From assembly GCA_016867495.1 (NCBI GenBank), contig VGJL01000002.1, forward strand, positions 11,185 through 75,184: a stretch of 64,000 bases of DNA. Reading direction: 5' to 3'. The translations under genes were made by a program, and so were the position numbers. Below the pieces are notes generated by a model. The model worked only from the letters and a program-made list of their open reading frames with translations. It had not been told where the DNA came from and searched no databases. The DNA comes from Candidatus Eiseniibacteriota bacterium (lineage in GTDB: Bacteria; Eisenbacteria; RBG-16-71-46; CAIMUX01; VGJL01). Shown piece after piece: positions 1 through 64,000 of this stretch. How positions within the stretch are numbered: the stretch's first letter is position 1; each line of letters opens with the position of its first letter.

Positions 1-1052
1 CGAATCGCCTGGGCGATCTCGATGTTCTCCGCGGAGGGTCCTGCTGATCCCGCCAGCGAGCCTCTAAGCGAAACGGCGACCTGAGCAAGCAGAAGAACAG
101 CGCCGAGGGCGAGAACCCAACGCCTTCGGGCATTCCACAGTTCCTGCGCCCCGATCCCCGCGAGACAGCAGAGGGGCGGGAGCAGGAGCTGGATGTAGTG
201 CGGGAACGGGCGGGCCGCCCCGAAGGCGACGGCCGCGGCGAGCGCCAGCCATACGCACAACAGGCGCAGCTCCCCGCGCTCGCGGTATCGAAACGCCGCG
301 AAGGCGAGAAGGGCCATCGGGGCGCATATCGGAAGGGCCAGCCGGCCGAAGATCGCCGCCTGCCGGAGCGACTCGAGAGCGCCGATGGAATCCGAGCGAT
401 CGAAGAGAACGTAGCGAACGGCGCAGGAGAAGGCTTCGGCCAGCGCTCCTGATATCAGGAAGGGGAGCCCCGCGGCGGCCAGGACCAGTCCGGCCCCGGC
501 CGTCGCCCGGCCCGCTCTACGCCGGTCTTCCGGGGTCGTCAGGAAAGGAATCGCGAGGAACGCCAGCGCGCTCTGCTTGAAGAGACCGGCCGCGCCCACG
601 AGGACTCCAAAGAGCAGGATCTTCCTCGCGCGCAGGGAGATGATCGCGGCCGTGACGCAGAGGACCATGAACGGCTCCGCCGCCACCGCGTGGCCTTCTA
701 CCGAGAACGAGCCCGCCACGGCCGCGTACACGACGATGCAGGATGCGAACGGATGGCGCAGGCTCCGGCGCATCAGCGCATGAAGCGCGACCAAGCCGCC
801 CAGGCGCGCCAGGAGATGGACGAGCCGCAGGAGAGTCATCCCCTGCGCCGGCCAGAGGTCGAAGCAGATCGCGGAGAGGTAGTACAGGCCAGGGAAGGGA
901 ACATCCCAGAAGTCGCGATACAGGATGAATGAGGAGGATGCATGGGCGCCGAAGTAGGCCAGCATCGCCTCGTCCCGTCCCACGAGAGATACGCCCAGGA
1001 CCGGGACCTGCTCGATGATCGCGATGGCAAACGCAACGATGAGCCACAGCAT
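1..1052 (-). CDS. Polytopic membrane protein, candidate GT-C type (ArnT/PMT-like) glycosyltransferase; 3' end runs off the window
   Basis: Absent from the ORF track because it has no in-window stop. Manual minus-strand translation from the ATG at 1052 gives MLWLIVAFAIAIIEQVPVLGVSLVGRDEAMLAYFGAHASSSFILYRDFWDVPFPGLYYLSAICFDLWPAQG... and stays open to position 1. Hydrophobic helices with an acidic first loop. GC3-rich. Family assignment is by eye only. Confidence 0.5.
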   Translation of the reverse strand, partial: MLWLIVAFAIAIIEQVPVLGVSLVGRDEAMLAYFGAHASSSFILYRDFWDVPFPGLYYLSAICFDLWPAQGMTLLRLVHLLARLGGLVALHALMRRSLRHPFASCIVVYAAVAGSFSVEGHAVAAEPFMVLCVTAAIISLRARKILLFGVLVGAAGLFKQSALAFLAIPFLTTPEDRRRAGRATAGAGLVLAAAGLPFLISGALAEAFSCAVRYVLFDRSDSIGALESLRQAAIFGRLALPICAPMALLAFAAFRYRERGELRLLCVWLALAAAVAFGAARPFPHYIQLLLPPLCCLAGIGAQELWNARRRWVLALGAVLLLAQVAVSLRGSLAGSAGPSAENIEIAQAI

Positions 1053-1098
1053 CTGCGTCCGACTATAGGGGAAGTCGAAGCGTCCGTCAGCCCGGCCC

Positions 1099-1830
1099 TC
1101 AGCCGAGCCGGCGCGGTCTTCCGATTCCCGAGCGCACCTCGCGCTTCACATCTCGCCAACCGTGGATGGCCCGGTCGTAGGCTCGGGCAACGCGATAGGG
1201 GAGCGTGCGCGCTCTCGATCCCAGATGGGGCGCCAGGTCGGGCTCGCTGTTGACCAGACGGACGAAGTCGTAGCACTCCGACAGGGAGCCGAAGCGCGCG
1301 GGGCGCGGCCTGCAGTCGAGGATCTGGACGCCGTCGCCGACTCGGAGGAAGTTCGCGATATGGGGATCCCCATGGACCCACCCGGCGCGATGGAGCGAGG
1401 CCAACGACTCCACGACCAGACCGTACTGGTCGGAGCCGCACGGAACACCCGGGACGAAGAGGTAGAACATCCAGGAGTCAACGATCATCCCGAGAGATCT
1501 GCGTTCGAGAGAGCAGATGTACTCCGGCACGGGGATCCCGTCGCTCCGAACCGCGAGGCAGGCGGTGACGGTCGCCGTGGACTCTCCCGTTCTGAGGAGA
1601 GTCGTGAGGCGATTCCACGAAGCCCGGTTCTTCATGCGAGGCGACTTGGCGACCACACGCCGCCCCTCGACTTCGAAGACGCCCACGTAGCTTCGGTAGT
1701 CGTCGCGCAGCGGCTCGACCGGAGGGGGAGGGGGAGTGAAGCGCGTCAGGAGGCGGGCCAGCCGCTCATGCCCTGGCGCGGCGCGGACGAGCCAGCCATC
1801 GTGCGAGAACTTGACGAGAGCGTTGCGCAT
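1099..1830 (-). CDS. Lipopolysaccharide kinase (Kdo/WaaP-like) family protein
   Basis: 243-aa track ORF. Its size and the catalytic-loop-like segment SLHRAGWVHGDPHIANFL resemble the LPS kinase/RIO-like family. It is adjacent to a GT-C membrane protein. Confidence 0.65.
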   Translation of the reverse strand: MRNALVKFSHDGWLVRAAPGHERLARLLTRFTPPPPPVEPLRDDYRSYVGVFEVEGRRVVAKSPRMKNRASWNRLTTLLRTGESTATVTACLAVRSDGIPVPEYICSLERRSLGMIVDSWMFYLFVPGVPCGSDQYGLVVESLASLHRAGWVHGDPHIANFLRVGDGVQILDCRPRPARFGSLSECYDFVRLVNSEPDLAPHLGSRARTLPYRVARAYDRAIHGWRDVKREVRSGIGRPRRLG

Positions 1831-2032
1831 CGTAGGCGCGGTGTCACTCGGGCATCTGGCCCATGGTCGTCATCGAAGCTCCTCCCCCTCCATGCGCGAG
1901 GGGAGTCGATTCTTCAAGCAGGTCCCACAAGTCGACCCCACCGGTCGGCGTCACGACGATCGGCGATCCAGCCGCGCGGCAAAGCTACCAGAAACCGGCG
2001 GGAGGTCTCAACATGGCTGCGGTCGTCGCCGC

Positions 2033-2863
2033 CTACGCCGCAGCACCCCGGAGTCGAAGGCCGACGCTCAGGAGAATGAGGAACAGAGTCAGGAAGGCGA
2101 GGATCGCGGGAGCGGCGGGCGTGTCGAACCTGATGGAGGCTGTCAGTCCCGCGAGGCAGGCGAGGAATCCGAAGATCCAGCCGATCATGAGCGCCGCGCC
2201 GGGGCGATCCGTCGTCATGAGGCCGGCCACGGCCGGAATGACGAGCAAGCCGAAGACAAGCAATACGCCCGCGATCTGGACGGAGGATGTGACGACGATG
2301 CCGAAGAGCGCATAGAAGAGGAAGTCCCACGCGAACATGTTCCTTCCTCTTTCTTCCGCCCGCCGAGGGTCGTTGGTGATCTCGAGGAACGGACGGCGGA
2401 GGAGAAAGTGGATCGCCCCGATCGCCGCATACAGGATGGCTGTCTTCAAGACCTTATCGGGCGCGATGGTGAAGAGCGATCCCACCAGAGTCTCCTTCAG
2501 GTGCTCCGGTCCGGCGGGGGACTTCTCAAGAACGAGGAAGACCGCCGCCTGCGCGGTGGCGAAGACGATTCCGATGAACGCCTCCAGCGGGATCTGCCGA
2601 TGCCGGCGCCGCAGCCAGGCGAAGCAGAGAGCGCCGACCATGGTCGTGGCGACGGCGAGAAGATAGGAGGCGATTGCGTTCTCCTCCAGGTGCAACACGA
2701 CACCGACGGCGACGCCCAGGGCCGCCATCTGCGCCAGCGCAAGGTCCACGAAGATCACGCCGCGGCGCACGACGTGGAACCCGAGGTAGGCGTGGATCCC
2801 GGCGAGGACGACGCTCGCGGCCAATGCGGTCCGGAAGAACGGAAGGCCGATCGCTTCGATCAT
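2033..2863 (-). CDS. Metal ABC transporter permease (ABC-3; ZnuB/MntB/TroCD-like)
   Basis: Track ORF 2033..3007 trimmed to the ATG at 2863 (MIEAIGLPFFRTALAAS...), just downstream of the SBP stop at 2871. Multi-helix hydrophobic protein with an ABC-3-type segment VIFVDLALAQMAALGVAVG. Confidence 0.85.
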   Translation of the reverse strand: MIEAIGLPFFRTALAASVVLAGIHAYLGFHVVRRGVIFVDLALAQMAALGVAVGVVLHLEENAIASYLLAVATTMVGALCFAWLRRRHRQIPLEAFIGIVFATAQAAVFLVLEKSPAGPEHLKETLVGSLFTIAPDKVLKTAILYAAIGAIHFLLRRPFLEITNDPRRAEERGRNMFAWDFLFYALFGIVVTSSVQIAGVLLVFGLLVIPAVAGLMTTDRPGAALMIGWIFGFLACLAGLTASIRFDTPAAPAILAFLTLFLILLSVGLRLRGAAA

Positions 2864-2870
2864 GGATTCC

Positions 2871-3761
2871 TCACTCCGCAGCAGCGAGCGCGCGCAGGAA
2901 GGTGTCGAAGTGCGCGAGATAGCTGTCGGGTTCAGTCGTGTCGCAGGAAGGGGAGATCTTGACGATCCTTGCTCCCGCCTCGCGGGCCAGAAACGCACCC
3001 GCCTCATCGGAGAAGTACGGTTCCTGAAGCACCGCCAGGATCGTTGAACGGCGGAACAGATCGACCAGCTCGCGCAGGTGTCTGCCGGGAGGGGGAATGC
3101 CGGGGATCGGCTCGATCGTCCCCCTCACGTTGAGGTCGAACGCTCTCGCCAGATAGACCCAGGAGGCGTGATAGGAGACGATGTCCCGGCTCGGGATGTC
3201 GGCGAGGAGGCGTTGTCCCTCGGCAAGGACCTTCTCCGTCTCCTCGGCGAAGCGCTCCGCCCTCTGCCGATACGCCGGAGCGTTGGCGGGGTCGATTCGC
3301 GAGAGCGCCTCGGCGATCGATGAGGCGACGATCGCGCCGTTGCGGGGATCGAGCCAGTAGTGCGGATTGCCGCCCGGATGCACATCGCCCATGGAGGCGT
3401 CGACCTTGCCCTCGGGCTTCTCGAGGATCTCGAGGCCGGCCGAGCAGTCGAGCACCGTTAGCTCGTCGTTTCGCGATCCGTCGATGATCGGATCGGCCCA
3501 TCCGTCGAGCCCCAGACCGACCTTGAGGTAGAGGCGCGCCCGCGAGACGCGGACCATGTGCGACGGGAGAGCCTCCACTCGGTGGACATCGGAGTTGGGC
3601 CGGGCGATCGCCTGGACTTCGACCAGATCGCCGCCGACGCGGCTGGCGATGGACCCGAGATCGGTCGTCGAGGAGACGATGCGGATCTTCCCTTGGGCGG
3701 AGTCCGGGACGGCGCCGTGGAGGGCTGCCGCGAGGAGCAACCCTGCGATGAGGCGGTTCAT
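2871..3761 (-). CDS. Metal (Zn/Mn) ABC transporter substrate-binding protein, ZnuA/TroA family
   Basis: 296 aa with signal peptide MNRLIAGLLLAAALHG. Cluster-9 SBP hallmarks are present: SDVHRVEALPSH and GDVHPGGNPHYWLDP. Confidence 0.85.
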   Translation of the reverse strand: MNRLIAGLLLAAALHGAVPDSAQGKIRIVSSTTDLGSIASRVGGDLVEVQAIARPNSDVHRVEALPSHMVRVSRARLYLKVGLGLDGWADPIIDGSRNDELTVLDCSAGLEILEKPEGKVDASMGDVHPGGNPHYWLDPRNGAIVASSIAEALSRIDPANAPAYRQRAERFAEETEKVLAEGQRLLADIPSRDIVSYHASWVYLARAFDLNVRGTIEPIPGIPPPGRHLRELVDLFRRSTILAVLQEPYFSDEAGAFLAREAGARIVKISPSCDTTEPDSYLAHFDTFLRALAAAE

Positions 3762-3770
3762 TGTCGCCTC

Positions 3771-4877
3771 CTAGAACTGATGCGCCTTGTGAGGGCCCAT
3801 CGAGAAGATCACATGCAGGCGCGCGCTGTTCTCGGGCTCGCCTGCGTCGGGCTCGAGTCTCTGGTAGACCAGGCGAAAGAGCAGCGTCTCTTCCATGACC
3901 GCGTATCCGGCGAAGATCCCGAGGGCGCGACTCCACCCTTCTTCGACATTCGGCTCCTGGTAGCTTTCGTAGGAGATCCCCGCGTTGTATCGCAGCCCGA
4001 AGTTATAGTCAGCGAAGAGGTATCCACCCGTCGGCGTCACGGCGGTCTTCGCATAGCCCGCCTCGGGCCTCCATGTGGCCTGCTCCCGGTCGAGGGCGAT
4101 GACCTCTCCTTGGATCACGAGATAGGATCGGCTCGAGTTCCAGAGCTTGGCCTTCAGATCCGCGCCATAGACCTCGGTGCGCGCTCGCGCCGCGACGTTG
4201 TTGGTCCCGCCGGCCGCGGAGATCCCGAACTCGATGCCTGAGCGCTCTCCGAGCGGGGCGAATCCGCTGAGGCGTGCCGCTACTCCCGGACGAGTGAGCT
4301 CCTGCTTGTCCCCCGTGTCCGTCAGCAGGGGATCCAGCGTGTCGCCGGGAGCCCGCTCGACACGGAAGGATTGCCCGTCCAGATAGTCGAGGGCGGCAGT
4401 CAGTCCGGCATCGCCGAAGAGGGGAATCCGCGCCGACAGGGAGATACCGACGTCATTGAATGACTCCTCTCCGGGAAGATAGGTCGTGAGGACGGTCAGG
4501 GGTTCGGCGAACGGATACGTATGCGGATGGAGCGGGTTCATCTTCCCGAAGCCGACCCGGTACTTCCCGCCCTTGAGATTGAGACCGAGAGGAAGACCCC
4601 GAAGGACTGAGAAGTACCCCTCCTCGAGTTCGGCCCCCTCCTCCCCGATGGCGAGCGTGAAGTATCCCTTCGCGTACGGATTGAGGTAGGCGTCCAGGAC
4701 GATTTCGGTCTCCCCGGCAGCCGCCTTCAGGCGGTTCCGATCCGGATCCTCGGGCTGGTCGCTGATCGACAGGAATGGTTGGCCGATCACGGAGATGTCG
4801 GGATTGACGACGCCGGCCGCGGCGGGGGCGGCCAGCATGGCGGTGACTGACAGGCACAAGATGAGCGCACGACGCAT
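3771..4877 (-). CDS. Outer-membrane beta-barrel protein co-transcribed with the metal uptake genes
   Basis: Track ORF trimmed to the ATG at 4877 (MRRALILCLSVTAMLAAPAAAG signal peptide). Alternating amphipathic strands, Gly/Tyr-rich, and a C-terminus ...FSMGPHKAHQF ending in Phe, as in outer-membrane barrels. Confidence 0.6.
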   Translation of the reverse strand: MRRALILCLSVTAMLAAPAAAGVVNPDISVIGQPFLSISDQPEDPDRNRLKAAAGETEIVLDAYLNPYAKGYFTLAIGEEGAELEEGYFSVLRGLPLGLNLKGGKYRVGFGKMNPLHPHTYPFAEPLTVLTTYLPGEESFNDVGISLSARIPLFGDAGLTAALDYLDGQSFRVERAPGDTLDPLLTDTGDKQELTRPGVAARLSGFAPLGERSGIEFGISAAGGTNNVAARARTEVYGADLKAKLWNSSRSYLVIQGEVIALDREQATWRPEAGYAKTAVTPTGGYLFADYNFGLRYNAGISYESYQEPNVEEGWSRALGIFAGYAVMEETLLFRLVYQRLEPDAGEPENSARLHVIFSMGPHKAHQF

Positions 4878-4983
4878 GATCGAATCTCCTCGCCCGCGAT
4901 CCTCGCGGGCGGCAACACGAAAACCCCATCCGCCGTGGGTCGGGGCGACTCGCGGCGGGTGAACGACTCTCGAGCGGATGCGA

Positions 4984-5277
4984 TCAGGCGACAGGCGGCG
5001 CGCGAGGTCGATGAGAGCGGGGGGAGGGGATCGCTGGCGGGCGCGCGACCTCGACCTGTGCGACACAGCCGGTGTCGGCGGGAGCGCCGATGGCTTCCAG
5101 CGGAGAGTCCGGCGGCAGATCCTCCTGCGAGATCGCCAGCTGGCACCAGGAACAGGCGTGGTCCGTGGCGAGAGGATCGTGATCGTGGTGCTCGGCGAAC
5201 TCCGCGACGGCGGCCAGGGCCGTTAACATGCACAGGACCGCAAGAGTGCCGAGAAGAGCGGGCGAGCGCCGTCTCAT
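4984..5277 (-). CDS. Small secreted His/Cys-containing protein (possible metal-binding, DUF2946-like)
   Basis: Internal start of track ORF 4984..5451: MRRRSPALLGTLAVLCMLTALAAVAEFAEHHDHDPLATDHACSWCQL... It has a signal peptide, then HHDHD and CxxC. No clear SD sequence. The C-terminal half is low complexity. Confidence 0.3.
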   Translation of the reverse strand: MRRRSPALLGTLAVLCMLTALAAVAEFAEHHDHDPLATDHACSWCQLAISQEDLPPDSPLEAIGAPADTGCVAQVEVARPPAIPSPRSHRPRAPPVA

Positions 5278-5522
5278 GCGTGAGAGACTAACCGGCCAGG
5301 AGACATGGCGCAAGCGAGTCAGTCTCACGCGCACTGGGAGACCGATGTCGATCGAGCGCGGGAATCCGGGCCGCGGGGGATCCTGTTCCTCTGCGTCGAT
5401 CCCCGCGGCTGAGATCGACCGCGTGATCACCCTCTGCGCGGAGGAACTCAAGCGTCGTATCGACAGGCTGCTGCTGTCGTCTTCCTCCGGCTGATCCGCC
5501 CACCCCGGGCGCCTTCATCCCC

Positions 5523-5551
5523 TTGACGACTTGGCGAGTTGGCCATATAGT
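5523..5551 (+). promoter_or_regulatory. Sigma70-like promoter upstream of the ArsR-family gene
   Basis: TTGACG (5523-5528), a 17-nt spacer, then TATAGT (5546-5551), ending 13 nt before the ATG at 5564. The spacer carries an operator-like 18-mer that is repeated at 5898-5915. Confidence 0.45.
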
Positions 5552-5563
5552 CTGTAAGCAGAG

Positions 5564-5863
5564 ATGGCAACGCAGACTGAGAGAAACATCTTCCGCGCGC
5601 AGGCGAGGGTCCTGAAGGCTCTCGCCAACGAGTCGCGCCTGATGATCATCGACCGCCTGAGCCGGGGGGAGTGCAGCGCCGGGGATCTGACACGTCTGGT
5701 CGGATCGGACCAGACGACGGTCTCCAAGCATCTGGCCGTCCTCAGAGCCCACGGCATCGTCGACGACCGGCGTGAGGGGAGCATCGTCATCTATCGCCTG
5801 CTCACGCCGTGCGTGATGAGCTTCTTCTCATGCGCGACTCAAGTGATGAAGGAGTCGAGGTGA
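5564..5863 (+). CDS. ArsR/SmtB family metalloregulatory transcriptional repressor
   Basis: 99 aa: ...FRAQARVLKALANESRLMIIDRLSRGECSAGDLTRLVGSDQTTVSKHLAVLRAHGIV..., a classic ArsR winged-helix pattern. Confidence 0.9.
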   Translation: MATQTERNIFRAQARVLKALANESRLMIIDRLSRGECSAGDLTRLVGSDQTTVSKHLAVLRAHGIVDDRREGSIVIYRLLTPCVMSFFSCATQVMKESR

Positions 5864-5921
5864 GGCCAGCTCTCTTTTCTGTCTCGGTGTTGTTGAATTG
5901 GCCAAGTCGCCATATGCGAAC

Positions 5922-7445
5922 ATGGGAGAGGCGCATCAGTTGGGCGAGCTGATCATCAGGCTGCTGCAGGGCGGGCTCGGAAATCTCGCGTCCTACCTGG
6001 CCGCGCACGTGCTCCTCTGCCTTGTTCCGGCCTTCTTCATTGCGGGGGCGATGACCGCGCTTGTCCCGAAGCAGGCCATTACCCGCCTACTCGGGCGCAG
6101 CACCCCTCGGGCGATCTCATACCCGGCCGCGGCCCTCGCGGGATCGGTCCTGGCCGTCTGCTCCTGCACGATCGTTCCGATCTTCGCGGGGATTTACAGG
6201 AAGGGGGCCGGTCTGGGACCGGCCATCACCTTCCTCTTCTTCGCCCCCGCTGCGAACATCCTCGCGCTGATCTACACGGGCGGCCTGATCGGCGCGGATC
6301 TCGCCATCGCTCGTCTGATTCTCTCTCTCGCTTTCGGCATCGGCATCGGCATGATCATGGCGTTGATCTTTCGCCATGAGGACGCGGCGCACGATCGAGA
6401 CACAGACGCGCTCTTCGCAGGGGCATCGGAAGGAACGCGGAGCCCGCTGTACTTCCTTCTTGGCCTGGTTGTGGTGCTGCTCGTCGGAACGTTGAAGCTC
6501 GACTTCCTCAGCAGAGCCTATGCAGAGATCACACTGTCATTCGCCGGGGGGGTCGGTTTGCAGGAAGCGCTCCTTCGTCTCATTCCCTTTGACGCGACGC
6601 GGGGGGAGGAAGGGGTGAGCGTTCAGGGAGCGATCCTGATCGCTTTCCTTGCGCTCATCGCCGTCACGGCGTGGCGCGGGCTCAGAAACATCGATGAGGG
6701 ATGGAACCGGTGGGCCAAGGCCTCCCTGGCTCTCATGGCGGTCACACTGTTGATCGCGGCGGCGCGAATCGCTCCCCGCCCCGAGGGCCTCTCCATTGGA
6801 TTCACCGGCCGCTTCGTCGGAATGGGGCTCGGCATGACGGGAATCGCCTTGATGGCGCGATGGCGCCTCGGCGCCGACGAGACGCGCGCCTGGCTCGCGG
6901 AGAGCTACAGATTCATCCGCCAGATCTTCCCCCTGCTCATCGTCGGAGTGTTCGCGGTAGGCATTGCCCGCCAGGTCATCCGCCCCGAATGGATCAAGTC
7001 TCTCGCCGGGGGCAACACGCTGCTGGGGAATGCCGCCGGGGTGCTCTTCGGAGTCTTCATGTACTTCCCGACGCTGGTGGAAGTCCCGATCGCCAAGATG
7101 TTCCTCTCGCTCGGGATGCATCGAGGCCCGCTCCTGGCGTATCTGATGGCTGATCCCGAGCTGAGCCTGCAGAGCATACTGATCATCTCGGCTATCATCG
7201 GTCGAACGAAGACCTGGACGTACGTGGGCTTGGTCGCGGTCTTCAGCGCGCTCGCCGGACTCATCTACGGCGCGTGGGTGGACCGCAAGGGGATCGCGCT
7301 CCTCTTCGTCTATCTCATCGTCTTACTCAGCGTTGTCGCGCTGGGTCTGCTCCTGGTGAAAAGACGCAATCGTCGGCGAGCCGCGGCGCGCCTGCTAGCA
7401 TCTCAGGTGCTGTCAAGTCCGTCTGACTCCCCTTGCGGTTCATGA
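5922..7445 (+). CDS. Permease, ArsP/DUF318-like (predicted organoarsenical/metalloid permease family)
   Basis: Track ORF starts at TTG 5898, inside the operator-like repeat, so it was trimmed to the ATG at 5922. Polytopic. The motif CSCTIVPIFAGIYRKGAGLGPAITFLFFAPAANI is typical of the two-Cys permease family found in ars clusters. Confidence 0.75.
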   Translation: MGEAHQLGELIIRLLQGGLGNLASYLAAHVLLCLVPAFFIAGAMTALVPKQAITRLLGRSTPRAISYPAAALAGSVLAVCSCTIVPIFAGIYRKGAGLGPAITFLFFAPAANILALIYTGGLIGADLAIARLILSLAFGIGIGMIMALIFRHEDAAHDRDTDALFAGASEGTRSPLYFLLGLVVVLLVGTLKLDFLSRAYAEITLSFAGGVGLQEALLRLIPFDATRGEEGVSVQGAILIAFLALIAVTAWRGLRNIDEGWNRWAKASLALMAVTLLIAAARIAPRPEGLSIGFTGRFVGMGLGMTGIALMARWRLGADETRAWLAESYRFIRQIFPLLIVGVFAVGIARQVIRPEWIKSLAGGNTLLGNAAGVLFGVFMYFPTLVEVPIAKMFLSLGMHRGPLLAYLMADPELSLQSILIISAIIGRTKTWTYVGLVAVFSALAGLIYGAWVDRKGIALLFVYLIVLLSVVALGLLLVKRRNRRRAAARLLASQVLSSPSDSPCGS

Positions 7446-7458
7446 AGGAGGTGGCTTC

Positions 7459-7692
7459 ATGTCGAGTGTCCTTGTGCTCGGTCCCGGATGCCAGAAGTGT
7501 CAGACTCTCTATGAGCGGGTCACGCAGGCGGCGGAGGAGATGGGTCTCGCCTGCGAGATCGCCAAGGTGACCGACATCGAGGCCATCGTCGGCTTCGGCG
7601 TCCTCTCGACCCCGGCGCTCGTAGTCGACGGTACGGTCAAGATGAGTGGCCGCGTTCCGACGGTCGCGCAACTGAAGGAGATGCTCAAGTGA
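7459..7692 (+). CDS. Thioredoxin-fold redox-active disulfide protein (redox-active disulfide protein 2 type)
   Basis: 77 aa: VLVLGPGCQKCQTLYE...STPALVVDG. CxxC in a thioredoxin-like context. Commonly linked to ArsP-like permeases. Confidence 0.85.
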   Translation: MSSVLVLGPGCQKCQTLYERVTQAAEEMGLACEIAKVTDIEAIVGFGVLSTPALVVDGTVKMSGRVPTVAQLKEMLK

Positions 7693-8231
7693 AGGAACCT
7701 CGGGCCTTGAGCTATGCCCCAGATCGCGGCGGCTGGATGCTTGGTTTGTCGAGTCGCCCTCTTGTCGTCGCGACGGCGCTCGCTCTCCTACTCGTCGGAG
7801 GCGGCCTTCTTGCCTATGCGGCGGCCGATGATCCCAAGCCCGTCGCTCCGGCCGATACTCTGGACTCCGCGAGCGATCAAGCCGCGCTCTCGCGCCAGAT
7901 CATCTCCTACTACTTCCACACCACGAAGCGCTGCGTGTCCTGCCGCAAGATCGAGGCCTATGGGCGGGAGGCGATCGAGGCCGGTTTCCCCGAGCAGTTG
8001 CGCCGCGGCGAAATCGTCTGGCTTCCCGTCAACATCGACGAGAAGGACAACGAGCACTTCGTGGAGGACTATCAGCTTTTCACCAAGTCGATCATCCTCG
8101 TGGAAAGGAACGACACCACGCAGGTTCGCTGGAAGAACCTCTCGCGGGTCTGGGAGCTGCTGAACGACAAGTCGCGCTTCGTGCAATATGTCCAGGAGGA
8201 GACGCGCGCCTATATGGAGTCACCGAACTGA
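7689..8231 (+). CDS. Membrane-anchored thioredoxin-like protein, ArsF family-like
   Basis: 180 aa with an N-terminal TM segment and then ISYYFHTTKRCVSCRKIEAYG...WLPVNIDEKDNEHFVEDYQLF, which matches my memory of the ArsF-family pattern. The start may instead be the internal Met at 7737. Confidence 0.6.
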   Translation: MKEPRALSYAPDRGGWMLGLSSRPLVVATALALLLVGGGLLAYAAADDPKPVAPADTLDSASDQAALSRQIISYYFHTTKRCVSCRKIEAYGREAIEAGFPEQLRRGEIVWLPVNIDEKDNEHFVEDYQLFTKSIILVERNDTTQVRWKNLSRVWELLNDKSRFVQYVQEETRAYMESPN

Positions 8232-8233
8232 TC

Positions 8234-8923
8234 ATGGATTTCGCGCTCGCCCTCGGCTCGGCGCTCTGGCTGGGAGTCCTCACGTCGATCAGCCCCTGCC
8301 CGTTGGCTTCCAACATCGCCGCCGTGAGCTACGTGGGCAGGACGGTCGGCAGTCCGGGGCGGGTTCTGGTCGCGGGCCTCGTCTACTCGCTCGGGCGAGC
8401 GCTGGCCTACGTGTCGGTCGCCATGCTGGTCGTCTCCAGCGTTCTGTCGATTCCCAGGGTCTCCTTCTTCCTCCAGGAGCGGATGAACCAGGTTCTCGGG
8501 CCCCTTCTGATCGTCATTGGGATCGGCATCCTCGGACTGGTCCGGTTCCCGCTGCCTTCCTGGAGCTGGGGGCAGGCGGCCAAGGAGCGAAGCGCGCGCG
8601 CCGGCATCCTCGGCGTGGCGTTTCTCGGGATCCTCTTCGCCCTGTCGTTCTGTCCCGTTTCGGCGGGGATCTTCTTCGGCGGGCTCATCCCGCTCGCGGT
8701 GAACGCTCAGTCCCGGATGCTCGTTCCGGCCGTCTACGGGATCGGCACGGGCCTCCCCGTCCTCGTCTTCGCGATCCTCCTCGTTCTCGGCGCGCAATGG
8801 GCCGGCAGAGCCTTCCGGATCCTCACGGCGATCGAGCGCGGCGCGCGTCCCGCTACGGGGGCGATCTTCATCCTCGCGGGCCTCTACCTCTCCTTGAGAT
8901 ACCTCGTCGGATTGGGGATCTAG
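8234..8923 (+). CDS. CcdA/DsbD-like membrane protein, ArsG family-like transporter
   Basis: 229 aa, polytopic, with LGVLTSISPCPLASNIAAVSYVG (the SPCPL motif of the CcdA/ArsG-like family). Confidence 0.7.
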   Translation: MDFALALGSALWLGVLTSISPCPLASNIAAVSYVGRTVGSPGRVLVAGLVYSLGRALAYVSVAMLVVSSVLSIPRVSFFLQERMNQVLGPLLIVIGIGILGLVRFPLPSWSWGQAAKERSARAGILGVAFLGILFALSFCPVSAGIFFGGLIPLAVNAQSRMLVPAVYGIGTGLPVLVFAILLVLGAQWAGRAFRILTAIERGARPATGAIFILAGLYLSLRYLVGLGI

Positions 8924-9533
8924 ACGCGCCCGAGTGGATCCGAGAAACGGGCGGGCGCGCCGCGAGGCCCGGCGCGATGTGTCGCGTTGTGACCCGCTCC
9001 GCGCTAGCGGATTCGAAGCATGGTTCCCGTTGCGGTCTGGGGGCCTCTCTCCGCCCGCCAGAAGAAGGCTCCTGACGGGACGGGGCGTCCGAGCTGATGC
9101 GGCAGTCGACCAGATCGAGATGGGTGAGACCGAACAGGTGGTCTCCCGCCGCGTCGGCGGCCACCCGCGTCAAGTCCTGCGGCGATGGGCTCGAGCCGTC
9201 GAGCAGCCTGACCGGCATGAAGTCCAGGTCGGCGCCCTGAAGGAGGCGGAAACCGTAGTAGGGCCGCTGCCCCGCGGGCCCGGGGACCGTCCCCTCGATC
9301 GTCGAGGGCCCGTCCAGTACGGCGGTCATAGCTGCTTCCTGTATGCCCGCAGAGGCGAAGAGGATCTGATTCTGGACGCCGGCCCCCGTGGGGTTCTCCG
9401 CGCGAACCGTCACACGCCCATCAGGCAGGGGCGCGTTGTGGCGGATCTGGTTCCAGTAGTCATGACCGCGAGCCTGTGACGCCGCCGCGAGAAGGGATGC
9501 GAACAGAAGCAACGCGATCGGTGCAGAACGCAT
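8868..9533 (-). CDS. Hypothetical secreted protein, possibly a truncated remnant
   Basis: Track ORF trimmed to MRSAPIALLLFASLLAAASQARG (signal peptide). The first ~135 aa look protein-like. The last ~70 aa are Arg-rich and overlap the 3' end of the ArsG-like gene, which suggests read-through after truncation. Confidence 0.3.
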   Translation of the reverse strand: MRSAPIALLLFASLLAAASQARGHDYWNQIRHNAPLPDGRVTVRAENPTGAGVQNQILFASAGIQEAAMTAVLDGPSTIEGTVPGPAGQRPYYGFRLLQGADLDFMPVRLLDGSSPSPQDLTRVAADAAGDHLFGLTHLDLVDCRISSDAPSRQEPSSGGRREAPRPQREPCFESASAERVTTRHIAPGLAARPPVSRIHSGASRSPIRRGISRRGRGPRG

Positions 9534-9543
9534 CGGGCGCCTC

Positions 9544-9937
9544 CTATAGACGGTATCCAATCGTGATCCAGTGGCTCTGGTTCCGCAGGGGAACGGGGTC
9601 GTTCTCGATGAGGACCTGTTCGTCGCCGAACGGCACGTATGCGTATGTGGGAAGACGGAACTCGTTCCAGCCGATCGTGAAGCGATACTCCATGGCGAGG
9701 TCGATGCCCGCCAACGCGGAATCCGACCCGAAGCCAAGCGCCAAGCTGGTGTCGGATTCGGAGCCAGGGCTGTCACCCGACTGGGCGGAATGGAATCCCG
9801 CGCGCTCCTTGTCGAGAGTCCCTAGGCTCAGGCCGATGCCCGGGCCGATGTACCCGCGAAGGGCCCCGGGGGCGGCCGGCCCCGTCGGGGCGGCAGCCCC
9901 TATGCAGACCGCCAGCAGGAGAACCAGACCTCTTCAT
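9544..9937 (-). pseudogene. Small outer-membrane beta-barrel-like protein with an apparent frameshift inside the signal peptide
   Basis: The ATG at 9937 has AGGAG 7 nt upstream and encodes MKRSG. The hydrophobic core (GLVLLLAVCIGAAAP) and the body (...GIDLAMEYRFTIGWNEFRLPTYAYVPFG...HWITIGYRL, track ORF 9544..9744) lie in a different frame that opens right after a TGA overlapping the ATG. Confidence 0.35.
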
Positions 9938-10122
9938 AGATCGTCTCCTGGACGTCGACTTTCATGAGAACGACTCTCTCCACGCGGTCAGGAGGGACTC
10001 TTCCCGCCGAAATGATTCTCCCTCTAGCAAACTCGATCGCTGCGCCCTAGCATGGTCTCGGCATTCGTCTGTTTGTTGCCCGGCAGCTCGGCAGGTGGCC
10101 GCCGGCCGGGCAGGCCGCAGCA

Positions 10123-11652
10123 ATGAAGGGAGCCATGAAGATGAGCAGGTTATTCCTTGTACTCGCGTTGTTAGGATCTCTGGCGCTGGCGTCATGCAGC
10201 GACGATGAGAACAATGGGAATCCATCCGACACGACAGATCCCGAAGTCACGATCCAGCAGCCTGCGAATGGAGCCACGCTGCCCGCGGGCGCTGTCGGAA
10301 TCTCCGCGCTCGCCACGGACAACCAGGCAGTCGCGAAGGTTGAGTTCGCTGTCGACGGAACGACCATAGGCGAGGATGCGACCGGGGTGGCCAACGTCTA
10401 TCAGTACACCTGGGATGCATCGGGTGCGGCGGCGGGTAGCCATACGATCCGGGCGCGGGCCATAGACACCTCGGGCAACGACAAGGATGCCGCCGTCACG
10501 GTCACGATCACCTCGGGCGGCGGACCCACGTACCATTCAGAGAACATCACAACCGACGAGACCTGGCGCGCGTCAGGCAATCCGCACATCGTGACCGGAC
10601 CGATCGGTGTCGGAAACGGAACCCCAGGCCTCTCGGCCACGCTGACGATCGAGCCTGGCTGCATCGTCAAGTTCGCAGCCGATGCCGACGCGGGCCTCGG
10701 TTGCGGGTGGGTTGCCTCAGGTTCGATCGTTGCCGTCGGCACGCCGACGCTTCCCATCCTCTTCACCTCGAACGCCGCCATCCCTCAGCGTGGCGACTGG
10801 CGCGGGTTCAGCTTCTTCGAAGGGACCATGGCGACCGCGCGCTTCAGCTACTGCACGATCGAGTACACCGGCTACGACGACGGAGCGGGTCTCTACGTCT
10901 CCTGGGGCGCCGCAGTCCGGATGGACCACAGCACGATTCGCCTGGGCGCCGGCCCCGGGGTCAGCTATGACCACGCTGGCCACGTCGAGCAGTTCAACAA
11001 CAACATCATCACTGGCTGTGCCGGGTACGCCCTGGAGACCGAACCCGAGTACGCGCGTCATCTGGGCGTGGGCAACAACCTCTCCGGGAACGACCCGGGC
11101 AAGGACAAGGTCATGCTCTATGACGGCGTGGTCGTGACGAGCGGCACTTGGCGCAGTCAGGGCGTGCCGTTCGAGGTCGCGCAGGTGAACGAGGGCGGCG
11201 GCATCTATATCACCCCCACCGACGGCACCACGGCGATCCTCACGATCGAGCCGGGAACCACGATACGGTTCAGCGCCGGATCACAGGTCCTCATCGGTTA
11301 CGGCGGTTCCCTCGGGGGACTCAGGGCGGTGGGGACGGAGTTGCAGCCGATCACGTTCACCAGCGCTGCCTCCAACCCTCAGCCAGGCGACTGGCAGCAG
11401 ATCAACTTCGCGGACGGCACGGCGGACGCTCAGTCGCGCCTCGAACATTGCGTCATCGAGTACGGCGGCAGCGCGGGCTACGGGAACGTCTTGATCGCTG
11501 ATGCGCTTCCCAGCATCTCGAACTGCTCCATTGGAAACGGCTCCAGCCACGGGATCGTCCTCGCGGGGTTCGAGTACCCAAGCGCAGGAACTCTCGAGGC
11601 GAACAACACGTTCTATAGCCTTGCCGGCGAGAACGTGCACGTGGAGCCGTAG
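10123..11652 (+). CDS. Secreted lipoprotein with an N-terminal Ig-like domain and parallel beta-helix-like repeats
   Basis: 509 aa. Lipobox LGSLALASC. An Ig-like segment (VEFAVDGTTIGEDA...YQYTWDASGAAAGSHTIRARAIDTSGN) is followed by two similar blocks (TLTIEPGCIVKF.../ILTIEPGTTIRF... and ...PILFTS.../...PITFTSAAS...GDW). The start may be Met-5 or Met-7. Confidence 0.65.
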   Translation: MKGAMKMSRLFLVLALLGSLALASCSDDENNGNPSDTTDPEVTIQQPANGATLPAGAVGISALATDNQAVAKVEFAVDGTTIGEDATGVANVYQYTWDASGAAAGSHTIRARAIDTSGNDKDAAVTVTITSGGGPTYHSENITTDETWRASGNPHIVTGPIGVGNGTPGLSATLTIEPGCIVKFAADADAGLGCGWVASGSIVAVGTPTLPILFTSNAAIPQRGDWRGFSFFEGTMATARFSYCTIEYTGYDDGAGLYVSWGAAVRMDHSTIRLGAGPGVSYDHAGHVEQFNNNIITGCAGYALETEPEYARHLGVGNNLSGNDPGKDKVMLYDGVVVTSGTWRSQGVPFEVAQVNEGGGIYITPTDGTTAILTIEPGTTIRFSAGSQVLIGYGGSLGGLRAVGTELQPITFTSAASNPQPGDWQQINFADGTADAQSRLEHCVIEYGGSAGYGNVLIADALPSISNCSIGNGSSHGIVLAGFEYPSAGTLEANNTFYSLAGENVHVEP

Positions 11653-11687
11653 GGGCGCCTGCGGAGCCCGTTCGTAGGAGACAGGAT

Positions 11688-11724
11688 GCGTGCCGCGCAC
11701 CGGATCGACGGATGCGCGGCACGC
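11688..11724. terminator. 12-bp-stem hairpin between convergent genes
   Basis: GCGTGCCGCGCA (11688-11699), a 13-nt loop, then TGCGCGGCACGC (11713-11724). It sits between the lipoprotein stop (11652) and the isochorismatase-like stop (11730). No U-tract. Confidence 0.45.
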
Positions 11725-11729
11725 GACCT

Positions 11730-12178
11730 CTAAGGGCTCAAGCTGTCGAGTATCGCCTCGAGGGCCGCGAAGCCTACCGAATCGCAGATGTCCTCGATCA
11801 TGTCGGTCTGCGCCGCGTCGGGGCCGATCAGGCCATCCTTGACCATGAAGACCTTGTAGTCGAGATCCTGCGCTCCATGATAAGTCGCCAGAACGCATCC
11901 GGTCGAGCTGAGGCCGCAGAGGAAGACGGTGTTGCATCCCTTCTCGCGCAGCAGGTCTTGCAGGTTCGTCTTCTTGAACGAATTCGGGAAGTTCTTGATC
12001 ACCTTCGGATCATCGTCCTTGACCGTGATGGAAGGCATGAACTGGAAGCCGTCCGAATCCTTCGCGGGGCCCCACTTCGGATCCGTGTGGTAGACGCGGA
12101 TCACGGGCAGCCCGCGCTCCATCGAGGGGACAGGACGACAAGAGCAAGGATCAGGCTCAGGATCAGAATCCGCTTCAT
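11730..12178 (-). pseudogene. Isochorismatase/cysteine-hydrolase-like remnant: N-terminally truncated and out of frame with its signal peptide
   Basis: The body (track ORF 11730..12188) has the family Lys and Cys regions (VIKNFPNSFKKT, FLCGLSSTGCVLAT) but lacks the N-terminal strand carrying the catalytic Asp. The ATG at 12178 (SD GAGGTGG) encodes a textbook signal peptide MKRILILSLILALVVLSPRWSAGCP, then a stop at 12101-12103 in another frame. Confidence 0.45.
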
Positions 12179-12197
12179 CACACACCACCTCTTCCAG

Positions 12198-13474
12198 CTA
12201 GCGCCCCAGCACGAGCGTCGCGCGGCCCAGCTCCCGGCCGCCCGTTCGAACCGTCATGAAGTATGCGCCAGCCGGGGCGCTCCTGCCAGAGGCTTCGCGC
12301 CCGTCCCACCTGATCTCCCGAGATCCTCGCGCTTCGCTCGACCAGACGCGCCGCCCCGAGACGCTGAGGAGATCGACTTGAACCAGTCCCGCTGGCGCGG
12401 CATCACTCCACCGAATCGTCGCCCCGCCGCGCGCGGGATTCGGAGAGACGGTGACGTGAGCGACTCCCGAGACGGTCTCCGCGACTGCCGACGGCTGATC
12501 GATGTCGTACGAGAAGATGCTGCGGCCATAGGTGCCGGCCGTGAGCCGGCGCGTGACCGGATCGAGAGCGAGCGACGTCACGACGACGTTGGGGAGATCC
12601 GATCCCAGGACTGACGAGACACCTCCTCCATCCCGACTTTCGAAGACGCCCACGTCGGTCGCGGCGAAGAGCCGGGCCGGATCGGACGGATCGATCGCCA
12701 GGTCGTTGGCCGGCGCCTCGGGGAGGGTGCCGGCGATCGCCGTCCAGCTCGCGCCCATGTCGGTCGTGCGAAAGAGGTGGGGAAGCGGCTCTCCCCACCG
12801 GAAGCCGGAGATCGTCACGTAGGCCGTCTCCCGCGAAACGGGGCTCGCGTGCACCGATGTGATCCAGCGATCGGGCAGCATGCCGGAGACATCGGTCCAG
12901 GCTCCTCCCGAGTTCGTCGTCACCTGCACGCGCCCGTCATCGCTTCCCGCCCAGATCACGCTGGCATCGAGGGGCGAGCTGTCGATCGTGGTCAGCGTCC
13001 CATGGACCTGGCCCGGCGCGCCTCCGCCGCTTCCCCCCGTCAGATCGCCCCTGATCGCCGTCCAGCTCGTCCCGTTCGTGCTCCTGTAGACGCGCTGCGT
13101 GCCGTAGTACATGCGGTCCGGATTCGTCGCATCGAAGCGGATCGGCGTATTCCAGTTGTGCCTGTCACTGCCGCTGATCCCGCTCATCGCGCTCATCCAG
13201 CTCCCGCCGCCGCCCCCGCGAAGACGACGGCATCATTCCCGGGATCGACCGCGAGGTCCGTGATGCGCCCGCCGATGTTGGTGGGGCCGCGGAACTCCCA
13301 CGTCCCCCGGCCCGCCTTGCCCTGCTCCTTCATGGCCCGCGCCTCGATCTGGGCGGCCTCCCACGCCTCGCGCGGGATCTGGCCGAACGGGTATGCGCGC
13401 TCGAGGAAGAACCAGGGATTCGGCGCCTTCGGGGGCTTGCAGAGGGGAACGGGCTCGGTCGTGAACTCAGAGGA
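12198..13474 (-). pseudogene. BNR/sortilin-type beta-propeller protein with a FlgD-Ig/T9SS-like C-terminal domain; 5'-truncated and frameshifted
   Basis: C-terminal 332 aa = track ORF 12198..13196 (YRSTNGTSWTAI, TTNSGGAWTDV, TTDMGASWTAI, ESRDGGG repeats, tail ...GAYFMTVRTGGRELGRATLVLGR). An upstream fragment in another frame (13199..13474: ...NPWFFLERAYPFGQIPREAWE...TWEFRGPTNIGGRITDLAVDPGNDAVVFAGAAAGAG*) has no start or signal peptide and ends in a G-run where one indel would restore the frame. Confidence 0.55.
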
Positions 13475-13613
13475 CTATTGTACGCCAGTGGACGGTCGGC
13501 TCGCGCGCCGGGCGGGGGTCGATCAAACCACCGTCCACAACCGGGAGGCCGGCAACGCTTCACCGAGCCTCCGGACTCTGCCGGAAATGGTCCAATTCCT
13601 CGGTTACGACCCC
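13461..13613 (+). pseudogene. Remnant of an XRE-type helix-turn-helix gene
   Basis: ...LARRAGVDQTTVHNREAGNASPSLRTLPEMVQFLGYDP resembles helices 2-5 of small XRE regulators (canonical ...TV.NWE.G...P.....P.I..FLGY.P, here W->R). Helix 1 is missing. It abuts and overlaps the truncated 5' end of the BNR pseudogene on the other strand. Confidence 0.35.
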
Positions 13614-13820
13614 CGGTTGACCCCTGAGGCAAGTGATTCGAGAGGTCGTCCGCCGTGCCCTGGCACGGGGGAACGGCCGTTCCGGTCTTTCGGGACCCAC
13701 AGGACGCAACCCGGGATTGGGCTTGCTCTAGCTCCGGTCGGAGACGGAGCAAGTATCTCTTGTCAGATGCAATCGGCTGATCTACAATACCACTGCAAGA
13801 TGGCCGATTGGGGTGGTAAC

Positions 13821-15044
13821 ATGTTCTATACCAGGGGATTGCTGGATCGGATTTCAGCAGGATCGGCGCAGTTTCCTGCCCTTCTCCTCACCGGACCGCG
13901 CCAAGTCGGCAAGACCACCCTGCTCCAGCATGCCGCGGACACCGATCGCCGATACGTGACTCTGGACGATCCCACAGTCCGCGCTCTGGCCCGGGAGGAC
14001 CCCTCACTGTTCCTCCGCCAGAACCCTCCGCCCCTTCTGATCGACGAGGTCCAGTACGCGCCCGGGCTCTTTCCGTATCTCAAGGTCGAGATCGATCGCC
14101 TGAGGCGCCCGGGTCTCTTCTGGCTCACCGGCTCGCAGCAGTTTCACATGATGCGGGAGGTGACGGAGACGCTCGCCGGTCGCGTTGCCGTGATCCAAAT
14201 GCTGGGCTTTTCATGGCGTGAGGGAACCCGACGTCGTGTCGACCTCGAGCCATTCCTACCGACTCGGGAGTGCGTCGCCGATCGCATGGTGGATCGCGCC
14301 GGAGCCGACACCGAGGAACTGTACAGGTTCATCTGGACCGGTTCGATGCCCGTGTTGAGCGCTGGGCCCGTTCTGGACCGGAGTCTGTTCTTGAGTTCCT
14401 ACGTGCAGACCTACCTTCAGCGTGACGTTCGCGACCTCTCCCAGGTTGGAAGCCAGGAGTCGTTCCTGCGCTTTCTCAAAGCCTGTGCCGCCCGCACCGG
14501 CCAGATGTTGAATCTGTCGGACCTGGCCCGCGATGTCGACATCAGCGTCGGGACGGCGAGGAGCTGGCTTTCTATCCTGGAGGCCAGCCTGCAGGTCTAT
14601 CTGCTTCCCCCCTTCCACACCAACGTCACCAAGCGGCTGATCAAGCGACCGAAGATGTACTTCCTCGACACCGGGCTCTGCAGCTACCTCGCCGACTGGA
14701 CCTCGCCGGGGACCCTCGCCTCGGGCGCCATGGCGGGCGCCATCCTTGAGACCTTCGTCCTGGCTGAAATCCTCAAGAGCTGGTGGCACCGCATGAGACA
14801 GCCGAGTCTCTACTTCTACAGGGACAAAGATGGACGGGAAGTCGACTTCCTCTTCGCTCAGGATCGCGTCCTCTACCCGGTCGAGGTGAAGCGTTCCGCG
14901 ACACCCCAGCGGGACTGGAGACGGCCGCTGGCCGCGCTCGACCGGCTTTCCGGCCAGCGCGGCCCCGGAGCGGTGATCTGCCTGGCGGCGGCGCCGATCG
15001 CCTTGGATGAGCTGATCATGGCGGTTCCAGTCGACATTCTCTGA
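13821..15044 (+). CDS. AAA+ ATPase (AAA_14-like) with a DUF4143 / PD-(D/E)xK-like C-terminal domain, paralog 1
   Basis: Real start at ATG 13821 inside the 755-aa track ORF. Walker A LLTGPRQVGKTT, Walker B LLIDEVQ, C-terminal DGREVDFLF...YPVEVKRS (D...E.K pattern). Confidence 0.85.
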   Translation: MFYTRGLLDRISAGSAQFPALLLTGPRQVGKTTLLQHAADTDRRYVTLDDPTVRALAREDPSLFLRQNPPPLLIDEVQYAPGLFPYLKVEIDRLRRPGLFWLTGSQQFHMMREVTETLAGRVAVIQMLGFSWREGTRRRVDLEPFLPTRECVADRMVDRAGADTEELYRFIWTGSMPVLSAGPVLDRSLFLSSYVQTYLQRDVRDLSQVGSQESFLRFLKACAARTGQMLNLSDLARDVDISVGTARSWLSILEASLQVYLLPPFHTNVTKRLIKRPKMYFLDTGLCSYLADWTSPGTLASGAMAGAILETFVLAEILKSWWHRMRQPSLYFYRDKDGREVDFLFAQDRVLYPVEVKRSATPQRDWRRPLAALDRLSGQRGPGAVICLAAAPIALDELIMAVPVDIL

Positions 15045-15187
15045 ACAGGACGGTTCGGAACGCGGGAGTCTGACCTGTGCCCGTCCGGTGCCGAAGGCAG
15101 TTCCATCGCGCGTGCATCTCGAGGATCCTGGTGCGAAGTTCATAATCGATTTATAATAAATGCGTTATGTGGTTCGATGTCAGATTG

Positions 15188-15217
15188 ATCAGTGAGCAAG
15201 TATATTTGCTCACTGAT
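15188..15217. promoter_or_regulatory. Perfect 12-bp-arm palindrome (operator-like) in an AT-rich island upstream of paralog 2
   Basis: ATCAGTGAGCAA-GTATAT-TTGCTCACTGAT, followed by a TTGACC (15229-15234) -35-like hexamer and the AT-rich TAACTATAT just before the start codon. Confidence 0.5.
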
Positions 15218-15268
15218 TGAGAATTCTGTTGACCTCTCCTAACCTCACACCGTAACTATATCTTGGAT

Positions 15269-16450
15269 ATGCAGATCGAACGTCGAATCGTGGCTCGGAT
15301 CTTGGATCGGCTGTCGGCGGGACCGCAGCTGCTCCAGATCATCGTCGGGCCCCGTCAGGTCGGTAAGACCACTGCGGCTCTCGCCGTCGGCAAGCGCTGG
15401 AGTGGGCCGGTCCGTCACGCGGCCGCCGATCTCCCGCTGCCTCCCGGGCCCGAATGGATCAGGAACCATTGGGAGCTCGCGCGCAGAGACGCGCGGGAGG
15501 GTCCGGCCCTCTTGATCCTGGATGAAGTGCAGAAGGTGCGCGGATGGAGCGAGGCGGTCAAGGCCTGCTGGGATGAAGACCGGGCGGTCGGGAGAGAAAT
15601 CCGTGTCCTGCTTCTCGGTTCCTCCGCGCTGCTCCTCGCGCGAGGTGTGACGGAAAGCCTTGCAGGTCGCTTCTTCCTTCACCGCTGCCTGCATTGGTCC
15701 TGGCCGGAGTGCCGCGAAGCGTTCGGCTGGGACCTCGACCGCTGGATCTTCTTCGGGGGATACCCAGGCGCGGCCCCGCTCGCCGACGATCAGGCCGCCT
15801 GGCAGTCGTACGTCCTCGACTCGCTGATCGAGACGGTCCTTTCACGCGACGTGTTGTCGCTCCAGACGGTAGCCAAGCCGGCGCTTCTTCGGAATCTGTT
15901 CGCCTTCGCCGCCTCGCATCCCGCGCAGATCATCTCCTACAACAAGATGCTTGGCGAACTCCAGGACGCCGGCAACACGACGACGCTCGCGCATTACCTT
16001 CGCCTGCTGACCTCGGCGTTCCTGATCAGCGGACTCGAGCGGTTCTCCGCCGGGCAGGCGCGGACGCGAGGGTCCAGCCCGAAACTGGTCCCATGGAACA
16101 ACGCGTTGATCAGCGCGCTTCGCTTGCAACCATTCGTGGAGGCGCGCTCATTGCACGACGCATGGGGGCGCCTGGTGGAGAATGCCGTGGGCGCACATCT
16201 GTTGAATCACCTGCAGGGGCTGCCCTACGAGGTCACATACTGGCGTGACCGCAATGCCGAAGTCGACTTCGTGGTCCGCTCGCCGCGCGGCCTGTGGGCG
16301 ATCGAGGTCAAGAGCGGACGTCCCCGGAAGGCGCAAGGGATCGAGATGTTCCTCCGGAGGCATCCGAAGGCAAGATCCCTGCTTCTCGGCCCCGGGGGGA
16401 TGCCCCTGGAGGAGTTCTTCTCGCTGGATCCATCAGAGCTCTTCGTGTGA
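15269..16450 (+). CDS. AAA+ ATPase (AAA_14-like) with a DUF4143 / PD-(D/E)xK-like C-terminal domain, paralog 2 (divergent subfamily)
   Basis: Track ORF starts at TTG 15263; ATG 15269 is preferred. Walker A IVGPRQVGKTT, Walker B LLILDEVQ, C-terminal RNAEVDFVV...WAIEVKSG. Confidence 0.85.
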   Translation: MQIERRIVARILDRLSAGPQLLQIIVGPRQVGKTTAALAVGKRWSGPVRHAAADLPLPPGPEWIRNHWELARRDAREGPALLILDEVQKVRGWSEAVKACWDEDRAVGREIRVLLLGSSALLLARGVTESLAGRFFLHRCLHWSWPECREAFGWDLDRWIFFGGYPGAAPLADDQAAWQSYVLDSLIETVLSRDVLSLQTVAKPALLRNLFAFAASHPAQIISYNKMLGELQDAGNTTTLAHYLRLLTSAFLISGLERFSAGQARTRGSSPKLVPWNNALISALRLQPFVEARSLHDAWGRLVENAVGAHLLNHLQGLPYEVTYWRDRNAEVDFVVRSPRGLWAIEVKSGRPRKAQGIEMFLRRHPKARSLLLGPGGMPLEEFFSLDPSELFV

Positions 16451-16454
16451 GCGA

Positions 16455-16539
16455 GCCGCCCGGGAGTCTGCAAATCGCTCTCCGGCGACCGGGTCTTGCG
16501 AAAGCCACGGCAAGGCTCGCGTGATCGACCCGGCCGAGA
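16455..16539. repeat. 85-bp structured intergenic repeat, copy A
   Basis: Begins 5 nt after the paralog-2 stop. 79/85 identical to copy B (17969..18053). Contains two dyads: CCGGGAG...CTC(T)CCGG and CCGGGTC...GACCCGG. Confidence 0.8.
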
Positions 16540-16743
16540 TCCCGGCATGCCCCAAGCGCGCGGCACGGATTCCGTCCTCCGAGGACCGCGATATTCTGTT
16601 TGCTCACAGTCGGTTACGGGTAAGTGTGCAGATTGTAATTTGATATTTCAACTTGTGCGGGTCCATGGGCCGAACATAGAGTAGCTGATGCCAGCCGCTC
16701 CGCTCCCGCAGGCAGGACCACGCGGCCGCGCTTCAGGAGGTAG

Positions 16744-17946
16744 ATGATGATCCCCCGAACGCTCGCCACGGTTCTTCGAAGCCGGGCCAAGGACTACCCG
16801 GTCGTCTTTCTGACGGGACCGCGGCAGTCCGGGAAGACGACCCTGGCGCGCTCCACCTTTCCGGACTTCGAGTACCAGTCTCTTGAGGAGCTCGCCACGC
16901 GGCAGTTCGCGCATGAGGACCCCCGCGGGTTTCTTCATCGGCTGAGTGGCTTCCCCGGGGCGATACTCGATGAGGCCCAGAATGCCCCCGCCCTCTTCTC
17001 CTACGTCCAGGGATTCGCGGATGAGGGCAGGGGCGGGCCGCTGATCCTCACGGGGTCGCAGCAGTTTCTTCTCTCCGAGAGGATCTCTCAGTCCCTCGCA
17101 GGTCGCGCGGCTGTTCTTGAGCTGCTTCCGTTCTCCATGGCGGAGCTGGACTTCCGGCCTGCCCGAGAGCCCATCAGTTCCGCGATTCTGAAGGTCGGCC
17201 CCGCCCGTGAGCCGAGATACGACTTGAACACGGCATTGTCGATGGGCTTCTTCCCTCGGATCCACGATCGGGGCCTCGATCCCGCACCATGGTTGGACTC
17301 CTACGTGCGGACTTACGTGGAGCGCGACGTTCGCCTCATCTCCGGCGTGGGCGACCTGGATGCGTTCACCCGCTTCATCGGTCTCTGCGCCGGTCGAGCC
17401 GGGGGGCTCTTGAATCTCTCCTCGCTCGGCGCGGACGCTGGCGTGAGCCATGTCACCGCGAAGAAGTGGATCTCCATTCTCCGGGCGAGCTACGTCATCG
17501 ATCTCGTTCAGCCGCATCACGAGAACTTCTCGAAGCGCTTGATCAAGTCACCCAAGCTGCAGTTCCTGGACTCGGGCCTCTTGTGTTTTCTCCTGGGGAT
17601 TCGCAGCGCGGAGCACCTGGCGAATCACCCGCTTCGGGGCAGGATCTTCGAGAGCTTCGTCTACGCGGAGCTGTTGAAGATCTTCCTCCACCAGGGTCAG
17701 CGGAGTCGCATCTTCTTCTGGCGAGACTCGCGGGGTCGGGAAGTGGATTTTCTGATCGATCTTGGCGCACAGCGAATCCCAGTCGAAGCCAAGATGGGCA
17801 GGACGATACCAAGCGATGCCTTCGCGGACATGGACTGGTACGTGCGTCTGTCCGGGGACGCGAAAGGAGTACTCATCACCGGAGGAAGCGAGGCGTATCG
17901 CCACGGCGTCCACACGGTGCTTCCATGGTTCACTGTGAGCGGATGA
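16744..17946 (+). CDS. AAA+ ATPase (AAA_14-like) with a DUF4143 / PD-(D/E)xK-like C-terminal domain, paralog 3
   Basis: 400 aa with AGGAGG SD before ATGATG. Walker A LTGPRQSGKTT, Walker B AILDEAQ, C-terminal RGREVDFLI...IPVEAKMG. Confidence 0.85.
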   Translation: MMIPRTLATVLRSRAKDYPVVFLTGPRQSGKTTLARSTFPDFEYQSLEELATRQFAHEDPRGFLHRLSGFPGAILDEAQNAPALFSYVQGFADEGRGGPLILTGSQQFLLSERISQSLAGRAAVLELLPFSMAELDFRPAREPISSAILKVGPAREPRYDLNTALSMGFFPRIHDRGLDPAPWLDSYVRTYVERDVRLISGVGDLDAFTRFIGLCAGRAGGLLNLSSLGADAGVSHVTAKKWISILRASYVIDLVQPHHENFSKRLIKSPKLQFLDSGLLCFLLGIRSAEHLANHPLRGRIFESFVYAELLKIFLHQGQRSRIFFWRDSRGREVDFLIDLGAQRIPVEAKMGRTIPSDAFADMDWYVRLSGDAKGVLITGGSEAYRHGVHTVLPWFTVSG

Positions 17947-17968
17947 CCCGCATCCGGACGGAGATCGG

Positions 17969-18053
17969 GCCGCCCGGGAGTCTCCAGATCGCTCTCCGGC
18001 GACCGGGTCTGACGGAAGCCACGGCAAGGCTCGCGCGATCGACCCGGCCGAGA
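17969..18053. repeat. 85-bp structured intergenic repeat, copy B
   Basis: Lies 22 nt after the paralog-3 stop and 35 nt from the convergent comM stop. All 6 differences from copy A fall outside the two outer stems. Confidence 0.8.
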
Positions 18054-18087
18054 GCTCGCGGATAGCGCTCCCACGCCGAGCGCAGGC

Positions 18088-19680
18088 TCAGTCGTCCACG
18101 GATGCGCGATCGAGCACTCGATACCCCACCGCCTCGGCGACATGCTTCTCGCCGACGTCCGTCGCTCCCTCCAGGTCGGCGATCGTGCGGGCGACGCGCA
18201 GGATCCTGTGGTAGGCGCGTCCGGAGAGCCCCAGGCGCTCGGCGGCCATTCGCAGGAGCGCGTGCCCTCTCTGTCCCGGCCAGGCGTGGCGGGTGAGCAG
18301 CCTGAGTCTCATCTGCGCGTTGCAGTGGACTCCGGGCTCGTCCGCGTAGCGCGCCGTCTGGATCTCGCGCGCGGCGATCACCCGTGTCCGGACGGCCGCC
18401 GTCGACTCGCCGTCGCTGGTTCCCGCGATCGCATCGAGCGAGACGCGCGGCACCTCGATGTGGAGGTCGATTCGATCGAGGAGAGGTCCGCTGACGCGGC
18501 CGCGGTAGCGCCGCACCGCGGTCGGCGGGCAGCGACAGGCGCGCCGGGCGTCCCCGAGGTGCCCGCACGGGCACGGATTCATGGAAGCCACGAGGACAAG
18601 CTTCGCCGGAAACGATGCGGAGCCGTGGGCGCGAACGATCGTGATGCTCCCATCCTCAAGCGGCTGCCTGAGCAGATTCAAGGTCATCGGCGAGAACTCG
18701 GGCAGCTCATCGAGGAAGAGAACTCCGTTGTGCGCGAGGCTGACTTCGCCGGGAGCTGGGCTCATCCCGCCGCCGACGAGGCCGGCTCCGCTGATCGATG
18801 AGTGCGGCGCTCGGAATGGACGCTGGCAGAGGAGCCCCGCGCCGGCGGGGACCCGCCCCGCCGCGCTGTAGACGAGGGTCGTCTCGAGACTCTCCTGTTT
18901 CGACATCGGAGGCAGGATCCCGGGGATGCGCTGGGCGAGGAGCGTCTTGCCGCCGCCCGGCGGCCCGATCAAGAGGATGTTGTGACCCCCCGCGACGGCC
19001 ACCTCGAGCGCGCGGCGGGCCATCTGCTGGCCGCGCACGTCGGAGAGATCGGCTTCCGCATCGCGCCGGTCCGCATCCGGCCAAGCGGGAGCGGGGACCG
19101 GCTCGCGCGCGACCGGCAAACGTCCGCCGATGGCCTCGACCGCCTCGCGTAGGTTCTCCACGGGAACCGTCTCGACGCCGTCCACGATCGCGGCCTCCGA
19201 TGCGTTCTCGGCGGGGATCATGAGCCGGCGTCGGGGCTCCGGCGTCGCGGCGACGACCATCGCCATTCCAAGGACACCCCGCACCGCCTTGACGCTGCCG
19301 TCGAGGGAGAGCTCTCCGGCGATCGCCCAGCCGCCGAGCGCCTCGCGCGTGAGGCGCTTCTCCTCGGCGAGGATCGCCAGCGCCACCGGAAGATCGAAGG
19401 TCGCCCCTTCCTTGGGCAGCTCCGCGGGGGAGAGATTGATCGTGATCCGCCGGTCGGGAAACGAGAGGCCGCTCGCCTTGATCGCCGTCTCCACGCGCTC
19501 GCGGCTCTCCCGAATCGAGAGGTCGGGAAGGCCCACGATCGTCGTTCTCGGGTAGCCGTTGCGGACCGAGACCTCGACCGTGACGGGTCGCGCCTCGACG
19601 CCGACCAGGGTGAAGGACGTGACCTGGGAGACCAGGTAGATGATGCCCGGCCGCTCCGCGCGACAGGGGATGAGGCTCAT
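18088..19680 (-). CDS. comM: YifB/ComM family Mg-chelatase-like ATPase
   Basis: 530 aa. N-terminal Lon-like/ChlI region, Walker A LLIGPPGGGKT, Walker B VLFLDELPEF, Cys cluster MNPCPCGHLGD...CRC, and the C-terminal ...AYHRILRVARTIADLEG typical of ComM. Appears intact. Confidence 0.9.
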   Translation of the reverse strand: MSLIPCRAERPGIIYLVSQVTSFTLVGVEARPVTVEVSVRNGYPRTTIVGLPDLSIRESRERVETAIKASGLSFPDRRITINLSPAELPKEGATFDLPVALAILAEEKRLTREALGGWAIAGELSLDGSVKAVRGVLGMAMVVAATPEPRRRLMIPAENASEAAIVDGVETVPVENLREAVEAIGGRLPVAREPVPAPAWPDADRRDAEADLSDVRGQQMARRALEVAVAGGHNILLIGPPGGGKTLLAQRIPGILPPMSKQESLETTLVYSAAGRVPAGAGLLCQRPFRAPHSSISGAGLVGGGMSPAPGEVSLAHNGVLFLDELPEFSPMTLNLLRQPLEDGSITIVRAHGSASFPAKLVLVASMNPCPCGHLGDARRACRCPPTAVRRYRGRVSGPLLDRIDLHIEVPRVSLDAIAGTSDGESTAAVRTRVIAAREIQTARYADEPGVHCNAQMRLRLLTRHAWPGQRGHALLRMAAERLGLSGRAYHRILRVARTIADLEGATDVGEKHVAEAVGYRVLDRASVDD

Positions 19681-19851
19681 CGTCGCTCCCTCATTGAGCC
19701 GATGAGCGCGTGCAAGAATCCGGCCGCCGGACCTGTCGGCTTCCGAACGATCCGGGAAGCGAGCAAGCGCGCCGCGAGGCCCGGCGCCCCCGGAACCTGG
19801 CCGGGCCGAGCGGATGCGCCAAGCGAGCTTCTCGGATGGAATCGAGTCGCT

Positions 19852-20112
19852 CTAGGCGAGGACCTTGTAGACCAGATCCCCGACCCGGGCGTGCTCCTTC
19901 ACGCCGATGCCGATCGACTGCCCCTTCGTCGCGCGCGGGACATTCGTCTTGTCGATCTGCATCGACTCGATCTTCTCGGTGAAGTCGGAGGTGTGCCCCA
20001 CGATCCGGATCGTGTCCCCGACGGCAAGCTCCCCGTCGCTCAACTCGATCGCGGCGACCATGATCTTCCCGAAGTAGTGGGTCACGCGGCCTATCTTGAC
20101 CTCATCCGCCAT
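19852..20112 (-). CDS. Small EF-Tu domain-2-like protein (translation elongation factor-like protein)
   Basis: Trimmed to MADEVKIGRVTHYFGKIMVAAIELSDGELAVGDTIRIVGHTSDF...VGDLVYKV, 86 aa, beta-barrel domain-2 pattern. Confidence 0.55.
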   Translation of the reverse strand: MADEVKIGRVTHYFGKIMVAAIELSDGELAVGDTIRIVGHTSDFTEKIESMQIDKTNVPRATKGQSIGIGVKEHARVGDLVYKVLA

Positions 20113-20198
20113 TTCCGTACCCTCCCCGCGGGCCGGGATCGCTCCCGAGCCCTCTTCGGACACTGGCTGACAGGCCGGCAGTCTACACCATATGGATC

Positions 20199-20909
20199 TC
20201 AGAGGGTGTCTCTCTCGACTGTCGATGCGAGGGCGAAGGCATCGACGGGCGCGGACACGAATCCGATCGGAGTCGCGCCGATCGCCCGCGACATCGACGG
20301 CGCGCCCGGCGTCGCGGGCCGCCCGGCATCGATGCCGGCCAGTCCCCCGTCCGTCACACGATCCGGCGGGCGCTCTTCCGAGCTGGGCGCCATCTCGGGA
20401 CCGGTCGGGCGGCCGGCCTCCACGGCGATCCTCTCCCTACCGCCTCCCGCGTGGCGCGAGCCGAGCCACACTCCTCCGAGGGCGGCCAGGCAAACGAGCG
20501 CCACCGTGGCCGCGGCCGGCACAGGGAGCGAGAAGATCGGCAGGATCCCAAGCCTCCCGACGCGGCCGATCCCTCTCCCGGCCCGGCCGGTCCCTCTCCC
20601 GGCCCGGCCGGTCCCTCTCCCGACACGGTCGACCCGCTTCTCGACGGGGCCGATCCCGCGGAGAGTCGCGGCGAGATCCTCTTCCATCGCCGCGTAGGAC
20701 GCTCGCTCCGGACCGTCCTCCGCCGCGCTCTCGGCCGCGGGCGTCGACGATTCCAGGAGCGCGCGGAGCAGCCTTTCCTCCGACGCGCAGGCGGCGCACT
20801 CGGCGAGATGCTGCTCGAGCAGGATCGCATCCTCCTCTCCGAGCTCATCGCTGAGGCGATCGATGATACGGCCCTGCCAGCTATCGCATGACACCATCAC
20901 TTCCTCCAT
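20199..20909 (-). CDS. Anti-sigma factor (zf-HC2 type) with an internal Gly/Arg heptad repeat
   Basis: The N-terminus ...HLAECAACASEERLL is the zf-HC2 motif. It overlaps the upstream ECF sigma gene by 29 nt. There is a central TM-like segment and a GRGTGRA repeat. Confidence 0.6.
   Translation of the reverse strand: MEEVMVSCDSWQGRIIDRLSDELGEEDAILLEQHLAECAACASEERLLRALLESSTPAAESAAEDGPERASYAAMEEDLAATLRGIGPVEKRVDRVGRGTGRAGRGTGRAGRGIGRVGRLGILPIFSLPVPAAATVALVCLAALGGVWLGSRHAGGGRERIAVEAGRPTGPEMAPSSEERPPDRVTDGGLAGIDAGRPATPGAPSMSRAIGATPIGFVSAPVDAFALASTVERDTL
20550..20633. repeat. 21-bp in-frame tandem repeat inside the anti-sigma gene
   Basis: CCCTCTCCCGGCCCGGCCGGT occurs at 20571-20591 and again, perfectly, at 20592-20612, flanked by degenerate copies. 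It encodes (minus strand) GRGTGRA GRGTGRA GRGIGRV. Confidence 0.8.
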
Positions 20910-21558
20910 CCGCGGCGCCGCGCTCCGCGTAGTCCTCGAGATCGGCTCTTAGCCTTCTCACCGCGAAGTGGAAGCGCGACTTCGCGGTTCCGATCGGGCA
21001 CTGCATGATCTCCGCGATGCGCTCATAGGTGAGCCCCTGGTCGATCTTGAGCAGAAAGACGACGCGGTGATTCGCCGGCATCCGCTCGAGCGCCCGCGAG
21101 ACGCTCGTTCTCAGAGCGCCGGCTTCACGGGCGCGGGCCGGATCCGACGAGACGGGGGCGGCCAGAAGGGCCAGCTTCTCCTCGGGATCCGCGGACGCCG
21201 GTCGCGCGCGCTCCTTCCGCCAATGGCTGTAGGCGAGGTTCGAGGCGATCCGGTAGAACCATCCCGCGACGCTCCCGCGCTGCTCGAACGCCGGCGCCGC
21301 TTTCAGGATCCGAAGAAAGGTCTCCTGCAACAGGTCCTCGCCCGCTTCTCGGGAGCCGGCGGCGCCGCGGAGAAACCGGCCCAGCCGGGGCGCCCACCTC
21401 CGGAAGAGGAGACGGAAGGATGCCTCGTCGCCGGCGGCGACGCCCCTGAGAAGGGCGAGATCGTCCGGCTCCGACTCGCGATCAGATGTCTCGATCACGA
21501 GTTCCTTGCGCATGCCTGTCTGCCCCACGAGGCTCCTCGGTTCCTGGCGATTGGGCAT
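20881..21558 (-). CDS. ECF (sigma-70 family) RNA polymerase sigma factor
   Basis: Region 2 (EDLLQETFLRILKAAPAFE...WFYRIASNLAYSHWRK) and region 4 (LERMPANHRVVFLLKIDQGLTYERIAEIMQCPIGTAKSRFHFAVRRLR). The start is uncertain (the first or a later Met). Confidence 0.85.
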   Translation of the reverse strand: MPNRQEPRSLVGQTGMRKELVIETSDRESEPDDLALLRGVAAGDEASFRLLFRRWAPRLGRFLRGAAGSREAGEDLLQETFLRILKAAPAFEQRGSVAGWFYRIASNLAYSHWRKERARPASADPEEKLALLAAPVSSDPARAREAGALRTSVSRALERMPANHRVVFLLKIDQGLTYERIAEIMQCPIGTAKSRFHFAVRRLRADLEDYAERGAADGGSDGVMR

Positions 21559-21763
21559 CCGTTCGCAGTCGGCTTGGCGTCCGGGCCCGCGCGCGGTACC
21601 CCAGGAGGATAAACGCGCGGGGAGGCCGATTGGTTCAAATGCTCGGTTCAGGTCCCGCCCCGCATGGCGGCCCTGTTCAACCCTTCATGGGTCGCTGGCG
21701 TTATGCTAGTGGCCGCAAAGGGTGCGTGCCGCGAATCGTCCCGCCAGGGACATGGGGGAAGCC

Positions 21764-23110
21764 ATGCGATCCAGGTATGTCGGACTGTCCTCTGGGCTCG
21801 TCGTCGTCGCCTTGGCCTTCGCTTGCCTGCCGGCGGTGGGCCCGGCTCGAGCAGAGGCGACTGCCTCCGCGGGTAGGCACTCGGCCGCCGGCGCGGATCT
21901 CGCGGGACGCCCCGCGGAGATCCTCTCGTGGCGCCATCAGATCCTCGCGCCGGAGCAGTACCAGAGATTGGCGGCGGAGTGGGAAGCGTACGTACAGAAG
22001 CACCCGACCGACGCCAGGGCGATCGTCGAGTGGGGGGATGCCCTGCGCTACTGCGGCAAGCGAGAGGAGGCGGTCAACGCCTATGCGATCGCCTACCAGA
22101 CCGACTCCACGGACGCCGCGGCGATCACGGCCCACGTGCAGCACGGCATCTGCGGCGACTATGAGAACGCCGACTGGAATCGCGCGAAGCGAATGTATAT
22201 GCGCGCCGTCGAGAGCGATCCAACCTACCCCGACACCTATTACATGCTATGGTTCACGGCGCTGAGAACGGGGGATTCCGCGCTGGCGGGGAAGTGCCTC
22301 GCCCGGACCGTCGAGCTGGGCGACATGCCGCGTCCCCTGGTGGACTTCGGCTACAACATGCTTGCGGGCGCTCCCGAGAACGCGATCGTCCTCACGAACG
22401 GCGACAACGACACCTATCCCCCTCTCGCCGTGCAGAGCACGATCGGCTTCCGGACCGATGTGAGCATCGTCAATCTCTCGCTTCTGAACGTGAAGTGGTA
22501 CATCCGCCACCTCCGGGACGCGGGCGTCCCGTTCGGACTCGATGACAGGGCGATCGAGAAGCTCCAGCACGCGGAGGGGAAGGTCATCTCAATGCAGGCT
22601 CAGGAAGCCCTTCTGGCGAGTCTGAGAAAGGGCCGCTCGCCGCGCCCCCTTCTCTATGCGGCCTCGGTCATGGAGCAGAACAGGGCGCTGAAGGGCCCCT
22701 CCAGAGTCGACGGACTGCTGGAGTGGATCGTGGAAGCCGAACAGACCCCGCGCGCCGTCGGAGAGTTCGATCTCGATCACACCCGCATCCTCCTTGACAG
22801 GATCTACCGATTGGATGGCATCACGGACCCGCTCATCGACTGGGAGCGCGAGAACTCGGTGGCGAAGCTCGGTCTCAACTATGTCGTCCTTCTCTCGAAG
22901 GTGGGGGAGGGGCTTCTCGCCGAGAACAGGCCTCCCGAGGCGGCCCCCTATCTCCTCAAGGCGGTCTCGATCCTTGCCTTCCATGATCGGCCGGAAAAGG
23001 CACGGGAAGTCGTCGAGGTCTGGAGGAAGACGGATCCCGGCTCGCCTCTCCTGGCCGAAGCCCTGCGGCTGATCGAGCGGGCGGACGGGCGCGCGGCGCC
23101 GGGGCGCTGA
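21764..23110 (+). CDS. Exported TPR-like protein with a TNGDNDTYP motif (DUF2723-like C-terminal region)
   Basis: Trimmed to MRSRYVGLSSGLVVVALAFACLPAVGPARA (signal peptide). Helical repeat region, then AIVLTNGDNDTYPPLAVQ. Function unknown. Confidence 0.5.
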   Translation: MRSRYVGLSSGLVVVALAFACLPAVGPARAEATASAGRHSAAGADLAGRPAEILSWRHQILAPEQYQRLAAEWEAYVQKHPTDARAIVEWGDALRYCGKREEAVNAYAIAYQTDSTDAAAITAHVQHGICGDYENADWNRAKRMYMRAVESDPTYPDTYYMLWFTALRTGDSALAGKCLARTVELGDMPRPLVDFGYNMLAGAPENAIVLTNGDNDTYPPLAVQSTIGFRTDVSIVNLSLLNVKWYIRHLRDAGVPFGLDDRAIEKLQHAEGKVISMQAQEALLASLRKGRSPRPLLYAASVMEQNRALKGPSRVDGLLEWIVEAEQTPRAVGEFDLDHTRILLDRIYRLDGITDPLIDWERENSVAKLGLNYVVLLSKVGEGLLAENRPPEAAPYLLKAVSILAFHDRPEKAREVVEVWRKTDPGSPLLAEALRLIERADGRAAPGR

Positions 23111-23297
23111 GGCCGGTCCCGCCCGGCGCCGTCCGGCACTGTCCGGGCCCCTCGGCCCGTCCACAGCTGCCCGGCCCCTCCGGCCAGTCCAGCCCTGTCC
23201 GCCCCGGAATCGCTGAACATCTGGACCCGGGGACGCGTCATTACCTATTGTGCCGCGTGGCAAGGGGTCCCCGGGAGGGGAGTCCGGGAAGGTGTCG

Positions 23298-25952
23298 ATG
23301 GGATCTCGGTTTTCGTTCCTGATCGCGCGTCCGTGCCTCCTCGTGTCCCTGCTCGTCGTCCTGGCGCTTTGCGCGCCGGGTCTCGGAGCTGTGGCGGAAG
23401 CCTCCTTCGCGGGGTTCTCGCGGCCGGCAGCGGAGCCCCGTCCGGAATCGGCTGGCGCGGCCGCGCCGGCCGATCCCGCCGACCGTCGCGAGATCCGAGC
23501 GCTTCGGCTCGACGACGGCGCCGGGATCAATGTGGATGGACGGCTCGATGAGCCGGCCTGGGCGGCGGGCCAGTCGGGGAGCGGATTCCGCCAATGGGAT
23601 CCGGCGAGGGGCGGCGATGCATCAGAGCCGACCGTCTTCAAGGTCGCTTACGACCGGGAGGCGATCTACTTCGCCGTCGCCTGCTTCGAGATCGATCCGA
23701 GCCGCATCACCAAGCGGCTGGCTCGGCGCGATCGATTCAGCAACTCCGATCTCGTCAGCGTCTACATCGATCCCTATCGCGACCGGACGACGGGGTACAA
23801 CTTCCGCGTCAATCCGCTGGGAGTCCAGGAGGACTCCTACGTCTTCGCCGACGGCAACATGGATCGCGATTGGGACGCGGTGTGGGAGGCGGAGACCTAC
23901 GAGGACGACGAGGGATGGTACGCCGAGTTCCGGATCCCGTTCTCCTCGATCCGATACCATCCCGGGGAATCGACGTGGGGCCTTCAGATCTACCGCTACT
24001 TGCACGGGCGGGGCGAGGACACGGCCTGGGTCGTCTGGGACCGGGAGCTGCCCGGCTTCGTGAGCCGCTTCGGGGAACTCACGGGGCTGGAGGGATTGTC
24101 GGCGCCGCGTCAGCTCGAGCTCCTGCCCTACGTGGTCCATCGCACGACCGATGAGGCCGTGACCGGTCCGGAAAAGGCGGATCACTTCGAGAACATCGGC
24201 CTCGACCTCAAGTACGGCCTGACGGCCGATCTGACCCTGAACGCGACCTTCCAGCCGGACTTCGGTCAGGTGGAGGCCGATCCCGCGCTGCTGAACCTCT
24301 CCCCGTACGAGGTGCAGTTCCAGGAGAAGAGGCCCTTCTTCATCGAGGGGAGCCGCTCGTTCGAGCACACCTCGTTCAACCTGTTCTACTCGCGCCGCAT
24401 AGGCACCGCGAGCGAGGATGAGCGGATCCGCTACGCGGCGAAGATCACGGGGAAGACCGCGGGGGATCTCAGCATCGCGATGCTCTTCGCGGCGACGGAC
24501 AGCACGCAGCCGGGCAAGGCCCACAACTTCCTCAGGAGCGGCGATTGTCCCTCCCGTTACCTTGTCGGGAGATTCGGCAAGGAGTTCGCGCGCGGCGACC
24601 ACCGGCTGCACATCATGCAGACGGCCGCGCTGAACAGCGGGTGCCGCGAGAGGTGCGGGGACAAAGGCTCGCGAGAGGCCTACACCACTGGCCTCGATTT
24701 CGACTTTCGCTTCCGCGATCGCCTCTACTCCGTCGTCGGCTCGGCCGTCGGCTCGATCATCGACCCCGAGGGGAATCCCGCCGACTCGATGCCGGCTCCG
24801 TCGGAGTCGTACGGAACGGGGGGAAGCCTCGAGCTTGCGAGAAGGGGCGGGTCGATCCGGGGAGGGATCACGGGATACTGGGCCTCGGGTCGATTGAACC
24901 TGAACGATCTCGGGTATCTGCGGTCGGGGGACGAGATCCGGACGGGCCTCTGGATCTACCGTCCCTACAACCCCGAGGGAGAGGCGCGGCGCGTGAACTC
25001 CGCGAGCCTCAATCTCAACCTCTTCAAGAGCTGGCTCTACGCTGGCCGGACCGGCCGCGACCTGACGACGGGGACTCCGGCCTGGACCTATGGCCCGGGG
25101 CATCCGCGCTTCCTCTCGGTCGAGTGCAACGCCTTCGTGCAGTGGCGAAACTACATGGCGAGCTGGTTCGGCATCAACGGCCACGACGAGGGAACGCAGC
25201 GCCACGAGACGAGAAGCACGGTCCATCTCGAGAGCGGAGACCAAGTCGCGATTCCCGGTGGAGGGCCCCTCGTCAGCGAGCCGGCGACGCTGGGAGGGTG
25301 GATCGGCTCTTCGACGGACGGCCGGAAGAGTTTCGTGGGCGAGGTGAACTTCGATTACTTCGAGGACACGGCAGGCAATGTGTCCAGGGGCGGCAACGCG
25401 AGCGTGAACTGGAGCCAGACCGGCGCGATCCGCCACACCCTGAGCGCGAGCCACAACGTCAGGACCGACGATACCGACCATCTCGGCAACTTCGAGAATC
25501 CGGGCGGCGGCATCGGCGGCGTGAGCTACGTCTTCGGGAGGCTCAAGCAGAGGACCGTCGACCTGACGCTGAGGACGAGCCTCCTGTTCAACAGGAGGCA
25601 GTCCCTCGATCTCTACGCGCAGCCATACGTGACCGTGGGCGACTACAGCGGCGCGCGCGAACTCGCCCGGCCGGACAGCTACGACTTTCGGCCCTACTCC
25701 GCGGAGGGGTTCCGGGCCGGAGACTACGACTTCCGGTACTCCTCCGTGAACCTGAACGTGGTCTACCGGTGGGAGTACCGCCCCGGCAGCGCCCTCTACA
25801 TCGTCTGGACGCAGGGCCGCGAGGGGTATGTCGATCGCGGCTCTTTCTCGGGCTCCGACCGTTTCGACAACGAGATGAGTAGCCGCTCTCTCTTTCGAAA
25901 CGAACCGACCAACACCTTCCTCGCGAAGATCTCCTACTGGTTCCCGGTGTAG
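23298..25952 (+). CDS. CBM9-like / DUF5916-like large secreted (probably outer-membrane-associated) protein
   Basis: Trimmed to MGSRFSFLIARPCLLVSLLVVLALCAPGLGA. The N-terminal part INVDGRLDEPAWAAG...FRQWDP...YDREAIYFAVACFE...WYAEFRIPFSSIRY is CBM9-like. The long beta-rich remainder ends ...FLAKISYWFPV. Confidence 0.65.
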   Translation: MGSRFSFLIARPCLLVSLLVVLALCAPGLGAVAEASFAGFSRPAAEPRPESAGAAAPADPADRREIRALRLDDGAGINVDGRLDEPAWAAGQSGSGFRQWDPARGGDASEPTVFKVAYDREAIYFAVACFEIDPSRITKRLARRDRFSNSDLVSVYIDPYRDRTTGYNFRVNPLGVQEDSYVFADGNMDRDWDAVWEAETYEDDEGWYAEFRIPFSSIRYHPGESTWGLQIYRYLHGRGEDTAWVVWDRELPGFVSRFGELTGLEGLSAPRQLELLPYVVHRTTDEAVTGPEKADHFENIGLDLKYGLTADLTLNATFQPDFGQVEADPALLNLSPYEVQFQEKRPFFIEGSRSFEHTSFNLFYSRRIGTASEDERIRYAAKITGKTAGDLSIAMLFAATDSTQPGKAHNFLRSGDCPSRYLVGRFGKEFARGDHRLHIMQTAALNSGCRERCGDKGSREAYTTGLDFDFRFRDRLYSVVGSAVGSIIDPEGNPADSMPAPSESYGTGGSLELARRGGSIRGGITGYWASGRLNLNDLGYLRSGDEIRTGLWIYRPYNPEGEARRVNSASLNLNLFKSWLYAGRTGRDLTTGTPAWTYGPGHPRFLSVECNAFVQWRNYMASWFGINGHDEGTQRHETRSTVHLESGDQVAIPGGGPLVSEPATLGGWIGSSTDGRKSFVGEVNFDYFEDTAGNVSRGGNASVNWSQTGAIRHTLSASHNVRTDDTDHLGNFENPGGGIGGVSYVFGRLKQRTVDLTLRTSLLFNRRQSLDLYAQPYVTVGDYSGARELARPDSYDFRPYSAEGFRAGDYDFRYSSVNLNVVYRWEYRPGSALYIVWTQGREGYVDRGSFSGSDRFDNEMSSRSLFRNEPTNTFLAKISYWFPV

Positions 25953-25982
25953 GCAAGTCAGGACGAAGCCTGTCGCGCCTGC

Positions 25983-27920
25983 TCAGTTCAAGATGACGAG
26001 CTTCCTCGTGGACGAGAACGCGCCCGAGCGCATCGAGGCCCAGTAGACTCCGGCTCCGACGCTCTTGCCCGCGTCGCTCTTGCCGTCCCACGCGGCCGTG
26101 TGCCCGCCCTGCTCCATCGGGCCATCGACGAGAGTCCGGACGAGCCGTCCCCCGACATCGAAGATCCGGATCTCGACATGCTTGGGCGCGGCCAGGCTGA
26201 AGCGGATCGTCGTCCGCCCCGATGCCGGATTGGGCTCGGTTCCCCAGAGCCGGTCGATAGGCACCTCGGACTCCCCGGCCGCATCGGCTGGGTAAGGCCA
26301 TGTGCCCTGATCGATGGCGAGGTCCTCGGTCTCGGTGAGCCTTGGGATCTGGTCGTTCGTGGGCACCCCGAACGCCCACCGGAGCGCATCGCCGATCTCG
26401 CCTGCCGCCGCGGCGAAGATCGCCGGCGGGTCCGTGCGGCAATGATCCTCCGCGGGAAGAGCGAGGCAACTCCAGCTCACCCCGTCGAGGACCGTTCTGT
26501 AGTTGCCGTCCGTCGCGGTCCAGCTGTTTCGGATCTGGCCCCAGTAGAGGTCAGGGGAGCCGTCCAACGCGGCGTAGTAGCGGCTGCCTGTCCCTGCGGT
26601 CGGGGACAGGATGGAGAAGGTCGTCCCCGGGATGACCTCGGAGATCCCTGGCGCCCAGCGGAAGCACTCGTCGGCGGCGTAGGTCCCAGTGAAGCCGGCG
26701 CCCAGGACCTCCTGCATGAAGGGGCGTCCGTACGTCGGGAACTCGTTCAGGATCTGCCCGGCGAAGTTGCCGTTCATCACGAAGGCCTGGCGGTACTCGT
26801 TGGCGCCGGAGTCCGGCGTCGTGAGCCACCAGCGGTACAGCGCGTAGTCCCAGTCCTCGGTCGTCCCCGGGCCATGGTTTCCGGTGCTCAAGAGGATAGT
26901 CCGGTACCCGAGGATCTGATTCAGGGTCATCCCATTGTTGCTGCCCACGATCGCGCCGCGGGCGAATGGGGCGTTCCAGTTTGACGATGCGTCGAGGTAA
27001 TCGTAGCGGTCCCAGTGTGGGAAGAAGGGGAGCGGGCAACCGTCCTCGTCCTGGCAGGGCGGTGAGCCGTGCAGGACGGTCGCGAGAGCGTTCTCAATGT
27101 AGAATTGCGCGCCTCGGTTGTCCGCATCTATGTACAAGGTTGCGGGCTGGAAGACGCAGAAGTTGAAGCCGGGCACGTAGCAGTTCGGCACGTAGGCGGT
27201 GCGGAGGCCGGGAAGGACCTCGAACTCGAAGAAGAAGCCGCCCGTGGTGTCGGGGTGGTAGGCGAGCTCGTCGGGTTGGTTCACGTAGTTGGCCGTGAAG
27301 AAGTACTCGATCTTGGTGCCGGGAAAGAGCACGTCGTCCCAGATCATCTCGTTCTCCGGGTTGCCCTCGCCGACGAAGTCGTCGTCCTGTTCGCGGAAGT
27401 TGGACAGGAACTTGTGCCTGTAGGGGCTACTGCCCAGCTGCGCGGAGTCCATCCAACCCCAAGTGAACTCGGGTCGGAAAGGCCGATCGATGGCCAGCCC
27501 GTCGGCGACCCTGTCCCTCCAGACCTTGTAGCGGGTCTGGAAGCCCATCGCGACATCGGACTGGAGGGGGGCCCGGCGGGCGAGGCGCCACCACATCTTG
27601 GCCTCCCAGCGGGTGTTCGGATCGGAGGATGGCATCGGCCCCACGATCACGAGGCTGTCCCCGCAATAGTCCTTCCGGTCTGCGCTGTCCATGAACTTGT
27701 CAAACACGATGTTGGCTGGACCGGGAGCTCGGGGATCGTAGAGTATCGTCGGGTAGCTCCCCACGTCCTGGAAGCGCATCCCGAAATCGGTCTGGATCGC
27801 CGGCCCTGTGGGCTGTCTCATGGCCCCGGTCGCGAGGATGGAACCAGGCTCAGGTTCGGCGGTCGCAGAGGCGAAGGAAACGGCGGCAAGCAGGATTGCG
27901 AGAGTCGCGAGCGTCTTCAT
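25983..27920 (-). CDS. Secreted protein of unknown function with a FlgD-Ig/T9SS-like C-terminal domain
   Basis: 645 aa. Signal peptide MKTLATLAILLAAVSFASA. C-terminal ~85 aa EPNPASGRTTIRFSLAAPKHVEIRIFDVGGRLVRTL...GVYWASMRSGAFSSTRKLVILN. Confidence 0.65.
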   Translation of the reverse strand: MKTLATLAILLAAVSFASATAEPEPGSILATGAMRQPTGPAIQTDFGMRFQDVGSYPTILYDPRAPGPANIVFDKFMDSADRKDYCGDSLVIVGPMPSSDPNTRWEAKMWWRLARRAPLQSDVAMGFQTRYKVWRDRVADGLAIDRPFRPEFTWGWMDSAQLGSSPYRHKFLSNFREQDDDFVGEGNPENEMIWDDVLFPGTKIEYFFTANYVNQPDELAYHPDTTGGFFFEFEVLPGLRTAYVPNCYVPGFNFCVFQPATLYIDADNRGAQFYIENALATVLHGSPPCQDEDGCPLPFFPHWDRYDYLDASSNWNAPFARGAIVGSNNGMTLNQILGYRTILLSTGNHGPGTTEDWDYALYRWWLTTPDSGANEYRQAFVMNGNFAGQILNEFPTYGRPFMQEVLGAGFTGTYAADECFRWAPGISEVIPGTTFSILSPTAGTGSRYYAALDGSPDLYWGQIRNSWTATDGNYRTVLDGVSWSCLALPAEDHCRTDPPAIFAAAAGEIGDALRWAFGVPTNDQIPRLTETEDLAIDQGTWPYPADAAGESEVPIDRLWGTEPNPASGRTTIRFSLAAPKHVEIRIFDVGGRLVRTLVDGPMEQGGHTAAWDGKSDAGKSVGAGVYWASMRSGAFSSTRKLVILN

Positions 27921-28256
27921 GGTGGGCCCCCTTTCGACTGGTCTCGAGAGAGTGGCGTCTGGCCAGGAGAGGGGGGACGGCCTGGCCGGACTTGCCGGTG
28001 GGCCCTAGGGTGCGGCCTGCCTCAGCGCTTGGTGTGCGGCTGGATGCTGGGGCAACGCGCCTGCGACGGGCCTGCCTGACCTATCGGGCCCCAGGAGACC
28101 TCTCGAAACAAGTCACCCGGCATCGGCGCGATGGAATGTCGGCAGCGCCTATCTGTGGTAAATATAACTGTCATCGGGCGCCCCGTCAATCCGGCCTGCA
28201 GAATCGCTGCCGGTCGGATCGCCTTCGGGAGTCAACAGGGCGCCGGCAAGGGACAA

Positions 28257-29822
28257 GTGGCTGAAGAGGAAAGAACGCCGGATCTCGCCTCCGCGGCCGT
28301 CGCCAACGCGGTGACCGCGATCCTGCCTCGCATCTCCGGCCTCGCTGTCGCGATCTTCCTGACCCCCTTCGTGCTGGGGCACCTCGGACAGGCTCTCTAC
28401 GGCGTCCTCGTCGCGGTCGGATCCCTCTACGAGTATCTATCGGTCCTCAGGGGCGGAATGGGCGCCGCGCTGCGCCGCTACGTGACGGTCTCCTTCCACG
28501 CGGGCAAGCGCGAGCAGGCGCGCGAGTACTACGCCGCCGGCTTCTGGTGGGGGGGGGTCTTCCGGACCTTCATCTTCCTGCTGGGGCTGTCTCTCGCCGA
28601 GCCTCTCTGCCACTTCCTGAATCTGCCGGCCGAGTTCCTCCACGATGGGGCTTGGGGGGTGGCCCTGATCCTGACGGCGGCGATCATCGGGGACGCCGCC
28701 TTGATGCTCGACATCCCCATCTACGTGACGGGGCGGACGGCGCGGCTGTCAGTCCTGCGGACGTTCGCGGTCTGGTCGAAGCTGGCCATAACGGTCCTCG
28801 CCTTTCACTTCTTCGTCCCGAGCCTTCGTGTCCTCGGTGGAGCGGCAATCGTGATCGAGGCGATCCCGCTCCTGGTCATGATCTGGATGTCGCAGAAGGC
28901 GGGGACGGTGGGGGCCGCGATCCCGCGGCCGCGCTTCGGAAGGCCGGAAGTGCGCCGCGAGCTCTTCCGCTACGGGGGACTCGCGCTGCTCTCGCAGGCG
29001 GCCGCCCTGCTCTACATCTCGACCGACAATCTCCTGATCGGCCGCATCTACGGCACAGCGGCAGTGACGCACTACTCCCTCGGGGCCCGCTGGTCGCCGT
29101 TCATCCTGAGCTTTCTCGTGACCGCGGTCTATGCCCTCACTCCGCTCTTTACCCGGCTCGACGCCCAGGGGGAATCGGAGCGCAGCCGGAGCGCTCTGCT
29201 GCGGGTTGTAGGGGTGACCTCCGCGCTGGCGGTTCCGGCGTGCCTGGTTCCCTGCGTCGTGAGCGACATGTTCCTCGTCCACTGGGTCGGCCCGGAGTAC
29301 CGTCGATCGGCGGTCTACATGATCGCGATGCTCGCGCCGTCGATGCTCGATGCCGCTCTGGCGCCGATCTGGATGGCGCTGACCGCTCGCGGGCGGATCG
29401 GATGGATCACAGCGGGGGAGCTGATCGTCGCGCTCGGAAACGTGGCTCTGAGCCTCGTTCTCGCGCTCGTGTTTCATCTCGAGCTGCTCGGATTCGCTCT
29501 GGGCAACACCGCGGCGCTTCTTGCGAAGAACCTGCTCCTGCGGCCGCTCGCCAGCCGCAGGGATCCCGATGTCCCGTCGGCCCGGGAGTTCCTGGGCCCG
29601 CTGGGCAGGGCGTTCGCCGGAGGGCTCCCCGCCCTCGTGCTCTTGTACATTACGAGGGGGCTCTACGATGGCAGCCTGGCGCAGGTCGTGATCGCGGGAT
29701 TCGCCGGCGGCGCGATCTGCCTTGCGGGATCCTCCCTCGCCGCTCTGGGCCCCAAGGGAGTCCGCTCCGTGATCGACATCCTGCGCAGGGAGCTGATGAG
29801 GCGACGCCCGGCCGGCTTCTAG
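28257..29822 (+). CDS. Polysaccharide/oligosaccharide flippase (MOP/Wzx-like)
   Basis: Track ORF trimmed to the in-frame GTG at 28257. About 12-14 hydrophobic helices with Arg-rich loops, typical of Wzx/MOP flippases. The start is uncertain. Confidence 0.7.
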   Translation: MAEEERTPDLASAAVANAVTAILPRISGLAVAIFLTPFVLGHLGQALYGVLVAVGSLYEYLSVLRGGMGAALRRYVTVSFHAGKREQAREYYAAGFWWGGVFRTFIFLLGLSLAEPLCHFLNLPAEFLHDGAWGVALILTAAIIGDAALMLDIPIYVTGRTARLSVLRTFAVWSKLAITVLAFHFFVPSLRVLGGAAIVIEAIPLLVMIWMSQKAGTVGAAIPRPRFGRPEVRRELFRYGGLALLSQAAALLYISTDNLLIGRIYGTAAVTHYSLGARWSPFILSFLVTAVYALTPLFTRLDAQGESERSRSALLRVVGVTSALAVPACLVPCVVSDMFLVHWVGPEYRRSAVYMIAMLAPSMLDAALAPIWMALTARGRIGWITAGELIVALGNVALSLVLALVFHLELLGFALGNTAALLAKNLLLRPLASRRDPDVPSAREFLGPLGRAFAGGLPALVLLYITRGLYDGSLAQVVIAGFAGGAICLAGSSLAALGPKGVRSVIDILRRELMRRRPAGF

Positions 29823-29871
29823 GCTCTCCTGACTGAATCTGACAAGCCGGCATGCTTGCCGCGAGGCCGAC

Positions 29872-29945
29872 GGACCCCGACGGCTCCCCTTCGCCCCGCT
29901 ATGTTCGCGTTCGCGGCGCGGGGCTTCGGGAACCCGTCGGGGTCC
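29872..29945. terminator. Nested hairpin between the convergent flippase and GT4 genes
   Basis: Outer 12-bp stem GGACCCCGACGG (29872-29883) / CCGTCGGGGTCC (29934-29945). Inner stem GCCCCGC (29893-29899) / GCGGGGC (29918-29924). No U-tract. Confidence 0.35.
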
Positions 29946-30091
29946 CCGGACGCCCCGGGTGGAGCGCTGATGGCCCGCGCCGCTCGCGCCCTGTCACTCA
30001 GCGAGCGGAGCGGGCCGCAGCGCGACACCGAACTGGGCGGACACTCTCCAGGAGAGCGTCGCGGACGCAGCCAGCCCGCTCCCCGCCTTGC

Positions 30092-31306
30092 TCACTGAGC
30101 CTCGTCCACGTCCGCCAGTCTGATGCCGAAGGTCCGGCACAGGATCGGCAAGACCGCGGCAGAGTCGAAGCGGCGCGCCGCCTTCCGCCCGGCCTCCCCC
30201 ATCGAGCGACGCAGTTCGGGATCGGCCGCGAGACGGACCATGCACTCCATGAGGGAGGCCGCGTCGCCGGGCTCGCAGAGAAGCCCCGTGGCATCATGAG
30301 CGACGATCTCGGGAAGCGCGCGGAAGCGGGTCGCGATCACCGGGAGGCCGTGCGTCATCGCCTCGATCACGACCGCGGGGTATCCCTCCGTCGGCCAGGC
30401 CGTAGGAAGCGCGAGGATGTCGGACGAGCGGAGGACCTCGGGGATTCGCTCGTGCGCGACCTCCCCGCGATGGACAATCAGGTCCTTCATCTCAATGAGG
30501 ATCTGTCTTGCCTCCGCCAGGACGCCGTCGACCTCAGGTCCGTAGATGTCGAGGCGCGATGCGACACCGCGCGCCGAGAGCCGTTCGTGCGCGCCGCGGA
30601 ACGCCTCGATGAGAGGGAGAATCCCCTTCTCGCGCTTCACCTGGCCCAGGTAGAGGAAGCGGACCTCGCCGGCGGGCTTCTCGGCGGGCCTACCCCCGCC
30701 GGCCGCGCCGGCCGGAGCCAAGGCGACATCGAGAGGCGAGGAGCCGAGGTCGGTCCAGTTGGGGATGACGGACAGATTGGGGAACTCCTCCCGGAGAGAT
30801 CGCCTGAGCTGCTCCGTCTGGACGCCGACCGCCCGCGCGCGGCGGAAGGCAAAGCGGACCCCCGCCCTGCACGCCGGCGCGAGGGAGGAGTAGTAGACAT
30901 CGAAGCCGCCGCCCTGGACATAGATCCCGGCCTTCTTGCCGAGCAACGATGCGATGACGCTGAAGAGGGATCCTGCCGTGGCCGCGAAGCGCTGGGAGCC
31001 GTAGATCAGGATCGTGTCGCACCGACCGATCTGCTTCATGAAGGAAGCGAAGATCCCCGCGAACGGCCCCAGGACTCTCTTCGAGGCAAGGGAGTAGCCT
31101 CGCTTGCTCCCCGAAGTCGTGTTGATGACGGCGACATCAGCCGCCGCGCGCCCGCGGACGAAGCGTACGAGCGCGTCGAACGGGATGCTCGTCCCGCACT
31201 CGGGCGGTGGGCGGGGCCCGATCAGGAGGATCCGCTGGCGGCGCTGGGCGGCGGGCCGATCCTGCGCGGGTCGCGGCCCGCGGGGCGCGACGGGTGCGCC
31301 GCTCAT
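30092..31306 (-). CDS. Glycosyltransferase family 4 (GT-B)
   Basis: Trimmed to the ATG at 31306, which overlaps (ATGA) the stop of the upstream sugar transferase. C-terminal EX7E-type region LPTAWPTEGYPAVVIEAMTHGLPVIATR. Confidence 0.8.
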   Translation of the reverse strand: MSGAPVAPRGPRPAQDRPAAQRRQRILLIGPRPPPECGTSIPFDALVRFVRGRAAADVAVINTTSGSKRGYSLASKRVLGPFAGIFASFMKQIGRCDTILIYGSQRFAATAGSLFSVIASLLGKKAGIYVQGGGFDVYYSSLAPACRAGVRFAFRRARAVGVQTEQLRRSLREEFPNLSVIPNWTDLGSSPLDVALAPAGAAGGGRPAEKPAGEVRFLYLGQVKREKGILPLIEAFRGAHERLSARGVASRLDIYGPEVDGVLAEARQILIEMKDLIVHRGEVAHERIPEVLRSSDILALPTAWPTEGYPAVVIEAMTHGLPVIATRFRALPEIVAHDATGLLCEPGDAASLMECMVRLAADPELRRSMGEAGRKAARRFDSAAVLPILCRTFGIRLADVDEAQ

Positions 31307-31998
31307 GAGCCGTTCCCGTGCCCGCCGGCAGCATCCTTGCGCCGCGCGGCTTCTTCCCTTTCCCGCTGCTTCGTCTTCCAGTAGTCGATGTCGGAGATCT
31401 GATCCGCTCCGCTCAACAACAGGGGGGCCGTCCGGAGGATGATCGAGAGATCCATCCAGAGGCTGAGGCGCGCGACGTACTCGAGATCGAGCCGGATCCG
31501 CTCGGGCCAACGGATCGCCCCGCGCCCCTTGATCTGCGCCCAGCCGGTGATCCCCGGGCGCACGAGGAGACGGCCTTTCTGCTCTTCGTCGTACTGCTCC
31601 ACCTGGTAGCGGAGTCCGGGGCGCGGGCCCACGACGCTCATGTCGCCCCGGATGACGTTGAGGACTTGCGCCAGCTCATCGAGGCTCAGCCGGCGGAGGA
31701 CGCGGCCGACCCGGGTGATCCGCGAGTCGCCCTTCTCGACGAGGATTCCGGCTCCCTTCGTCTCCGCTCCGGGGACCATCGAACGGAACTTGAGGAGGTC
31801 GAAGGGCCGTCCCCCGCGGCCGATCCGCTCCTGGCGATAGAGGACGGGACCGCCGTCCTCGATCTTGATGAGGCAGGAGATCAAGAGCATGAGCGGGCCG
31901 GCGAGGATCAGGGCGAAGGCGGCGATGACGAGATCGAGAGGCCGCTTGCCGAAGCGCGCGTAGAAGCCCGCCGGGGGAGAGCCTGGCGAGGGTCTCAT
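31303..31998 (-). CDS. Undecaprenyl-phosphate sugar phosphotransferase (small PglC/WbaP-C-terminal type)
   Basis: 231 aa from the ATG at 31998: KRPLDLVIAAFALILAGPLMLL...LKFRSM...DELAQVLNVIRGDMSVVGPRP...RPGITGWAQI. ATGA overlap with the LarA-like stop. Confidence 0.9.
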   Translation of the reverse strand: MRPSPGSPPAGFYARFGKRPLDLVIAAFALILAGPLMLLISCLIKIEDGGPVLYRQERIGRGGRPFDLLKFRSMVPGAETKGAGILVEKGDSRITRVGRVLRRLSLDELAQVLNVIRGDMSVVGPRPGLRYQVEQYDEEQKGRLLVRPGITGWAQIKGRGAIRWPERIRLDLEYVARLSLWMDLSIILRTAPLLLSGADQISDIDYWKTKQREREEAARRKDAAGGHGNGS

Positions 31999-33269
31999 CC
32001 CTCCTCCCTCCCCGGCGCTCCCGCCGGTATCGAGAGGGGCGCCGACGGGATCACGGTCATCCTCCCGCCCCGGGGATGACGCTCCTCGAGATAGGCGAGG
32101 ACCTCCTCCCACCGGCGCGCGTGGGGATAGCCGGTCCAGAACGAACGCCGCACGTCCAGGGTCGAGAGGGCGGGCGCAAAGACGATCAGTCCGCGCCCCT
32201 CGAGATAGGGACGGGGCCCCGGCTGCCGGTAGAGGCGCATGCCCGGGCCGTGGAGGCTGTGGTGGCCGACGCCCGCGCCGCACGCGGCGGCTATGATCAC
32301 AGTTCCGCCTTCGCGCGCGAGGGGCGAATCGCTCGCGCGGTAGGCGTTGAAGGCGTTTCCCGCCTGGAGAAGCTCTCCGTCCTTCGGATAGGCGTTCAAG
32401 AGAACCGCGTCGGCGCGGGGGATGATCTCCGTCCTGAGCGCGCGGCGCGCGAAGTCGACCGCCGCGCGATGGGCTTTGATGGGATGGCCGTAGAAGTGGC
32501 CGAGGGGCTGCCGGCGGGATCCGGGAACGATGTTCACCACAGCCTGGAGTCCCGCCTGGATCGCGATCTCCTCGATCTCGGCGCGCGCCTGATTCCCCTC
32601 GATGACGCAGACGCCCGCGCCGGAAAGGCCGGTCACGGCGGGCCTGTGGTTCATCTCGAGCGTCTCGATCCCCGCGAGGCCGGGCAGGACGATCTTGCAT
32701 CCGCCGCCGAAGCCGGCATAAGGATGCGGCATCACCGATCCGACCGCGATCTTGAGATCCCGCTCCAGGAAGGTCCTGTTGATTCGAACGGGGATGCCGC
32801 GGCGGGATCGGCCCAGATCGACCAGCTCCTCGTACGGATGGTGGTTCACGACCTCGCACGAGGCGAGCGCGCGCTCGCCGAGCTTCGCGCGCAGTTCCGG
32901 GAGACGGAGGGGAGCATGCGCTCCGATTGCGACGATCACGGCGACCCGCTCGGGAGGAATCCCGGCGGCGTCGAGCCGGTCGAGGATCGCCTCGATCGCC
33001 GGCCCGGCCGCGGAGGGCCGCGTGATGTCCTCGACCGCGATCGCTGCGCTCCCGCATCCCCGCGCGAGCCGCTCGAGCGGCGGAGCCTCGATCGGGCTAT
33101 CGAGCGCTTCTTCCAGGGTGGGCCCGGGCGCCGCGCCCCCGGCATCGGAAGGAAGCTCGCCCGCGAGCTTGGCGATGTCGCATCTCCAGCCGGCTGGAAC
33201 TGGCAGCTCGAGATCGCTCTCCTCCGCCCACGCTCCCCAGGGAATCCGGATCGAATCAGGCGCGGGCAT
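31995..33269 (-). CDS. LarA-like (DUF2088) nickel-pincer-cofactor-dependent racemase/epimerase homolog
   Basis: 424 aa. Contains VAIGAHAP, GSVMPHPYAGFGGGCKIVLPG and LEMNH, which by eye correspond to the LarA His/His-Lys/His catalytic and cofactor-binding motifs. Confidence 0.7.
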   Translation of the reverse strand: MPAPDSIRIPWGAWAEESDLELPVPAGWRCDIAKLAGELPSDAGGAAPGPTLEEALDSPIEAPPLERLARGCGSAAIAVEDITRPSAAGPAIEAILDRLDAAGIPPERVAVIVAIGAHAPLRLPELRAKLGERALASCEVVNHHPYEELVDLGRSRRGIPVRINRTFLERDLKIAVGSVMPHPYAGFGGGCKIVLPGLAGIETLEMNHRPAVTGLSGAGVCVIEGNQARAEIEEIAIQAGLQAVVNIVPGSRRQPLGHFYGHPIKAHRAAVDFARRALRTEIIPRADAVLLNAYPKDGELLQAGNAFNAYRASDSPLAREGGTVIIAAACGAGVGHHSLHGPGMRLYRQPGPRPYLEGRGLIVFAPALSTLDVRRSFWTGYPHARRWEEVLAYLEERHPRGGRMTVIPSAPLSIPAGAPGREEG

Positions 33270-33316
33270 CCGGTCTCAGCTCCGCGCGGCTTCGATCGAC
33301 GCTGTCCTGAACGATC

Positions 33317-33994
33317 TCAGACCGCGGCATCCTTCTTCCCCACGCGCCCCACGATCCTCGCGGGGACGCCGAAGGCGATGGCCCCCGCTTCCAGATCCTC
33401 CAGGAGGACCGACCCGGCTCCGAGCTGCCCCTCGGCGCCGATCGACCGGCCCGGGAGGACCGATCCGTTCATGCCCACGAAGGCCGCTTCGCCCAGTCGG
33501 ACGTTTCCGCCGACGTTCGCGCCGGGTCCGACGGTCGCGAAGGGTTCGAGCACGCAGTCGTGCCCGACCGTCGCGTTGAGGTTCACGAGCGTGTGTTCGC
33601 CGAGGCGCGTGGAGGCTGCGATCGTGGCTCCCGCGCCGACAACCGCCCCGGGCGAGATCGTGATGCCCCCATACAGCGTCGCCCGCGGATGGACGGCGAT
33701 GGCGAAGACCGCTCCCAGCTCGGCGAGGCGTAGGGCGACCTCGCGGCGGGCCTTTGGTTCCCCCACCCCGATCAGGAAGCGATGGCCTTCGCGAATGAAG
33801 TCGCCCGCGACCCGCACGCTGCCGTAGACCTTCAGCCCCGCGGGCTCTGCATCCCGGCGGGACGGATCATCGTCGAGGAATCCGACCACCGTGCAGGGGA
33901 ATCCTCCCGCCTCGGCGGCCGCGCGCAGGATCTCCAGGATCCCGCGGCCGTGACCGCCGGAGCCGACGATGACGATCGGTCCCGGGCCGCTCAT
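33317..33994 (-). CDS. NeuD/PglD-family sugar N-acyltransferase (left-handed beta-helix)
   Basis: 225 aa from the ATG at 33994 (ATGA overlap with the upstream stop). IVIVGSGGHGRGILEIL N-terminal Rossmann-like part plus hexapeptide repeats (...VGAGATIAASTRLGEHTLVNLNATVGHDCVLEPFATVGPGANVGGNVRLGE...). Confidence 0.85.
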   Translation of the reverse strand: MSGPGPIVIVGSGGHGRGILEILRAAAEAGGFPCTVVGFLDDDPSRRDAEPAGLKVYGSVRVAGDFIREGHRFLIGVGEPKARREVALRLAELGAVFAIAVHPRATLYGGITISPGAVVGAGATIAASTRLGEHTLVNLNATVGHDCVLEPFATVGPGANVGGNVRLGEAAFVGMNGSVLPGRSIGAEGQLGAGSVLLEDLEAGAIAFGVPARIVGRVGKKDAAV

Positions 33995-35412
33995 GATCTC
34001 CCGCCCGCCTTCCTCTCGACGAAGCGGATCAGCAGATCGAGCGTTTCGAAGTTCTCGCCGACGACGTCCTCGTCGCCGATCTCGATCGAGAAGGTCGCCT
34101 CGAGGTCCGAGATGAGGCGGATCATGCGAAGCGAGCCGAGGCCAAGGTCGCGGAGCGGGCGGGCCCCGTCGACCTTGAGATCGAGCGCCCGTCCCAGCGT
34201 CTCTCCCACGATCTTCATGACTCCTTGCGCGAGGCCGCTCCCCTCGAGCGCGACCCGGATCTCCTCCGCGCGCAGGTGGCAGGCGCGCACGGTCTCGACG
34301 ACCGCGTCGAGCGTGGACTCCTCCATGTGCGAGAAGAGGGGCAGGCAGAGGATCTCCGAGAGGAGCAGCTCGGTCCCCGGGAACGGCCCCTGTCCTTCGA
34401 AGAGGTGCGTGAACCGTGTCTGCCTGTGCAGGGGAGGGGCGAAGTAGATCTTCGATTGGATCCCCTGCTTCTTGAGCGCGTCCTGCGTCTCGACGTTCGT
34501 GAGGCCGAAGCGCTCGGGATTGAGCCGGACGGCGAAGTAGTTGTAGGTCGTGCGGCAGCGCGGATCGATCGCTTGAAAGCGGCACCCGGGCAGATCTCGC
34601 AATCCCGCGCGATAGCGCTCGACGAGCGCGTGACGGCGCGCGATCGCCTGCTCGGTCATCTCGAGGCTGAGCGAGGCCAGGAGGCTGTGGAGCTCGCTCA
34701 GGCGAGCGTTCATGCCCGCGAGGCGGCAGTCGTAGTCGCCCGGGTTTCCGTATTCGCGCGCGACGCGAAGCTCGGCGGCCAGGGCGCGATCGTTCGTCGC
34801 GACGAGTCCTCCTTCGCCCGCGACGGTCACCTTCGTGGGGGCGAGGCTGAAGATCTCGGCCCGACCGAAGTTGCCCGCCATGGTGTCTCCCCACCGGGTT
34901 CCCATCGCGTGCGCCGCGTCGCTGTAGACGGCGAGATCGGCCCGCGCGAGGAGGGGGCGCAGAGAGTCCCAGTCCGGGCTGTTTCCGAAGATGTAGACGG
35001 GAACGAGCGCGCTCCCTCCATGCGCCAGCGCCGCGACGGCAGAGGCCGGATCGAGGTTGAAGGTGTCCGGATCGCAGTCGATCAACCTCGGACGCAGGCC
35101 GTTCCAGAGCAGCGCGTGGAGCGTCGCGGGGAATGTGAATGTGGGCAGGCAGGCCTCTCCGGTCAGCCCCAGGACCTTGGGAAGCAGCACGAGGCCGGAT
35201 GTCGCGCTCGCCATCGCGACGACCTCGCTGCATCCGAGGTAGGCGGCTGCGCGGGCCTCCAGCTCGCGGACCCATCTGCCGTTCGTGATCATGCGAGAGG
35301 CGAAGATCTTCTCCAGGTGACCGGCGTAGACCTCGTAGGGAGGGAGAGTCGGCTGGCTGACCGGGATCGTCGTCTCGGGAACCGGCCCGCCCAGTATCGC
35401 TAGCTTGTCCAA
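33991..35412 (-). CDS. DegT/DnrJ/EryC1 sugar aminotransferase fused to a C-terminal acyl carrier protein domain
   Basis: 473 aa. PLP-Lys motif FSLAPTKVTVAGEGG. The last ~80 aa ...ARPLRDLGLGSLRMIRLISDLEATFSIEIGDEDV...FETLDLLIRFVE match the PP-binding (DLGxDSL-type) pattern. Confidence 0.8.
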   Translation of the reverse strand: MDKLAILGGPVPETTIPVSQPTLPPYEVYAGHLEKIFASRMITNGRWVRELEARAAAYLGCSEVVAMASATSGLVLLPKVLGLTGEACLPTFTFPATLHALLWNGLRPRLIDCDPDTFNLDPASAVAALAHGGSALVPVYIFGNSPDWDSLRPLLARADLAVYSDAAHAMGTRWGDTMAGNFGRAEIFSLAPTKVTVAGEGGLVATNDRALAAELRVAREYGNPGDYDCRLAGMNARLSELHSLLASLSLEMTEQAIARRHALVERYRAGLRDLPGCRFQAIDPRCRTTYNYFAVRLNPERFGLTNVETQDALKKQGIQSKIYFAPPLHRQTRFTHLFEGQGPFPGTELLLSEILCLPLFSHMEESTLDAVVETVRACHLRAEEIRVALEGSGLAQGVMKIVGETLGRALDLKVDGARPLRDLGLGSLRMIRLISDLEATFSIEIGDEDVVGENFETLDLLIRFVERKAGGRS

Positions 35413-35428
35413 GTCGTCCCTCCTCCGG

Positions 35429-36997
35429 CTATGCCCGCGCGTTCCAATCGTCCTTCAGCTTCTGCTTCTGGATCTTGCCCGACTCGTTCTTCGGAAGTTC
35501 GGCGCGGATCGAGAAGGCCGCCGGGATCTTGTACTCGGGGAGGCGGGAAGAGGCGAAATCCTTGAGGGCCGCCTCGGTCGCGCTGTGCCCCTCCCGCAGG
35601 ACGACGAAGGCGAGGATCGCCTCGCCCAGGATCTCATCGGGAATCCCGATCACCGCGGCTTCGTGGATCTCGGGATGCTCCATCAGAACCTCCTCGACTT
35701 CCTTCGGACTGATGCGGTGCGCGCCGCACTTGATCATCTCCCGCTTCCGCCCGACGACGTAGAGGAATCCCTCCTCGTCCCTACGCCCGAGATCTCCGGT
35801 GTGGAACCCCTCGGGTCCGAGCACGCGGCGGGTCTCCTCGAGATCTCCCCAGTATCCCGCCATGATGTTCGAGCCGCGAGCGACCAGCTCGCCCGTCTCG
35901 CCGACATCGGCCTCGGTCGCGTCCTCGCGGAGGACGCGCATCTCGACATTGGGGATCGCGCGCCCGATCGACCCGACCTTTCGCGGAAGATCGGCGGGCG
36001 GAAGGTAGGTGAGTCGCGCCCCGGCCTCGGTCGCCCCGTACATGATGTAGATCGTCACGCCCGGGAGGGCCTCCATCAGTCGCCGGATCAGCTCCGGCGC
36101 CATGGCTCCTCCCGCCTGGGTGATGTAGCGGAGGGATGGCGGGGTGTCGGCGGCGAGACGGGATCGGTTCATGAGGAGCGCGAACGTCGAGGGGACGCCG
36201 GAGATCCCTGTCGCGCCATCCTTCTTCATCCTGTCTACAACGCTGTTCGGGAACAGGAGATCGCTGCCGACAATCAGCGAGCCGCCCGCCCACGCGTGCG
36301 TGTTGAGCAGCGACTTCCCATAGACGTAGTAGAAGGGGAGGATGACGAGGATGCGGTCCTCGCTCGTCAGGCGGAGGTAGGTGACGATCGAACGGACATT
36401 GGAGACGAGATTCAGATGGGTGAGCATCGCGCCGCGAGGTTGCCCCGTCGAGCCCGAGGTGTAGATGATCGATGCGAGGTCGATGTCGACGGCGGGGCAC
36501 GGCGGGGCGGAGGCGCCCGATTCCGCCTCGAGAGCGGCGGGCAGAGGAATCGGCTCGATGTGCGCCGGTATGGCGCCGAACGCCCCTGGGTCCCTCGTGA
36601 TCAGGTGCCGGAGATCGGGCGTTCTCGCAAGGGCCGGGGTGGTCACCTCGGCGAAGCGCGGCTGCGTCACGAGGGCGCGCACGCGACAGTTGTCGAGGAT
36701 GAAGTCGAGGCCCCGCGCGTCGAGGGACGTGTTGATCGGAACCGCCGCGGCGCCGGCCTTGAGCGTGCCGTAATAGGAGAGAACGTAGTCGAGCGAGTTC
36801 TCCGCGAGGATTCCGATCCGGTCTCCGCGCCGGATGCGGAGGCGCCGGAGGCATCGCGCGAATCGGTTCGCTTGATCCTCCGCTTCTCCGTAGGTGACGA
36901 TCCGATCCGGAAAGCGGAGGAACGGGCTCTCGGGCGCGCGCTCCGCGCTTCGCTCGAGGACTTCGTGCAGGAGAACCGGTTCGCCGGGAATGGCCAA
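35429..36997 (-). CDS. AMP-dependent synthetase/ligase (acyl-CoA/acyl-ACP ligase type adenylating enzyme)
   Basis: 522 aa. IIYTSGSTGQPRGAML (AMP-binding motif), YGATE, GDLGRRDEEGFLYVVGRKREMIK and a C-terminal ...PKNESGKIQK. Confidence 0.9.
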   Translation of the reverse strand: MAIPGEPVLLHEVLERSAERAPESPFLRFPDRIVTYGEAEDQANRFARCLRRLRIRRGDRIGILAENSLDYVLSYYGTLKAGAAAVPINTSLDARGLDFILDNCRVRALVTQPRFAEVTTPALARTPDLRHLITRDPGAFGAIPAHIEPIPLPAALEAESGASAPPCPAVDIDLASIIYTSGSTGQPRGAMLTHLNLVSNVRSIVTYLRLTSEDRILVILPFYYVYGKSLLNTHAWAGGSLIVGSDLLFPNSVVDRMKKDGATGISGVPSTFALLMNRSRLAADTPPSLRYITQAGGAMAPELIRRLMEALPGVTIYIMYGATEAGARLTYLPPADLPRKVGSIGRAIPNVEMRVLREDATEADVGETGELVARGSNIMAGYWGDLEETRRVLGPEGFHTGDLGRRDEEGFLYVVGRKREMIKCGAHRISPKEVEEVLMEHPEIHEAAVIGIPDEILGEAILAFVVLREGHSATEAALKDFASSRLPEYKIPAAFSIRAELPKNESGKIQKQKLKDDWNARA

Positions 36998-37136
36998 CTC
37001 CTTCCTGTTCGGGCGCTTGCCTCGCTGCGAGGCGGGCGGCCGAGCACACTACTATAGTATCGACCCTGCCGCAGTGCTGCTTGAGAACGAAGCCGCCGCA
37101 ACTCTTTTCATCTGTTGGGATTCCGGACACGTGACC

Positions 37137-37811
37137 ATGGAGCCGGCGGCCGCGGAGCGATCGAAACTCCTTGCCAGGCTCTCCGCATCGCCCACAATGA
37201 TCGCGCGGATCTGGCGGCGAAGAAGGGGCCCTGCCTCTCGAAGACCGATGGACGCGATCGAAACCTGGAACGACGCGCAACTCGTCGCGGCGGTCGGCGG
37301 CGGAAGCACGCAGGCCGAGGCCGAGGTCTGCGTCCGCTATCGGGCGAGGATCCGCCGCAAAGTGGATGCCTCGCTCCGCGGCAGCCCCGACGCCGAGGAT
37401 CTCACGTCCGAGATCCTGCAGGCGACGATCGAGTCGCTGAGGCGCGGGAGCTTCCGGGGCGAGTGCCAGCTCGGGACCTTCGTCCACGCGGTCTCCAGGA
37501 ACAAGATCGCCGAGTACATCCGCCGCCGCAGGCCGGAGTCGGTGGAGCTGACGGAGGACGTCCCCGATCATCGGATTTCGCCCGAGGAGGAGGTTATCCG
37601 AGGGGAGATCGCCGACGCCGTGCGCAAGGCGGTCGGGGAGCTCAAGCCGAAGTACCGTAACGTGTTATATCTGTACTACTTCCGAGGTCTGAGCATCGCC
37701 GAGATCGCAGCCCGTTTGGGGGCTCCGGGCCGGCGCGTCAGCGAGTGGAAGGACTATGGGCTCAAGATGATCCGTTCCAAGGCGGGACCGTCGCTACTTC
37801 GATTCCGGTAA
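37137..37811 (+). CDS. ECF (sigma-70 family) sigma factor, divergent from the glycan operon
   Basis: Real gene inside track ORF 36894..37811. Region 2 (EDLTSEILQATIESL...FVHAVSRNKIAEYIRRR) and region 4 (LKPKYRNVLYLYYFRGLSIAEIAARLG). The start is ATG 37137 or 37248. Confidence 0.8.
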   Translation: MEPAAAERSKLLARLSASPTMIARIWRRRRGPASRRPMDAIETWNDAQLVAAVGGGSTQAEAEVCVRYRARIRRKVDASLRGSPDAEDLTSEILQATIESLRRGSFRGECQLGTFVHAVSRNKIAEYIRRRRPESVELTEDVPDHRISPEEEVIRGEIADAVRKAVGELKPKYRNVLYLYYFRGLSIAEIAARLGAPGRRVSEWKDYGLKMIRSKAGPSLLRFR

Positions 37812-37835
37812 CCGCCTCTCCGGTGCAACCAACAT

Positions 37836-38660
37836 GTGGGGACGAAGGCCATGGACTGCGAATCGGTCCGGAAAGGAAGGCTTGCGGAGCGGTATCGGGA
37901 GGGGCATCTCTCTCCCGAGGAAGCGGAGGAGTACGAGCGCCACTACTTTTCCTGCGACCGCTGCTTTCAGGATCTGAGGTTGGAGGATCTGGTCGCCGAG
38001 CGGATCAGTGCGGAGGGGGAGGCCCTCTTCGCCGAGGAGATCGTTGCAGAGTCTGCCGTTGGATCGCGCGGCGCGGCTCCGGTCTCCGGGACGATTCCCG
38101 CGCGACGCCGTCCCCTCATCGATCTCAGGAAGTGGTGGTCCTCTCTTGCCCGCCCCGCCTGGGCAGGCGGCCTGGTCGCGGCGACGGCCGTCGCCGTCAT
38201 CGCGATCGTCAGCATGATGAGCATGAATCGCGACGCCGCTCTCAAGAGATGCTGGACTCCATCCGCGCACCCCTACATCGCCTCCGAGTTGCGGGGAGCC
38301 GAGGAGATCGACGAGTTTCGGCAGGGGATGGAGTCTTACGCGGCCGGCCGCTACAAGGAGGCTGCGGACCGGCTGTCCCGCAGCGCCGAAGTTGACCCGC
38401 GCGACGCGGACATCCACTTCTACAGGGGGGTCGCCCTCCTCATGTCCGGAAGACCCCGCGCCGCGCGGGAGGCTCTCCAGACCGCGTCCGGTCTCGTTCC
38501 CGCCTCCGAGCTTTACCGCTGGTATCTCGCGCAGGCGCAGCTCATGAGCGGCGAGGTCGCGAAGGCCGAAGAGAGCTTGCGGCCGCTCGCCGCCGGCGAC
38601 GAGTACGCGGTGCGGGCGAGAGCGCTGCTCGACAGGATCGCGGAGGTCAGGAGGGACTAG
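37836..38660 (+). CDS. Putative anti-sigma factor (zf-HC2-like) with a TM segment and C-terminal TPR-like domain
   Basis: N-terminal ...YERHYFSCDRCFQDL. TM segment WAGGLVAATAVAVIAIVSMM. C-terminal helical repeats (YAAGRYKEAADRLSRSAEVDP...). Confidence 0.55.
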   Translation: MGTKAMDCESVRKGRLAERYREGHLSPEEAEEYERHYFSCDRCFQDLRLEDLVAERISAEGEALFAEEIVAESAVGSRGAAPVSGTIPARRRPLIDLRKWWSSLARPAWAGGLVAATAVAVIAIVSMMSMNRDAALKRCWTPSAHPYIASELRGAEEIDEFRQGMESYAAGRYKEAADRLSRSAEVDPRDADIHFYRGVALLMSGRPRAAREALQTASGLVPASELYRWYLAQAQLMSGEVAKAEESLRPLAAGDEYAVRARALLDRIAEVRRD

Positions 38661-38710
38661 GCGACGCCGAGCAGTCCGGAGAGACTACGCCTGCGCGCGG
38701 CTCGAAACCC

Positions 38711-39922
38711 CTACGATGCCCTCGCAGGCCTCATGCGTTTCACGCCCGCCGCGACGCCGAAGAAGAGAAGCATCCCGGCGATGCACAGCGTGGCCTCCGT
38801 GTTGAGCATCCCGCGCGCGCCCCAACGCGTGTGCGCCCATCCGTCGACGAGGGTCATGTAGTAGATCGGGGTGTTCGAGAGCGAGGCGAAGACGTTGTAC
38901 TTCGTCGCCGCGGCCCCTGTCCCCATCGCCTCGAGGACGAACGCGGTGAACCCGGCGAAGGTGAGGCCGGTGATCACCGCGTAGAGCGACGTGAACACGA
39001 TGTACATCCGCTCGGTCCGCGGGGCGAACGCCATGCCGACCGCGCATGCTGCCTGAAGCGCACCGTAGATGACGTAGGCGGTCTTCCGGTCCATCCGGTC
39101 GCAGATGTAGCCGCCGATCAGACAACCGGCCGCGGAGAGGATCCCGCCCATGATGCCTGTCACGAGGGCCACCGTCTCGGCCGAGGCGCTCCAGTCCCCG
39201 GCCACAGCCGACCAGAGCCCCGAGGCGGCCCCCGAGCCGATCGGAAGGAAGCAGAGGAAGAGGGCGAGGAACCCGATCCGGGACTTCGCCATCGACCAGA
39301 GATCCAGAGCCACATTGCGCAGCGTCCGAAGGACCTTGTCGTCGCGAATCGTGGAGGCCGGCTCGGGGACGAAGAGCAGGGCGAGGCAGCACAGGAGACA
39401 GGCGGCCGCGAGGATCGCGCCGGCCATCCATGGGGCGGGAAGGCGCTGCGCGAGCAGAAGGCCCGCCCCTCCTCCCAGGCCCGCGCCGCCGAGATTGCCG
39501 GCCTGGAACCATCCGCCCGCCCTTCCCTTCTGCTCCTGAGGAGTGGCGTAGGCCATGAGGCTGTCGGTCGCCATGCCCAGGAAGGTCGCCGCGAAGTTCG
39601 AAATCAGGATGATCGTCGTGAGCAGCGGAATGCTCGACTCCCTGATCGGCGCCATTCCGGTCGCGAGGATTCCCAGGGCGCTCAGGACGCTCGCCGCGAG
39701 ATACCAGCCCTTGCGCGTGAAGAGCGAGTCGACCAGAGGAGCCCAGAAGAACTTCCACGTGTGGGGAACGATGCCGACGGCGACCAGGGCCGCGATCCGC
39801 TCGACCGGGACGCCCTCCTTCGAGAACAGGTAGGCGAGGGCCACCGAGACGTATCCGCCCATCGCCCCGAAGGGGATGATGAGAAACATGAAGACCGACG
39901 GATGCGTGCGCCGCGGGGACAT
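38711..39922 (-). CDS. MFS transporter, AmpG/PAT-like
   Basis: Trimmed to MSPRRTHPSVFMFLIIPFG... Contains HTWKFFWAPLVDS (the KFxWxPxxD motif of the AmpG/PAT family) and 12-helix-like hydrophobicity. Confidence 0.7.
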   Translation of the reverse strand: MSPRRTHPSVFMFLIIPFGAMGGYVSVALAYLFSKEGVPVERIAALVAVGIVPHTWKFFWAPLVDSLFTRKGWYLAASVLSALGILATGMAPIRESSIPLLTTIILISNFAATFLGMATDSLMAYATPQEQKGRAGGWFQAGNLGGAGLGGGAGLLLAQRLPAPWMAGAILAAACLLCCLALLFVPEPASTIRDDKVLRTLRNVALDLWSMAKSRIGFLALFLCFLPIGSGAASGLWSAVAGDWSASAETVALVTGIMGGILSAAGCLIGGYICDRMDRKTAYVIYGALQAACAVGMAFAPRTERMYIVFTSLYAVITGLTFAGFTAFVLEAMGTGAAATKYNVFASLSNTPIYYMTLVDGWAHTRWGARGMLNTEATLCIAGMLLFFGVAAGVKRMRPARAS

Positions 39923-40074
39923 ACGCGGGGCATGGTAGCACGGCCGAAGGCGCCGTTCACCGGTCCCCTGCCTCCACTCGCCGATCATCCATGGTCCGCC
40001 GCTTGATCAGGCGCGATCCTCTCCGTGTGGACGAGAAGAGGCCTCAGGGCTTCGGGAGAAAGGAGAGGAGAGTC

Positions 40075-40824
40075 ATGAACGAGTTGAGGACAAGTCACAG
40101 CGTCGGGAAGCTGATCCTCGGAATCGCCGTCGTCGCGCTCGGCCTGATCTTCACGCTGAGCAATCTCAACTTGATCGATTCGGACCGCTATCTGCGATTC
40201 TGGCCGGTCGTCCTGATCGCCTTCGGCCTGGAGAAACTCCTCCAGCCGCGCGCGTCGAGCGGCCGGATGTTCGGATTCATCCTCGCCGCGGTCGGCGTGC
40301 TGCTCCTTCTTCGCAACCTCGCGATGATCACGTGGAACATCTGGGATCTCTGGCCGCTGATCCTGGTTCTGATCGGCTTCAGCATCGTCTGGGGAGCCCT
40401 CGGCCGCCGGTCGGGCCGGGAACGCTTCCGCTGCCGCCCGGATGTCTCGGTCTCCTTCGACGACGACGCGAAGAGGCGGCAGGTCGACCCGGAATCGACG
40501 CTGAACATCAGCGCCGTCTTCGGAGGCGATGAGCGCGTCGTCACGTCTCAAGGCTTCCGCGGCGGGACGGTTTCGACCATCATGGGGGGGTGCGACATCG
40601 ATCTGAGGCAAGCATCGATCGCCCAGGGCGAAGCGATCCTCGATGTCTCGGTCGTCTTCGGGGGGGTCGAGATCCGGGTCCCCGAGGACTGGAAGGTCGT
40701 GCTGCGCGTCAACTCGATTCTCGGCGGCGTGGAAGAGAAGACCCGCAAGCCGATAGGGGATGCGGCCAAGACGCTGGTGATCACGGGCAGCGTCATCTTC
40801 GGCGGAGTGGAGATTCGCAACTGA
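40075..40824 (+). CDS. LiaF-like cell-envelope stress protein (4 TM + DUF2154-like domain)
   Basis: Trimmed to MNELRTSHSVGKLILGIAVV... Four TM segments, then ...MGGCDIDLRQASI...LDVSVVFGGVEIRVPEDWKVVL...VIFGGVEIRN. Confidence 0.6.
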   Translation: MNELRTSHSVGKLILGIAVVALGLIFTLSNLNLIDSDRYLRFWPVVLIAFGLEKLLQPRASSGRMFGFILAAVGVLLLLRNLAMITWNIWDLWPLILVLIGFSIVWGALGRRSGRERFRCRPDVSVSFDDDAKRRQVDPESTLNISAVFGGDERVVTSQGFRGGTVSTIMGGCDIDLRQASIAQGEAILDVSVVFGGVEIRVPEDWKVVLRVNSILGGVEEKTRKPIGDAAKTLVITGSVIFGGVEIRN

Positions 40825-40858
40825 TCCTGACGGATCAGAGAGAGGCAGGTCGGCAGCC

Positions 40859-41959
40859 GTGACGCCGCTGGCGACGACCCGGCGATTCATCCCGCCCTAT
40901 CTGGCGGCATGGGTTCCCATCGCCGGGCTCCTTGCGGCGATGCTCCGTCTGACGCCGGGGACGACATGGACCGGCGCCCTGGCCGTCGCGATTCCCGGCT
41001 CGGCGCTCCTTTCCTTCCTCTGTGTCGCGATCCGCTATCCCGTGCGCGGGCTGCCGGCAGAACGGATGCCGGTGTCGCGCTTGCTCGCGCTCCACCTGGG
41101 CGGCGCAGCCTTCGCGACGGCGGTCTGGCTCGGCGCGCTCAGGCTCTGGGTCGAGGTCCTCGGGCAGACGCGACCGTTCGAGCTCCTGCCGGAGGCCTTC
41201 CGGAGCCACGCGCCGCTGCTCGCGGCCGCCGGGTTGCTGCTCTATCTGCTGGCCGTGACGTTTCACTCGCTCCTGCGCGCGGTGGAGCGGAGCCGCGAGG
41301 CCGAAAGGCGCGCCCTGGAGCTGAGCCTCATCGCGCGCGACGCGGAGATCGCCCTGCTCAGGTCCCAGGTCGATCCGCACTTTCTCTTCAATGCGCTGAA
41401 CTCGATCGCCGGCCTCACGCGGGACGATCCGGATCGCGCGCGCACTCTCTGCCTGCGTCTCGGTGACTTCCTCCGGGCGGGACTCAGGATCGGGAGTCGG
41501 GCGCGCATTTCGCTCCGCGAGGAGCTGGCTCTCGCCCGCGACTACCTCGAGATCGAGCGGATCCGCTTCGGCGCAAGGCTCCGGGTCGCGGAGGATGTCG
41601 ACGAGGCAGGCCTCTCGTGCCCCGTGCCGCCCTTGATCCTCCTGCCTCTGCTCGAGAACGCTGTGCGTCATGGGATCTCGGGACTGGTCGAGGGAGGCGA
41701 GGTGCTGATCGGCGTTCGCGTGGGGGGAGGGGGCATCGAGATCATTGTCGAGAACCCTCGCGACGCCGAGGCGCGATCGAGGGCCGGGGAAGGGATCGGG
41801 CTGCGGAACGTTCGCCGACGGCTGGAGACGCTCTACGGCCGGGCGGGGGGACTCGCGATCCGAGAGACGCCGGAGAGCTTCAGGATCGAGATCGCGATTC
41901 CCCGGCAACTCGCGCCGGAATCGGGCGACGGCGGCGGCGCGAGCGAGAGGCAAGGATGA
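40859..41959 (+). CDS. Sensor histidine kinase, LytS/YehU (His_kinase) family
   Basis: Membrane N-terminus, then LLRSQVDPHFLFNALNSIAGL (the family H-box) and an HATPase region LLENAVRHGI...GIGLRNVRRRLE. Confidence 0.85.
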   Translation: MTPLATTRRFIPPYLAAWVPIAGLLAAMLRLTPGTTWTGALAVAIPGSALLSFLCVAIRYPVRGLPAERMPVSRLLALHLGGAAFATAVWLGALRLWVEVLGQTRPFELLPEAFRSHAPLLAAAGLLLYLLAVTFHSLLRAVERSREAERRALELSLIARDAEIALLRSQVDPHFLFNALNSIAGLTRDDPDRARTLCLRLGDFLRAGLRIGSRARISLREELALARDYLEIERIRFGARLRVAEDVDEAGLSCPVPPLILLPLLENAVRHGISGLVEGGEVLIGVRVGGGGIEIIVENPRDAEARSRAGEGIGLRNVRRRLETLYGRAGGLAIRETPESFRIEIAIPRQLAPESGDGGGASERQG

Positions 41960-42768
41960 TGAGCAAGACCAGCGATCTGCGCCTCCTCATCGTGGATGAC
42001 GAGGAGCCGGCCCGGCTGCTGCTGCGGGACTATCTGCGCGGCGCGCCCGGCGTGACGATCGTGGGGGAGTGCGCGGACGGTTTCGCGGCGGTCAAGGCGG
42101 TCACGGACCTCGATCCCGACCTCCTCCTGCTCGACATCCAGATGCCCAAGCTCGACGGATTAGAAGTCCTCGAGCTGATCGGGCGTGAGATCGCGGTCGT
42201 CTTCGTCACGGCCTATGACGAGTACTCGATCCGGGCCTTCGAGATCCACGCGGTCGACTATCTGCTGAAGCCCTACTCGCGCGAGCGGCTCCTCGAGGCG
42301 CTCGATCGGGCCCGCGAGAGGGTTGCGCGGCTCGGCCCGCGCCGGAAGGGAGCGCCGGCGTCGCAAGCCGCCGCCACCGCCGGCGCCGGGAGCGCGACTC
42401 TGCCCGAGACGGTCGCCGCCATGGACATGCGCCGCTCGAGGCGGCCGCTCGAACGGATCCTCATCCGAGACAGAGCGCGCATCCATGTGATCCCGGTCGG
42501 CTCGATCCACTACGTGGAGGCGCAGGACGACTACATCTCCATCGTGACCAAGGACAGGAAGCTCCTCAAGCAGCAGACCCTGAACGAACTGGGGCAGGCG
42601 CTGGACGAGAGGCGCTTCGTCCGCGTTCATAGATCGTTCCTGCTCAACATCGAGCATCTGGCGAGGATCGAGACTTACGCGAAGGACTCGAGGATCGCGA
42701 TCCTGAAGAGCGGCGCCCAGCTCCCGGTCAGCCGGAGCGGATACGAGAGGCTGCGGGGGTTGCTGTGA
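41956..42768 (+). CDS. LytTR-family response regulator
   Basis: ATG 41956 overlaps the kinase stop. Receiver domain LRLLIVDDEEPAR...LLLLDIQMPKLDG, then a C-terminal LytTR domain (IHYVEAQDDYISIVTKDRKLLKQQTLNELG...FVRVHRSFLLN). Confidence 0.9.
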   Translation: MMSKTSDLRLLIVDDEEPARLLLRDYLRGAPGVTIVGECADGFAAVKAVTDLDPDLLLLDIQMPKLDGLEVLELIGREIAVVFVTAYDEYSIRAFEIHAVDYLLKPYSRERLLEALDRARERVARLGPRRKGAPASQAAATAGAGSATLPETVAAMDMRRSRRPLERILIRDRARIHVIPVGSIHYVEAQDDYISIVTKDRKLLKQQTLNELGQALDERRFVRVHRSFLLNIEHLARIETYAKDSRIAILKSGAQLPVSRSGYERLRGLL

Positions 42769-44611
42769 CGCCTTCGACTTCCGCTCCAGTCCTCGGGCGG
42801 TTCCTTCCACGCTCCTGCAGCGAGGGCGTGGATTCCGGCGATTGCCGCCCAAACAGCTCAGCGTAGAGGCCGCCTTGCCCGATCAGCTCCGAGTGGGTGC
42901 CTTCCTCGACGATCCGGCCTCTCTCCATGACGAGGATGCGATCGGCGTCGACGACGGTGGAGAGCCTGTGCGAGATCATGATCGTCGTTCTCCCGGCCAT
43001 CAGCGCGTCCATCGACCGCTTGACATGAGCTTCCGACTCCGCGTCCAGCGACGAGGTCGCCTCGTCGAAGATGACGATCGGCGGGTCTTTCAGGATCGCC
43101 CGCGCGATCGACAGTCTCTGCCTCTGCCCCCCGCTTAGGCAGGCGCCGCGCTCGCCGACGATGGTGTCGTACCCGCGGGGGAGCTCGCGAATGAACTCGT
43201 CGGCTTGGGCGAGGCGCGCCGCCCGCTCGATCTCCTCCGGGCCGGCGTCGGGATTCGCGATCCGCAGATTGTCGGCGACGCTGGCGTGGAAGAGAAAGGT
43301 CTCCTGGGGGACGACGCCGATCCTGAGGCGCAGATCATCGAGCGAGAGATCGCGCAGGTCATGCCCGTCCAGGAGGATCCTCCCCTTCTCGACGTCGTAG
43401 AGCCGGCAGATGAGATGCCCGACGGTGCTCTTCCCTGCGCCGCTCGCGCCGACGATGGCGACCTTTTCTCCCGGCGCGATCGCGATGTCGACGTCTTCCA
43501 GGATCAGCGGGCCGCCGTTCCCCCCGTAGCGGAAGCGGACGCTCTCGAAGACGATCTCCCCGCGTGTTCGGCCCGGGTGAACGGGCGTCGGGCTCTCGCT
43601 GACGCTCGGCTCGAGGTCGAGGAAGGCCAGAATCCTCTCGACCGCGCCCACTGCCGTCCGGAGTTGGACGTTGAGGAAGCTCAGGCGTTGGGCCGGCTCG
43701 TACATCCGTGTCAGGTAGCTGATGAATGCCACGAGCGTGCCGATCGTCATGGTCCCGGCTATGGACGCCCGGCCGCCATACAGGTAGATGAGAGCAGGCC
43801 CGACGGCGACGACGAAGAGGCCGAGCAGCCTCGATTGCGAGCCGAGGACTCCCATGCGGACGCTCGTGCGGGCATGGGCGCGCAACCTCCGCGCGAACGA
43901 CTCCCCTCTTGCCGCCTCGTTCGTGAAGGCCTTGATCTCGCGTATCCCCGCGATCCCCTCCTGCAGCTCCTCGACGACCTCGCCGTAGCGGACCCGATTC
44001 TCGCGTGCAGCGGCGAGAAGGCGGCGGTCATGGAAGCGGAAAATCGCGAGCAGCAAGAGCAAGGTGGCCGCGCCGATCAGAGTCATCGGGAGGCTCATCG
44101 CCGCCATGAAGCCGAGCATGAGGAGGATCGTGAAGGAATCGGTCACGAGCATGAGAAAGGCGCTTGTCGTCAAGGCCTGGACGGCATCGACGTCACCCAT
44201 GACCCGCGCCGTCATCTGCCCCGACTTGGTTCCGTCGAAGTGATCCGTCGACAGGCGCAGGAGGCAGTCGTGCATCCGTCTGCGAAGAGTGAGGACGACC
44301 CCGGCGCTCACCCGCAGGAAGAGGACGTCGGTGGCGAACATGCAGAGCATGTAGCCCGCGTGGATCGCGGCCATCGCGCTGACGATGCGGAGCAGCATGG
44401 CGCCGTCCCGCTCGGGCAGGGCCGCATCGAAGATCTGGCGCACGAGCAACGGGATCGTGAGGGAGGCGGCTGTTCCGATTCCCATGAAGGCCAGGCAGCC
44501 GAGCTGCTCCCTCCAGTACGGCTTCAGATAGCCGGCAAGGCGCAGGAGGCTTGTGCGCGTGCGGGGCGCCCCCTGCGGGAATGTCCCGGTCCCTGGGGTC
44601 AGCATGATCAT
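42728..44611 (-). CDS. ABC exporter, fused TMD-NBD (MsbA/type I exporter-like), no C39 peptidase domain
   Basis: Trimmed to the ATG at 44611 (ATGA overlap with the upstream gene). Six-TM domain, Walker A GASGAGKST, signature LSGGQRQRL, Walker B IVIFDEATS. Its 3' end overlaps the convergent response regulator by 41 nt. Confidence 0.9.
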   Translation of the reverse strand: MIMLTPGTGTFPQGAPRTRTSLLRLAGYLKPYWREQLGCLAFMGIGTAASLTIPLLVRQIFDAALPERDGAMLLRIVSAMAAIHAGYMLCMFATDVLFLRVSAGVVLTLRRRMHDCLLRLSTDHFDGTKSGQMTARVMGDVDAVQALTTSAFLMLVTDSFTILLMLGFMAAMSLPMTLIGAATLLLLLAIFRFHDRRLLAAARENRVRYGEVVEELQEGIAGIREIKAFTNEAARGESFARRLRAHARTSVRMGVLGSQSRLLGLFVVAVGPALIYLYGGRASIAGTMTIGTLVAFISYLTRMYEPAQRLSFLNVQLRTAVGAVERILAFLDLEPSVSESPTPVHPGRTRGEIVFESVRFRYGGNGGPLILEDVDIAIAPGEKVAIVGASGAGKSTVGHLICRLYDVEKGRILLDGHDLRDLSLDDLRLRIGVVPQETFLFHASVADNLRIANPDAGPEEIERAARLAQADEFIRELPRGYDTIVGERGACLSGGQRQRLSIARAILKDPPIVIFDEATSSLDAESEAHVKRSMDALMAGRTTIMISHRLSTVVDADRILVMERGRIVEEGTHSELIGQGGLYAELFGRQSPESTPSLQERGRNRPRTGAEVEGVTATPAASRIRSG

Positions 44612-45597
44612 GCTCCGGCGGAGCCGTCGGCCTCCGCGGCCGCGAGGAACCTGCGCCATCGTGCCTCGAGGGAGTCCACCGAGCACCCGTAGACGCGCCG
44701 CACGGCGCCGCGAGGGTCCCCCTTCGAGCTGCCATAGAGATCCTTGAAGCTCGCGACCCCGCGATCTCGGATCAGGAAGCCGGCGAACGATCCCGCCATC
44801 GGGTAGCTGAGCCACGGGTCGGCCTCCGTGAAGCGGGGGTCGTCGAGCAATCGCCCGAGATGAAGCTCGCCGCCGCGGGACCGCGCCCGCAGGTATGTGG
44901 AATGCGCCTGCTCGCGCAGCGCCGCGTATTCCGCGGCTCCCTCCTGCATGAGCATCGGAGGATCCCCGAGGGAACCAAGGAGGATGTGGCAGCTCTCATG
45001 CAGGGCGCCGACGCGGAGATACCTTCCATGGACAGCGTGGACCTCCGCCTGGCGGGAGTGCGCGTGCGCCGGCATCGGATCGCCCGTGGCGAGCTTCTTG
45101 TGCAGACTCGACTCGTACAGGAAGTAGACGATGGGTCGGGACCGCTCCCATCGAAGGTCGAAGAGCTCTTCAAGCTCCGCGAGCCCCGCCTCCAGGGCGG
45201 CGGCGATCTCCTCGCGCTCGTGGTCCGCCGTCGAGCCGGGAATCAGATGGAGGAGAAAACGGGGCGACTCGATGGCGCGCCACTTCGTGCCGAGGAGAAG
45301 CTCCTCGCCCGCCTCACACGGCCGATCCTGCAGCGCGAGGATCTGGGCCAGGTGGATGTGCAGGATGGCATCGTGCCCCGGAGAGTCGAGCGCGCTCCGG
45401 AGGGCCGCGAGCGCGGCGTCGACTCCCTCATGACCGAGCGAACGGGCGAGATGTCGCAGGTGACATTCCCTGGCGTAAGAGCTTCCCATCCCGAGCCCGG
45501 CGCAGATCCCCTCGAGTTCGTCGAGGGCGGTGAGGTCGTCGGGACAATCCCGGAGGTGGGCTTCCAGGATCGGGACGAGCCGCGCGGACTCTTGCAT
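44608..45597 (-). CDS. Cytoplasmic HExxH protein (gluzincin / Peptidase_MA-like), candidate leader peptidase
   Basis: 329 aa with no signal peptide. GALHESCHILLG (HExxH) followed 13 residues later by LMQEGAAEYA (third-ligand Glu context). N-terminal helical region. SD GGGAGG before the ATG. Confidence 0.5.
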   Translation of the reverse strand: MQESARLVPILEAHLRDCPDDLTALDELEGICAGLGMGSSYARECHLRHLARSLGHEGVDAALAALRSALDSPGHDAILHIHLAQILALQDRPCEAGEELLLGTKWRAIESPRFLLHLIPGSTADHEREEIAAALEAGLAELEELFDLRWERSRPIVYFLYESSLHKKLATGDPMPAHAHSRQAEVHAVHGRYLRVGALHESCHILLGSLGDPPMLMQEGAAEYAALREQAHSTYLRARSRGGELHLGRLLDDPRFTEADPWLSYPMAGSFAGFLIRDRGVASFKDLYGSSKGDPRGAVRRVYGCSVDSLEARWRRFLAAAEADGSAGA

Positions 45598-45668
45598 CGG
45601 GACCTCCCTGAAAGATGCGGGCCGTTACGGGCCTCGCTGGGGCGTCATGACATCCTCCCGATCGGAAC

Positions 45669-45701
45669 TGGCCTGGGCCGCCCGCTCGCTGACCCAGGCC
45701 A
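45669..45701 (-). promoter_or_regulatory. 9-bp-stem hairpin between the peptide gene and the peptidase gene (attenuator/processing-site candidate)
   Basis: TGGCCTGGG (45669-45677), a 15-nt loop, then CCCAGGCCA (45693-45701). It lies 23 nt downstream of the peptide stop on the minus strand. Confidence 0.4.
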
Positions 45702-45723
45702 GACCGATCGCTCGGATGGGCTT

Positions 45724-45837
45724 CTAGAACGGATCGGCGATCAGCCGGGGCCAGCAGTTCGGCCAGCAGTAGTAGCACGGCAGGCAGATGTGCGCCCTTC
45801 CCTGCACCTGGCCGGAGACCTTCTTCAGCTCGAGCAT
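45724..45837 (-). CDS. 37-aa Cys/Trp/Tyr-rich candidate RiPP precursor peptide (not in the ORF track)
   Basis: Manual translation: MLELKKVSGQVQGRAHICLPCYYCWPNCWPRLIADPF*. GGAGG lies 8 nt upstream of the ATG (45837). 35 of 37 sense codons end in G/C, matching the local coding bias. It lies between a radical SAM/SPASM gene and a peptidase/ABC exporter pair on the same strand. Confidence 0.6.
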   Translation of the reverse strand: MLELKKVSGQVQGRAHICLPCYYCWPNCWPRLIADPF

Positions 45838-45915
45838 TCCTCTCACCTCCTGTCCTTTGGGATTCTCAGGCGCCCCGCAACGATCGACCAGGCGCCGCCC
45901 GGCGGGAGCCCCGGC

Positions 45916-47220
45916 TCACGCCGGCGCCCCCCACTCCCCCCTGTAGGGGTCGTAGCTGCAGTGGATCGATTTGGCCGTCAGCTCGCCCGTGGGCCCGTAG
46001 GTGATCGGCCGGCAGTCGTGGCACGCGTATCGGTACTCGCAGTCCCTGCAGACCTCGATCTTGTCGAAAGAGAGATCCCAGTATCTGCGCAGATCCCCCT
46101 CCACGATCTCGCGGAGGCTCCTCTCACAAACATTCCCGCAGGGATGGTCGCGTTGCATGATGCAGGGGTTCACGTCGCCGGTGCTGCTGATCGCGATCTT
46201 TCCCTGCCAGCAGCTATTCCCGTTGCACCGCCGTATGAAGGTCGCGCGATCGGTCCTCATGAACTCCGCGCGCGTCTTGTATGCGGTCGTCTTGGAGAGC
46301 TTGTCGGGAACCAGCTCGTCGTCATTGCCCCGGCCCGAGGGGCGGACGAGATCGAACCCCGGGGCCTCCATCCCCAGCTCGCGCACGAACTCCATTGTTT
46401 CGCGCACGTAGTCCTGGTTGTGCTTCATGACCGTCACCGCGAAGCGCGGCTGGATGCCTCGCTCCTTCAGGCGGGCGACGTTGCGCATCAGCCGCTCGAA
46501 CGATCCGCTTTTCTTGGTCACGAGGTCATGGATCTCCGGCCGCTTGGAGTAGAGGGAACAGGAGACCTCCATGCGAAGGTCGACGAGCCTGTCGATCCAC
46601 TCATCCTTCAGGAAGGTGAGATTGCTGAAGACGCCGACGCTCGAATACCCCAGCTCCCTTGCGCGGCCTGCGAGGTCGAAGAGCCGATCCCCGTATAGAA
46701 ACGGCTCCCCCCCGATGAACTGGACGGCGCGGCACTCGAGCTGGGCGCCCTCCAGGAGCAGCCGCCGCCACTCCTCGTGGGTCAGGCGGTTCTTCGCCCC
46801 GGTGTCCGCCTGGCTCATGCAGTAGCAGTGGCGGCAGCGGAGATTGCAGTCCTCTCGCAGCTCGAACCAGATGAAGTCGAGCTTCCGGCACGGATCGACC
46901 AAGTCGATCTTCGGTCGCGGGCTCGGCTGCTCGCCGAACTCCCCCATCCCGGCCTCGGCGACGCGGCGGAGGAAGTCGAGGATCTCGTGGAGCGGCGCCT
47001 CCTGCACCTTGGCCACGGTCTCCTCGATCCCGCACTGCCGCTCGCATGCCTCGATCACTCGCGCCGCGAGCGGGTCGATGCTATAGACCTCCCCCGATGC
47101 GAGATCGTAGAGAGCGCCCCGCGAGGCGCCCCTGACGAGAAACGCGTCCGGCTTGAGGGAGAAGTAGCGCAGCGTGGCTCTCTGATCCCTTCGCTGGGAG
47201 AAGCTGACAACGCCTTGCAT
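45916..47220 (-). CDS. Radical SAM/SPASM peptide-maturase-like enzyme with an N-terminal PqqD/RRE-like region
   Basis: Trimmed to the ATG at 47220 (GGAGGAGG 8 nt upstream). CNLRCRHC radical SAM motif. C-terminal Cys cluster CWQGKIAISSTGDVNPC...PCGNV...CRDCEYRYACHDC (SPASM). The first ~95 aa (...YDLASGEVYSIDPLAARVIEACERQCGIEETVAKV...LDFLRRVAEAG) resemble a peptide-recognition element. Confidence 0.9.
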   Translation of the reverse strand: MQGVVSFSQRRDQRATLRYFSLKPDAFLVRGASRGALYDLASGEVYSIDPLAARVIEACERQCGIEETVAKVQEAPLHEILDFLRRVAEAGMGEFGEQPSPRPKIDLVDPCRKLDFIWFELREDCNLRCRHCYCMSQADTGAKNRLTHEEWRRLLLEGAQLECRAVQFIGGEPFLYGDRLFDLAGRARELGYSSVGVFSNLTFLKDEWIDRLVDLRMEVSCSLYSKRPEIHDLVTKKSGSFERLMRNVARLKERGIQPRFAVTVMKHNQDYVRETMEFVRELGMEAPGFDLVRPSGRGNDDELVPDKLSKTTAYKTRAEFMRTDRATFIRRCNGNSCWQGKIAISSTGDVNPCIMQRDHPCGNVCERSLREIVEGDLRRYWDLSFDKIEVCRDCEYRYACHDCRPITYGPTGELTAKSIHCSYDPYRGEWGAPA

Positions 47221-47380
47221 GAGCTGGACCTCCTCCGACCTTGGTTCACCCCGGGTGAGCCCCTCTCGGCTCCATCGGGTCTTCCCGGGCATCCCCTTGG
47301 TTGCGCCCCGTTCGTGGATATTGAGAAGGGGTCTCGATCGAAAGACGGCCCGCGAGGCAGCGGATGCCCGGACCGCCTGG

Positions 47381-50300
47381 TCAGAAGGAGCGGGCCGGGG
47401 CGGGCCCGATCAGAACGAAGGGGGCCCAGAAGTAGGGATGAGCGAGGCTCACCGTTCCTCCGCCCTCCGAGCGCGCCCGTGTGCGCAGGTCCCTCTTCGC
47501 GTCCCGAAGAGCCTCTCCCGCATCGAGGCCGCGGGAGAGCCCCGCATAGAAGCTCTCCATCAGCAACGCTGTCGAGGCGTCGTTCACGCTCCACAGGCTC
47601 ACGAGCGTCTGGGCGGCCCCCGCGCGCAGGAAGGAGCGGCCGAGCCCGAGAACCCCTTCCCCCGCATAGAGGCGGCCGAGCCCGCTCTCGCAGGCGCTCA
47701 AGGTCACCAGCTCGCAGTCAAGCGGGATCGGGAGGATCTCGTGCGCGTGGAGGAAGCCGTCATCCGCTCCCTCGGGATCCGGCGCGAGGGCGAGCCCGGA
47801 GTAGAGGGGAACCTCCTCGTCGACCGTCCCGTGGGCAGAGATGTGAAGGAATCTGTATGCGGGAGCCAGCGTCTTCAGACTGGTTTCCGTGGCCTCCGCG
47901 CCCGTCAGGCACCGGGATTGGGGAAGGAGCCGGCTCACCCTGCGCGCCTCCTCGGCGGCGAACGGGAGTCGGTCCGTCGATCCGACGGACGCGCGGAGGA
48001 TCTCGGCGCCCTCACGCGCGCCATCCGTCTGACCGCGGCTCGCGAGCGGGTCCGATGCGCCGACGGCGAGGAGTCCGACGCCGGCCCTGCCTTCGCCCGT
48101 CGGGCCCCGCGCCGGCGCGGGGAGGAAGGCGGCCGAGGGGAGATACCGGATCGCGAAGCGGTCGCAAAGGAAGACCGTCCGCCGGAAGCCCCCGTAGAGG
48201 GTGTCTGTCGCGGCTGATTCCGCCTGGGAAACGACGAGCATCTCGAACGGGAGATGATGCAGCGCTCGATCCGGAACGATGTAGAGACGCCTCGCGTCGC
48301 CGATGAACGGCTCGATCGGATCGATGATCCACTCGCGCAGCCTTCGGGCGAGCCTCGCGTCGAAGCTGAGGGTGGACAGGCTGCGCGGCGCCGTCAAGGG
48401 TCCCCGGATCTCTCGGACCAGCTCCTCGATCGCGCGCGAGGTCGCTTCGAGACGGACCGCACGCACGCCGTCTCTCCGGAGCACGAAGCAGAGCGATCCT
48501 CCCAGGCCCAAGGCGTACTCGACGAGCGCCTCGTCGGGAGCGAGAGCCGCCGCGATCGCCCGAGCGTCCGGGTCCGCGCCCGCTCCAAGAGCGGAGCCCG
48601 TGGAGGAGTCTGCCAGGAGGAGATCCTGCCGCGCCCTCGCCCACTCCGCCTTCGTGCGGGAGATCTCGCGTTCGAGCGCGCGCACTCTCGACCGGTCGGG
48701 CCTCCTCCCTCCGGCGATCCCAGCGAGCGATGTCTCGAGCGCCCTGAGCCTTCCTTCCAGGGCGCGCAGGCTCGCCGCGCGAGGGGACTCGATCGGCGGG
48801 TCGACTCGCGGAGCCCCCTCCAGCATCTCATCGCGGAAGGCGCTCGCGCGCTCCTTCTCGCAGATCTCCAGGGCCTCGATGTCCCGGCCGAGCCGGACCA
48901 GGAGGTCCGCGGCCTCGCGGTGCAGGTCGATGCGCCGCTCGATGAAGTCCGCCTTGAGCTCCTCGATGCGCAGCCGACGGCGGACCGACTCCACCGCGTC
49001 GAGGGCCGCGCGGTAGTGCTCGACGGCCGCCTCCGGATCGATCGACCGACTCGCGGCCGCCGCCGCCCACTCGCACTCCCAGACGATCTCGGGATCCCGC
49101 ACCTCCCGCGCCAGAGCGCAGGAGGCGCGGATCTCCTCGACGGCGGCGGACGAGTCGGCCAGCGCCAGGCGGACCCGCCCGCTCCTGCACAGGGCCAGCG
49201 CCTCCCGGCCACGCCGCCCGTCCTTGCGGCTCGAGCGCAGCGCCAGCGATGCTTGATCGAGCGCCCGCGAGGGATCGCCCGACCGCAGGGCGAGGTCGGC
49301 GAGGAACAGGCGCAGCGCCTCCTCCCCGTCCGCATAACCCATCTGCGCGCATCGAGCCAGAGTCCGCTCCGCCTCGGCGATGGCGCGGCTCGAGTCTCCG
49401 AGGCGGAGGGCGACCTCGCAGAGTCCCATCGAGGCTTCCCATGAGCCCTGCTCGGCTCCCATCCCGCAGAAGATGCTGTCCGAGCGAGCGTACGCCTCGC
49501 GAGCGGCGTCCAGTCTTCCGAGGGAGAGATCGGCGCGTGCGATCGTCAGGATCGCCCCGGCGCGGTTGCGCTCGTCCGCGAGCGAGTCCGACAGGGCGAG
49601 GGCACGGCGCGCGTCGGCGAGGGCGGGGAGCGGGTCTCCAAGGGCGAGCGAGCCGCCCGCCCGATGGAGCAATCCCTCGACCTCGTCCACGGGGCTTCCG
49701 ATCGAGCGGGCCAGCGAGATCGCGGTGTCGGCATACTCGATCCCGCGACGGTGATCGCCCGCCAGGAGATGCAGGTGCGAGAGGTTCGTCAGATTCCAGC
49801 ACTCGCTGCCGGCGTCGCCGATCGATCGGGCGAGAGAGAGGGCGGTGTGGAACGACGCCATCGCCTCGCTGAGATCCCCCAGGTCTGTGTGGGTCAGTCC
49901 GATGTTGCCGAGGATCAGCTGCTGCGCCTGCCTGTCCCCGCGGGCGCCCTGGAGAGCGAGCGCTCTCCTGAATCCCTCGAGAGCCGGCCCGTACTCGGCC
50001 AGCTCCCTGCGAACAAGAGCGATCCGGTTGATCGCCCAGGCCTCGTACTCGGCATCGGCTTGCGCATGGAAGACCCTCCGCGCGCGGTCCCAGGCGCGGA
50101 GGGCTTCCCGAGGGCGGCCGGCGAAGTAGTGCGCGCTTCCCATCAGGAGATATCCGTGGCCGAAGCCGCGATCGAGAGCCAGCGCCCCTTGCGCCTGCGC
50201 CAGCGCATCCTCCGGCGATTTCCTCTTCATCGCGACGCATCCGAGGCCGTAGCGGACGCTCGGATTGCGCGGATCGGATGCGAGCAGGCCGCGAAGCTCG

Positions 50301-50599
50301 CTCTCGACCGCATCGAGATCGGCCGCGCGGGCGCGGCATTCGACGAGGCTGAAGTAGGGGCGCGGGTCGCGGGGCGCGCTTCTGATGCTCTCGCGGTAGG
50401 TCTCGATCGCGGCATCGATCGCGCCGGCGTGCCGGAGGCTCTCCGCGCGGGGGAAGTGGACGCGATCCCGGGCCTGATGGGGATCTTCGCGGGCGCACGA
50501 GCAGAGGAAGCAGGAGATGGCCAGCAGGGGAAGAGTGGCCGACGGCGCGACCGGCCGACGGCACGACCCGCGCCGCGGGACTCGAGCGAATCGGCTCAC
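47381..50599 (-). CDS. TPR-repeat CHAT-domain (caspase-like protease) protein with an N-terminal signal/lipobox-like segment
   Basis: 1072 aa. N-terminus ...ATLPLLAISCFLCSCA. Long TPR-like array. C-terminal CHAT domain with the His/Cys dyad contexts FLHISAHG and LVTLSACESG. Confidence 0.85.
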   Translation of the reverse strand: MSRFARVPRRGSCRRPVAPSATLPLLAISCFLCSCAREDPHQARDRVHFPRAESLRHAGAIDAAIETYRESIRSAPRDPRPYFSLVECRARAADLDAVESELRGLLASDPRNPSVRYGLGCVAMKRKSPEDALAQAQGALALDRGFGHGYLLMGSAHYFAGRPREALRAWDRARRVFHAQADAEYEAWAINRIALVRRELAEYGPALEGFRRALALQGARGDRQAQQLILGNIGLTHTDLGDLSEAMASFHTALSLARSIGDAGSECWNLTNLSHLHLLAGDHRRGIEYADTAISLARSIGSPVDEVEGLLHRAGGSLALGDPLPALADARRALALSDSLADERNRAGAILTIARADLSLGRLDAAREAYARSDSIFCGMGAEQGSWEASMGLCEVALRLGDSSRAIAEAERTLARCAQMGYADGEEALRLFLADLALRSGDPSRALDQASLALRSSRKDGRRGREALALCRSGRVRLALADSSAAVEEIRASCALAREVRDPEIVWECEWAAAAASRSIDPEAAVEHYRAALDAVESVRRRLRIEELKADFIERRIDLHREAADLLVRLGRDIEALEICEKERASAFRDEMLEGAPRVDPPIESPRAASLRALEGRLRALETSLAGIAGGRRPDRSRVRALEREISRTKAEWARARQDLLLADSSTGSALGAGADPDARAIAAALAPDEALVEYALGLGGSLCFVLRRDGVRAVRLEATSRAIEELVREIRGPLTAPRSLSTLSFDARLARRLREWIIDPIEPFIGDARRLYIVPDRALHHLPFEMLVVSQAESAATDTLYGGFRRTVFLCDRFAIRYLPSAAFLPAPARGPTGEGRAGVGLLAVGASDPLASRGQTDGAREGAEILRASVGSTDRLPFAAEEARRVSRLLPQSRCLTGAEATETSLKTLAPAYRFLHISAHGTVDEEVPLYSGLALAPDPEGADDGFLHAHEILPIPLDCELVTLSACESGLGRLYAGEGVLGLGRSFLRAGAAQTLVSLWSVNDASTALLMESFYAGLSRGLDAGEALRDAKRDLRTRARSEGGGTVSLAHPYFWAPFVLIGPAPARSF

Positions 50600-50643
50600 A
50601 ACTGCCTCATGACTCCGCTCGTGGGCGCGTATGCCGCGCGGCC

Positions 50644-50752
50644 GTCGCTCAGCGGCAGAGACCCTTCAGTGCGCTCCAGCAGGATGTCGACCGCGCGGTT
50701 GTCCGTCAGCGGTACAGACCCCTCAGTGCGCCCCAGGATGTCGATCGCGCCG
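50644..50752. repeat. Tandem ~53-bp duplication spanning the stop codon and tail-coding end of the 226-aa secreted protein gene
   Basis: Copy 2 (50701-50752) encodes ...ARSTSWGALRGLYR*. Copy 1 (50644-50698, now downstream of the stop) would encode ARSTSCWSALKGLCR* in the equivalent frame. Confidence 0.75.
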
Positions 50753-51386
50753 GCGTCGGCTCCTCCACCTCGAACTCCTGGCTGGCGTCCCATTCGTGCG
50801 GGATCTGATCCTCGAACCATGTGGCAAAGTCGGGGAACCGCCATTGCGATCCGCATCCCAGGAAGATCTCATCGCCTAGGCGCCCCCATTTCGGAGGCAA
50901 TCGGGTCTCGCTCGTTGCCAGGGCCTGGATCCCCATCCAGAACTTGCCCGGTTCGAGAGGGATCGCAACCTCCAGGTCATACCTGTAGCAGGGGAGCTCG
51001 TCGGGATCGTTGCCGATGAAGGTCCCCGGGAGCTTGATCCCCAGGAACTCCGCCAGGAGACCCGTTGGAGTGCAGACCAGATCGCCATAGAAGCGGACAT
51101 TGAACACGGCGCTGTCGGGGTAGGTCGGCCGCCGCTCCATGTAGCCGCCCCACCAGGTCGCCTTGATGATCGTGCAGGTCGATGTGACCTCGCACTCGTT
51201 CGCGACCTCGATCGAGTCGCTGGGGAACTTCGCGCTCTCGGGGATTCCGCGCTGGCTGCAAATGACGTCCCGCGGCGACCAGCGATCGGGCCCTCGCGGC
51301 GCCGCGGGCTCTCCCTCGGCTCCAGCGCCGGCGACGCCGCCGGCGACAAGCAGACCCACTACACATACGCATGCGCTCTTGGACAT
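50706..51386 (-). CDS. Secreted Cys-containing protein with a C-terminal ...STSWGALRGLYR tail
   Basis: 226 aa. AGGAGG SD. Signal peptide MSKSACVCVVGLLVAGGVAGAGA. The C-terminal region resembles that of the 53227..54237 protein. Confidence 0.6.
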   Translation of the reverse strand: MSKSACVCVVGLLVAGGVAGAGAEGEPAAPRGPDRWSPRDVICSQRGIPESAKFPSDSIEVANECEVTSTCTIIKATWWGGYMERRPTYPDSAVFNVRFYGDLVCTPTGLLAEFLGIKLPGTFIGNDPDELPCYRYDLEVAIPLEPGKFWMGIQALATSETRLPPKWGRLGDEIFLGCGSQWRFPDFATWFEDQIPHEWDASQEFEVEEPTPARSTSWGALRGLYR

Positions 51387-51589
51387 GGCGATGATCCTCC
51401 TGCGGGCGGGCTTTACGGACGGACAGACGACTCAGAGAGGCGCGGGATCATTATCGCACAGAGAAGCCTGGTTCTCAAGCCCTGCCGGGTTCCTGCCGGA
51501 TTCTCCGGACGCCGCGGCCGCGCGCGGCGCTCCCCGCCGCCCGGGAAATCCGTCTCGCCACGCGGCCGGCTCCAGGGCATCATGACGCC

Positions 51590-52762
51590 ATGCATGCTCC
51601 TCCGTCCCCGGCGCCCGCGCCCCACGTCCTGGTCCTGATCGACCATCTGAACCGGGAGAGGGGGGGGGCGGAGAACCAGGCGATCCTGCTGCTGCGCGGC
51701 ATGCCCCCCGAGAAGGCCCGGATGCGGGTCGCCTACTTCGCGGGGCGGAGCGAGGACATCGAGGCCGTCGCCGCGGCGGGGGTCGGAATCGATCTCCTGC
51801 CCTCCGGCCCGCGCCGGCTCTGGCCGATCTCCGTTCTCCGCAAGGCGAGCGGGATCGTCCGCAGGCACCGGATCCAGGTCGTGCAGACCTTCCTCCCCTC
51901 GCTCGACATCCTCGCGCCCGCGCTGCGTCTCCTGCATCCTTCCCTCAGGATCTCGACCAGCCGACGGTGTCTCGACAGCTATCTCCCCGCGCGGCATCTC
52001 CGCCTTCTTCGCTTGAGCGGGCGCTTCGCCCATGCCATCGTCGCCAACGCGAGGGCCGTGGCGGAGAGCGCGCGTGTCGAGGAGGGAGCAGCGGAGTCTC
52101 GGCTGCGCGTCATCCCCAATGCCATCGAACCGTCTCCCGCGCCGGATCCGGTCGAGAGGCGAGACGCCCGCCGCCGCTTCGCCATGAGCGACGATGACTT
52201 CGTCATCGCCTATCCCGCCCACTTCCGGGACGGGAAGGGGCACAAGCACCTTGTCGATCTCCTGCGGCGGCTGCTAGAGAGGGCTCCACGAGCCCTTCTG
52301 GCGGTCGCGGGGGACGAAGAGGGCGAGCCCGACTGCGTCGCGAACTCCGCCCTCTTCCGCGCGGAGGTTCGACAGTCGGGCCTCGAGAACCGGGTCCGGA
52401 GACTCGGCCTGTTGCCCGGAATCCGTCCGCTGCTCGCCGCCGCCGATGTCGCCCTGAACCTCTCGGAGACCGAAGGGATGAGCAACACGATCATGGAAGC
52501 GATGGCGGCGGGGCTCCCGGTCGTCGCGACCCGGGTGGGCGGGACGCCGGAGCTGATCGAGGATGGGAGGGAGGGTTGGCTGATTCCAGCCGGAGATCTC
52601 TTCCTTGGAGCCGACCGCCTCGCCCTCCTCGCGGGGGAGCCTGAGGCCAGGAGGCGGATGGCCGCCGCGACCCGGGAGAGGGTCCTCAGGGACTTCTCGG
52701 TCGCCAGGATGGCCGATTCCTATGCCGCTCTCTATCGGGGTCTGCTCGAGCCCCGGAGCTGA
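51590..52762 (+). CDS. Glycosyltransferase family 4 (GT-B)
   Basis: 390 aa. VLVLIDHLNRERGGAENQ N-terminal domain. C-terminal LNLSETEGMSNTIMEAMAAGLPVVATRVGGTPELIEDGREG. Confidence 0.85.
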   Translation: MHAPPSPAPAPHVLVLIDHLNRERGGAENQAILLLRGMPPEKARMRVAYFAGRSEDIEAVAAAGVGIDLLPSGPRRLWPISVLRKASGIVRRHRIQVVQTFLPSLDILAPALRLLHPSLRISTSRRCLDSYLPARHLRLLRLSGRFAHAIVANARAVAESARVEEGAAESRLRVIPNAIEPSPAPDPVERRDARRRFAMSDDDFVIAYPAHFRDGKGHKHLVDLLRRLLERAPRALLAVAGDEEGEPDCVANSALFRAEVRQSGLENRVRRLGLLPGIRPLLAAADVALNLSETEGMSNTIMEAMAAGLPVVATRVGGTPELIEDGREGWLIPAGDLFLGADRLALLAGEPEARRRMAAATRERVLRDFSVARMADSYAALYRGLLEPRS

Positions 52763-53068
52763 CCCGGCGCAGTCGCTGCGCGCAAGCGCGGCGCCCGATC
52801 ATGAAGAGAGCAAAGGATTCCATGGCAGCGAGTTAGAAGATGCCACGACAGGGGTCTGCGCGCAGGGGGGTCGCACGGGCGTGGGCTGTCCGACCTTTCC
52901 GGACTCGCCCTGCGACCATCCGGCCTGATGCGTCGCGCCCCGGTCCGCAAGTCGAGCCGCGCCGGAACGGACGGTTTTCCGCTTGGTACCCGCTCCGATC
53001 CGGCCGAAGAGCACATGGAGGCCATGGCGGGCCGCGGGGAGATTCCGAGATGGACGCCACGAAGGTGC

Positions 53069-53097
53069 TTGACGATCGGCGAATTGGCTGGTAGTAT
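53069..53097 (+). promoter_or_regulatory. Near-consensus sigma70-like promoter about 130 nt upstream of the Cys-rich secreted protein gene
   Basis: TTGACG (53069-53074), a 17-nt spacer, then TAGTAT (53092-53097). This implies a 5' UTR of about 125 nt before the GGAGGA SD and ATG 53227. Confidence 0.45.
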
Positions 53098-53226
53098 TCG
53101 TACTTGCATGATGATGCGTCGCGTGGGGCCAGATTCCTGAAGGGGCTCGGGGGATCCGGAGAGACATCCGGCGGCGCGAGTCCGCGGACGACACGAACCC
53201 CAACAACGAATGGAGGATTCTCAGCT

Positions 53227-54237
53227 ATGCGTTGGTTGTTAGTTCTTGCTCTGATGGTTGCCTTCGCTGGGTCGGCTCTGGCCGCGATCCACACGAGCAA
53301 CACCGAGGTTCTCGGTCCGAAGGGTAGCGGCAACGGCGCTTCCGACGGTCGCGAGGGCGGCGAGACCTGGTACGACGCGGTGGTGATCGGTGGTCTTCCT
53401 TACACCGATACCGGCGCGACTTGTGACAACGTCGCCGACATCTCCACGACCTGTGGTGGCGGTGGCACTGCGCAGGATGTGGTCTACATGTACACTCCCG
53501 CGGCCAACGTTACCGTCACTGTCAGCCTCTGTGGCTCCTCGTACGACACGGTCCTCGAGGTGCAGCAGGGTATCGGCGTTGCAATCGCTTGCAACGACGA
53601 CTACTGCGGTCTGCAGTCCGAGATTCAGGGCCTCGCCCTGCTCGGCGGCACGACCTACTACATCATCGTCGATGGCTACGGCACCGGCTGCGGCAGCTAC
53701 ACGCTCAGTGTCACTGAGCCCGTTGTCCCCGTCCTCGAGTGCCCCACCGGCGCGCTCCTCGAGGGCGAGCCCGATTGCTACGACGAGTACTACGACAGCT
53801 ACAACGGCGGCTGCAACAGTGTCGGATTCCCCGAGATCTGTCCGCAGTCGGGGAACAGTGCGACCATGTGCGGTAAGAGCGGGACCTACTCCTACCAGGG
53901 TAGCAGCTACCGCGACACCGACTGGTTCACCTGCTACGGCGCCGGGATGACGGCCACGCTGACCTGCGTCGCCGAGTTCCCGCTGCAGCTGATCTTCATC
54001 TACGGTGCCGACTGCAACAACCTGCAGTACACCTACACGACTGCGCAGCCGATGGTGCCGGCTACCCTTAGCTGGTTCATGGCTCAGGGCGTTCCGTTCT
54101 GGCCGTGGATCGGTTCGTCGCAGTTCACGGGCGTCCCTTGCGGTTCCGACTGGATCATGGATCTGGCGGGCATCTGGTGCCAGCCGACTGCCACGCAGCC
54201 GTCGACCTGGGGCACCATCAAGGGGCTCTACAAGTAG
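53227..54237 (+). CDS. Abundant-looking secreted Cys-rich protein with a pre-peptidase-C-terminal-like N-domain and a ...PSTWGTIKGLYK tail
   Basis: Trimmed to MRWLLVLALMVAFAGSALA (GGAGGA SD). More than 20 Cys. ...TYYIIVDGYGTGCGSYTLSV resembles PPC-type domains. More T-ending codons (GGT, GTT, ACT, GCT) than its neighbours. Confidence 0.7.
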   Translation: MRWLLVLALMVAFAGSALAAIHTSNTEVLGPKGSGNGASDGREGGETWYDAVVIGGLPYTDTGATCDNVADISTTCGGGGTAQDVVYMYTPAANVTVTVSLCGSSYDTVLEVQQGIGVAIACNDDYCGLQSEIQGLALLGGTTYYIIVDGYGTGCGSYTLSVTEPVVPVLECPTGALLEGEPDCYDEYYDSYNGGCNSVGFPEICPQSGNSATMCGKSGTYSYQGSSYRDTDWFTCYGAGMTATLTCVAEFPLQLIFIYGADCNNLQYTYTTAQPMVPATLSWFMAQGVPFWPWIGSSQFTGVPCGSDWIMDLAGIWCQPTATQPSTWGTIKGLYK

Positions 54238-54279
54238 GATCTGAGTTCGCATAGCCTCGACTGGAGGCTGTGAAGATGC

Positions 54280-54307
54280 GAGGGCTGGGACCGGGGTCCC
54301 AGCCCTC
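54280..54307. terminator. Perfect 12-bp-stem hairpin between convergent genes
   Basis: GAGGGCTGGGAC-CGGG-GTCCCAGCCCTC, between the stop at 54237 (+) and the stop at 54331 (-). Confidence 0.6.
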
Positions 54308-54330
54308 AATCTATGTCCGGCGGGACGCGT

Positions 54331-57300
54331 TTATCTCTGAAGGATGAACTTGCGGGAGGCCCGCTCTCCTCCCACCTCGACCGTGAGGAAATAGACCCCG
54401 GAGGGGAGAGAGAGACTCGCGGCAGCCGCATCGGACAGGGACCAGTCCTGCTCGCCCGCCGTTGCTTCCTCATCGCGCAGGATGGTCCGGACGCGGCCGG
54501 TCACGTCGTGGGCCAGGATCCGCACGCGCGCCGGGGTCGCGAGGCTGAAGTGGAAGCGCAGCGGCCCGACGGAGGGGTTTGGGAAGGGACCGTCGATCCG
54601 ATGCCGGCGCGTGCGACCGGATAGGGATGCCGGGGTCGGCGGCATCGGCAGCTCGTAGCCGCGCGACGAGACCGCCACGACTCGATACAGGCAGCTCGGG
54701 CGCTCCATCGGCTCGACGAACTCGTTCTGTCGCTGGGGAGGGAGGAGGGCCCCGGTGCGGCGGATCCAGCTCGCACCCCCGTCGTCGGAGCGATCGACCG
54801 CGAACCCGGCCACGCGCGCCATCTGGCCGCAGCCCCAGGTGAGGCGGGCCACAGCGGTCTCGCCTCCCTCCTCCACCCGCACCACGACCTTAGAGTGGAA
54901 TCCCGAAACCTGCGGAAGGAAGTCCGCGATGTCGAGAGTCACCGCGACCTCGGCGCTGGGGGAGGACGGATTGCCCGAGACATCGCGCGCCGTGACCGAG
55001 TAGAAGTACTCGATCTCGGGAGAGGCGGTCGTGTCCAGGAAGGATGGAGAGAGCAGGCCCGGCACTGTCCAGACATCGGGAGAGCCCGTCTGGCGCCTGT
55101 GCAGGGCGTAGTCGGCGAAGTCGGGCTCGGCCGACGGGAACCAGGCCAGGCGAACGCGATCCCCCTCGTCCGCGGCGGCGAGGCCCATCGGCGCGGCGGG
55201 GGGGCTGGTGTCGAGAGGGAGGAAGGTCTGGGCGGCCGCGTCATTGGAGCAGCCCGATCGATTCCCCGCCTCGTCGGCCACGCGAATGGCGAAGTGGTGC
55301 TCCGTGTCGGACTCGAGCCCCGTGACGGTGAAGGTCTCGCCTGCTCCGGCCGGCGCGGGGAGCATGGCCACAGCGATCGGGATCGCGGTTTCCCAGTTCG
55401 ATTCATCGATTGGACTCACGGATCGGCGAAGCTCGTAGCGCGTCGCCTGCCCCTGGAGCCCATCGTCCCCGACCGCGGTCCATGCGATCTGTATTCGGGT
55501 CTCGTCAATGGCGGTCGCCGCGAGATTCGAGACGGCGGCGGGCGGAGTCGTGTCGATGGGATCTTCCTCCGGCGGCTCGGGGATTGCGTCCGTCGTCAGA
55601 TCCACGACATTGGAGACGGGAGACCAGTTGCCCGCCGCATCGGATGTCTTGAGGGCGACGAAGTAGCGGGTCGAGGGCGCGAGCCCTTCAATCCCCTGCG
55701 ATGCGGGCGACCCCGGCGGCCCAGGCGTCGGAAGCTCCGGCACGAGATCCGCGCCGCCCCAGGATTCCTCGTCGATCTCCTCGGTAGAGATACGCATCTC
55801 ATAGGCCGCGCACTGCCCGCCGTCGTCATCGGGGGTCGTCCAGGCCAGGAGGACCGAGACCGTGTCCAGGCCTGCGACCCGGAGGTCCTCGACGCGGTCC
55901 GGCGGCAGCGTGTCCGGCGACGGAGGAGTCGTGGCGTCGACCGACTCGGAGAGTGGCCCCAGATTGCCCGCGTCATCGATCGCGCGCAGGGCGAAGTGGT
56001 AGGTTGTCTCCGGCTCGAGATCCGCGACGCGGAGCGACTCCGGAGAACCGGCGCCCCGGCACGAGACGACCGGCAGGACTGGCGTCGCCGACTCCCAGCT
56101 TTCCGGGGTCACAGGGCTCCGCGCCCTGCGGATGTCGTAATGATCCGCTCCGCCCGGCGCGCCCGCGTCACTCGGCGAGAGCCATGTCAGGAGGACGCGA
56201 TCCGGAGCGATCGCCCGGGCGGCGATATCCGCGACCGGAGCGGGCGGGACGATGTCGGGGAGAACCTCCGGCTCGAGCGTGATGGCTTCGATCTGGTTGG
56301 AGATCTCCGACCAGTTCCCGCGGGGATCGCGTGAGCGAAGGGCGACATAGTAGCGCGTGGACGGGATGAGGTCTGCGATCGTGAGTCGTTGCTCGACGCC
56401 GGGGGAGGCGGGATCGGGGGCGCTTGCCGAGACGCCGGCCGCCCACCCGTCTCCATCGAGAGGAAAGGTCGAGAACCTGATCTCGTAGCGGTCCACCTCC
56501 GGCTCCTCGACGCAATCGTCGGGCACGCGATCCTCCGGCGCGCTCCACGAGACCTCGATTGTCGTTCGCGCGATCGCGCGCGCCTCGAGATCGGTGGTCC
56601 TGATCGGGGGAAGAGTGTCGGGGGCGGAGGTCGTCGTGACCTCGCAAACGGAAGCGAGCGATGACAGGTTCCCTTCTTCATCGAGCGAGCGGATTCCGAC
56701 GTGGTAGGTCGTCGCGGGAGCTAGCCCCTCGAGGAGGAAGCTCTCCTGCGCCCCGGGCTCGCCCGGATCGGGAAGGCCCTCGACGATGAGCCCCTCTTCC
56801 CATGTCTCTTCGGCCAGCCCCTCTGCCGAGAAGCGTCCCAGGTAGCCGGAGACCGGCTCGCCGGGCGTGTCGTCGCGCGGAGCCGTCCAGCGCAGGAGCG
56901 CGCTCCTGTGTCCGGAGGCGACAGCCTGAAGATCATCGATGCCGGACGGAGGCTCCGTGTCGGGAGCCGGCTCCGTGCCGGCCGATGCCGCGTTCGAGAG
57001 GGGGCTCCAGTTGCCCGCCTCGTCGCCGACGCGCAGGGCGAAGTGATACCGGGTGCCGGGGCTCAATCCCGTGACCACGAAGCTCTCCGGCGCTCCCGGA
57101 TTCGCGGGAGAGGGTTCGCCCTCGGCGCGGATGGCGTTGGGCCAGGTCGTCCCGTCGATCACCGTTGTGGCGTAGCGCAGATCGTAGCCGCTCGCGCGCC
57201 CCTGGATTCCGTCGTCACCGGTCGCGGTCCAGGCGAGACGGATCGACGTCTGGGTCGGCGACGAGGCCGCGAGGTCGTCCACGCCGGCCGGCGGAGTCGT

Positions 57301-57834
57301 GTCGGGGGGTTGGAGCGTCGTCGCCGAAGGGACGTTCGAGAGTCCGCTCCAGTTCGGGACCTCGTCGGCGACCTTGATCGCGAAGTAATATCGCGTGGCC
57401 GCCGCGAGACCCGGGACCGTGAAGGTCTCCGCCTCCCCGGCCGGCCGCGGCGCGGGCTCGCCGGTCGCGCGGGTGGCGCCGGCCCAGCTCGTCGCGTCGA
57501 TGGGGGAGGTCGAGTACCGGATGTCGTACTGCGACGCGCGACCCTGGTTGCCGTTCGCCCCGACCGCCGTCCAGCTCAGGAGGATGCTCGTCGCCGTGGG
57601 CGACCCCGCGGCGAGCGTTGTGACGGGAGAGGGCGGGGGATTCGATTGGCCGGCGGGGAGAATCGCGAAGGCTCCGCCTCCATCGGCCGGAAAGGCGATC
57701 GATCCCGCGGAACCGGACTGCAGATCGTAGCCGATCAGCTGCGCGTCCTGAGCGACGTCATAGCCGTCGCCGGGGACCAGACCGAAGATCAGATGGTTGA
57801 CCGTGGAAAGAGCCGGATGGGCGGAGAATGCCAA
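54331..57834 (-). CDS. Giant secreted protein with seven or more fibronectin-III-like modules and a FlgD-Ig/T9SS-like C-terminal domain
   Basis: 1167 aa. Seven modules share the ...W(T/S)A(P/T/V)GDDG...Y(D/E)(I/L)R(Y/F/R)S...W...GEP.P...G..E.F.V.GL...T.Y.FA...D..GN.S.LS pattern. The tail is ...LPSGVYFLTVEVGGERASRKFILQR. The signal-peptide-like sequence extends upstream of the first canonical start codon (see findings). Confidence 0.85.
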   Translation of the reverse strand: MAFSAHPALSTVNHLIFGLVPGDGYDVAQDAQLIGYDLQSGSAGSIAFPADGGGAFAILPAGQSNPPPSPVTTLAAGSPTATSILLSWTAVGANGNQGRASQYDIRYSTSPIDATSWAGATRATGEPAPRPAGEAETFTVPGLAAATRYYFAIKVADEVPNWSGLSNVPSATTLQPPDTTPPAGVDDLAASSPTQTSIRLAWTATGDDGIQGRASGYDLRYATTVIDGTTWPNAIRAEGEPSPANPGAPESFVVTGLSPGTRYHFALRVGDEAGNWSPLSNAASAGTEPAPDTEPPSGIDDLQAVASGHRSALLRWTAPRDDTPGEPVSGYLGRFSAEGLAEETWEEGLIVEGLPDPGEPGAQESFLLEGLAPATTYHVGIRSLDEEGNLSSLASVCEVTTTSAPDTLPPIRTTDLEARAIARTTIEVSWSAPEDRVPDDCVEEPEVDRYEIRFSTFPLDGDGWAAGVSASAPDPASPGVEQRLTIADLIPSTRYYVALRSRDPRGNWSEISNQIEAITLEPEVLPDIVPPAPVADIAARAIAPDRVLLTWLSPSDAGAPGGADHYDIRRARSPVTPESWESATPVLPVVSCRGAGSPESLRVADLEPETTYHFALRAIDDAGNLGPLSESVDATTPPSPDTLPPDRVEDLRVAGLDTVSVLLAWTTPDDDGGQCAAYEMRISTEEIDEESWGGADLVPELPTPGPPGSPASQGIEGLAPSTRYFVALKTSDAAGNWSPVSNVVDLTTDAIPEPPEEDPIDTTPPAAVSNLAATAIDETRIQIAWTAVGDDGLQGQATRYELRRSVSPIDESNWETAIPIAVAMLPAPAGAGETFTVTGLESDTEHHFAIRVADEAGNRSGCSNDAAAQTFLPLDTSPPAAPMGLAAADEGDRVRLAWFPSAEPDFADYALHRRQTGSPDVWTVPGLLSPSFLDTTASPEIEYFYSVTARDVSGNPSSPSAEVAVTLDIADFLPQVSGFHSKVVVRVEEGGETAVARLTWGCGQMARVAGFAVDRSDDGGASWIRRTGALLPPQRQNEFVEPMERPSCLYRVVAVSSRGYELPMPPTPASLSGRTRRHRIDGPFPNPSVGPLRFHFSLATPARVRILAHDVTGRVRTILRDEEATAGEQDWSLSDAAAASLSLPSGVYFLTVEVGGERASRKFILQR

Positions 57835-58223
57835 GGCTCCGCAGGCAAGGATGAGAGCGAGCCTCTTCCTCGTAGATCCTCCTTTGTGCCCTCGCCTTCC
57901 CGAGTCGATGGGGGCGCGTCGCCTGACCCACCCATCCCCTCCGCAGGTCCCGGCATCGCAAGGCGGGAGCCATCAAGAGCCGTTCGGGGCGGCTGTTTCC
58001 GGTATTCCGCAATTTGTTACGAGTCATTGGGTTGAGCGGCTGGCTGGGGCTCTGATTCGCCTGCGCGCGGCCCGGGATCGGATCCTTGGGATCTCGCTCG
58101 TTGCGATCCGGAATGAGGAGAGGGCAAGATGCATTGCACGCATCTCGGGCCTTCTTGGCCTCGGCGGCGGATGGACGAAGCGCGGCGGGGGATCGGATCG
58201 TCCCGATGGAAGGCGGATCGCCA

Positions 58224-59465
58224 ATGCGGATCGCAGTCCTCTATCAGTACTTCAAGACGCGCGAGGGATTCGGGAGCACGCGCTCCTTCGAGTTCGTCCG
58301 CCGCCTTCGCGCGGACGGGCACGAAGTGCTCGTGATCACCTCGACCGCGCGTCTATCCGGCTTCGCGGGCAGGCCGCGCTGGGGCGTACTCGAAGGGGAA
58401 GCGGACGGCATCCCGATCTGGGCGGTTCCGTCCGCCTACAGCAACCGGATGCGTTTCGGCCGAAGGGTGTTCGAGTTTCTCCGCTTCGCCGTCGTCTCGA
58501 GCATGGCGGTTCTGCGCGCGCCGAGACCCGATCTGATCTACGCGAGCAGCACGCCCCTCACCGTCGCGATCCCCGCCCTCGCGGGCCGCATCCTGAGGCG
58601 CCTGCCGCTGCTCTTCGAGGTCCGCGATCTCTGGCCCGAGGTGCCGATCGGGATGGGGATCCTGCGCAACCGGATCGCGATCGTGCTTGCGAGGGGTTTG
58701 GCGAGGGCGGCGTACCGGCGCAGCGCGCGCGTGATCGCTCTCTCTCCGGGCATGCGGGATGGCATCCTGCGCTACGGCATCGAGCCCGGCCGGGTCGCCG
58801 TGATCCCAAACGGGGCGGACCTCGACCTCTTTCGCCCGGACGTCGACTGCGGGGACCTGAGGCGCGAGCTTGAGATCGAGGACGCCTTCATGGTGGTTCA
58901 CACCGGGGCGATGGGAGTCGTCAACGGCCTCGAATTCATGATCCCTGTCTGCGAGCGGCTGGCGGCTCTCGATCCCCGCGTCGTCGTCTTCCTGGTCGGA
59001 GAGGGATCCCAAAGGCCGAGGCTCGAATCGCTCGCCCGCGACAGGGGGTTGGCGAATCTCCGGTTCTTCGGGCCTTTGCCGAAGACAGCGATCCGCCGAT
59101 GGCTCGCGGCCGCCGATCTCGGGCTCATGCTGATCCGACGGATCCCGATTCTCGAGATGAACTCCGCCAACAAGTTCTTCGACTACGCAGCCGCAGGTCT
59201 CCCCTGCCTGATGAACTACGGGGGATGGAAAGCCGAATTGCTGCGCCGCTATGACGCCGGAGAGGCCGTGGAGACGGACGATCCCGGGCGGTTCGCCTCG
59301 GCGATCTGCGGCCTATCGGCCGACCCGGAGCGGCTCCGGAGGATGGGCGAGAAGGCGAGGCGGATGGCCGAGGAGGAGTTCGACCGCGACCGGCAGTACC
59401 AGGCCTTTCTGGAGGTCGTCCGGGCGGCCGCGGGGCCGCCCGCGGGGTCAGCGGACGGCCGCTGA
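58224..59465 (+). CDS. Glycosyltransferase family 4 (WcaI-like)
   Basis: Trimmed to MRIAVLYQYFKTREGFGSTRSFEFVRRLRADGHEVLVIT. The N-terminal YF...G...R pattern is typical of WcaI-like GT4 enzymes. Confidence 0.8.
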   Translation: MRIAVLYQYFKTREGFGSTRSFEFVRRLRADGHEVLVITSTARLSGFAGRPRWGVLEGEADGIPIWAVPSAYSNRMRFGRRVFEFLRFAVVSSMAVLRAPRPDLIYASSTPLTVAIPALAGRILRRLPLLFEVRDLWPEVPIGMGILRNRIAIVLARGLARAAYRRSARVIALSPGMRDGILRYGIEPGRVAVIPNGADLDLFRPDVDCGDLRRELEIEDAFMVVHTGAMGVVNGLEFMIPVCERLAALDPRVVVFLVGEGSQRPRLESLARDRGLANLRFFGPLPKTAIRRWLAAADLGLMLIRRIPILEMNSANKFFDYAAAGLPCLMNYGGWKAELLRRYDAGEAVETDDPGRFASAICGLSADPERLRRMGEKARRMAEEEFDRDRQYQAFLEVVRAAAGPPAGSADGR

Positions 59466-61904
59466 CCCCACGGCGAGGCCGGCCATCGCGATCTCGACCC
59501 TGCAGGGGCCGATCGCATCGAAGCAGAGGCTGCCCTTGTCGGAAGCGCGCTCGATCCGCCCTTCCGATTCGCCGATCCTGATGACGTAGTCCGCCTCGGG
59601 GATCAGGCCATGAATCATCTGGGGCAGCGGTAGCAACTCGCCGCTGATCCTGTACTCCATCTGCGGCTCGCCGTCGGGATTCCTGCCGAAGACGAAGACC
59701 CCCTCGCCGTCGATCTCGCACCCTACGGCGTTCGGCTCGTCGATCGCGCGCACCTCGGCCATGGTCCCGGCCGGCGTGCATGCCCAGAGCGCGTGCACGA
59801 AGTCGACGGTAGACGCCCGCGGGGCGACCGTCTCCACGCGCCACTGGCCGACTTCGTGGATGTCGGTGAACGCCCCCTGCGGCATGCTCTGCGGAGGGAT
59901 GTTCTGGCCGTTGCCGTTGCCGTCATCCACCCAGAATTCGTATCCGGACCCACCGACCAGGCGGAGCGTGGCGTTCGCCGGAAGAACGGGAGCGCACCAG
60001 ATCTTGCCTCCATACTGCACCGCGGGGGAGCCCGGCGGCTCGACGCGCTCGGTTCTGAGCGCATAGTACCTTGCGCGCGGGTAGGTGATGATGCGGTCGG
60101 GCACGGTCACGCTGAGCGGCTGGACTCCCTCCATGGTGGGGCGGTTGATCGTGTGGAGGAGCCAGCGCGCGCTGTTGTCGTCGTTGTTCTGGACGACCTT
60201 GTCGCGCACGACGAAGTAGCGGCCGAGCATCGCGACTTCCCGCACCTGCCTCTGGATCCGGCGCGTGGCGTTGGTCGAGTGGTAGGCCGAGCCGGGATTC
60301 AGGATCCCTTTGACGTAGTAGCTCTTCGCGCCGTCGTCCAAGGTCCTCTCCTCGAAGAAGACGATGTCAGCGGTGTCGTAGACGTTGTCGTCGGCCACGT
60401 CGCGGATGTGCATCGGGGGACCGGGCTCATCGTAGAGATAGTCCTGTCCCCATCGATCGCTCATCGTCGCCTGCTGCTCGTCGAGGACCACGACGGTGTT
60501 CGCCGCGATCGCCCTCGAGTTGTAGTTGCGCAGGTGCTCTTCGCCCGCCAGGTAGTAGCCGGACCGAATCGCCAGGGCCCCCCTGTAGTAGATCTCGAAG
60601 GCGAGCTGGTAGAAGTTCCAGTAGTCGCCGAAGAAGTCCCCCGCGTGGAGGGTGAAGTAGACGTCGTCGTTGTCGCCGTTCAGATTCCAGCCCGAGCGCA
60701 GGATCACCTTCTCGCTCCAGCTCGAGCCCGGCGGCTGGTCCTCGCCGCTGGCCCCATAGAACTTCGCGAGCGGAAGCGTCGACGGCTGCGAGGCGGGAAG
60801 ATCGGGCCGCCAGAGCGTGCAGAGAAGTGCCCATTCGTAGCCGCCGTAAGAGCCGTTCCAGGGTCCGTTTGCGACGAGCCACTGGGCGTATCGATTCCCG
60901 CGAGCGGAAGCCAGGATGGCGAGAGACTCGTAGCCCCGGACGTAGACCGTGAAGTTGGTTCCGGACATCAGGCGCTGGCTGAAGCCGTCGGGCCTCCGGA
61001 TGTGGAGCATGTACTGGGGCCAGTTGTCGATGTAGGACGCGCAGAGGCTCCAGTACTCCCCGAGACCCAGCTCGTCGAAGAGATGGAGATAGAAGGTGAT
61101 CGCCTCCATGTCGACCTGGGTGTACTCGTTCCCTTTGTAGTAGCCTCCGTCGGGGAAGTAGAGCTGGCGGGTGGGCAGCACGCCTCCCTTCGAGGCGGCC
61201 GATCCGTTCGGCCAGGCGTATTCCCGCACTCCGCGCATCCTCCCGTCCCACTCGTCCACCATGGCCTGGCAGCGCTGGTTCTCGGCCGACGAGCCTTCCC
61301 CGTAGAAAGCGAGGCCGGCCAGACCGACGCGGCTCGCCTCGTTCGCCTCGAGGTTGTAGTAGACCGTTCTCTGGTTGCCGAGCGTGTAGCGAGGAAGGGC
61401 AAGCTGCCTCGTCGCGTTTCGCTGCGTCGGGGTGAGGTACTCGTAGACCCAATCGTAAGCGATCGTCCACTCGATGTGGCTCGTGATCCACTCGCCGCGG
61501 TCGATCGCCCAGATGAAGTACTGGGCCGCCTTGGTCGTGTAGGCGGAGTTCTGCTCGATCTTGCCGACCAGAACGAGATTCAAGACAGCATAGACGTTTG
61601 AGCTGCTCGGCGATCCCGCAAGGTAGCCGTCCGCGCGACTCTTGATCTCCTGGTACATGGCCGCCTTCGGGGAGCCGGGCGCGACCTCCGCGCGCAGCTG
61701 CGGCAGAAGAGTCTCCCTAAGGAAGAACCGCGGGTGAGGCGGAAGTCCTGAGAGGTCGACGGCCTGAGCGGCGGCCGGCGGCGGCACCGCCGCCAGCAGC
61801 ATGCTGAGGGAAACTCCGCAGAGGAAGAGGGGCCGCGCGATCGCGCCCGTCCGATTGTGCAACCATCTGGGGGAGCAGACGATGGCTTTAATGGAGTATT
61901 GCAA
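59448..61904 (-). CDS. Secreted heparinase II/III-like / alginate-lyase-fold polysaccharide lyase candidate
   Basis: Trimmed to TTG 61904 (AAGGAGG 5 nt upstream). Signal-like ...ARPLFLCGVSLSMLLAAVPPPAAAQA. ...LPPHPRFFLRETLLPQLRAEV... resembles the N-terminus of heparinase/alginate-lyase-like toroid domains. Family call is by eye only. Confidence 0.4.
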   Translation of the reverse strand: MQYSIKAIVCSPRWLHNRTGAIARPLFLCGVSLSMLLAAVPPPAAAQAVDLSGLPPHPRFFLRETLLPQLRAEVAPGSPKAAMYQEIKSRADGYLAGSPSSSNVYAVLNLVLVGKIEQNSAYTTKAAQYFIWAIDRGEWITSHIEWTIAYDWVYEYLTPTQRNATRQLALPRYTLGNQRTVYYNLEANEASRVGLAGLAFYGEGSSAENQRCQAMVDEWDGRMRGVREYAWPNGSAASKGGVLPTRQLYFPDGGYYKGNEYTQVDMEAITFYLHLFDELGLGEYWSLCASYIDNWPQYMLHIRRPDGFSQRLMSGTNFTVYVRGYESLAILASARGNRYAQWLVANGPWNGSYGGYEWALLCTLWRPDLPASQPSTLPLAKFYGASGEDQPPGSSWSEKVILRSGWNLNGDNDDVYFTLHAGDFFGDYWNFYQLAFEIYYRGALAIRSGYYLAGEEHLRNYNSRAIAANTVVVLDEQQATMSDRWGQDYLYDEPGPPMHIRDVADDNVYDTADIVFFEERTLDDGAKSYYVKGILNPGSAYHSTNATRRIQRQVREVAMLGRYFVVRDKVVQNNDDNSARWLLHTINRPTMEGVQPLSVTVPDRIITYPRARYYALRTERVEPPGSPAVQYGGKIWCAPVLPANATLRLVGGSGYEFWVDDGNGNGQNIPPQSMPQGAFTDIHEVGQWRVETVAPRASTVDFVHALWACTPAGTMAEVRAIDEPNAVGCEIDGEGVFVFGRNPDGEPQMEYRISGELLPLPQMIHGLIPEADYVIRIGESEGRIERASDKGSLCFDAIGPCRVEIAMAGLAVGSAAVR

Positions 61905-61942
61905 AACGCCCTCCTTGCGGGTGCGCAGCCTGCCAAGCTCCG

Positions 61943-63061
61943 TTATCGGCCGGGCGGAGGAGAATCCGCACAGGCAACCTCGGCGCGCCGCGCCCGCCGC
62001 CGGCGCAACGCCCGCCTCATGAACCCGGAGACCTCCGCCTCCATCAGCATAGACGAGAAGCGCCCGAGTGGATTCCGGGCCAGAGCCTCCCCGATCCCTT
62101 TCCGGCAGAGGCGATAGGGGTCGTCCCCGGACCCGACGATCCCCGCTTCCCACGTGGTCGCGGAGCGATACCCCGCCTCCTTTGCGAGGCGCCGAGATCT
62201 CTCGTCGTGTCCGCCTCCCGGGTAGCAGAAGTCGCGCACCGGCGCGCGGAGCGCGTCCTCTATGATCCGCTTCGAATCCTCGATCTCGCGCCTCTGAACC
62301 TCGGGCGGCTCGCCCGGAAGATAAGTGTGCGAGATCGTATGGGATCCGATCGAGAAGCCGGAGGAGGCGAGCGCGCGGACATCCTCAGCGGTGAGGAGGG
62401 TGGGAGCCCCGGCTCCGGCCCGCGCCGGCGCGATCTCGAGAAGCTGTCCCACCCGCTCGACGATCCCGCCGATCTCGGCGATCGGACGCCGCTGGATGAG
62501 ACGGATCAGGGCGTCGCAGCAGACCGCCCGTCTCTCGTCATCCGCCAGGCTCCAGGCGAGGGGTCGTCCGTCGATCGAGAGCGCGAGTTCCGGCGCATCG
62601 GTCCGCAGGATCGTCTGAGCCAGGAGATCGGTCCACAGGGGGCCGGTCCCCAGGATCCCCGCCGCCGTCACGTAGAAAGTGGCGGGCAGCCCGAGCCTCG
62701 ACAGGACGGGCGCGGCCACGGTCAAGTTGTCGCGGTAGCCGTCGTCGAAGGTCAGCGCCACCAGATCGTGGGCCGGCACGCGATCCGACGCGATCCACCA
62801 GAGCATCTCCTCCAGATCCACCGCCTCGTGGCGGGTCGCGATCCACAAGGCCTGCCGCTCGAACTGCGATCGGGCCATCCCGATCCTGTAGGGAGAGAAG
62901 GGCTCCTCGTCCGGAATGACGCGGTGGTACCCCAAGATGATCCCGTACTTCCCGCCGAGCCGGCGTCGGATCGCATACCTGGAGGGAAGGCCGAGCGCCG
63001 TCGACGTCGAGCCGACGAGCCAGCGAATCGAGTTGCGGAGCCGCGACCCGGGAGCGCTCAT
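61943..63061 (-). CDS. Polysaccharide deacetylase (NodB/CE4 family)
   Basis: Trimmed to the ATG at 63061 (ATGA overlap with the upstream GT4 stop). ...LVALTFDDGYRDNLTVAAPVLSRLGLPATFYV... and ...IGSHTISHTYL... are CE4 motifs. Confidence 0.8.
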   Translation of the reverse strand: MSAPGSRLRNSIRWLVGSTSTALGLPSRYAIRRRLGGKYGIILGYHRVIPDEEPFSPYRIGMARSQFERQALWIATRHEAVDLEEMLWWIASDRVPAHDLVALTFDDGYRDNLTVAAPVLSRLGLPATFYVTAAGILGTGPLWTDLLAQTILRTDAPELALSIDGRPLAWSLADDERRAVCCDALIRLIQRRPIAEIGGIVERVGQLLEIAPARAGAGAPTLLTAEDVRALASSGFSIGSHTISHTYLPGEPPEVQRREIEDSKRIIEDALRAPVRDFCYPGGGHDERSRRLAKEAGYRSATTWEAGIVGSGDDPYRLCRKGIGEALARNPLGRFSSMLMEAEVSGFMRRALRRRRARRAEVACADSPPPGR

Positions 63062-64000
63062 GCTCCTCCGTTTCTCTCGGCCAGGATCTCCTCGTAGACC
63101 GCGCGCGTCCTTGAGGCGACGGTCGAGGACCTGAATCTCTCCTCGGCGACGGCGCGGGCCTTCCGCGACATCGCTTCCGCGTCCGATCCGCCAATGACGC
63201 GTAGGAGCGCGCCCGCGATCGATGCGTCGGACTTGGGGTCGACGAGGATCCCGCTCAGCCCGTCCTCGACCATGTAAGGGATCCCCCCGACGCGCGAGGC
63301 CACCACAGGCAGGCCCGCCGCCATCGCTTCCGCGATCGCGAGCGGCGCATTCTCCTGGAACGAGCAATGAGCGAGACAGGAGGCGGCCGCCGCCTCGCGC
63401 ATGGTCTCGGCGCGGGATAGCAAGCCCAGGAAGCGCACTCTGGAAGCGATGCCGAGGCGCTCGGCGAGATTCCGGCAGCTCGCTCCGTAGGCGGTCTCAA
63501 GGCCACCCCCCACGATCGACAGCTCCGCATCCGGCCTCTCCCGGGCGATCCGGGCGAAGGCCGCGATGAGACCCCCGACATTCTTGAGCGGAGTGATCCT
63601 CCCGACGGCGAGGATGCGGCCCGGAACCGGCGCCCGTCGGATCTCGAAGAAGGAGTCGTCGACCGGATTGTCGATGCTCCATGTCCGCGAGCCGACGGTG
63701 CTCCCCAGGACCTCGGCGACGTAGGGGTTGATGACGATCAGATTGCGGGCCCGCCGTCTCCCGCGCGCCTCGAGCCGCCCCATCACGTAGGAGCGGACCG
63801 ATCGGAATCTCCCCCTGTAGGCGATGTCTCGCTCCTGTATCCCATGGATCGTCAGCAGCGCCGGTCGGCCCCGATGAGGGACGAGGTGGGCCCAGTTCTG
63901 GATATGCACGATGTCATGATCGATTTCCGACAGCTTGCGGGCGACCTGACGGGGACTGATCCAGGCATATCCGATGCCGGGCCCCCAGCGGCGCGATCTC
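63058..64000 (-). CDS. Glycosyltransferase family 4 (GT-B); 5' end runs off the window
   Basis: The track ORF starts at GTG 63909, but the frame stays open to position 64000 (...GYAWISPRQVARKLSEIDHDIVHIQNWAHL...). C-terminal FQENAPLAIAEAMAAGLPVVASRVGGIPYMVEDGLSG. Confidence 0.8.
   Translation of the reverse strand, partial: RSRRWGPGIGYAWISPRQVARKLSEIDHDIVHIQNWAHLVPHRGRPALLTIHGIQERDIAYRGRFRSVRSYVMGRLEARGRRRARNLIVINPYVAEVLGSTVGSRTWSIDNPVDDSFFEIRRAPVPGRILAVGRITPLKNVGGLIAAFARIARERPDAELSIVGGGLETAYGASCRNLAERLGIASRVRFLGLLSRAETMREAAAASCLAHCSFQENAPLAIAEAMAAGLPVVASRVGGIPYMVEDGLSGILVDPKSDASIAGALLRVIGGSDAEAMSRKARAVAEERFRSSTVASRTRAVYEEILAERNGGA

Follow-up and report, generated by a model that had tools for sequence, protein, structure and literature searches.

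A fused aminotransferase–acyl carrier protein in a predicted operon for an N-acylated 4-amino sugar

The Pgl pathway of Campylobacter jejuni, which leads to UDP-diNAc-bacillosamine, uses the dehydratase PglF, the aminotransferase PglE, the N-acetyltransferase PglD and the transferase PglC. To our knowledge, the characterised PglD/NeuD-type enzymes take CoA thioesters as donors. LpxA and LpxD are left-handed β-helix acyltransferases that transfer an acyl group from acyl-ACP (acyl carrier protein) to a UDP-sugar, and in Vibrio cholerae O1 the rfbKLMNO genes probably supply the ACP, ligase and acyltransferase that give perosamine its tetronate N-acyl group. In Flavobacterium psychrophilum, whose O-polysaccharide contains Qui2NAc4NR, the PglD homologue WfpG is predicted in PMC6519341 to use the ACP of the locus, WfpD.

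The window analysed here is a stretch of 64,000 nucleotides, in which six minus-strand genes (30092–36997), judging by their content, form one operon; it would build the lipid-linked sugar with which a surface polysaccharide starts. The order is ligase, aminotransferase–ACP, PglD-like protein, LarA homologue, PglC-like protein and GT4 (Table 1). A gap of 16 nt separates the ligase gene from the aminotransferase–ACP gene, the end of which shares an ATGA (33994–33991) with the ATG start of the PglD-like gene; a second ATGA joins the stop of the LarA-homologue gene to the start of the PglC-like gene. The gene identities and junctions claimed in a first-pass annotation, made from the sequence alone, agree with the Pfam and NCBIfam matches and the ORF boundaries: in Pfam, the ligase matches PF00501 (E = 2.5e-80) and PF13193 (E = 3.7e-22), and the PglC-like protein PF02397 (E = 9e-64). 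The PglD-like protein has PglD_N and Hexapep matches, scores 176.7 bits against TIGR03570 (NeuD/PglB/VioB; cut-off 160.8) and has a histidine, His145 (TVGHDC), that is invariant in six aligned homologues. The LarA-family gene between the acyltransferase and PglC-like genes was absent from that annotation. The host of this surface-sugar cluster is an uncultured lake bacterium.

Table 1. Features of the operon and the neighbouring flippase gene
Feature	Position	Strand	Profiles and landmarks
ANL-superfamily adenylating ligase, 522 aa, TTG start	35429..36997	-	PF00501, PF13193
Aminotransferase–ACP fusion, 473 aa, single ORF	33991..35412	-	PF01041 + PF00550
DegT/PglE-type sugar 4-aminotransferase domain (predicted), residues 1–376	34285..35412	-	PF01041; K194 at 34831–34833
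Helical connector and ACP (PP-binding) domain, residues 377–473	33991..34284	-	PF00550; Ser427 at 34132–34134, stop at 33991–33993
NeuD/PglD-type left-handed β-helix N-acyltransferase, 225 aa	33317..33994	-	TIGR03570, PglD_N, Hexapep
LarA-family (nickel-pincer-nucleotide) 2-hydroxyacid racemase/epimerase homologue, 424 aa	31995..33269	-	PF09861
Small PglC-type polyprenyl-phosphate sugar-phosphate transferase, 231 aa	31303..31998	-	PF02397
GT4 glycosyltransferase, start uncertain	30092..31300	-	PF00534, PF13692
MOP/Wzx-type polysaccharide flippase candidate, 563 aa	28131..29822	+	PF13440, PF01943, PF01554

The same annotation had noted the lack of a 4,6-dehydratase in the window; indeed, no PglF-like dehydratase lies within it, and none of the nine PF02719 matches in the genome falls on the window's contig. 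The genome search that it proposed for a dehydratase and a PPTase recovered both: a PglF-like dehydratase on contig C1 (361.8 bits) and a single PPTase gene.

The aminotransferase–ACP fusion is genuine and an assembly artefact is excluded. Both PF01041 (residues 32–376, E = 5e-76) and PF00550 (residues 398–464, 30.5 bits against a cut-off of 20.8) exceed their Pfam cut-offs within the one polypeptide, where the annotation had suggested looking for them, and the C-terminal region, in which it had called for a PP-binding profile and a modifiable serine, also carries the predicted carrier serine, Ser427 (DLGLGSLRMI). A frameshift or stop splitting the genes, which would have undone the claim, is contradicted by contigs from other samples that span the junction without gaps: a contig from run X8 is identical across 33404–34187, and contigs from run X11 (a different habitat, ∼96% identity) align gap-free over 33710–34097 and 34103–34311. 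The fusion is rare and lineage-restricted, and ten protein clusters have the full-length form. Two related loci encode the ACP separately: L070, of the same class, has a 379-aa aminotransferase followed by an 80-aa ACP (4-nt overlap), PglD, a LarA homologue and PglC, and L068 has the aminotransferase followed by ACP, ligase and PglD. As relatives have a separate 80-aa ACP gene directly behind the aminotransferase gene, the fusion came about through the joining of two neighbouring genes. On the aminotransferase tree the fused state has changed at least twice (by gain or loss) and is thus dispensable. Our literature searches retrieved no paper describing an aminotransferase–ACP fusion of this type, which appears to be undescribed so far; this much of the novelty first proposed stands, but an ACP-fed PglD homologue had already been predicted, in the F. 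psychrophilum work (PMC6519341).

What the sequences establish directly is which domains are present, that two of them are fused, how gene order is shared between loci, and that the genome has genes for the cofactor and a PPTase; every enzymatic step of the pathway and the identity of its acid are inferred. We think it rather probable that the PglD-like enzyme N-acylates a 4-amino sugar of the bacillosamine type, and that the acyl group, probably that of a 2-hydroxy acid, is one that the ligase has loaded onto the fused ACP. The PglF-type dehydratase encoded on contig C1 would generate a UDP-4-keto-6-deoxy-HexNAc, which the DegT-type domain would aminate at C4; the ANL ligase would adenylate a carboxylic acid and pass it, as a thioester, to the phosphopantetheine on Ser427; and the PglD/NeuD-type acyltransferase would move the acyl group to the new 4-amino group. 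The fused carrier would thereby place acyl donor and amine acceptor together, and the LarA homologue may set the configuration of the acid before or after its attachment. The PglC-type enzyme would then transfer the sugar phosphate to the polyprenyl phosphate carrier, for extension by GT4 and export by the flippase. Delivery of the N-acyl group by ligase and ACP, as the first-pass annotation had it, is the best-supported reading of the genes: in related loci of two phyla, the aminotransferase and PglD-like genes are again accompanied by genes for a ligase and an ACP.

One related locus (L072) retains the whole gene order at 57–71% identity, including syntenic GT4 (57%) and flippase (68%) genes. 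All eight of the Acidobacteriota loci examined have contiguous LarA-homologue, PglC and PglD genes. Three of them encode the aminotransferase, ligase (52–58% identity), stand-alone ACP, PglD, PglC and LarA homologue; an ACP is found in six, with none in the fetched stretch of the other two, and tblastn found no ligase in five. The LarA homologue is thus bound more tightly to PglC and PglD than to the carrier. The two loci without a nearby ACP would fit a different role for the ligase and ACP, in which they act like DltA and DltC and activate a small acid or amino acid with which the finished polymer, or another acceptor, is decorated later at O or N; the PglD-like enzyme would use acetyl-CoA, as the canonical bacillosamine pathway does. 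Ligase-to-carrier loading for the decoration of surface polymers is an established pattern in D-alanylation, and the weak NCBIfam hits of the ACP include carriers from other pathways, for example AmcB and AsbD. We nevertheless regard this role as unlikely: the window operon encodes neither a DltB/MBOAT-type membrane acyltransferase nor any other acceptor enzyme, the ACP gene adjoins the aminotransferase or PglD-like gene in L070, L068, L069 and L097–L099, and in the window the ACP is fused to the amine-making enzyme.

The LarA-family gene is the most conserved and the most unusual member of the module. Its product (PF09861, E = 8e-44) falls under all NCBIfam cut-offs; the top match is malate racemase LarAH6 (216 bits, cut-off 500), a further malate racemase family, Mar1/LarAH5, gives 203 bits (cut-off 462), and the closest solved structure is that of malate racemase Mar2 (PDB entry 6D6Z). 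It has the Lar_N domain in common with Mar1/LarAH5 and Mar2/LarAH6, as well as equivalents of the two catalytic histidines, the NPN-binding lysine and histidine, and Arg75; Arg84, His118, His182, Lys192 and His208 are invariant in 26 orthologues. The NPN biosynthesis genes for LarB, LarC and LarE are present in the genome. It differs from the malate racemases in its C-terminal 90 residues, which align with no solved member except, weakly and below threshold, at their extreme end, and in its polysaccharide-synthesis setting; the main text of PMC11770544 nowhere uses polysaccharide, glycosyl, aminotransferase or acyl carrier as a term. Pro-Tyr stands at the first two of the four specificity positions named in that paper, after the catalytic histidine, compared with Phe-Phe in LarA and Tyr-Lys in Mar2.

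This signature, a conserved GxGxHSLHGPGMRLYR motif, the scores below all equivalog cut-offs and the company of PglC and PglD in all eight Acidobacteriota loci, with or without a ligase or ACP, are also what would be expected if the LarA homologue were unconnected with the acyl group. It would then epimerise, during the PglD/PglC step, a hydroxyl of the sugar or of a sugar acid, and the LarA family would gain a new class of substrate. We find such an activity improbable, as the characterised LarA-family enzymes covered by PMC11770544 all act on 2-hydroxy acids and in L069 the place of the LarA homologue is taken by a citramalate synthase, a maker of a 2-hydroxy acid (TIGR00977, 598 bits against a cut-off of 450). 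This is the sole copy in that genome; its gene shares 4 nt at the 3' end with the NeuD-like gene, and next come genes for a ligase and an ACP. For the favoured acylation with a 2-hydroxy acid, the citramalate synthase of L069, the malate racemases, to which the LarA homologue is closest among characterised proteins, and the oxalate- and malonate-CoA ligases among the solved relatives of the ligase (below) hint at a hydroxy-dicarboxylic acid, perhaps of C4 or C5 and malate-like. N-malyl amino sugars and a 2-hydroxyglutaryl-bacillosamine are known from bacterial polysaccharides according to PMC3210612.

The top NCBIfam match of the ligase is TIGR03098 (acyl-CoA ligase, AMP-forming, exosortase A system-associated), over the full length but with 421 bits against a cut-off of 592, so that it is not a member of this family, although it is the best match to it within the genome. 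The genome does have an exosortase next to a polysaccharide export locus, but on another contig than the ligase. Among solved structures, the closest full-length ones are those of oxalate-CoA ligase (5IE0) and malonyl-CoA synthetase (4FUQ). Counting against the favoured pathway, the ligase orthologue of G040 (54% identity) lies on a separate contig from the ACP locus. All of the named NCBIfam families that resemble the ligase are CoA ligases, and it might therefore make an acyl-CoA without loading the ACP. The ACP domain would then be a structural remnant or docking module that carries no acyl group, the donor being the CoA thioester. The gain or loss of the fusion at least twice, already described, would agree with this, as would the replacement of the carrier serine by glutamate in two of the ten fused homologues (P0009 and P0011) and the AlphaFold2 model (mean pLDDT 95.1, pTM 0.86), in which helix 382–406 continues out of the aminotransferase domain into the connector as a high-confidence joint in place of a flexible linker. 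Ser427 is at the N-terminus of helix 427–441 in the same model. We give this explanation little credence: the window protein and seven other fused homologues keep the serine in the motif DLGLGSL(R/K)MI, it is invariant in the stand-alone ACPs at the syntenic position in related loci (29–33% identity to the fused domain; 32–34% for those of L070 and L068), and the domain exceeds the PF00550 cut-off.

The predicted substrate of the aminotransferase is a sugar, on the evidence of structure and gene neighbourhood. The best Foldseek match of the domain is DesI (2PO3; TM score 0.91, 34% identity), with ArnB next; PseC and the other named families are more distant than DesI, and the domain scores under every equivalog cut-off. 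The PLP lysine, Lys194 (APTKVTV), is invariant in 49 aligned relatives. Relatives at 40–43% identity are joined to PglF-type dehydratases, and five of the six longer relatives found are PglF-dehydratase–aminotransferase fusions. Orthologues adjoin PglC in nine of 11 loci of the host's own phylum, and L071 has the classic arrangement of PglF-like protein, hexapeptide transferase and aminotransferase. Amination of an ACP-tethered keto-acyl group, with later transfer of the amino-acyl unit, is very improbable: aminotransferase–carrier fusions are known from PKS/NRPS lines, but the aminotransferase domains there are of another fold class, the nearest structures here are NDP-sugar 4-aminotransferases, relatives are joined to PglF dehydratases, and the orthologues in L063–L066 (59–61% identity) lie next to PglC without an ACP.

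Compared with the Pgl pathway of C. jejuni, the same four enzyme types are found, with the aminotransferase, PglD/NeuD-type and PglC-type enzymes in one operon; the dehydratase is unlinked, the ANL ligase, ACP domain and LarA homologue are additional, and an acyl donor other than acetyl-CoA is probable. LpxA and LpxD, towards which the PglD-like protein has weak NCBIfam hits, are of another subfamily and draw on the fatty-acid ACP for long 3-hydroxyacyl chains. V. cholerae O1 resembles the present locus in its ligase, dedicated ACP and hexapeptide acyltransferase, which probably serve to place a hydroxy acid on the amino group of a 4-amino sugar, but its ACP is separate, the sugar is GDP-linked and there is no LarA homologue. 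In F. psychrophilum, as here, an N-acyl group is predicted to reach a UDP-4-amino-bacillosamine-type sugar from a locus-specific ACP; there, as described in PMC6519341, a 3,5-dihydroxyhexanoyl group is built on a separate ACP by ketoacyl-ACP synthases and a reductase, whereas here a ready-made acid is predicted to be loaded by the ligase onto an ACP fused to the aminotransferase, in the company of a LarA homologue.

The 473-residue protein that the first-pass annotation read as a DegT-type sugar aminotransferase joined to an acyl carrier protein (ACP) does hold both domains in a single polypeptide, each above its Pfam cut-off: PF01041 matches residues 32–376 (256.7 bits against a cut-off of 19.8; E = 5e-76) and PF00550 matches residues 398–464 (30.5 bits against a gathering cut-off of 20.8). 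The PLP-binding lysine, K194, is invariant in alignments of 18 and of 49 sequences. An AlphaFold2 model made from the 49-sequence alignment has a mean pLDDT of 95.1 and a pTM of 0.86; in it, helix 382–406 starts where the aminotransferase domain ends and continues into the carrier, and Ser427 is predicted to lie at the N-terminus of helix 427–441 (helix II), the canonical place of the phosphopantetheine serine. This modifiable serine is invariant between the fused domain and five stand-alone ACPs, and is found in a GS rather than the usual DS motif. It is kept in eight of the ten fused homologues and is a glutamate in representatives P0009 and P0011. These two proteins, both fused and 60–61% identical, read GLGEI and GIGEV at the site. 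One phosphopantetheinyl transferase (PPTase) gene, matching PF01648, was found in G000, the genome of the window. Public contigs are in agreement with the fusion. A public run that is possibly the source of the window covers the whole stretch without a difference; a second lake run (X8) gives a 784-base contig identical over 33404–34187; and a hot-spring run (X11) gives contigs about 96% alike over 33710–34097 and 34103–34311, which bridge the aminotransferase–ACP and ACP–PglD junctions, the contigs of both X8 and X11 being gap-free over the compared parts. Contigs of X11 and of a further run, X12, match parts of the window. The aminotransferase–ACP fusion is confirmed.

The reading of ORFs and junctions places the fusion gene in a compact minus-strand operon that runs from the ligase to a GT4 glycosyltransferase, and every gene call in it is backed by Pfam. 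Against NCBIfam only the acyltransferase clears a cut-off (TIGR03570); the other operon proteins fall below the named equivalog cut-offs. A promoter and terminator scan of 29500–37600 returned one promoter-like and one terminator-like site, neither above shuffled controls. The Pfam scan also showed an ECF-type sigma factor and a TPR protein (36894–38660, plus strand) divergent from the ligase gene, which may be regulators of the operon. Elsewhere in the window, the same scan found a radical SAM/SPASM enzyme (45916–47292) and an ABC exporter (42728–44815) within 42728–47292, and two adjoining paralogous ATPase genes (AAA_14 and DUF4143) at 15263–17946.

Genes of the operon and the divergent flippase candidate, in order from the ligase
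Feature	Position	Strand	Remarks
ANL ligase	35429–36997	−	522 aa, TTG start; 16-nt gap to aminotransferase–ACP gene
Aminotransferase–ACP fusion	33991–35412	−	473 aa; ATGA overlap with PglD-like gene
PglD-like acyltransferase	33317–33994	−	225 aa; 47-nt gap to LarA-family gene
LarA-family gene	31995–33269	−	424 aa; ATGA overlap with PglC-like gene
PglC-like transferase	31303–31998	−	231 aa
GT4 glycosyltransferase	30092 to ~31300	−	Pfam
Wzx-type flippase candidate	28131–29822	+ (divergent)	Pfam

Surveys show the fusion to be rare and confined to one lineage. Among the best 120 of 353 homologues (E ≤ 1e-10, from 8,000 scored candidates), ten clusters of 473–484 aa cover 98–100% of the fusion query at 60–100% identity, and nine of these ten have PF00550 in their precomputed annotation. 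An orthologue at E ≤ 1e-60 is present in 12 of 206 genomes of the window's phylum, G000 included, and the match reaches through the carrier domain only in G000 and G016; close homologues from a genome of the same order bear the label Candidatus Eisenbacteria. From the carrier side, a profile of five ACPs had 13,941 matches at E ≤ 1e-3 among 1.84 billion representative proteins; a Pfam scan of 21 proteins of 260–739 aa from the best 150 of these found a DegT domain only in P0006, the representative of the window's own clade. Proteins of 829–2365 aa gave six matches at E ≤ 1e-20, five of which are fusions of a PglF dehydratase to the aminotransferase, and PF00550 is absent from all six. In the ESM Atlas, which was covered for clusters of at least 50 members, the PP-binding family appears in none of the matches listed (eight by features and seven by structure). 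An alignment-based scan of metagenome contigs returned eight loci, the top one at 38% identity, and no close relative; a scan of genome contigs turned up a single one, L021, on the same contig as L072, the locus that keeps the whole gene order of the window. No paper on a DegT–ACP fusion was found in the literature searched.

The origin of the fusion is explained by loci in which a separate ACP gene directly follows that of the aminotransferase. In L070, from the same class, a 379-aa aminotransferase overlaps by 4 nt an 80-aa ACP gene, which is followed by PglD, a LarA homologue and PglC; in L068, from the same order, the aminotransferase is followed by ACP, ligase and PglD. The fused carrier domain is 32–34% identical to these two ACPs, with the serine invariant. 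When 42 aminotransferase domains were placed in a maximum-likelihood tree, the distribution of the ten fused forms required two state changes in 200 of 200 bootstrap trees, indicating that both fusion and separation have happened.

For the sugar side, a model-based structure search gave as best match the NDP-sugar 4-aminotransferase DesI (2PO3; TM 0.91, r.m.s.d. 2.3, 34% identity), and ArnB, also an NDP-sugar 4-aminotransferase, matched with a TM of 0.94. The domain fits no named NCBIfam enzyme (DesI, PseC, ArnB, WecE and others, all below cut-off), its top match being TIGR04427 (DesI) with 232 bits against a cut-off of 650. Of 11 loci retrieved from the phylum, nine have a PglC-type gene adjoining the aminotransferase orthologue, and locus L071 has the classic order of PglF-like enzyme, hexapeptide transferase and aminotransferase. 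The dehydratase–aminotransferase fusions, read as Rosetta stones, support a PglF-type dehydratase as the source of the substrate for this clade. As the first-pass annotation had said, the window has no such dehydratase, nor does the whole of its contig; a search of the genome located a PglF-like match on another G000 contig, C1 (361.8 bits), in a 991-aa protein (L080:8620–11595, minus strand) with CoA_binding_3, Polysacc_synt_2 and a C-terminal Bac_transf (sugar-phosphate transferase) domain. This gene adjoins Wza-like, Wzz/tyrosine-kinase-like and exosortase (EpsH) genes. The PglC-like protein of the operon has a single PF02397 (Bac_transf) domain (214.7 bits, residues 18–194 of 231). The PglD-like protein scores 176.7 bits against TIGR03570 (NeuD/PglB/VioB; cut-off 160.8) and contains PF17836 and PF00132; its His145 is invariant in six homologues, and we take it to be the candidate catalytic histidine of the β-helix domain, assuming the role that the histidine has in PglD. 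A complex prediction with three PglD-like copies and the ACP domain gave a score of 0.00 and a mark of 0.32, and thus no answer.

The first-pass annotation overlooked the gene that separates PglD from PglC. Its 424-aa product is a LarA homologue (Lar_N, PF09861; 149.7 bits against a cut-off of 23.3), and its closest solved structure is the malate racemase Mar2 (E = 1.6e-37; profile E = 9.5e-57). The closest NCBIfam models are also malate racemases, LarAH6 (216 against 500 bits) and LarAH5 (203 against 462 bits), and both equivalog cut-offs are missed. Residues R84, H118, H182, K192 and H208 align with R75, H108, H174, K184 and H200 of LarA1, which comprise Arg75, two catalytic histidines, the lysine that tethers the NPN cofactor and a nickel-binding histidine (PMC11770544), and all five are invariant in 26 orthologues. 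The genes for making the NPN cofactor are found in G000 above cut-offs (LarC, 383.6; LarB, 274 summed; LarE, 330.6 bits). A second, more distant Lar_N homologue occurs in the same genome (C92:5564–5992, 79 bits), with a weak LarB/PurE-like match about 2 kb away. The two specificity positions that follow the catalytic histidine are Pro-Tyr. A malate racemase is expected to have H/Q and K where LarA1 has W358 and T359; residues 331–390 of the homologue do not align to solved LarAs, either as a single sequence or as a 26-sequence profile, and the equivalents of these two positions are therefore unmappable. The scores far below cut-off, the Pro-Tyr pair and the two unmappable positions count against a plain malate racemase. 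The subfamily is large, with 119 listed clusters beside the window protein at 46–72% identity, many of them from Acidobacteriota or Eisenbacteria MAGs. No paper on LarA homologues in glycan loci was found in the literature searched; the main text of PMC11770544 does not contain polysaccharide, glycosyl, aminotransferase or acyl carrier, and that of PMC13524815 does not contain DUF362, DUF2088, polysaccharide or aminotransferase, and a supplementary tree or table of either might place the subfamily.

Among 401 sampled genomes of Acidobacteriota (the phylum of genome G206), eight have an orthologue of the LarA homologue at E ≤ 1e-90. The genes for the LarA homologue, PglC and PglD are contiguous in all eight loci. 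A carrier was detected with the ACP HMM in six of the eight stretches (none in L094 and L096), and three loci (L097–L099) add a DegT aminotransferase from a different clade, a ligase 52–58% identical to that of the window and a stand-alone ACP; tblastn did not find the ligase in the other five. By these counts PglC and PglD are closer companions of the LarA homologue than the carrier is. Upstream in L095 there are genes for an asparagine-synthase-like protein, an 86-aa ACP, a DUF362 protein and a GT4, and no ANL ligase; the asparagine-synthase-like amidotransferase is nearest to TIGR03108 (XrtA/PEP-CTERM amidotransferase), below its cut-off. The AsnB-like/ACP/DUF362 set (L095:4434–8045, plus strand; also L093:4385–6418) lies upstream of GT4, the LarA homologue, PglC and PglD. 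A distinct LarA subfamily that accompanies PglC, PglD and ACP in two phyla is a more interesting lead than the fusion.

Three independent but weak pointers suggest that the acid is a small 2-hydroxy-dicarboxylic acid. The first is the likeness of the LarA homologue to malate racemases. The second is the kinship of the ligase, an ANL enzyme (PF00501, 270.6 bits; PF13193, 79.5 bits; both above cut-offs), to oxalate-CoA ligase and malonyl-CoA synthetase, its nearest full-length solved relatives (E about 1e-64); malonyl-CoA synthase also appears in its NCBIfam match list. The third is L069, a locus of genome G041 with no LarA homologue, in which a citramalate synthase (TIGR00977, 598 bits against a cut-off of 450; 12480–14213, plus strand) is encoded inside the polysaccharide operon, its 3' end overlapping the gene for a NeuD-type acyltransferase by 4 nt, with ligase and ACP genes after that. 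We considered whether it is a mere housekeeping enzyme of isoleucine/leucine synthesis and judge this less likely, since it is the only TIGR00977/LeuA-type match in G041 and no match at E ≤ 1e-20 was found in the related G000 and G040 (100% and 97% complete). Apart from these pointers, the ligase scores below the cut-off of TIGR03098, the exosortase-A-associated ligase (421.4 against 592.35 bits), and in G040 an unlinked ligase orthologue has, at a distance of about 1.3 kb, a gene for a lactate/malate dehydrogenase (L079:12090–13046, minus strand), which may be a coincidence. Sugars of the kind suggested are known: D- or L-malyl groups attached via C4 occur on amino sugars of Vibrio vulnificus, Pseudoalteromonas rubra and Shewanella algae, and 4-N-(2-hydroxyglutar-5-yl)-bacillosamine occurs in Flexibacter maritimus (PMC3210612). 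Because these sugars have a free 2-hydroxy-1-carboxylate end, the acid could be a substrate for a LarA-type enzyme either ahead of its attachment or once it is attached.

The antigenicity of bacterial surfaces is shaped by unusual N-acyl groups, such as malyl, 2-hydroxyglutaryl and hydroxybutyryl, that amino sugars carry, and no genetic route to dicarboxylic hydroxy-acid decorations was found in the papers that could be searched. We put forward, as a speculative and rather doubtful proposal, that a LarA-family nickel-pincer enzyme is a core, cross-phylum part of bacillosamine-type sugar synthesis, and that the LarA homologue, PglC, PglD and ACP, together with an ANL ligase or an AsnB-like enzyme, might form a so-far-unknown genetic route to N-(malyl, 2-hydroxyglutaryl or citramalyl) amino sugars; the LarA homologue would fix the configuration of the 2-hydroxy-dicarboxylic acyl group, and the acid would ride on a dedicated carrier, here joined to the aminotransferase so that amine and acyl donor arise on one protein. 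In the locus and its relatives the genes open to testing are few: those for the ligase, the carrier, the PglD-type transferase and either a LarA homologue or a citramalate synthase. They also place a LarA subfamily, uncharacterised as far as we found, in the context of polysaccharide synthesis, in genomes of uncultured Eisenbacteria-like bacteria and Acidobacteriota.

The scheme for the window is like the Pgl bacillosamine pathway with the acyl donor exchanged. For that donor the nearest precedent is the O-polysaccharide locus of F. psychrophilum, where 3,5-dihydroxyhexanoyl is predicted to pass from the ACP WfpD to the PglD homologue WfpG (PMC6519341). The first-pass claim of an ACP-delivered N-acyl group has a precedent for its core idea, and in the window is reasonable but unproven. 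As a Rosetta-stone link, the fusion ties the carrier to the amino-sugar step and supports the ACP-dependent N-acylation by PglD-type enzymes that has so far only been predicted. Three features are new: an acid loaded by a ligase, a carrier covalently fused to the aminotransferase, and the presence of a LarA homologue or a citramalate synthase.

Follow-up and report, generated by a model that had tools for sequence, protein, structure and literature searches.

What do four linked genes on the minus strand of a Candidatus Eiseniibacteriota contig make together? They lie in the window analysed here, a 64,000-nucleotide stretch of contig VGJL01000002.1, and were read in the initial annotation as a RiPP operon with a radical SAM/SPASM maturase, a 37-codon gene, an HExxH protein and an ABC exporter. 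All four were found at the coordinates then given, and every element of that reading held up when domains, neighbourhoods, the peptide family and family cutoffs were tested. The locus is a genuine biosynthetic cluster for a small ribosomal peptide modified by a radical SAM enzyme. This raises further questions. Which residues of the peptide are modified, and by what chemistry? What removes the leader? How does the product leave the cell? The features on which the answers draw are these:

42728..44611, minus strand: MsbA/HlyB-like ABC exporter with permease and ATPase in one chain and no C39 peptidase domain (Pfam)
44608..45597, minus strand: cytoplasmic TPR-like and gluzincin (Peptidase_MA_2-like) HExxH protein, putative leader peptidase, 329 aa (homology and structural model)
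44941..45000, minus strand: HESCH (H200, E201, H204) with E219 in EGAAEY, predicted to supply the zinc ligands and the catalytic Glu (invariant)
45651..45718, minus strand: strong GC-rich RNA hairpin immediately 3' of the precursor stop codon (folding energy)
45724..45837, minus strand: precursor peptide gene, 37 aa, with leader MLELKKVSGQVQGRA followed by HICLPC and a C-x-P-rich core (conserved after the maturase gene)
45846..45850, minus strand: GGAGG ribosome-binding site of the precursor gene, 8 nt 5' of the ATG
45916..47220, minus strand: radical SAM/SPASM peptide maturase, 434 aa, with fused N-terminal RRE (Pfam matches, homologues, ribosome-binding site)
45958..46212, minus strand: SPASM domain with seven invariant Cys, C337, C353, C391, C394, C400, C403 and C421 (each in 32/32 sequences)
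46825..46848, minus strand: CxxxCxxC motif (C125, C129, C132) for the SAM-binding 4Fe-4S cluster (invariant in 32/32 sequences)
46906..47163, minus strand: RRE (PqqD-like) leader-recognition region, approximate, residues ~20-105 (PqqD matches in the clade and CteB alignment)
47381..50599, minus strand: TPR-CHAT protein, 1072 aa, lipoprotein-like N-terminus, possibly associated (Pfam CHAT, 1.8e-65)

Is the 37-codon frame a gene at all? It encodes MLELKKVSGQVQGRAHICLPCYYCWPNCWPRLIADPF, with HICLPCYYCWPNCWPRLIADPF as the core, and occurs in one copy only within the window. The GGAGG and the codon bias noted earlier (35 of 37 codons ending in G or C) are both present, and the gene is conserved 3' of the maturase gene in L001, L089, L097, L010, L092, L102 and L103; the first three of these loci encode peptides of the same length behind a GGAGG in the same place. 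Conservation of position, length and ribosome-binding site, together with a family of 41 peptide clusters, makes this a real gene, far beyond chance. It was hidden solely in the list of reading frames available to the initial annotation, because public gene calls already include the 37-aa ORF. The hairpin that follows its stop codon is strong (-68.5 kcal/mol over a 141-nt stretch, z = -3.3) and similar ones occupy the matching position in L089, L097, L001 and L092, in the last with a U-tract; it would probably make the precursor transcript more abundant than that of the genes downstream.

What do these peptides have in common? A profile search recovered 41 database peptide clusters which share M[LF]EL[KRT]KV[ST]-x5-8-[AS]HIC.PC and continue into a hypervariable tail, which is the classic arrangement of leader and core. 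The peptide had been called Cys/Trp-rich, but the unifying feature of the core is the C-x-P motif. In the tails of the 41 clusters 103 of 113 Cys stand in C-x-P, against 22 ± 4 in shuffles, an enrichment of about 20 standard deviations over the shuffle mean; 3' of distant maturases (33-45% identity, in bacteria and archaea) the count is 181 of 208 Cys, against 48 ± 6. Is a small ORF kept beside orthologous maturases, as the annotation had proposed to check? It is: 55 of 82 maturase loci carry, at most 1 kb downstream, a small ORF with at least three C-x-P motifs, where the background of 343 kb held 6 such ORFs. The middle residue is often W, Y, F or L in the closest clade, while family-wide it is N, G, A, S, D, T or others, leaving only Cys and Pro conserved. 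Neither NCBIfam nor Pfam has a model that matches the C-x-P peptides, and literature searches found no paper describing the family, consistent with the earlier view that no named RiPP class fits. A widespread peptide family with repeated Cys-x-Pro motifs thus has no description that those searches could find.

The maturase begins at an ATG at 47220 preceded by a ribosome-binding site, GGAGGAGG. The radical SAM motif (CNLRCRHC) and C-terminal SPASM region described before are present, and Pfam matches Radical_SAM (3e-20), Fer4_12 and SPASM (2e-7). The N-terminal PqqD/RRE assignment is weak on the window protein alone (E = 0.047, residues 37-74); it gains its footing from the clade, 25 of whose 32 members match PqqD (best 2.9e-5), and from the alignment of the clade profile with CteB (5wgg), which starts at residue 27 and runs from the RRE through the SPASM domain. 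No other solved structure is aligned over that whole span. Nearest by sequence among solved structures are the thioether-forming SkfB and CteB, SkfB being best, and anSME is not among the 19 PDB profile matches of the clade. An NCBIfam search reached no model at its cutoff and assigned no named family: the best full-length match is the sactisynthase StsB (102 bits, cutoff 625), and WgkB (70, cutoff 650), AlbA (60, cutoff 850) and anaerobic sulfatase maturase (55, cutoff 349), the non-RiPP family that the annotation had wanted checked, score lower. An eighth SPASM Cys, C332, lies upstream in just 3 of 32 sequences and is not conserved. Judged against the CteB and anSME structures, exactly seven invariant SPASM Cys would be consistent with an auxiliary cluster I that is open to substrate, like that of CteB; the argument is a weak one because Cys163 of the maturase core is nearly invariant and could in principle be a ligand. 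The enzyme has 307 homologues at E<=1e-10, and the cluster is part of a far larger maturase family across bacteria and archaea, which had gone unrecognised in the annotation.

How far does the rest of the cluster travel with the maturase? The order maturase, peptide, HExxH protein is found again in six further distinct loci, usually with the ABC exporter, giving seven contexts (the window, L001, L089, L097, L092, L102 and L103); HExxH peptidase and this ABC type are limited to the close clade, and distant family members lack both. The HExxH protein of the window has no Pfam match and no NCBIfam match (none at E<=0.01). It has 416 relatives and 13 full-length orthologues. H200, E201, H204 and E219 are invariant in these 13 and also in 25 relatives, and 15 of 25 relatives match Peptidase_MA_2 (PF13485). 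The EGAAEY Glu lies 15 residues past the second His and fits the third gluzincin ligand. Its AF2 model (pLDDT 91) finds M9, M1 and M61 gluzincins as top Foldseek matches, though modest ones (best E 8e-5, TM 0.53), among them M1 enzymes and the Myxococcus fulvus M61 structure 7xyo. Transitive homology and fold thus agree with the gluzincin/Peptidase_MA-like reading proposed at the outset, and the protein is, judged by its relatives and a confident model, a divergent Peptidase_MA_2-like gluzincin that also has TPR-like helices. Cleavage of RiPP leaders or cores by MA-clan enzymes has precedents in M1 and M61 (PMC10885120).

The ATGA overlap between the HExxH and ABC genes is real. Pfam finds ABC_membrane and ABC_tran only in the exporter, in line with the lack of a C39 domain reported earlier; its length had been given as 627 aa, and public gene calls begin 6 nt later, which leaves 625 aa. 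Orthologues with 55-60% identity occupy the equivalent position in L001 and L097. Of separate note is the TPR-CHAT protein, which the annotation had not mentioned and which accompanies the closest clusters: in L097/L098 the ABC gene is followed by an orthologue, 47% identical, another is on the P0009 contig, and the protein is missing from L001, L092 and L103.

What is established here is the conserved gene set, the C-x-P peptide family and the identity of the domains; from these we infer how the leader is bound, which atoms are linked, how the leader is cut and how the product is exported. The short N-terminal leader (MLELKKVS...) would be bound by the RRE fused to the radical SAM/SPASM enzyme, which would then modify the core HICLPCYYCWPNCWPRLIADPF, most likely at the Cys of the Cys-x-Pro motifs. 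The products are probably intramolecular thioether cross-links, sactionine- or ranthionine-type, formed with the Cys thiolate bound to auxiliary cluster I at its open site. The cytoplasmic TPR-gluzincin protein may then cut off the leader and the ABC transporter may export the product. Taken as a whole, we consider this reading reasonably probable. Similarity to thioether synthases is far under family cutoffs, with no close characterised homologue, and no acceptor residue is conserved, just Cys and the Pro at +2, which is unusual for sacti- and ranthipeptides and so gives room for other chemistry.

Which other chemistry? anSME and FGE recognise the sulfatase motif C-x-P-x-R, which is built around a Cys with Pro two residues further on. 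The maturase could then be anSME-like, abstracting a C-beta hydrogen from the C-x-P Cys to give a thioaldehyde that becomes formylglycine or a captured azole or imine. We regard this as unlikely. Pro at +2 of ~87-91% of core Cys with no conserved acceptor fits it, as does the fact that anSME is likewise a radical SAM/SPASM enzyme; yet the +4 position in the distant-maturase set is not enriched in Arg (C, G, T and Y are commonest), the anSME model scores far under its cutoff, and the structural matches are led by SkfB and CteB. anSME is not known to have an RRE and its auxiliary clusters are fully ligated, unlike the window clade with its RRE and only seven conserved SPASM Cys. The sulfatase motif is quoted in PMC13638132. 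Somewhat less probable again is a cyclophane synthase that links the aromatic residue of C-W-P-N/C-W-P-R to a side-chain carbon and leaves Cys for disulfides or metal binding. In WPR motifs WprB joins Trp-C5 to Arg-C-gamma (PMC11851443), the window core holds WPN and WPR (W-P-R as in WprA, or a triceptide-like aromatic-X-X), the middle residue is often aromatic or Leu in the closest clade and Sporomusaceae relatives carry 8-11 CWPRQ(Q) repeats. This runs against the family-wide variation of the middle residue and the closest homologous peptides, which have WPV, MPF or FFPI in place of WPR; the WgkB score is low, and WprB, a twitch enzyme, relies on a stand-alone RRE protein, whereas the window enzyme has a seven-Cys SPASM and a fused RRE.

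Is the HExxH protein a peptidase? Proteins of this kind next to radical SAM genes, once annotated as peptidases, turned out to be alpha-KG/Fe hydroxylases or oxidative cleavers (PMC12636437). With that precedent, the direct absence of any peptidase match and a caspase-like CHAT protein beside the closest clusters, the protein might be a 2-oxoglutarate-dependent tailoring oxygenase or a non-catalytic TPR chaperone, with the leader removed by CHAT or housekeeping proteases. The NCBIfam library, which found nothing here, includes the HExxH-modification model TIGR04267 (IPR026337). This negative result, the Peptidase_MA_2 matches of relatives, the placing of the EGAAEY Glu and the peptidase folds, with no alpha-KG-HExxH structure in the Foldseek top 50, all point away from this alternative, and the CHAT protein begins with a lipoprotein-like signal and is unevenly distributed; we consider the alternative improbable, much as the anSME-like one. 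The small ORF was also considered as a chance frame or an unrelated Cys-rich metal-binding mini-protein, the enzyme acting on a non-peptide substrate. Very short ORFs are prone to this, spurious ones being abundant in high-GC DNA, but position, length, ribosome-binding site and protein motifs are kept where maturases are merely 46-70% identical; these, the 41 clusters, the C-x-P enrichment and the fused RRE already contradict the idea, which is very improbable.

How does the proposed thioether pathway compare with known systems? AplP (M1) and MfuP (M61), the MA-clan RiPP leader peptidases, share with the HExxH protein a cytoplasmic HExxH...E zinc peptidase fold linked to RiPPs (PMC10885120), but the window protein is much smaller, carries a TPR-like module at its N-terminus and is related to Peptidase_MA_2, not M1/M61, a TPR-gluzincin type that was not found reported for radical SAM RiPPs in the literature. 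The WprB/WprA Trp-Arg cyclophanes and triceptides resemble the window core in its one WPR and one WPN, and the Sporomusaceae relatives in their many CWPR repeats; WprB, however, is a twitch enzyme that lacks the auxiliary cluster I Cys and works with a separate RRE protein, WprC (PMC11851443), unlike the full SPASM enzyme here, and the aromatic residue is not conserved family-wide. anSME/AtsB share the radical SAM/SPASM architecture and the substrate determinant (Cys with Pro at +2), and differ from the window enzyme in its low score against their model, its fused RRE and its substrates, small leader-bearing peptides without enrichment of Arg at +4 rather than sulfatases. Sactipeptide enzymes (AlbA, SkfB, StsB) are radical SAM/SPASM or twitch enzymes joining a Cys sulfur to another residue's carbon, and StsB and SkfB are the best NCBIfam and PDB sequence matches, but scores fall far under the StsB and AlbA cutoffs and the window peptide, in place of hairpin-like N-terminal Cys donors and C-terminal acceptors, has a local, repeated motif. 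Ranthipeptides/SCIFF (CteB, also PapB) likewise combine a radical SAM/SPASM enzyme and fused N-terminal RRE with a short Cys-rich precursor and, frequently, an ABC exporter. Here no SCIFF, CteB or PapB model comes near its cutoff, the leader differs, the C-x-P core is without conserved Asp, Thr or Asn acceptors, and the cluster places its maturase gene first and adds a dedicated, putative gluzincin peptidase.

Four co-directional genes on the minus strand make up the cluster, an arrangement read from the sequence by the initial annotation and confirmed by the ORF listing and by direct reading:

Genes of the cluster in the window
45916..47220, minus strand: radical SAM/SPASM enzyme with a fused N-terminal RRE (the maturase), 434 aa
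45724..45837, minus strand: small ORF of 37 codons (the putative precursor)
44608..45597, minus strand: HExxH protein, 329 aa
42728..44611, minus strand: ABC exporter, 627 aa

GGAGGAGG precedes the start codon of the maturase, an ATG at 47220. For the small ORF, GGAGG lies 8 nt 5' of the start and 35 of 37 codons end in G or C (the G+C content of the window is 67%), and the HExxH stop overlaps the ABC start as ATGA; public gene calls start the ABC protein at the next ATG, giving 625 aa. The GGAGG, the codon endings and the ATGA overlap had been picked out by eye. The small ORF had also been described as missing from the gene track; the gene callers of public assemblies had already called it.

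Is an ORF of 37 codons a gene? Read from its sequence and those of its relatives, it is. Homologues of the maturase number 307 at E<=1e-10, and in loci with 46-70% identical maturases an ORF with the same N-terminus lies 3' of the maturase; in the closest loci it also matches the window ORF in length and in its GGAGG site.

Precursors encoded in three other maturase loci
L001: MLELKKVSRPVEERAHICLPCYWCWPWFFPIPAPPID
L089: MLELKKVSRGAEIQAHICMPCYWCWPICWPVAIASPW
L097: MLELKKVSGGAEAQAHICMPCYYCYPTCMPFWIRQQW

More examples are found in L010, L092, L099, L102 and L103, and some loci have two or three precursors in tandem (the window has one). The 37-aa peptide alone is too short for a homologue search, and a profile from a nine-peptide alignment was used, which retrieved 41 database clusters. 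All 41 show M[LF]EL[KRT]KV[ST], 5-8 variable residues, [AS]HIC.PC and a hypervariable tail. A conserved leader joined to a variable core is the standard pattern of RiPP precursors. The initial annotation held that neighbourhoods of orthologous maturases devoid of a conserved small ORF would speak against a RiPP operon; in 55 of the 82 non-redundant loci with sufficient downstream sequence, a small ORF on the strand of the maturase, carrying three or more C-x-P (Cys with Pro at +2), lies within 1 kb downstream of it, compared with only 6 such ORFs in 343 kb of flanking DNA. In several further loci the precursor is upstream of the maturase or overlaps its end.

What is conserved in the core? The peptide had been characterised as Cys/Trp-rich: the Cys part stands, in the form of C-x-P, but Trp falls away as a defining feature. 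Of the 113 Cys in the tails after HIC.PC, 103 are in C-x-P, compared with 22 ± 4 in shuffles (shuffle maximum 36); the residue between Cys and Pro varies widely (W, L, S, T, Y, R, G and others), and so does +3. Small ORFs after distant maturases (33-45% identity) have 181 of 208 Cys in C-x-P versus 48 ± 6 in shuffles, with leaders of the xE[IL]xLV[TS] type. Pro occupies +2 of about 90% of core Cys, and the cores show no other conservation. The C-x-P family comprises hundreds of maturase clusters, with putative substrates from 33-aa peptides up to a ~190-aa Tat-signal protein. By source names, the wider family occurs in Deltaproteobacteria, Sporomusaceae (Dendrosporobacter, Pelosinus), Patescibacteria, Latescibacteria, Methanophagales and Woesearchaeota; a scan of genome contigs with a single maturase sequence gave three loci, one of them useful (Pelosinus). 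That C-x-P is the hallmark of a new class of peptides and proteins modified by rSAM enzymes in anaerobic bacteria and archaea, with a modification new to RiPPs, is a tentative proposal, and we place it on the doubtful side. No published description of a C-x-P peptide family was found in the part of the rSAM literature covered, and an earlier bioinformatic listing is possible.

Some loci encode products of another build. In L030 (7784..8359; also in L031 and L019), from distant relatives, the maturase is followed by a ~190-aa protein instead of a small peptide; this protein carries a twin-arginine-like signal and about 20 C-x-P in tandem, and its C-terminus is a PG_binding_1 domain (1.5e-11). 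Sporomusaceae-type precursors, such as that of a Pelosinus sp. (L006, 7275..7544; also L047, L053, L064 and L067-L070), combine an acidic leader (DDDD) with 8-11 CWPRQ(Q) repeats in tandem; every repeat includes WPR, the motif cross-linked by the unrelated rSAM enzyme WprB. Upstream of the maturase of L001, on the opposite strand (5372..5590, minus; also in L002 and L003), lies the gene of a peptide of 72 aa whose leader is of the double-glycine type and whose Cys-rich core contains CFP and CVP. A SAM methyltransferase gene (4438..5208, minus) adjoins it; this peptide may be a second precursor type of the locus. L101 carries, beside a 51%-identical maturase, a 129-aa ORF of tandem F-C-T-F-K-H/R-G/D repeats (6361..6750, minus), and no C-x-P peptide was found downstream of that maturase.

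The maturase itself matches Radical_SAM (3e-20), Fer4_12 and SPASM (2e-7) in Pfam. All 32 sequences of the clade near the window enzyme retain the SAM-cluster cysteines C125, C129 and C132 (CxxxCxxC) and exactly seven Cys of the SPASM domain (32/32). One more Cys of the window enzyme, Cys332 (window 46225..46227, minus strand), stands five residues ahead of these seven; only 3 of the 32 members share it, and most have Tyr or Phe there. The N-terminal RRE suggested by eye holds for the clade, with PqqD matched by 25 of 32 members (best 2.9e-5), but is weak in the window protein (E=0.047, residues 37-74). The closest solved structures to the clade profile are SkfB (1e-18) and CteB (8.5e-15), CteB being aligned from the RRE to the SPASM domain, and anSME is absent from the 19 PDB matches. 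The maturase belongs to the radical SAM/SPASM subfamily and, through its RRE, among the RRE-dependent RiPP maturases, with leader binding predicted.

Does the system fall into a named class? The initial annotation could not place the peptide in one by eye. No NCBIfam model reaches its cutoff for the maturase, and the precursor peptides match no model in NCBIfam (June 2026; ten variants searched) or in Pfam.

NCBIfam scores of the window maturase
AhbD: 112 bits, cutoff 500; core only
StsB: 101.8 bits, cutoff 625; nearly full length
Grasp-with-spasm maturase: 96 bits, cutoff 175; SPASM domain only
WgkB: 70 bits, cutoff 650
AlbA: 59.9 bits, cutoff 850
anSME (TIGR03942): 55.2 bits, cutoff 349

The anSME family had been named as an example of a non-RiPP assignment that would refute the proposal; the window maturase scores far under its cutoff, and membership was also rejected because C-x-P is there but no Arg preference at +4. 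SCIFF/ranthipeptide membership was discarded for lack of a match at cutoff, with the maturase model not among the 25 best NCBIfam matches and the precursors without an NCBIfam match. The sactipeptide maturases AlbA and StsB were set aside since both scores are below the curated cutoffs, and a WprB- or WgkB-type enzyme on the WgkB score, the full seven-Cys SPASM with fused RRE and the lack of a conserved WPR in the closest peptides.

What is the function of the HExxH protein? The window protein has no Pfam or NCBIfam match at E<=0.01, and a word-indexed homologue search returned only itself. An exhaustive representative search, used instead, gave 416 relatives, including 13 full-length orthologues; the non-orthologues match residues about 105-320, as one domain in larger proteins. 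Peptidase_MA_2 (PF13485) is matched by 15 of 25 aligned relatives (best 9e-11), and H200, E201, H204 and E219 (of EGAAEY) are invariant in the alignments. AlphaFold2 with the 13-sequence alignment (pLDDT 91, pTM 0.86; only pLDDT 38 from the single sequence) predicted six helices at the N-terminus and, after them, a catalytic domain of alpha/beta type. Foldseek matched the model to the M9 collagenase 8jt1 (E 8e-5), M1 aminopeptidases (IRAP, 4fgm) and the M61 enzyme 7xyo in the PDB, and its N-terminus to TPR proteins; a PDB sequence search with the profile found TPR proteins only. Family matches, invariant residues and predicted fold all point to a putative Peptidase_MA-like enzyme, in line with the first reading, and inspection finds no signal peptide, as expected of the cytoplasmic location then proposed. 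MA-clan RiPP peptidases are established, with M1 AplP and M61 MfuP as examples (PMC10885120). The gene adjoins the maturase and an MLE[LI]KKV precursor in every context seen (the window, L001, L089, L097, L092, L102 and L103, the last with a maturase only 46% identical), in varying gene order. A rival reading that we retain is that of an alpha-KG-dependent HExxH hydroxylase rather than a peptidase, as such enzymes have recently been recognised in rSAM clusters (PMC12636437). However, the lack of any NCBIfam family at E<=0.01 extends to IPR026337/TIGR04267, and no alpha-KG-HExxH structure is among the top Foldseek or PDB sequence matches. If the protein is a peptidase, this clade-specific TPR-gluzincin would be a new kind of peptidase dedicated to leader removal in rSAM RiPPs.

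The ABC exporter lacks a C39 domain, as originally described, since Pfam gives only ABC_membrane and ABC_tran; the PCAT models bacteriocin_ABC and NHLM fall short of their cutoffs, and their alignments start only at the transmembrane domain. Its orthologues in L001 and L097 are 55-60% identical. Directly 3' of the precursor stop, the window has a strong GC-rich hairpin (z=-3.3), and such a hairpin comes right after the last precursor gene of each of five diverged loci, the window among them, conserved in position and unrelated in sequence. Its probable role is that of an attenuator or mRNA stabiliser, as usual after RiPP structural genes.

Hairpins after the last precursor gene
Window 45651..45718, minus strand
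L089 ~2105..2145
L097 ~6760..6810
L001 ~7750..7790
L092 ~7568..7600, followed by a U-tract

Genes flanking the cluster
47381..50599, minus strand: TPR-CHAT protein just upstream of the cluster (CHAT 1.8e-65), with a lipoprotein-like N-terminus
50706..51386, minus strand: secreted 226-aa protein that travels with the CHAT protein
39991..42768, plus strand: LiaF-like membrane protein, His_kinase (PF06580) and LytTR response regulator, converging on the ABC gene

A CHAT orthologue (47% identity) lies downstream of the ABC gene in L097/L098, where an orthologue of the 226-aa protein (36% identical) flanks the cluster with it, on the opposite side compared with the window; another CHAT orthologue likewise lies downstream of the ABC gene in the P0009 contig. 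The CHAT protein is only possibly associated with the cluster because it is absent from L001, L092 and L103. A sigma-70-like promoter match (51450..51478) lies upstream of the 226-aa gene. The LiaF/His_kinase/LytTR genes overlap the end of the ABC gene by about 40 nt and were set aside as cluster regulators since other loci do not conserve them. Further genes nearby encode enzymes of polysaccharide synthesis, a 1167-aa protein rich in fn3 and proteins that end in FlgD_ig domains; the whole 64-kb window (1..64000) has no Rfam match at gathering thresholds. This picture points to an uncultured high-GC bacterium as the source.

The RiPP logic of the cluster is well supported, and we consider it very probable: the RRE of the maturase would bind the precursor leader, the rSAM enzyme would modify the core, the HExxH protein would take off the leader as a peptidase and the ABC pump would export the product. 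But what is the modification? Cys-derived thioethers are favoured because of the nearest relatives of the maturase and its Cys-ligand count. An auxiliary cluster I with an open site for a substrate thiolate has seven, not eight, ligands, as the CteB and anSME structures illustrate. The seven SPASM Cys found here are a lead pointing to such an open site. Known sacti- and ranthipeptides have a pattern unlike that of the C-x-P family, in which an invariant Cys with Pro at +2 has no conserved acceptor, and this opens three options. The Cys may form a short-range thioether to Pro itself (i to i+2), which is a candidate. An anSME-like C-beta oxidation, another candidate, would turn several Cys into aldehyde or thioaldehyde products; the motif of sulfatases is C-x-P-x-R, but the Arg at +4 is absent from C-x-P cores. 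For the window clade only, aromatic cyclophanes are an option, WPR being cross-linked by an unrelated twitch enzyme, WprB (PMC11851443).

If the favoured thioethers turn out to be ordinary sactionines or ranthionines, the family would be a useful new subfamily and no surprise. It is a large uncharacterised maturase family defined by a very clean substrate rule, which together with short, easily synthesised precursors makes the chemistry directly testable, and C-x-P with an E[LI]xLV[TS]-type leader is a motif that genome-mining tools could add. rSAM/SPASM enzymes rank among the main sources of new cross-linking chemistry in peptides and of leads for antibiotics, darobactin being an example. The system of the window belongs with the rSAM/SPASM RiPPs, and is set apart by a sharply defined, testable substrate motif and by an associated peptidase of a new type. 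WprB, which acts on WPR motifs, has a twitch domain without auxiliary cluster I and works with a separate WprC (PMC11851443), whereas in the window maturase the SPASM domain is complete, with seven Cys, and the RRE is fused to the enzyme.

Follow-up and report, generated by a model that had tools for sequence, protein, structure and literature searches.

An apparently undescribed Cys-Xaa-Pro family of peptides associated with radical-SAM/SPASM enzymes, represented by a short precursor from Candidatus Eiseniibacteriota

Which modification, if any, is introduced into the small cysteine- and tryptophan-rich peptide that is encoded next to a radical-SAM/SPASM enzyme in Candidatus Eiseniibacteriota? 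The stretch of DNA analysed here, termed the window in the following, comprises 64,000 nucleotides (64 kb), and the peptide is encoded on its minus strand. The initial annotation had drawn attention to residues 18-31, reading C-LP-C-YY-C-WPN-C-WPR, and to an accumulation of nine Cys, Trp, Tyr and Phe as well as four Pro residues among the last 20 positions. Both statements are confirmed by the translation of the minus strand, MLELKKVSGQVQGRAHICLPCYYCWPNCWPRLIADPF, with four Cys, two Trp, two Tyr and one Phe making up the nine. The peptide starts with the leader motif MLELKKVS, continues via a variable linker to a conserved (A)H-I-C-L-P-C segment and is completed by the units C-W-P-N and C-W-P-R and the tail LIADPF. 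Three of its four cysteines reside in C-x-P units (C18-L-P, C24-W-P and C28-W-P), while C21 lies outside this rule and represents the second Cys of an I-C-x-P-C motif that is invariant in the close clade.

Since the open reading frame is very short and spurious reading frames are abundant in high-GC genomes, its motifs might be a mere by-product of intergenic DNA with 67% G+C. The likelihood of such a chance origin is practically nil. The start codon is preceded by a Shine-Dalgarno sequence, the identical product was called on 13 contigs by public gene callers, and six-frame translation of the complete window yielded a single CxxCxxCxxxC motif and a single run of three close C-x-P units, both of which belong to this peptide. 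In 100 mononucleotide shuffles of the window, these two patterns occurred with means of 0.03 and 0.11, respectively. On these grounds, the reading frame is a genuine gene, and the comparative data, i.e., 40 distinct homologues located directly after the enzyme gene, refute a chance product. The gene starts 79 nt past the stop codon of the enzyme gene. An alternative GTG three codons 5' of the ATG overlaps the Shine-Dalgarno sequence, and the correspondingly extended peptide of 40 aa did not retrieve any match beyond itself when used as a search query. Neither NCBIfam nor Pfam assigned the window peptide or a set of diverse C-x-P peptides to a peptide family; matches were limited to a streptosactin model at chance level and to PG_binding_1 in one architecture.

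Table 1. Features of the precursor locus, with positions given for the window.
Feature	Position	Strand	Basis and remarks
ABC exporter, 625 aa, MsbA/HlyB-like half transporter	42728..44605	-	Pfam ABC_membrane and ABC_tran; gene call
Cytoplasmic TPR and HExxH...EGAAEY protein, 329 aa, gluzincin/Peptidase_MA-like	44608..45597	-	Orthologue alignment, Pfam
GC-rich RNA hairpin	45651..45718	-	Immediately 3' of precursor stop codon; no U-tract
Precursor peptide gene, 37 aa	45724..45837	-	Translation; same product called on 13 public contigs; 40 distinct homologues
Shine-Dalgarno sequence GGAGG	45846..45850	-	8 nt 5' of precursor ATG; from sequence
Radical-SAM/SPASM maturase, 434 aa	45916..47220	-	Pfam, alignment, public gene-caller start
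TPR-CHAT protein, 1072 aa	47381..50599	-	Directly upstream; Pfam CHAT 1.8e-65 and TPRs

The cassette is encoded entirely on the minus strand in the order radical-SAM/SPASM enzyme carrying a fused RRE (peptide-recognition) domain, precursor, TPR/HExxH protein and ABC exporter (Table 1). Cassettes of the close clade keep this order, with one to three precursor genes following that of the enzyme. In agreement with the initial annotation, the peptide is a RiPP-type precursor with a short leader, and its gene is located directly downstream of that of a radical-SAM/SPASM enzyme. The HExxH protein is found at the same position in all close-clade cassettes. Behind its TPR repeats, H200-E201-x-x-H204 and E219-G-A-A are invariant in nine orthologues, five of which match Pfam Peptidase_MA_2 with a best E value of 3.7e-8; scans of the window protein itself against NCBIfam and Pfam gave no confident family match, and a profile search against the PDB returned TPR matches only. 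We presume that this protein is most likely the leader peptidase. Homology between the HExxH partner families of the window clade and of two further sets of loci (c1, 34 loci; c9, 18 loci) was considered and rejected, as the hhalign probability was at most 1% and the alignment was limited to the HExxH motif; going by their sequences, the three families are treated as analogous partners.

The ABC exporter, which is kept downstream in eight loci, is matched by an MsbA-like NCBIfam model under its cut-off, and Pfam did not detect a C39 peptidase domain in it. Upstream of the enzyme gene, the other close-clade loci do not carry a TPR-CHAT gene but an M28 peptidase, kinases or regulators instead. 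The TPR-CHAT protein and a two-component system had been considered as core parts of the cassette and were dropped, because related cassettes occur without them; the TPR-CHAT protein is therefore context only. Between the precursor and the HExxH protein, a 133-nt intergenic region containing the hairpin folds with -68.5 kcal/mol (z = -3.6), and none of 200 shuffles folded equally well. Comparable hairpins of different sequence follow the last precursor gene in five loci. The hairpin was not flagged by a promoter/terminator pattern scan, which produced nothing relevant, and an Rfam scan of the window did not reveal a family. The structure probably serves as an intercistronic attenuator or as an mRNA-stabilising element.

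The maturase, whose reading frame stays open to position 47292, matches Pfam Radical_SAM (3.1e-20) and SPASM (2.4e-7). In an alignment of 50 sequences, the CxxxCxxC motif (C125/C129/C132) and seven SPASM cysteines (C337, C353, C391, C394, C400, C403 and C421) are invariant and an eighth conserved SPASM cysteine is absent; at position 332, the window enzyme has Cys, but most relatives have Tyr or Phe. In the AlphaFold (AF2) model with a pLDDT of 88, the radical-SAM core and the SPASM part are preceded by an RRE-like N-terminal domain. This predicted domain (residues ~19-96; beta3-4/alpha3, i.e., strands and three helices) aligns with the RRE of CteB, and PqqD matches were obtained for five homologues of the maturase. 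The locus presents generic features of a radical-SAM/SPASM RiPP system, namely CxxxCxxC together with a seven-Cys SPASM domain, an adjacent small precursor, a conserved leader and an RRE.

An affiliation of the enzyme with a described family is less straightforward. No NCBIfam model reached its cut-off with the window maturase, and the same applied to relatives from six other lineages. Among the partial matches were AhbD (112 bits), AlbA (59.6 bits vs. a cut-off of 850), a grasp-with-SPASM maturase model that covered only the C-terminal part of the protein and, for relatives of the maturase, a SkfB-type model (75-84 bits vs. a cut-off of 300). The sactisynthase StsB was the best peptide-maturase model among the 25 NCBIfam matches listed (101.5 bits vs. 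a cut-off of 625), and its match extended over the core and the larger part of the SPASM region, while the best HMM matches for the catalytic core were the non-peptide enzymes AhbD and NirJ. When the model was compared with the PDB using Foldseek, the thioether-forming maturases CteB and SkfB ranked first, followed by SuiB, TigE, PqqE and anSME, with the CteB match (E 2.6e-17) comprising 433 aligned columns including the RRE. Profile scores of the maturase family amounted to 89 bits for SkfB, 68 for CteB, 62 for anSME and 59 for PqqE. With identities of 16-20% and TM values of about 0.5-0.6, the likeness to CteB and SkfB is distant and provides a mechanistic lead, not a family assignment. Catalytic-site proximity profiling (PMC10288494) entered as an informal comparison of positions 1 and 5-6 only.

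Which features of the peptide are conserved was deduced from a set of 40 distinct close-clade peptides, compiled from enzyme-anchored locus look-ups and by searching with a profile built from 16 peptides. These homologues share the leader and the Cys/Pro positions, differ in their DNA and are always encoded directly after the enzyme gene. I-C-x-P-C is present in all 40 peptides and preceded by His in 39. C-x-P units account for 141 of the 191 cysteines, and 35 of the remaining 50 are the conserved second Cys. Judging from this alignment, conservation of the core applies to (H)-I-C-x-P-C and to additional C-x-P units behind it.

The motifs that had originally been highlighted have to be re-evaluated against this background. 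The spacing C-x2-C-x2-C-x3-C in the window peptide is indeed identical to that of [4Fe-4S] ferredoxin motifs, but the canonical sequence is CxxCxxCxxxCP, whereas here a Trp is inserted between the fourth Cys and Pro. The spacing is present in only four of the 40 peptides, in none of which the fourth Cys is immediately followed by Pro, and it arises wherever CxPC is followed after two residues by CxP and, after one more residue, by another CxP. Its interpretation as a meaningful motif is therefore abandoned in favour of a coincidental result of C-x-P units. Trp-Pro of any kind is found in 16/40 peptides, and just as many cores (16/40) are devoid of Trp; WPN occurs in two peptides, WPR solely in the window peptide, and C-W-P makes up 20 of the 25 Trp-Pro pairs. 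The Trp residues merely fill the freely variable middle of C-x-P, and the proposal that W-P-N and W-P-R are sites of cyclophane formation is not supported by the comparison. Neither highlighted motif is conserved, the spacing results from C-x-P units and Trp only occupies their middle position, so that the notion of two competing chemistries is unsupported. What did persist in the alignment of homologues, which the initial annotation had itself suggested as a check, are the first two cysteines and C-x-P.

To assess the distribution of this pattern, GTDB species representatives were scanned with two enzyme-specific motifs, which resulted in 286 confirmed enzyme relatives, and a metagenome collection provided at least 482. 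We retained 160 loci for analysis, with enzyme relatives of 32-69% identity. A small reading frame with at least three C-x-P units is present within 4 kb of the enzyme gene in 130 of these 160 loci and within 1 kb on the enzyme strand in 115 loci; the density of such reading frames is 0.434 per kb in the latter range vs. 0.0123 per kb in the remainder of these loci. In 120 distinct cores, Pro is found at position +2 of 1,069 of the 1,114 cysteines (96%), a figure somewhat inflated because reading frames were chosen for at least three C-x-P units, and at this distance from other residues in just 2-10% of cases. All 20 amino acids are encountered in the middle position (Gly in 7%), the distance between units ranges from 3 to more than 9 residues, and the number of units from 3 to 28 per peptide, with cysteine accounting for 16% of core residues. 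Examples are CWPRQQ repeats (Sporomusa and Pelosinus, among the latter P. propionicus DSM 13327), repeats of CRPCPPSQ and plain runs of CIPCKPCGP.

Leaders conform to M[LF]E[LI]xKV[ST] or to the related motifs '...IELVT' and '...K(R/K)VT' across phyla. The closest relatives of the enzyme stem from Krumholzibacteriota (67% identity), and further bacterial hosts belong to the Patescibacteria, Sporomusaceae, Chloroflexota, Latescibacterota, Desulfobacterota and Bacteroidota. Among the archaea, Methanosarcinales, Methanothrix, Bathyarchaeia and Woesearchaeota are represented. In some lineages, the C-x-P block is part of proteins of 130-190 aa with either a coiled coil or a domain for peptidoglycan binding, an arrangement less in keeping with the classical leader/core RiPP. 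The enzyme clade and the C-x-P peptides are not covered by any model of Pfam or of NCBIfam (release of June 2026), and a full-text literature search that included literal peptide strings, with most subscription journals outside its scope, found no C-x-P radical-SAM system. The best reading of these data is a new, apparently undescribed Cys-Xaa-Pro family of radical-SAM-modified peptides, and it is very likely that the window peptide is a precursor of this family on which the adjacent radical-SAM enzyme acts.

Among known systems, the sacti- and ranthipeptides (CteB/thermocellin, SkfB, AlbA, StsB/streptosactin, PapB and NxxcB) are similar in that a cysteine-containing precursor is encoded beside an RRE-bearing radical-SAM/SPASM enzyme, a short repeated motif marks each modification site, and the cassette also provides a peptidase and an ABC exporter. 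Repeat-motif thioether systems are exemplified by PapB/freyrasin with CX3D repeats and NxxcB with NxxC repeats. On the other hand, the window maturase stays under the cut-off of every thioether-synthase model and shares no more than 16-20% identity with the solved enzymes, and the C-x-P motif does not include a conserved Asp, Asn, Thr or Gly as acceptor.

The data establish the precursor gene within its cassette, the peptide family and the rule on C-x-P, from which we infer the chemistry. The explanation that we prefer combines a C-x-P precursor, binding of the leader by the RRE, a modification local to each triad, cleavage by the HExxH protein and ABC export, and we assign to it as a whole a probability of roughly 0.55. 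The leader motif M-L-E-L-K-K-V-S/T would be bound by the RRE fused to the N-terminus of the maturase, which would then act on every Cys with Pro at +2. The Cys thiolate would bind to the auxiliary cluster that is devoid of a conserved fourth Cys ligand, and the 5'-deoxyadenosyl radical would take a hydrogen atom from a nearby carbon, giving rise to a C-S bond. By analogy, Cys and the +2 Pro may be the partners, and a three-residue thia-macrocycle would be formed; alternatively, a sactionine to a neighbouring C-alpha may be produced. Judging from gene content, the TPR/HExxH peptidase would finally cut the leader of roughly 16 residues and the ABC transporter would export the product.

That the modification is local to the triad is suggested by the invariance of C-x-P in the face of variable spacers and by the fact that, to our knowledge, all repeat-motif radical-SAM peptides characterised so far (CX3D, NxxC, KxxxW, WGK, WPR, aromatic-x-x) have their bond between the two conserved residues of the motif. 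Such a triad-local event, the affinities to CteB, SkfB and StsB and the seven-Cys SPASM domain favour a thioether. In CteB, Aux I is free to bind the substrate cysteine, and the same may apply to Aux I of the window maturase. A thioether with docking of the substrate Cys on the auxiliary cluster had already been listed as one option in the initial annotation and remains the leading candidate. A bond that joins Cys-S either to one of the carbons of the +2 Pro or to a neighbouring C-alpha of the backbone would be the most likely outcome, even if we rate a thioether as such at slightly less than even odds. Within the thioether reading, the Cys-Pro link is tentative, and we know of no precedent for it. 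Equally doubtful is the far-reaching version, in which each triad is converted into a Cys-S/+2-Pro-carbon thioether macrocycle, constituting a new class in at least 286 species-level genomes and including a protein-level modification of cell-envelope proteins.

Other reactions have to be weighed against a thioether. Pro could be a conformational or recognition element only, with the maturase abstracting hydrogen from C-beta and oxidising the Cys of each C-x-P to a thioaldehyde and further to formylglycine or a follow-up product, in a manner resembling anSME. That enzyme is likewise a SPASM radical-SAM protein acting on Cys-x-Pro, it oxidises the C-beta of Cys without any crosslink, and its substrate motif in sulfatases is C/S-x-P-x-R. 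In the C-x-P cores, conservation is confined to Cys and the +2 Pro, and structural as well as profile comparisons of the maturase include anSME among their matches. However, Arg is found at +4 in just 4.5% of the C-x-P units, the anSME equivalog TIGR03942 scores 55 bits vs. a cut-off of 349, and the catalytic Asp that follows the YPC ligand in anSME corresponds in the alignment to Ile354, which is nearly invariant. In addition, both auxiliary clusters of anSME are fully Cys-ligated vs. seven conserved SPASM cysteines here, anSME modifies sulfatases and does not carry an RRE whereas the present substrates are dedicated small peptides, and up to 28 aldehydes per peptide seem chemically implausible. 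We consider an anSME-like oxidation, although it is the chief competitor of the thioether, rather unlikely. The cysteines might also hold an Fe-S cluster or a metal via CxxCxxCxxxC or be converted into metal-chelating heterocycles, so that the product would act as a metallophore or metal buffer. Thiooxazole-type heterocycles with this property have been reported for the GeoRSP enzyme SbtM and for the MNIO-made bufferins. The cysteine content of the cores, with up to 28 units, and the His preceding the first Cys in nearly all close-clade peptides are compatible with metal binding, and the GeoRSP radical-SAM model gave partial matches (59-90 bits); these scores are nevertheless far under the cut-off of 400. 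Moreover, the ferredoxin-like spacing is restricted to 4/40 peptides, the fourth Cys is not directly followed by Pro, the highly variable Cys spacing is a poor fit to selected Fe-S binding, and the cassette contains neither a metal transporter nor a metal receptor gene. A role in metal binding thus has a low probability, on the order of an outside chance.

A cyclophane, in which the Trp of W-P-N and W-P-R would be crosslinked to the third residue instead of or alongside Cys chemistry, is very improbable. The WPR motif as such is a proven radical-SAM crosslink site, as WprB was experimentally demonstrated to join Trp-C5 to Arg-C-gamma (PMC11851443), and WPR and WPN are each found once in the window peptide. 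WprB/WprA and the triceptides furthermore resemble the window system in that a radical-SAM enzyme acts on repeated units of three residues. Yet the invariant first residue of the unit is Cys here and the aromatic residue is not conserved: across the wide family, any of the 20 amino acids may take the place of Trp, and in the close clade the triads are as rare (WPR 1/40, WPN 2/40), Trp-free cores as common and Trp-Pro pairs as tightly bound to C-W-P as described above. WprB is a twitch-type enzyme without Aux I cysteines and requires WprC, a partner of ~100 aa (PMC11851443). The window maturase is set apart from this description of WprB by its full seven-Cys SPASM domain and fused RRE, and no gene for a ~100-aa partner is present in the cassette. 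As the WgkB model also gave just 70 bits vs. a cut-off of 650, the maturase is placed outside the WgkB/WprB and three-residue cyclophane families.

Radical-SAM/SPASM peptide systems rank among the main sources of novel crosslinks in peptides and of leads for antibiotics such as darobactin, and the characterised short motifs KxxxW, NxxC, CX3D, WGK and WPR have each led to a distinct chemistry. The widespread Cys-x-Pro family is a larger finding than the motifs noted originally. The C-x-P rule is both unusually strict and unusually widespread, extending from cultured Sporomusa, Pelosinus and methanogens to Chloroflexota and candidate phyla, and its chemistry is directly testable because cultured, sequenced strains and a compact cassette of three to four genes are available. 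If the crosslink involves proline, a new bond type would be at hand; if it does not, Pro would be a universal presentation element in common with the sulfatase motif and would inform on Cys recognition by SPASM enzymes. Should the Cys-Pro macrocycle prove true, a new class of radical-SAM peptides would span Bacteria and Archaea, including the gene-poor Patescibacteria, and would entail a protein-level modification in cell-envelope proteins in which C-x-P blocks stand beside a peptidoglycan-binding domain.

The last precursor gene of the window, like that of related cassettes, is followed by a GC-rich hairpin of very high stability that lacks a U-tract. Comparison of the window hairpin with those of the related cassettes indicated that the structure is kept while the sequence is not. 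It may act as an intercistronic attenuator or as an mRNA stabiliser, setting the precursor-to-enzyme ratio. With regard to the peptides themselves, an aromatic C-terminal residue is present in 13 of the 40 distinct close-clade peptides, most commonly in the 34-39-aa class and frequently as D-P-[FWY] or S-P-W; the window precursor ends in ...ADPF (window 45724-45735). This terminus may represent a recognition or export feature.

The TPR-CHAT (caspase-fold) protein encoded next to the radical-SAM/SPASM enzyme matches HaaT, a TPR protein of a cyclophane system, only weakly (53 bits, cut-off 1125) and is not conserved among related cassettes. On the other side of the cassette, the His_kinase/LytTR gene pair is convergent to the ABC exporter gene and overlaps its 3' end. 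The pair is a possible candidate for peptide sensing. Regulators near other close-clade cassettes differ and comprise sigma-54 activators and GerE-type proteins.

Coordinates of features in the window and in loci containing relatives of the enzyme (L numbers; positions within the locus)
Feature	Location	Strand	Remarks
GC-rich hairpin	window 45651-45718	-	3' of precursor gene
GC-rich hairpins, related cassettes	L165:4121-4202; L171:2090-2160; L172:4023-4172; L168:4186-4334		
TPR-CHAT protein, 1072 aa	window 47381-50599	-	directly upstream of enzyme, same strand
His_kinase (PF06580) and LytTR response regulator	window 40859-42768	+	
72-aa gene and SAM methyltransferase	L168:938-2090		= L002, 'Fibrobacteraceae' MAG CAZAHC010000007.1
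Decayed cassette	L081:3485-4102		
Tandem C-x-P paralogues	L029:3507-5296; L117:148-964; L122:5109-5964		L029 Woesearchaeota; L117, L122 metagenome
C-x-P protein with coiled-coil-like tail	L018:5102-5515		further in L042, L048, L066, L068, L120
C-x-P protein gene	L008:7275-7817		PG_binding_1 at C-terminus, Pfam E 1e-13

In L168, a 72-aa gene with a weak match to a lanthipeptide leader domain and a SAM methyltransferase gene are located upstream of the C-x-P cassette in divergent orientation, and the cassette itself encodes two precursors differing from each other. In L081, the precursor ORF (MLELKKVSVEVEERSHKDTF...) is directly continuous with an ABC-transporter fragment; core and peptidase gene appear to have been lost by deletion.

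Longer C-x-P proteins also occur. In the Sporomusaceae loci within L022-L073, e.g., Sporomusa ovata DSM 2662 (L050) and Pelosinus propionicus DSM 13327 (L026), the enzyme and a C-x-P repeat protein adjoin tig-clpP-clpX-lon. This protein (90-150 aa) carries an acidic N-terminus, 'RPKWDRPEMxEWDDDD', followed by CWPRQQ, CFPRQT or CNPN repeats, and its hosts are cultured strains that can be used experimentally. The tandem paralogues, two or three per locus, each combine a twin-arginine-like signal (RRDFLRKAG...), a leader-like '...K(R/K/Q)VT' motif and a C-x-P core, in this order; with these elements, they would be substrates that carry a signal peptide and are modified by a cytoplasmic radical-SAM enzyme. 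The proteins with a coiled-coil-like C-terminal tail (example LDKLTAEVEELKKKVGR), about 100-170 aa in length and mostly from archaeal hosts, differ in architecture from a leader/core peptide.

In L008, and likewise in L095, L106 and L107, the C-x-P repeat block is enclosed in proteins of 170-190 aa. In proteins of the L008 type, a membrane/TAT-like segment is located at the N-terminus, and the C-terminal domain is PG_binding_1. As the block resides within a PG_binding_1 protein and the gene is situated immediately 3' of the enzyme gene, this arrangement suggests that the proposed C-x-P modification targets cell-envelope proteins in addition to small secreted peptides.
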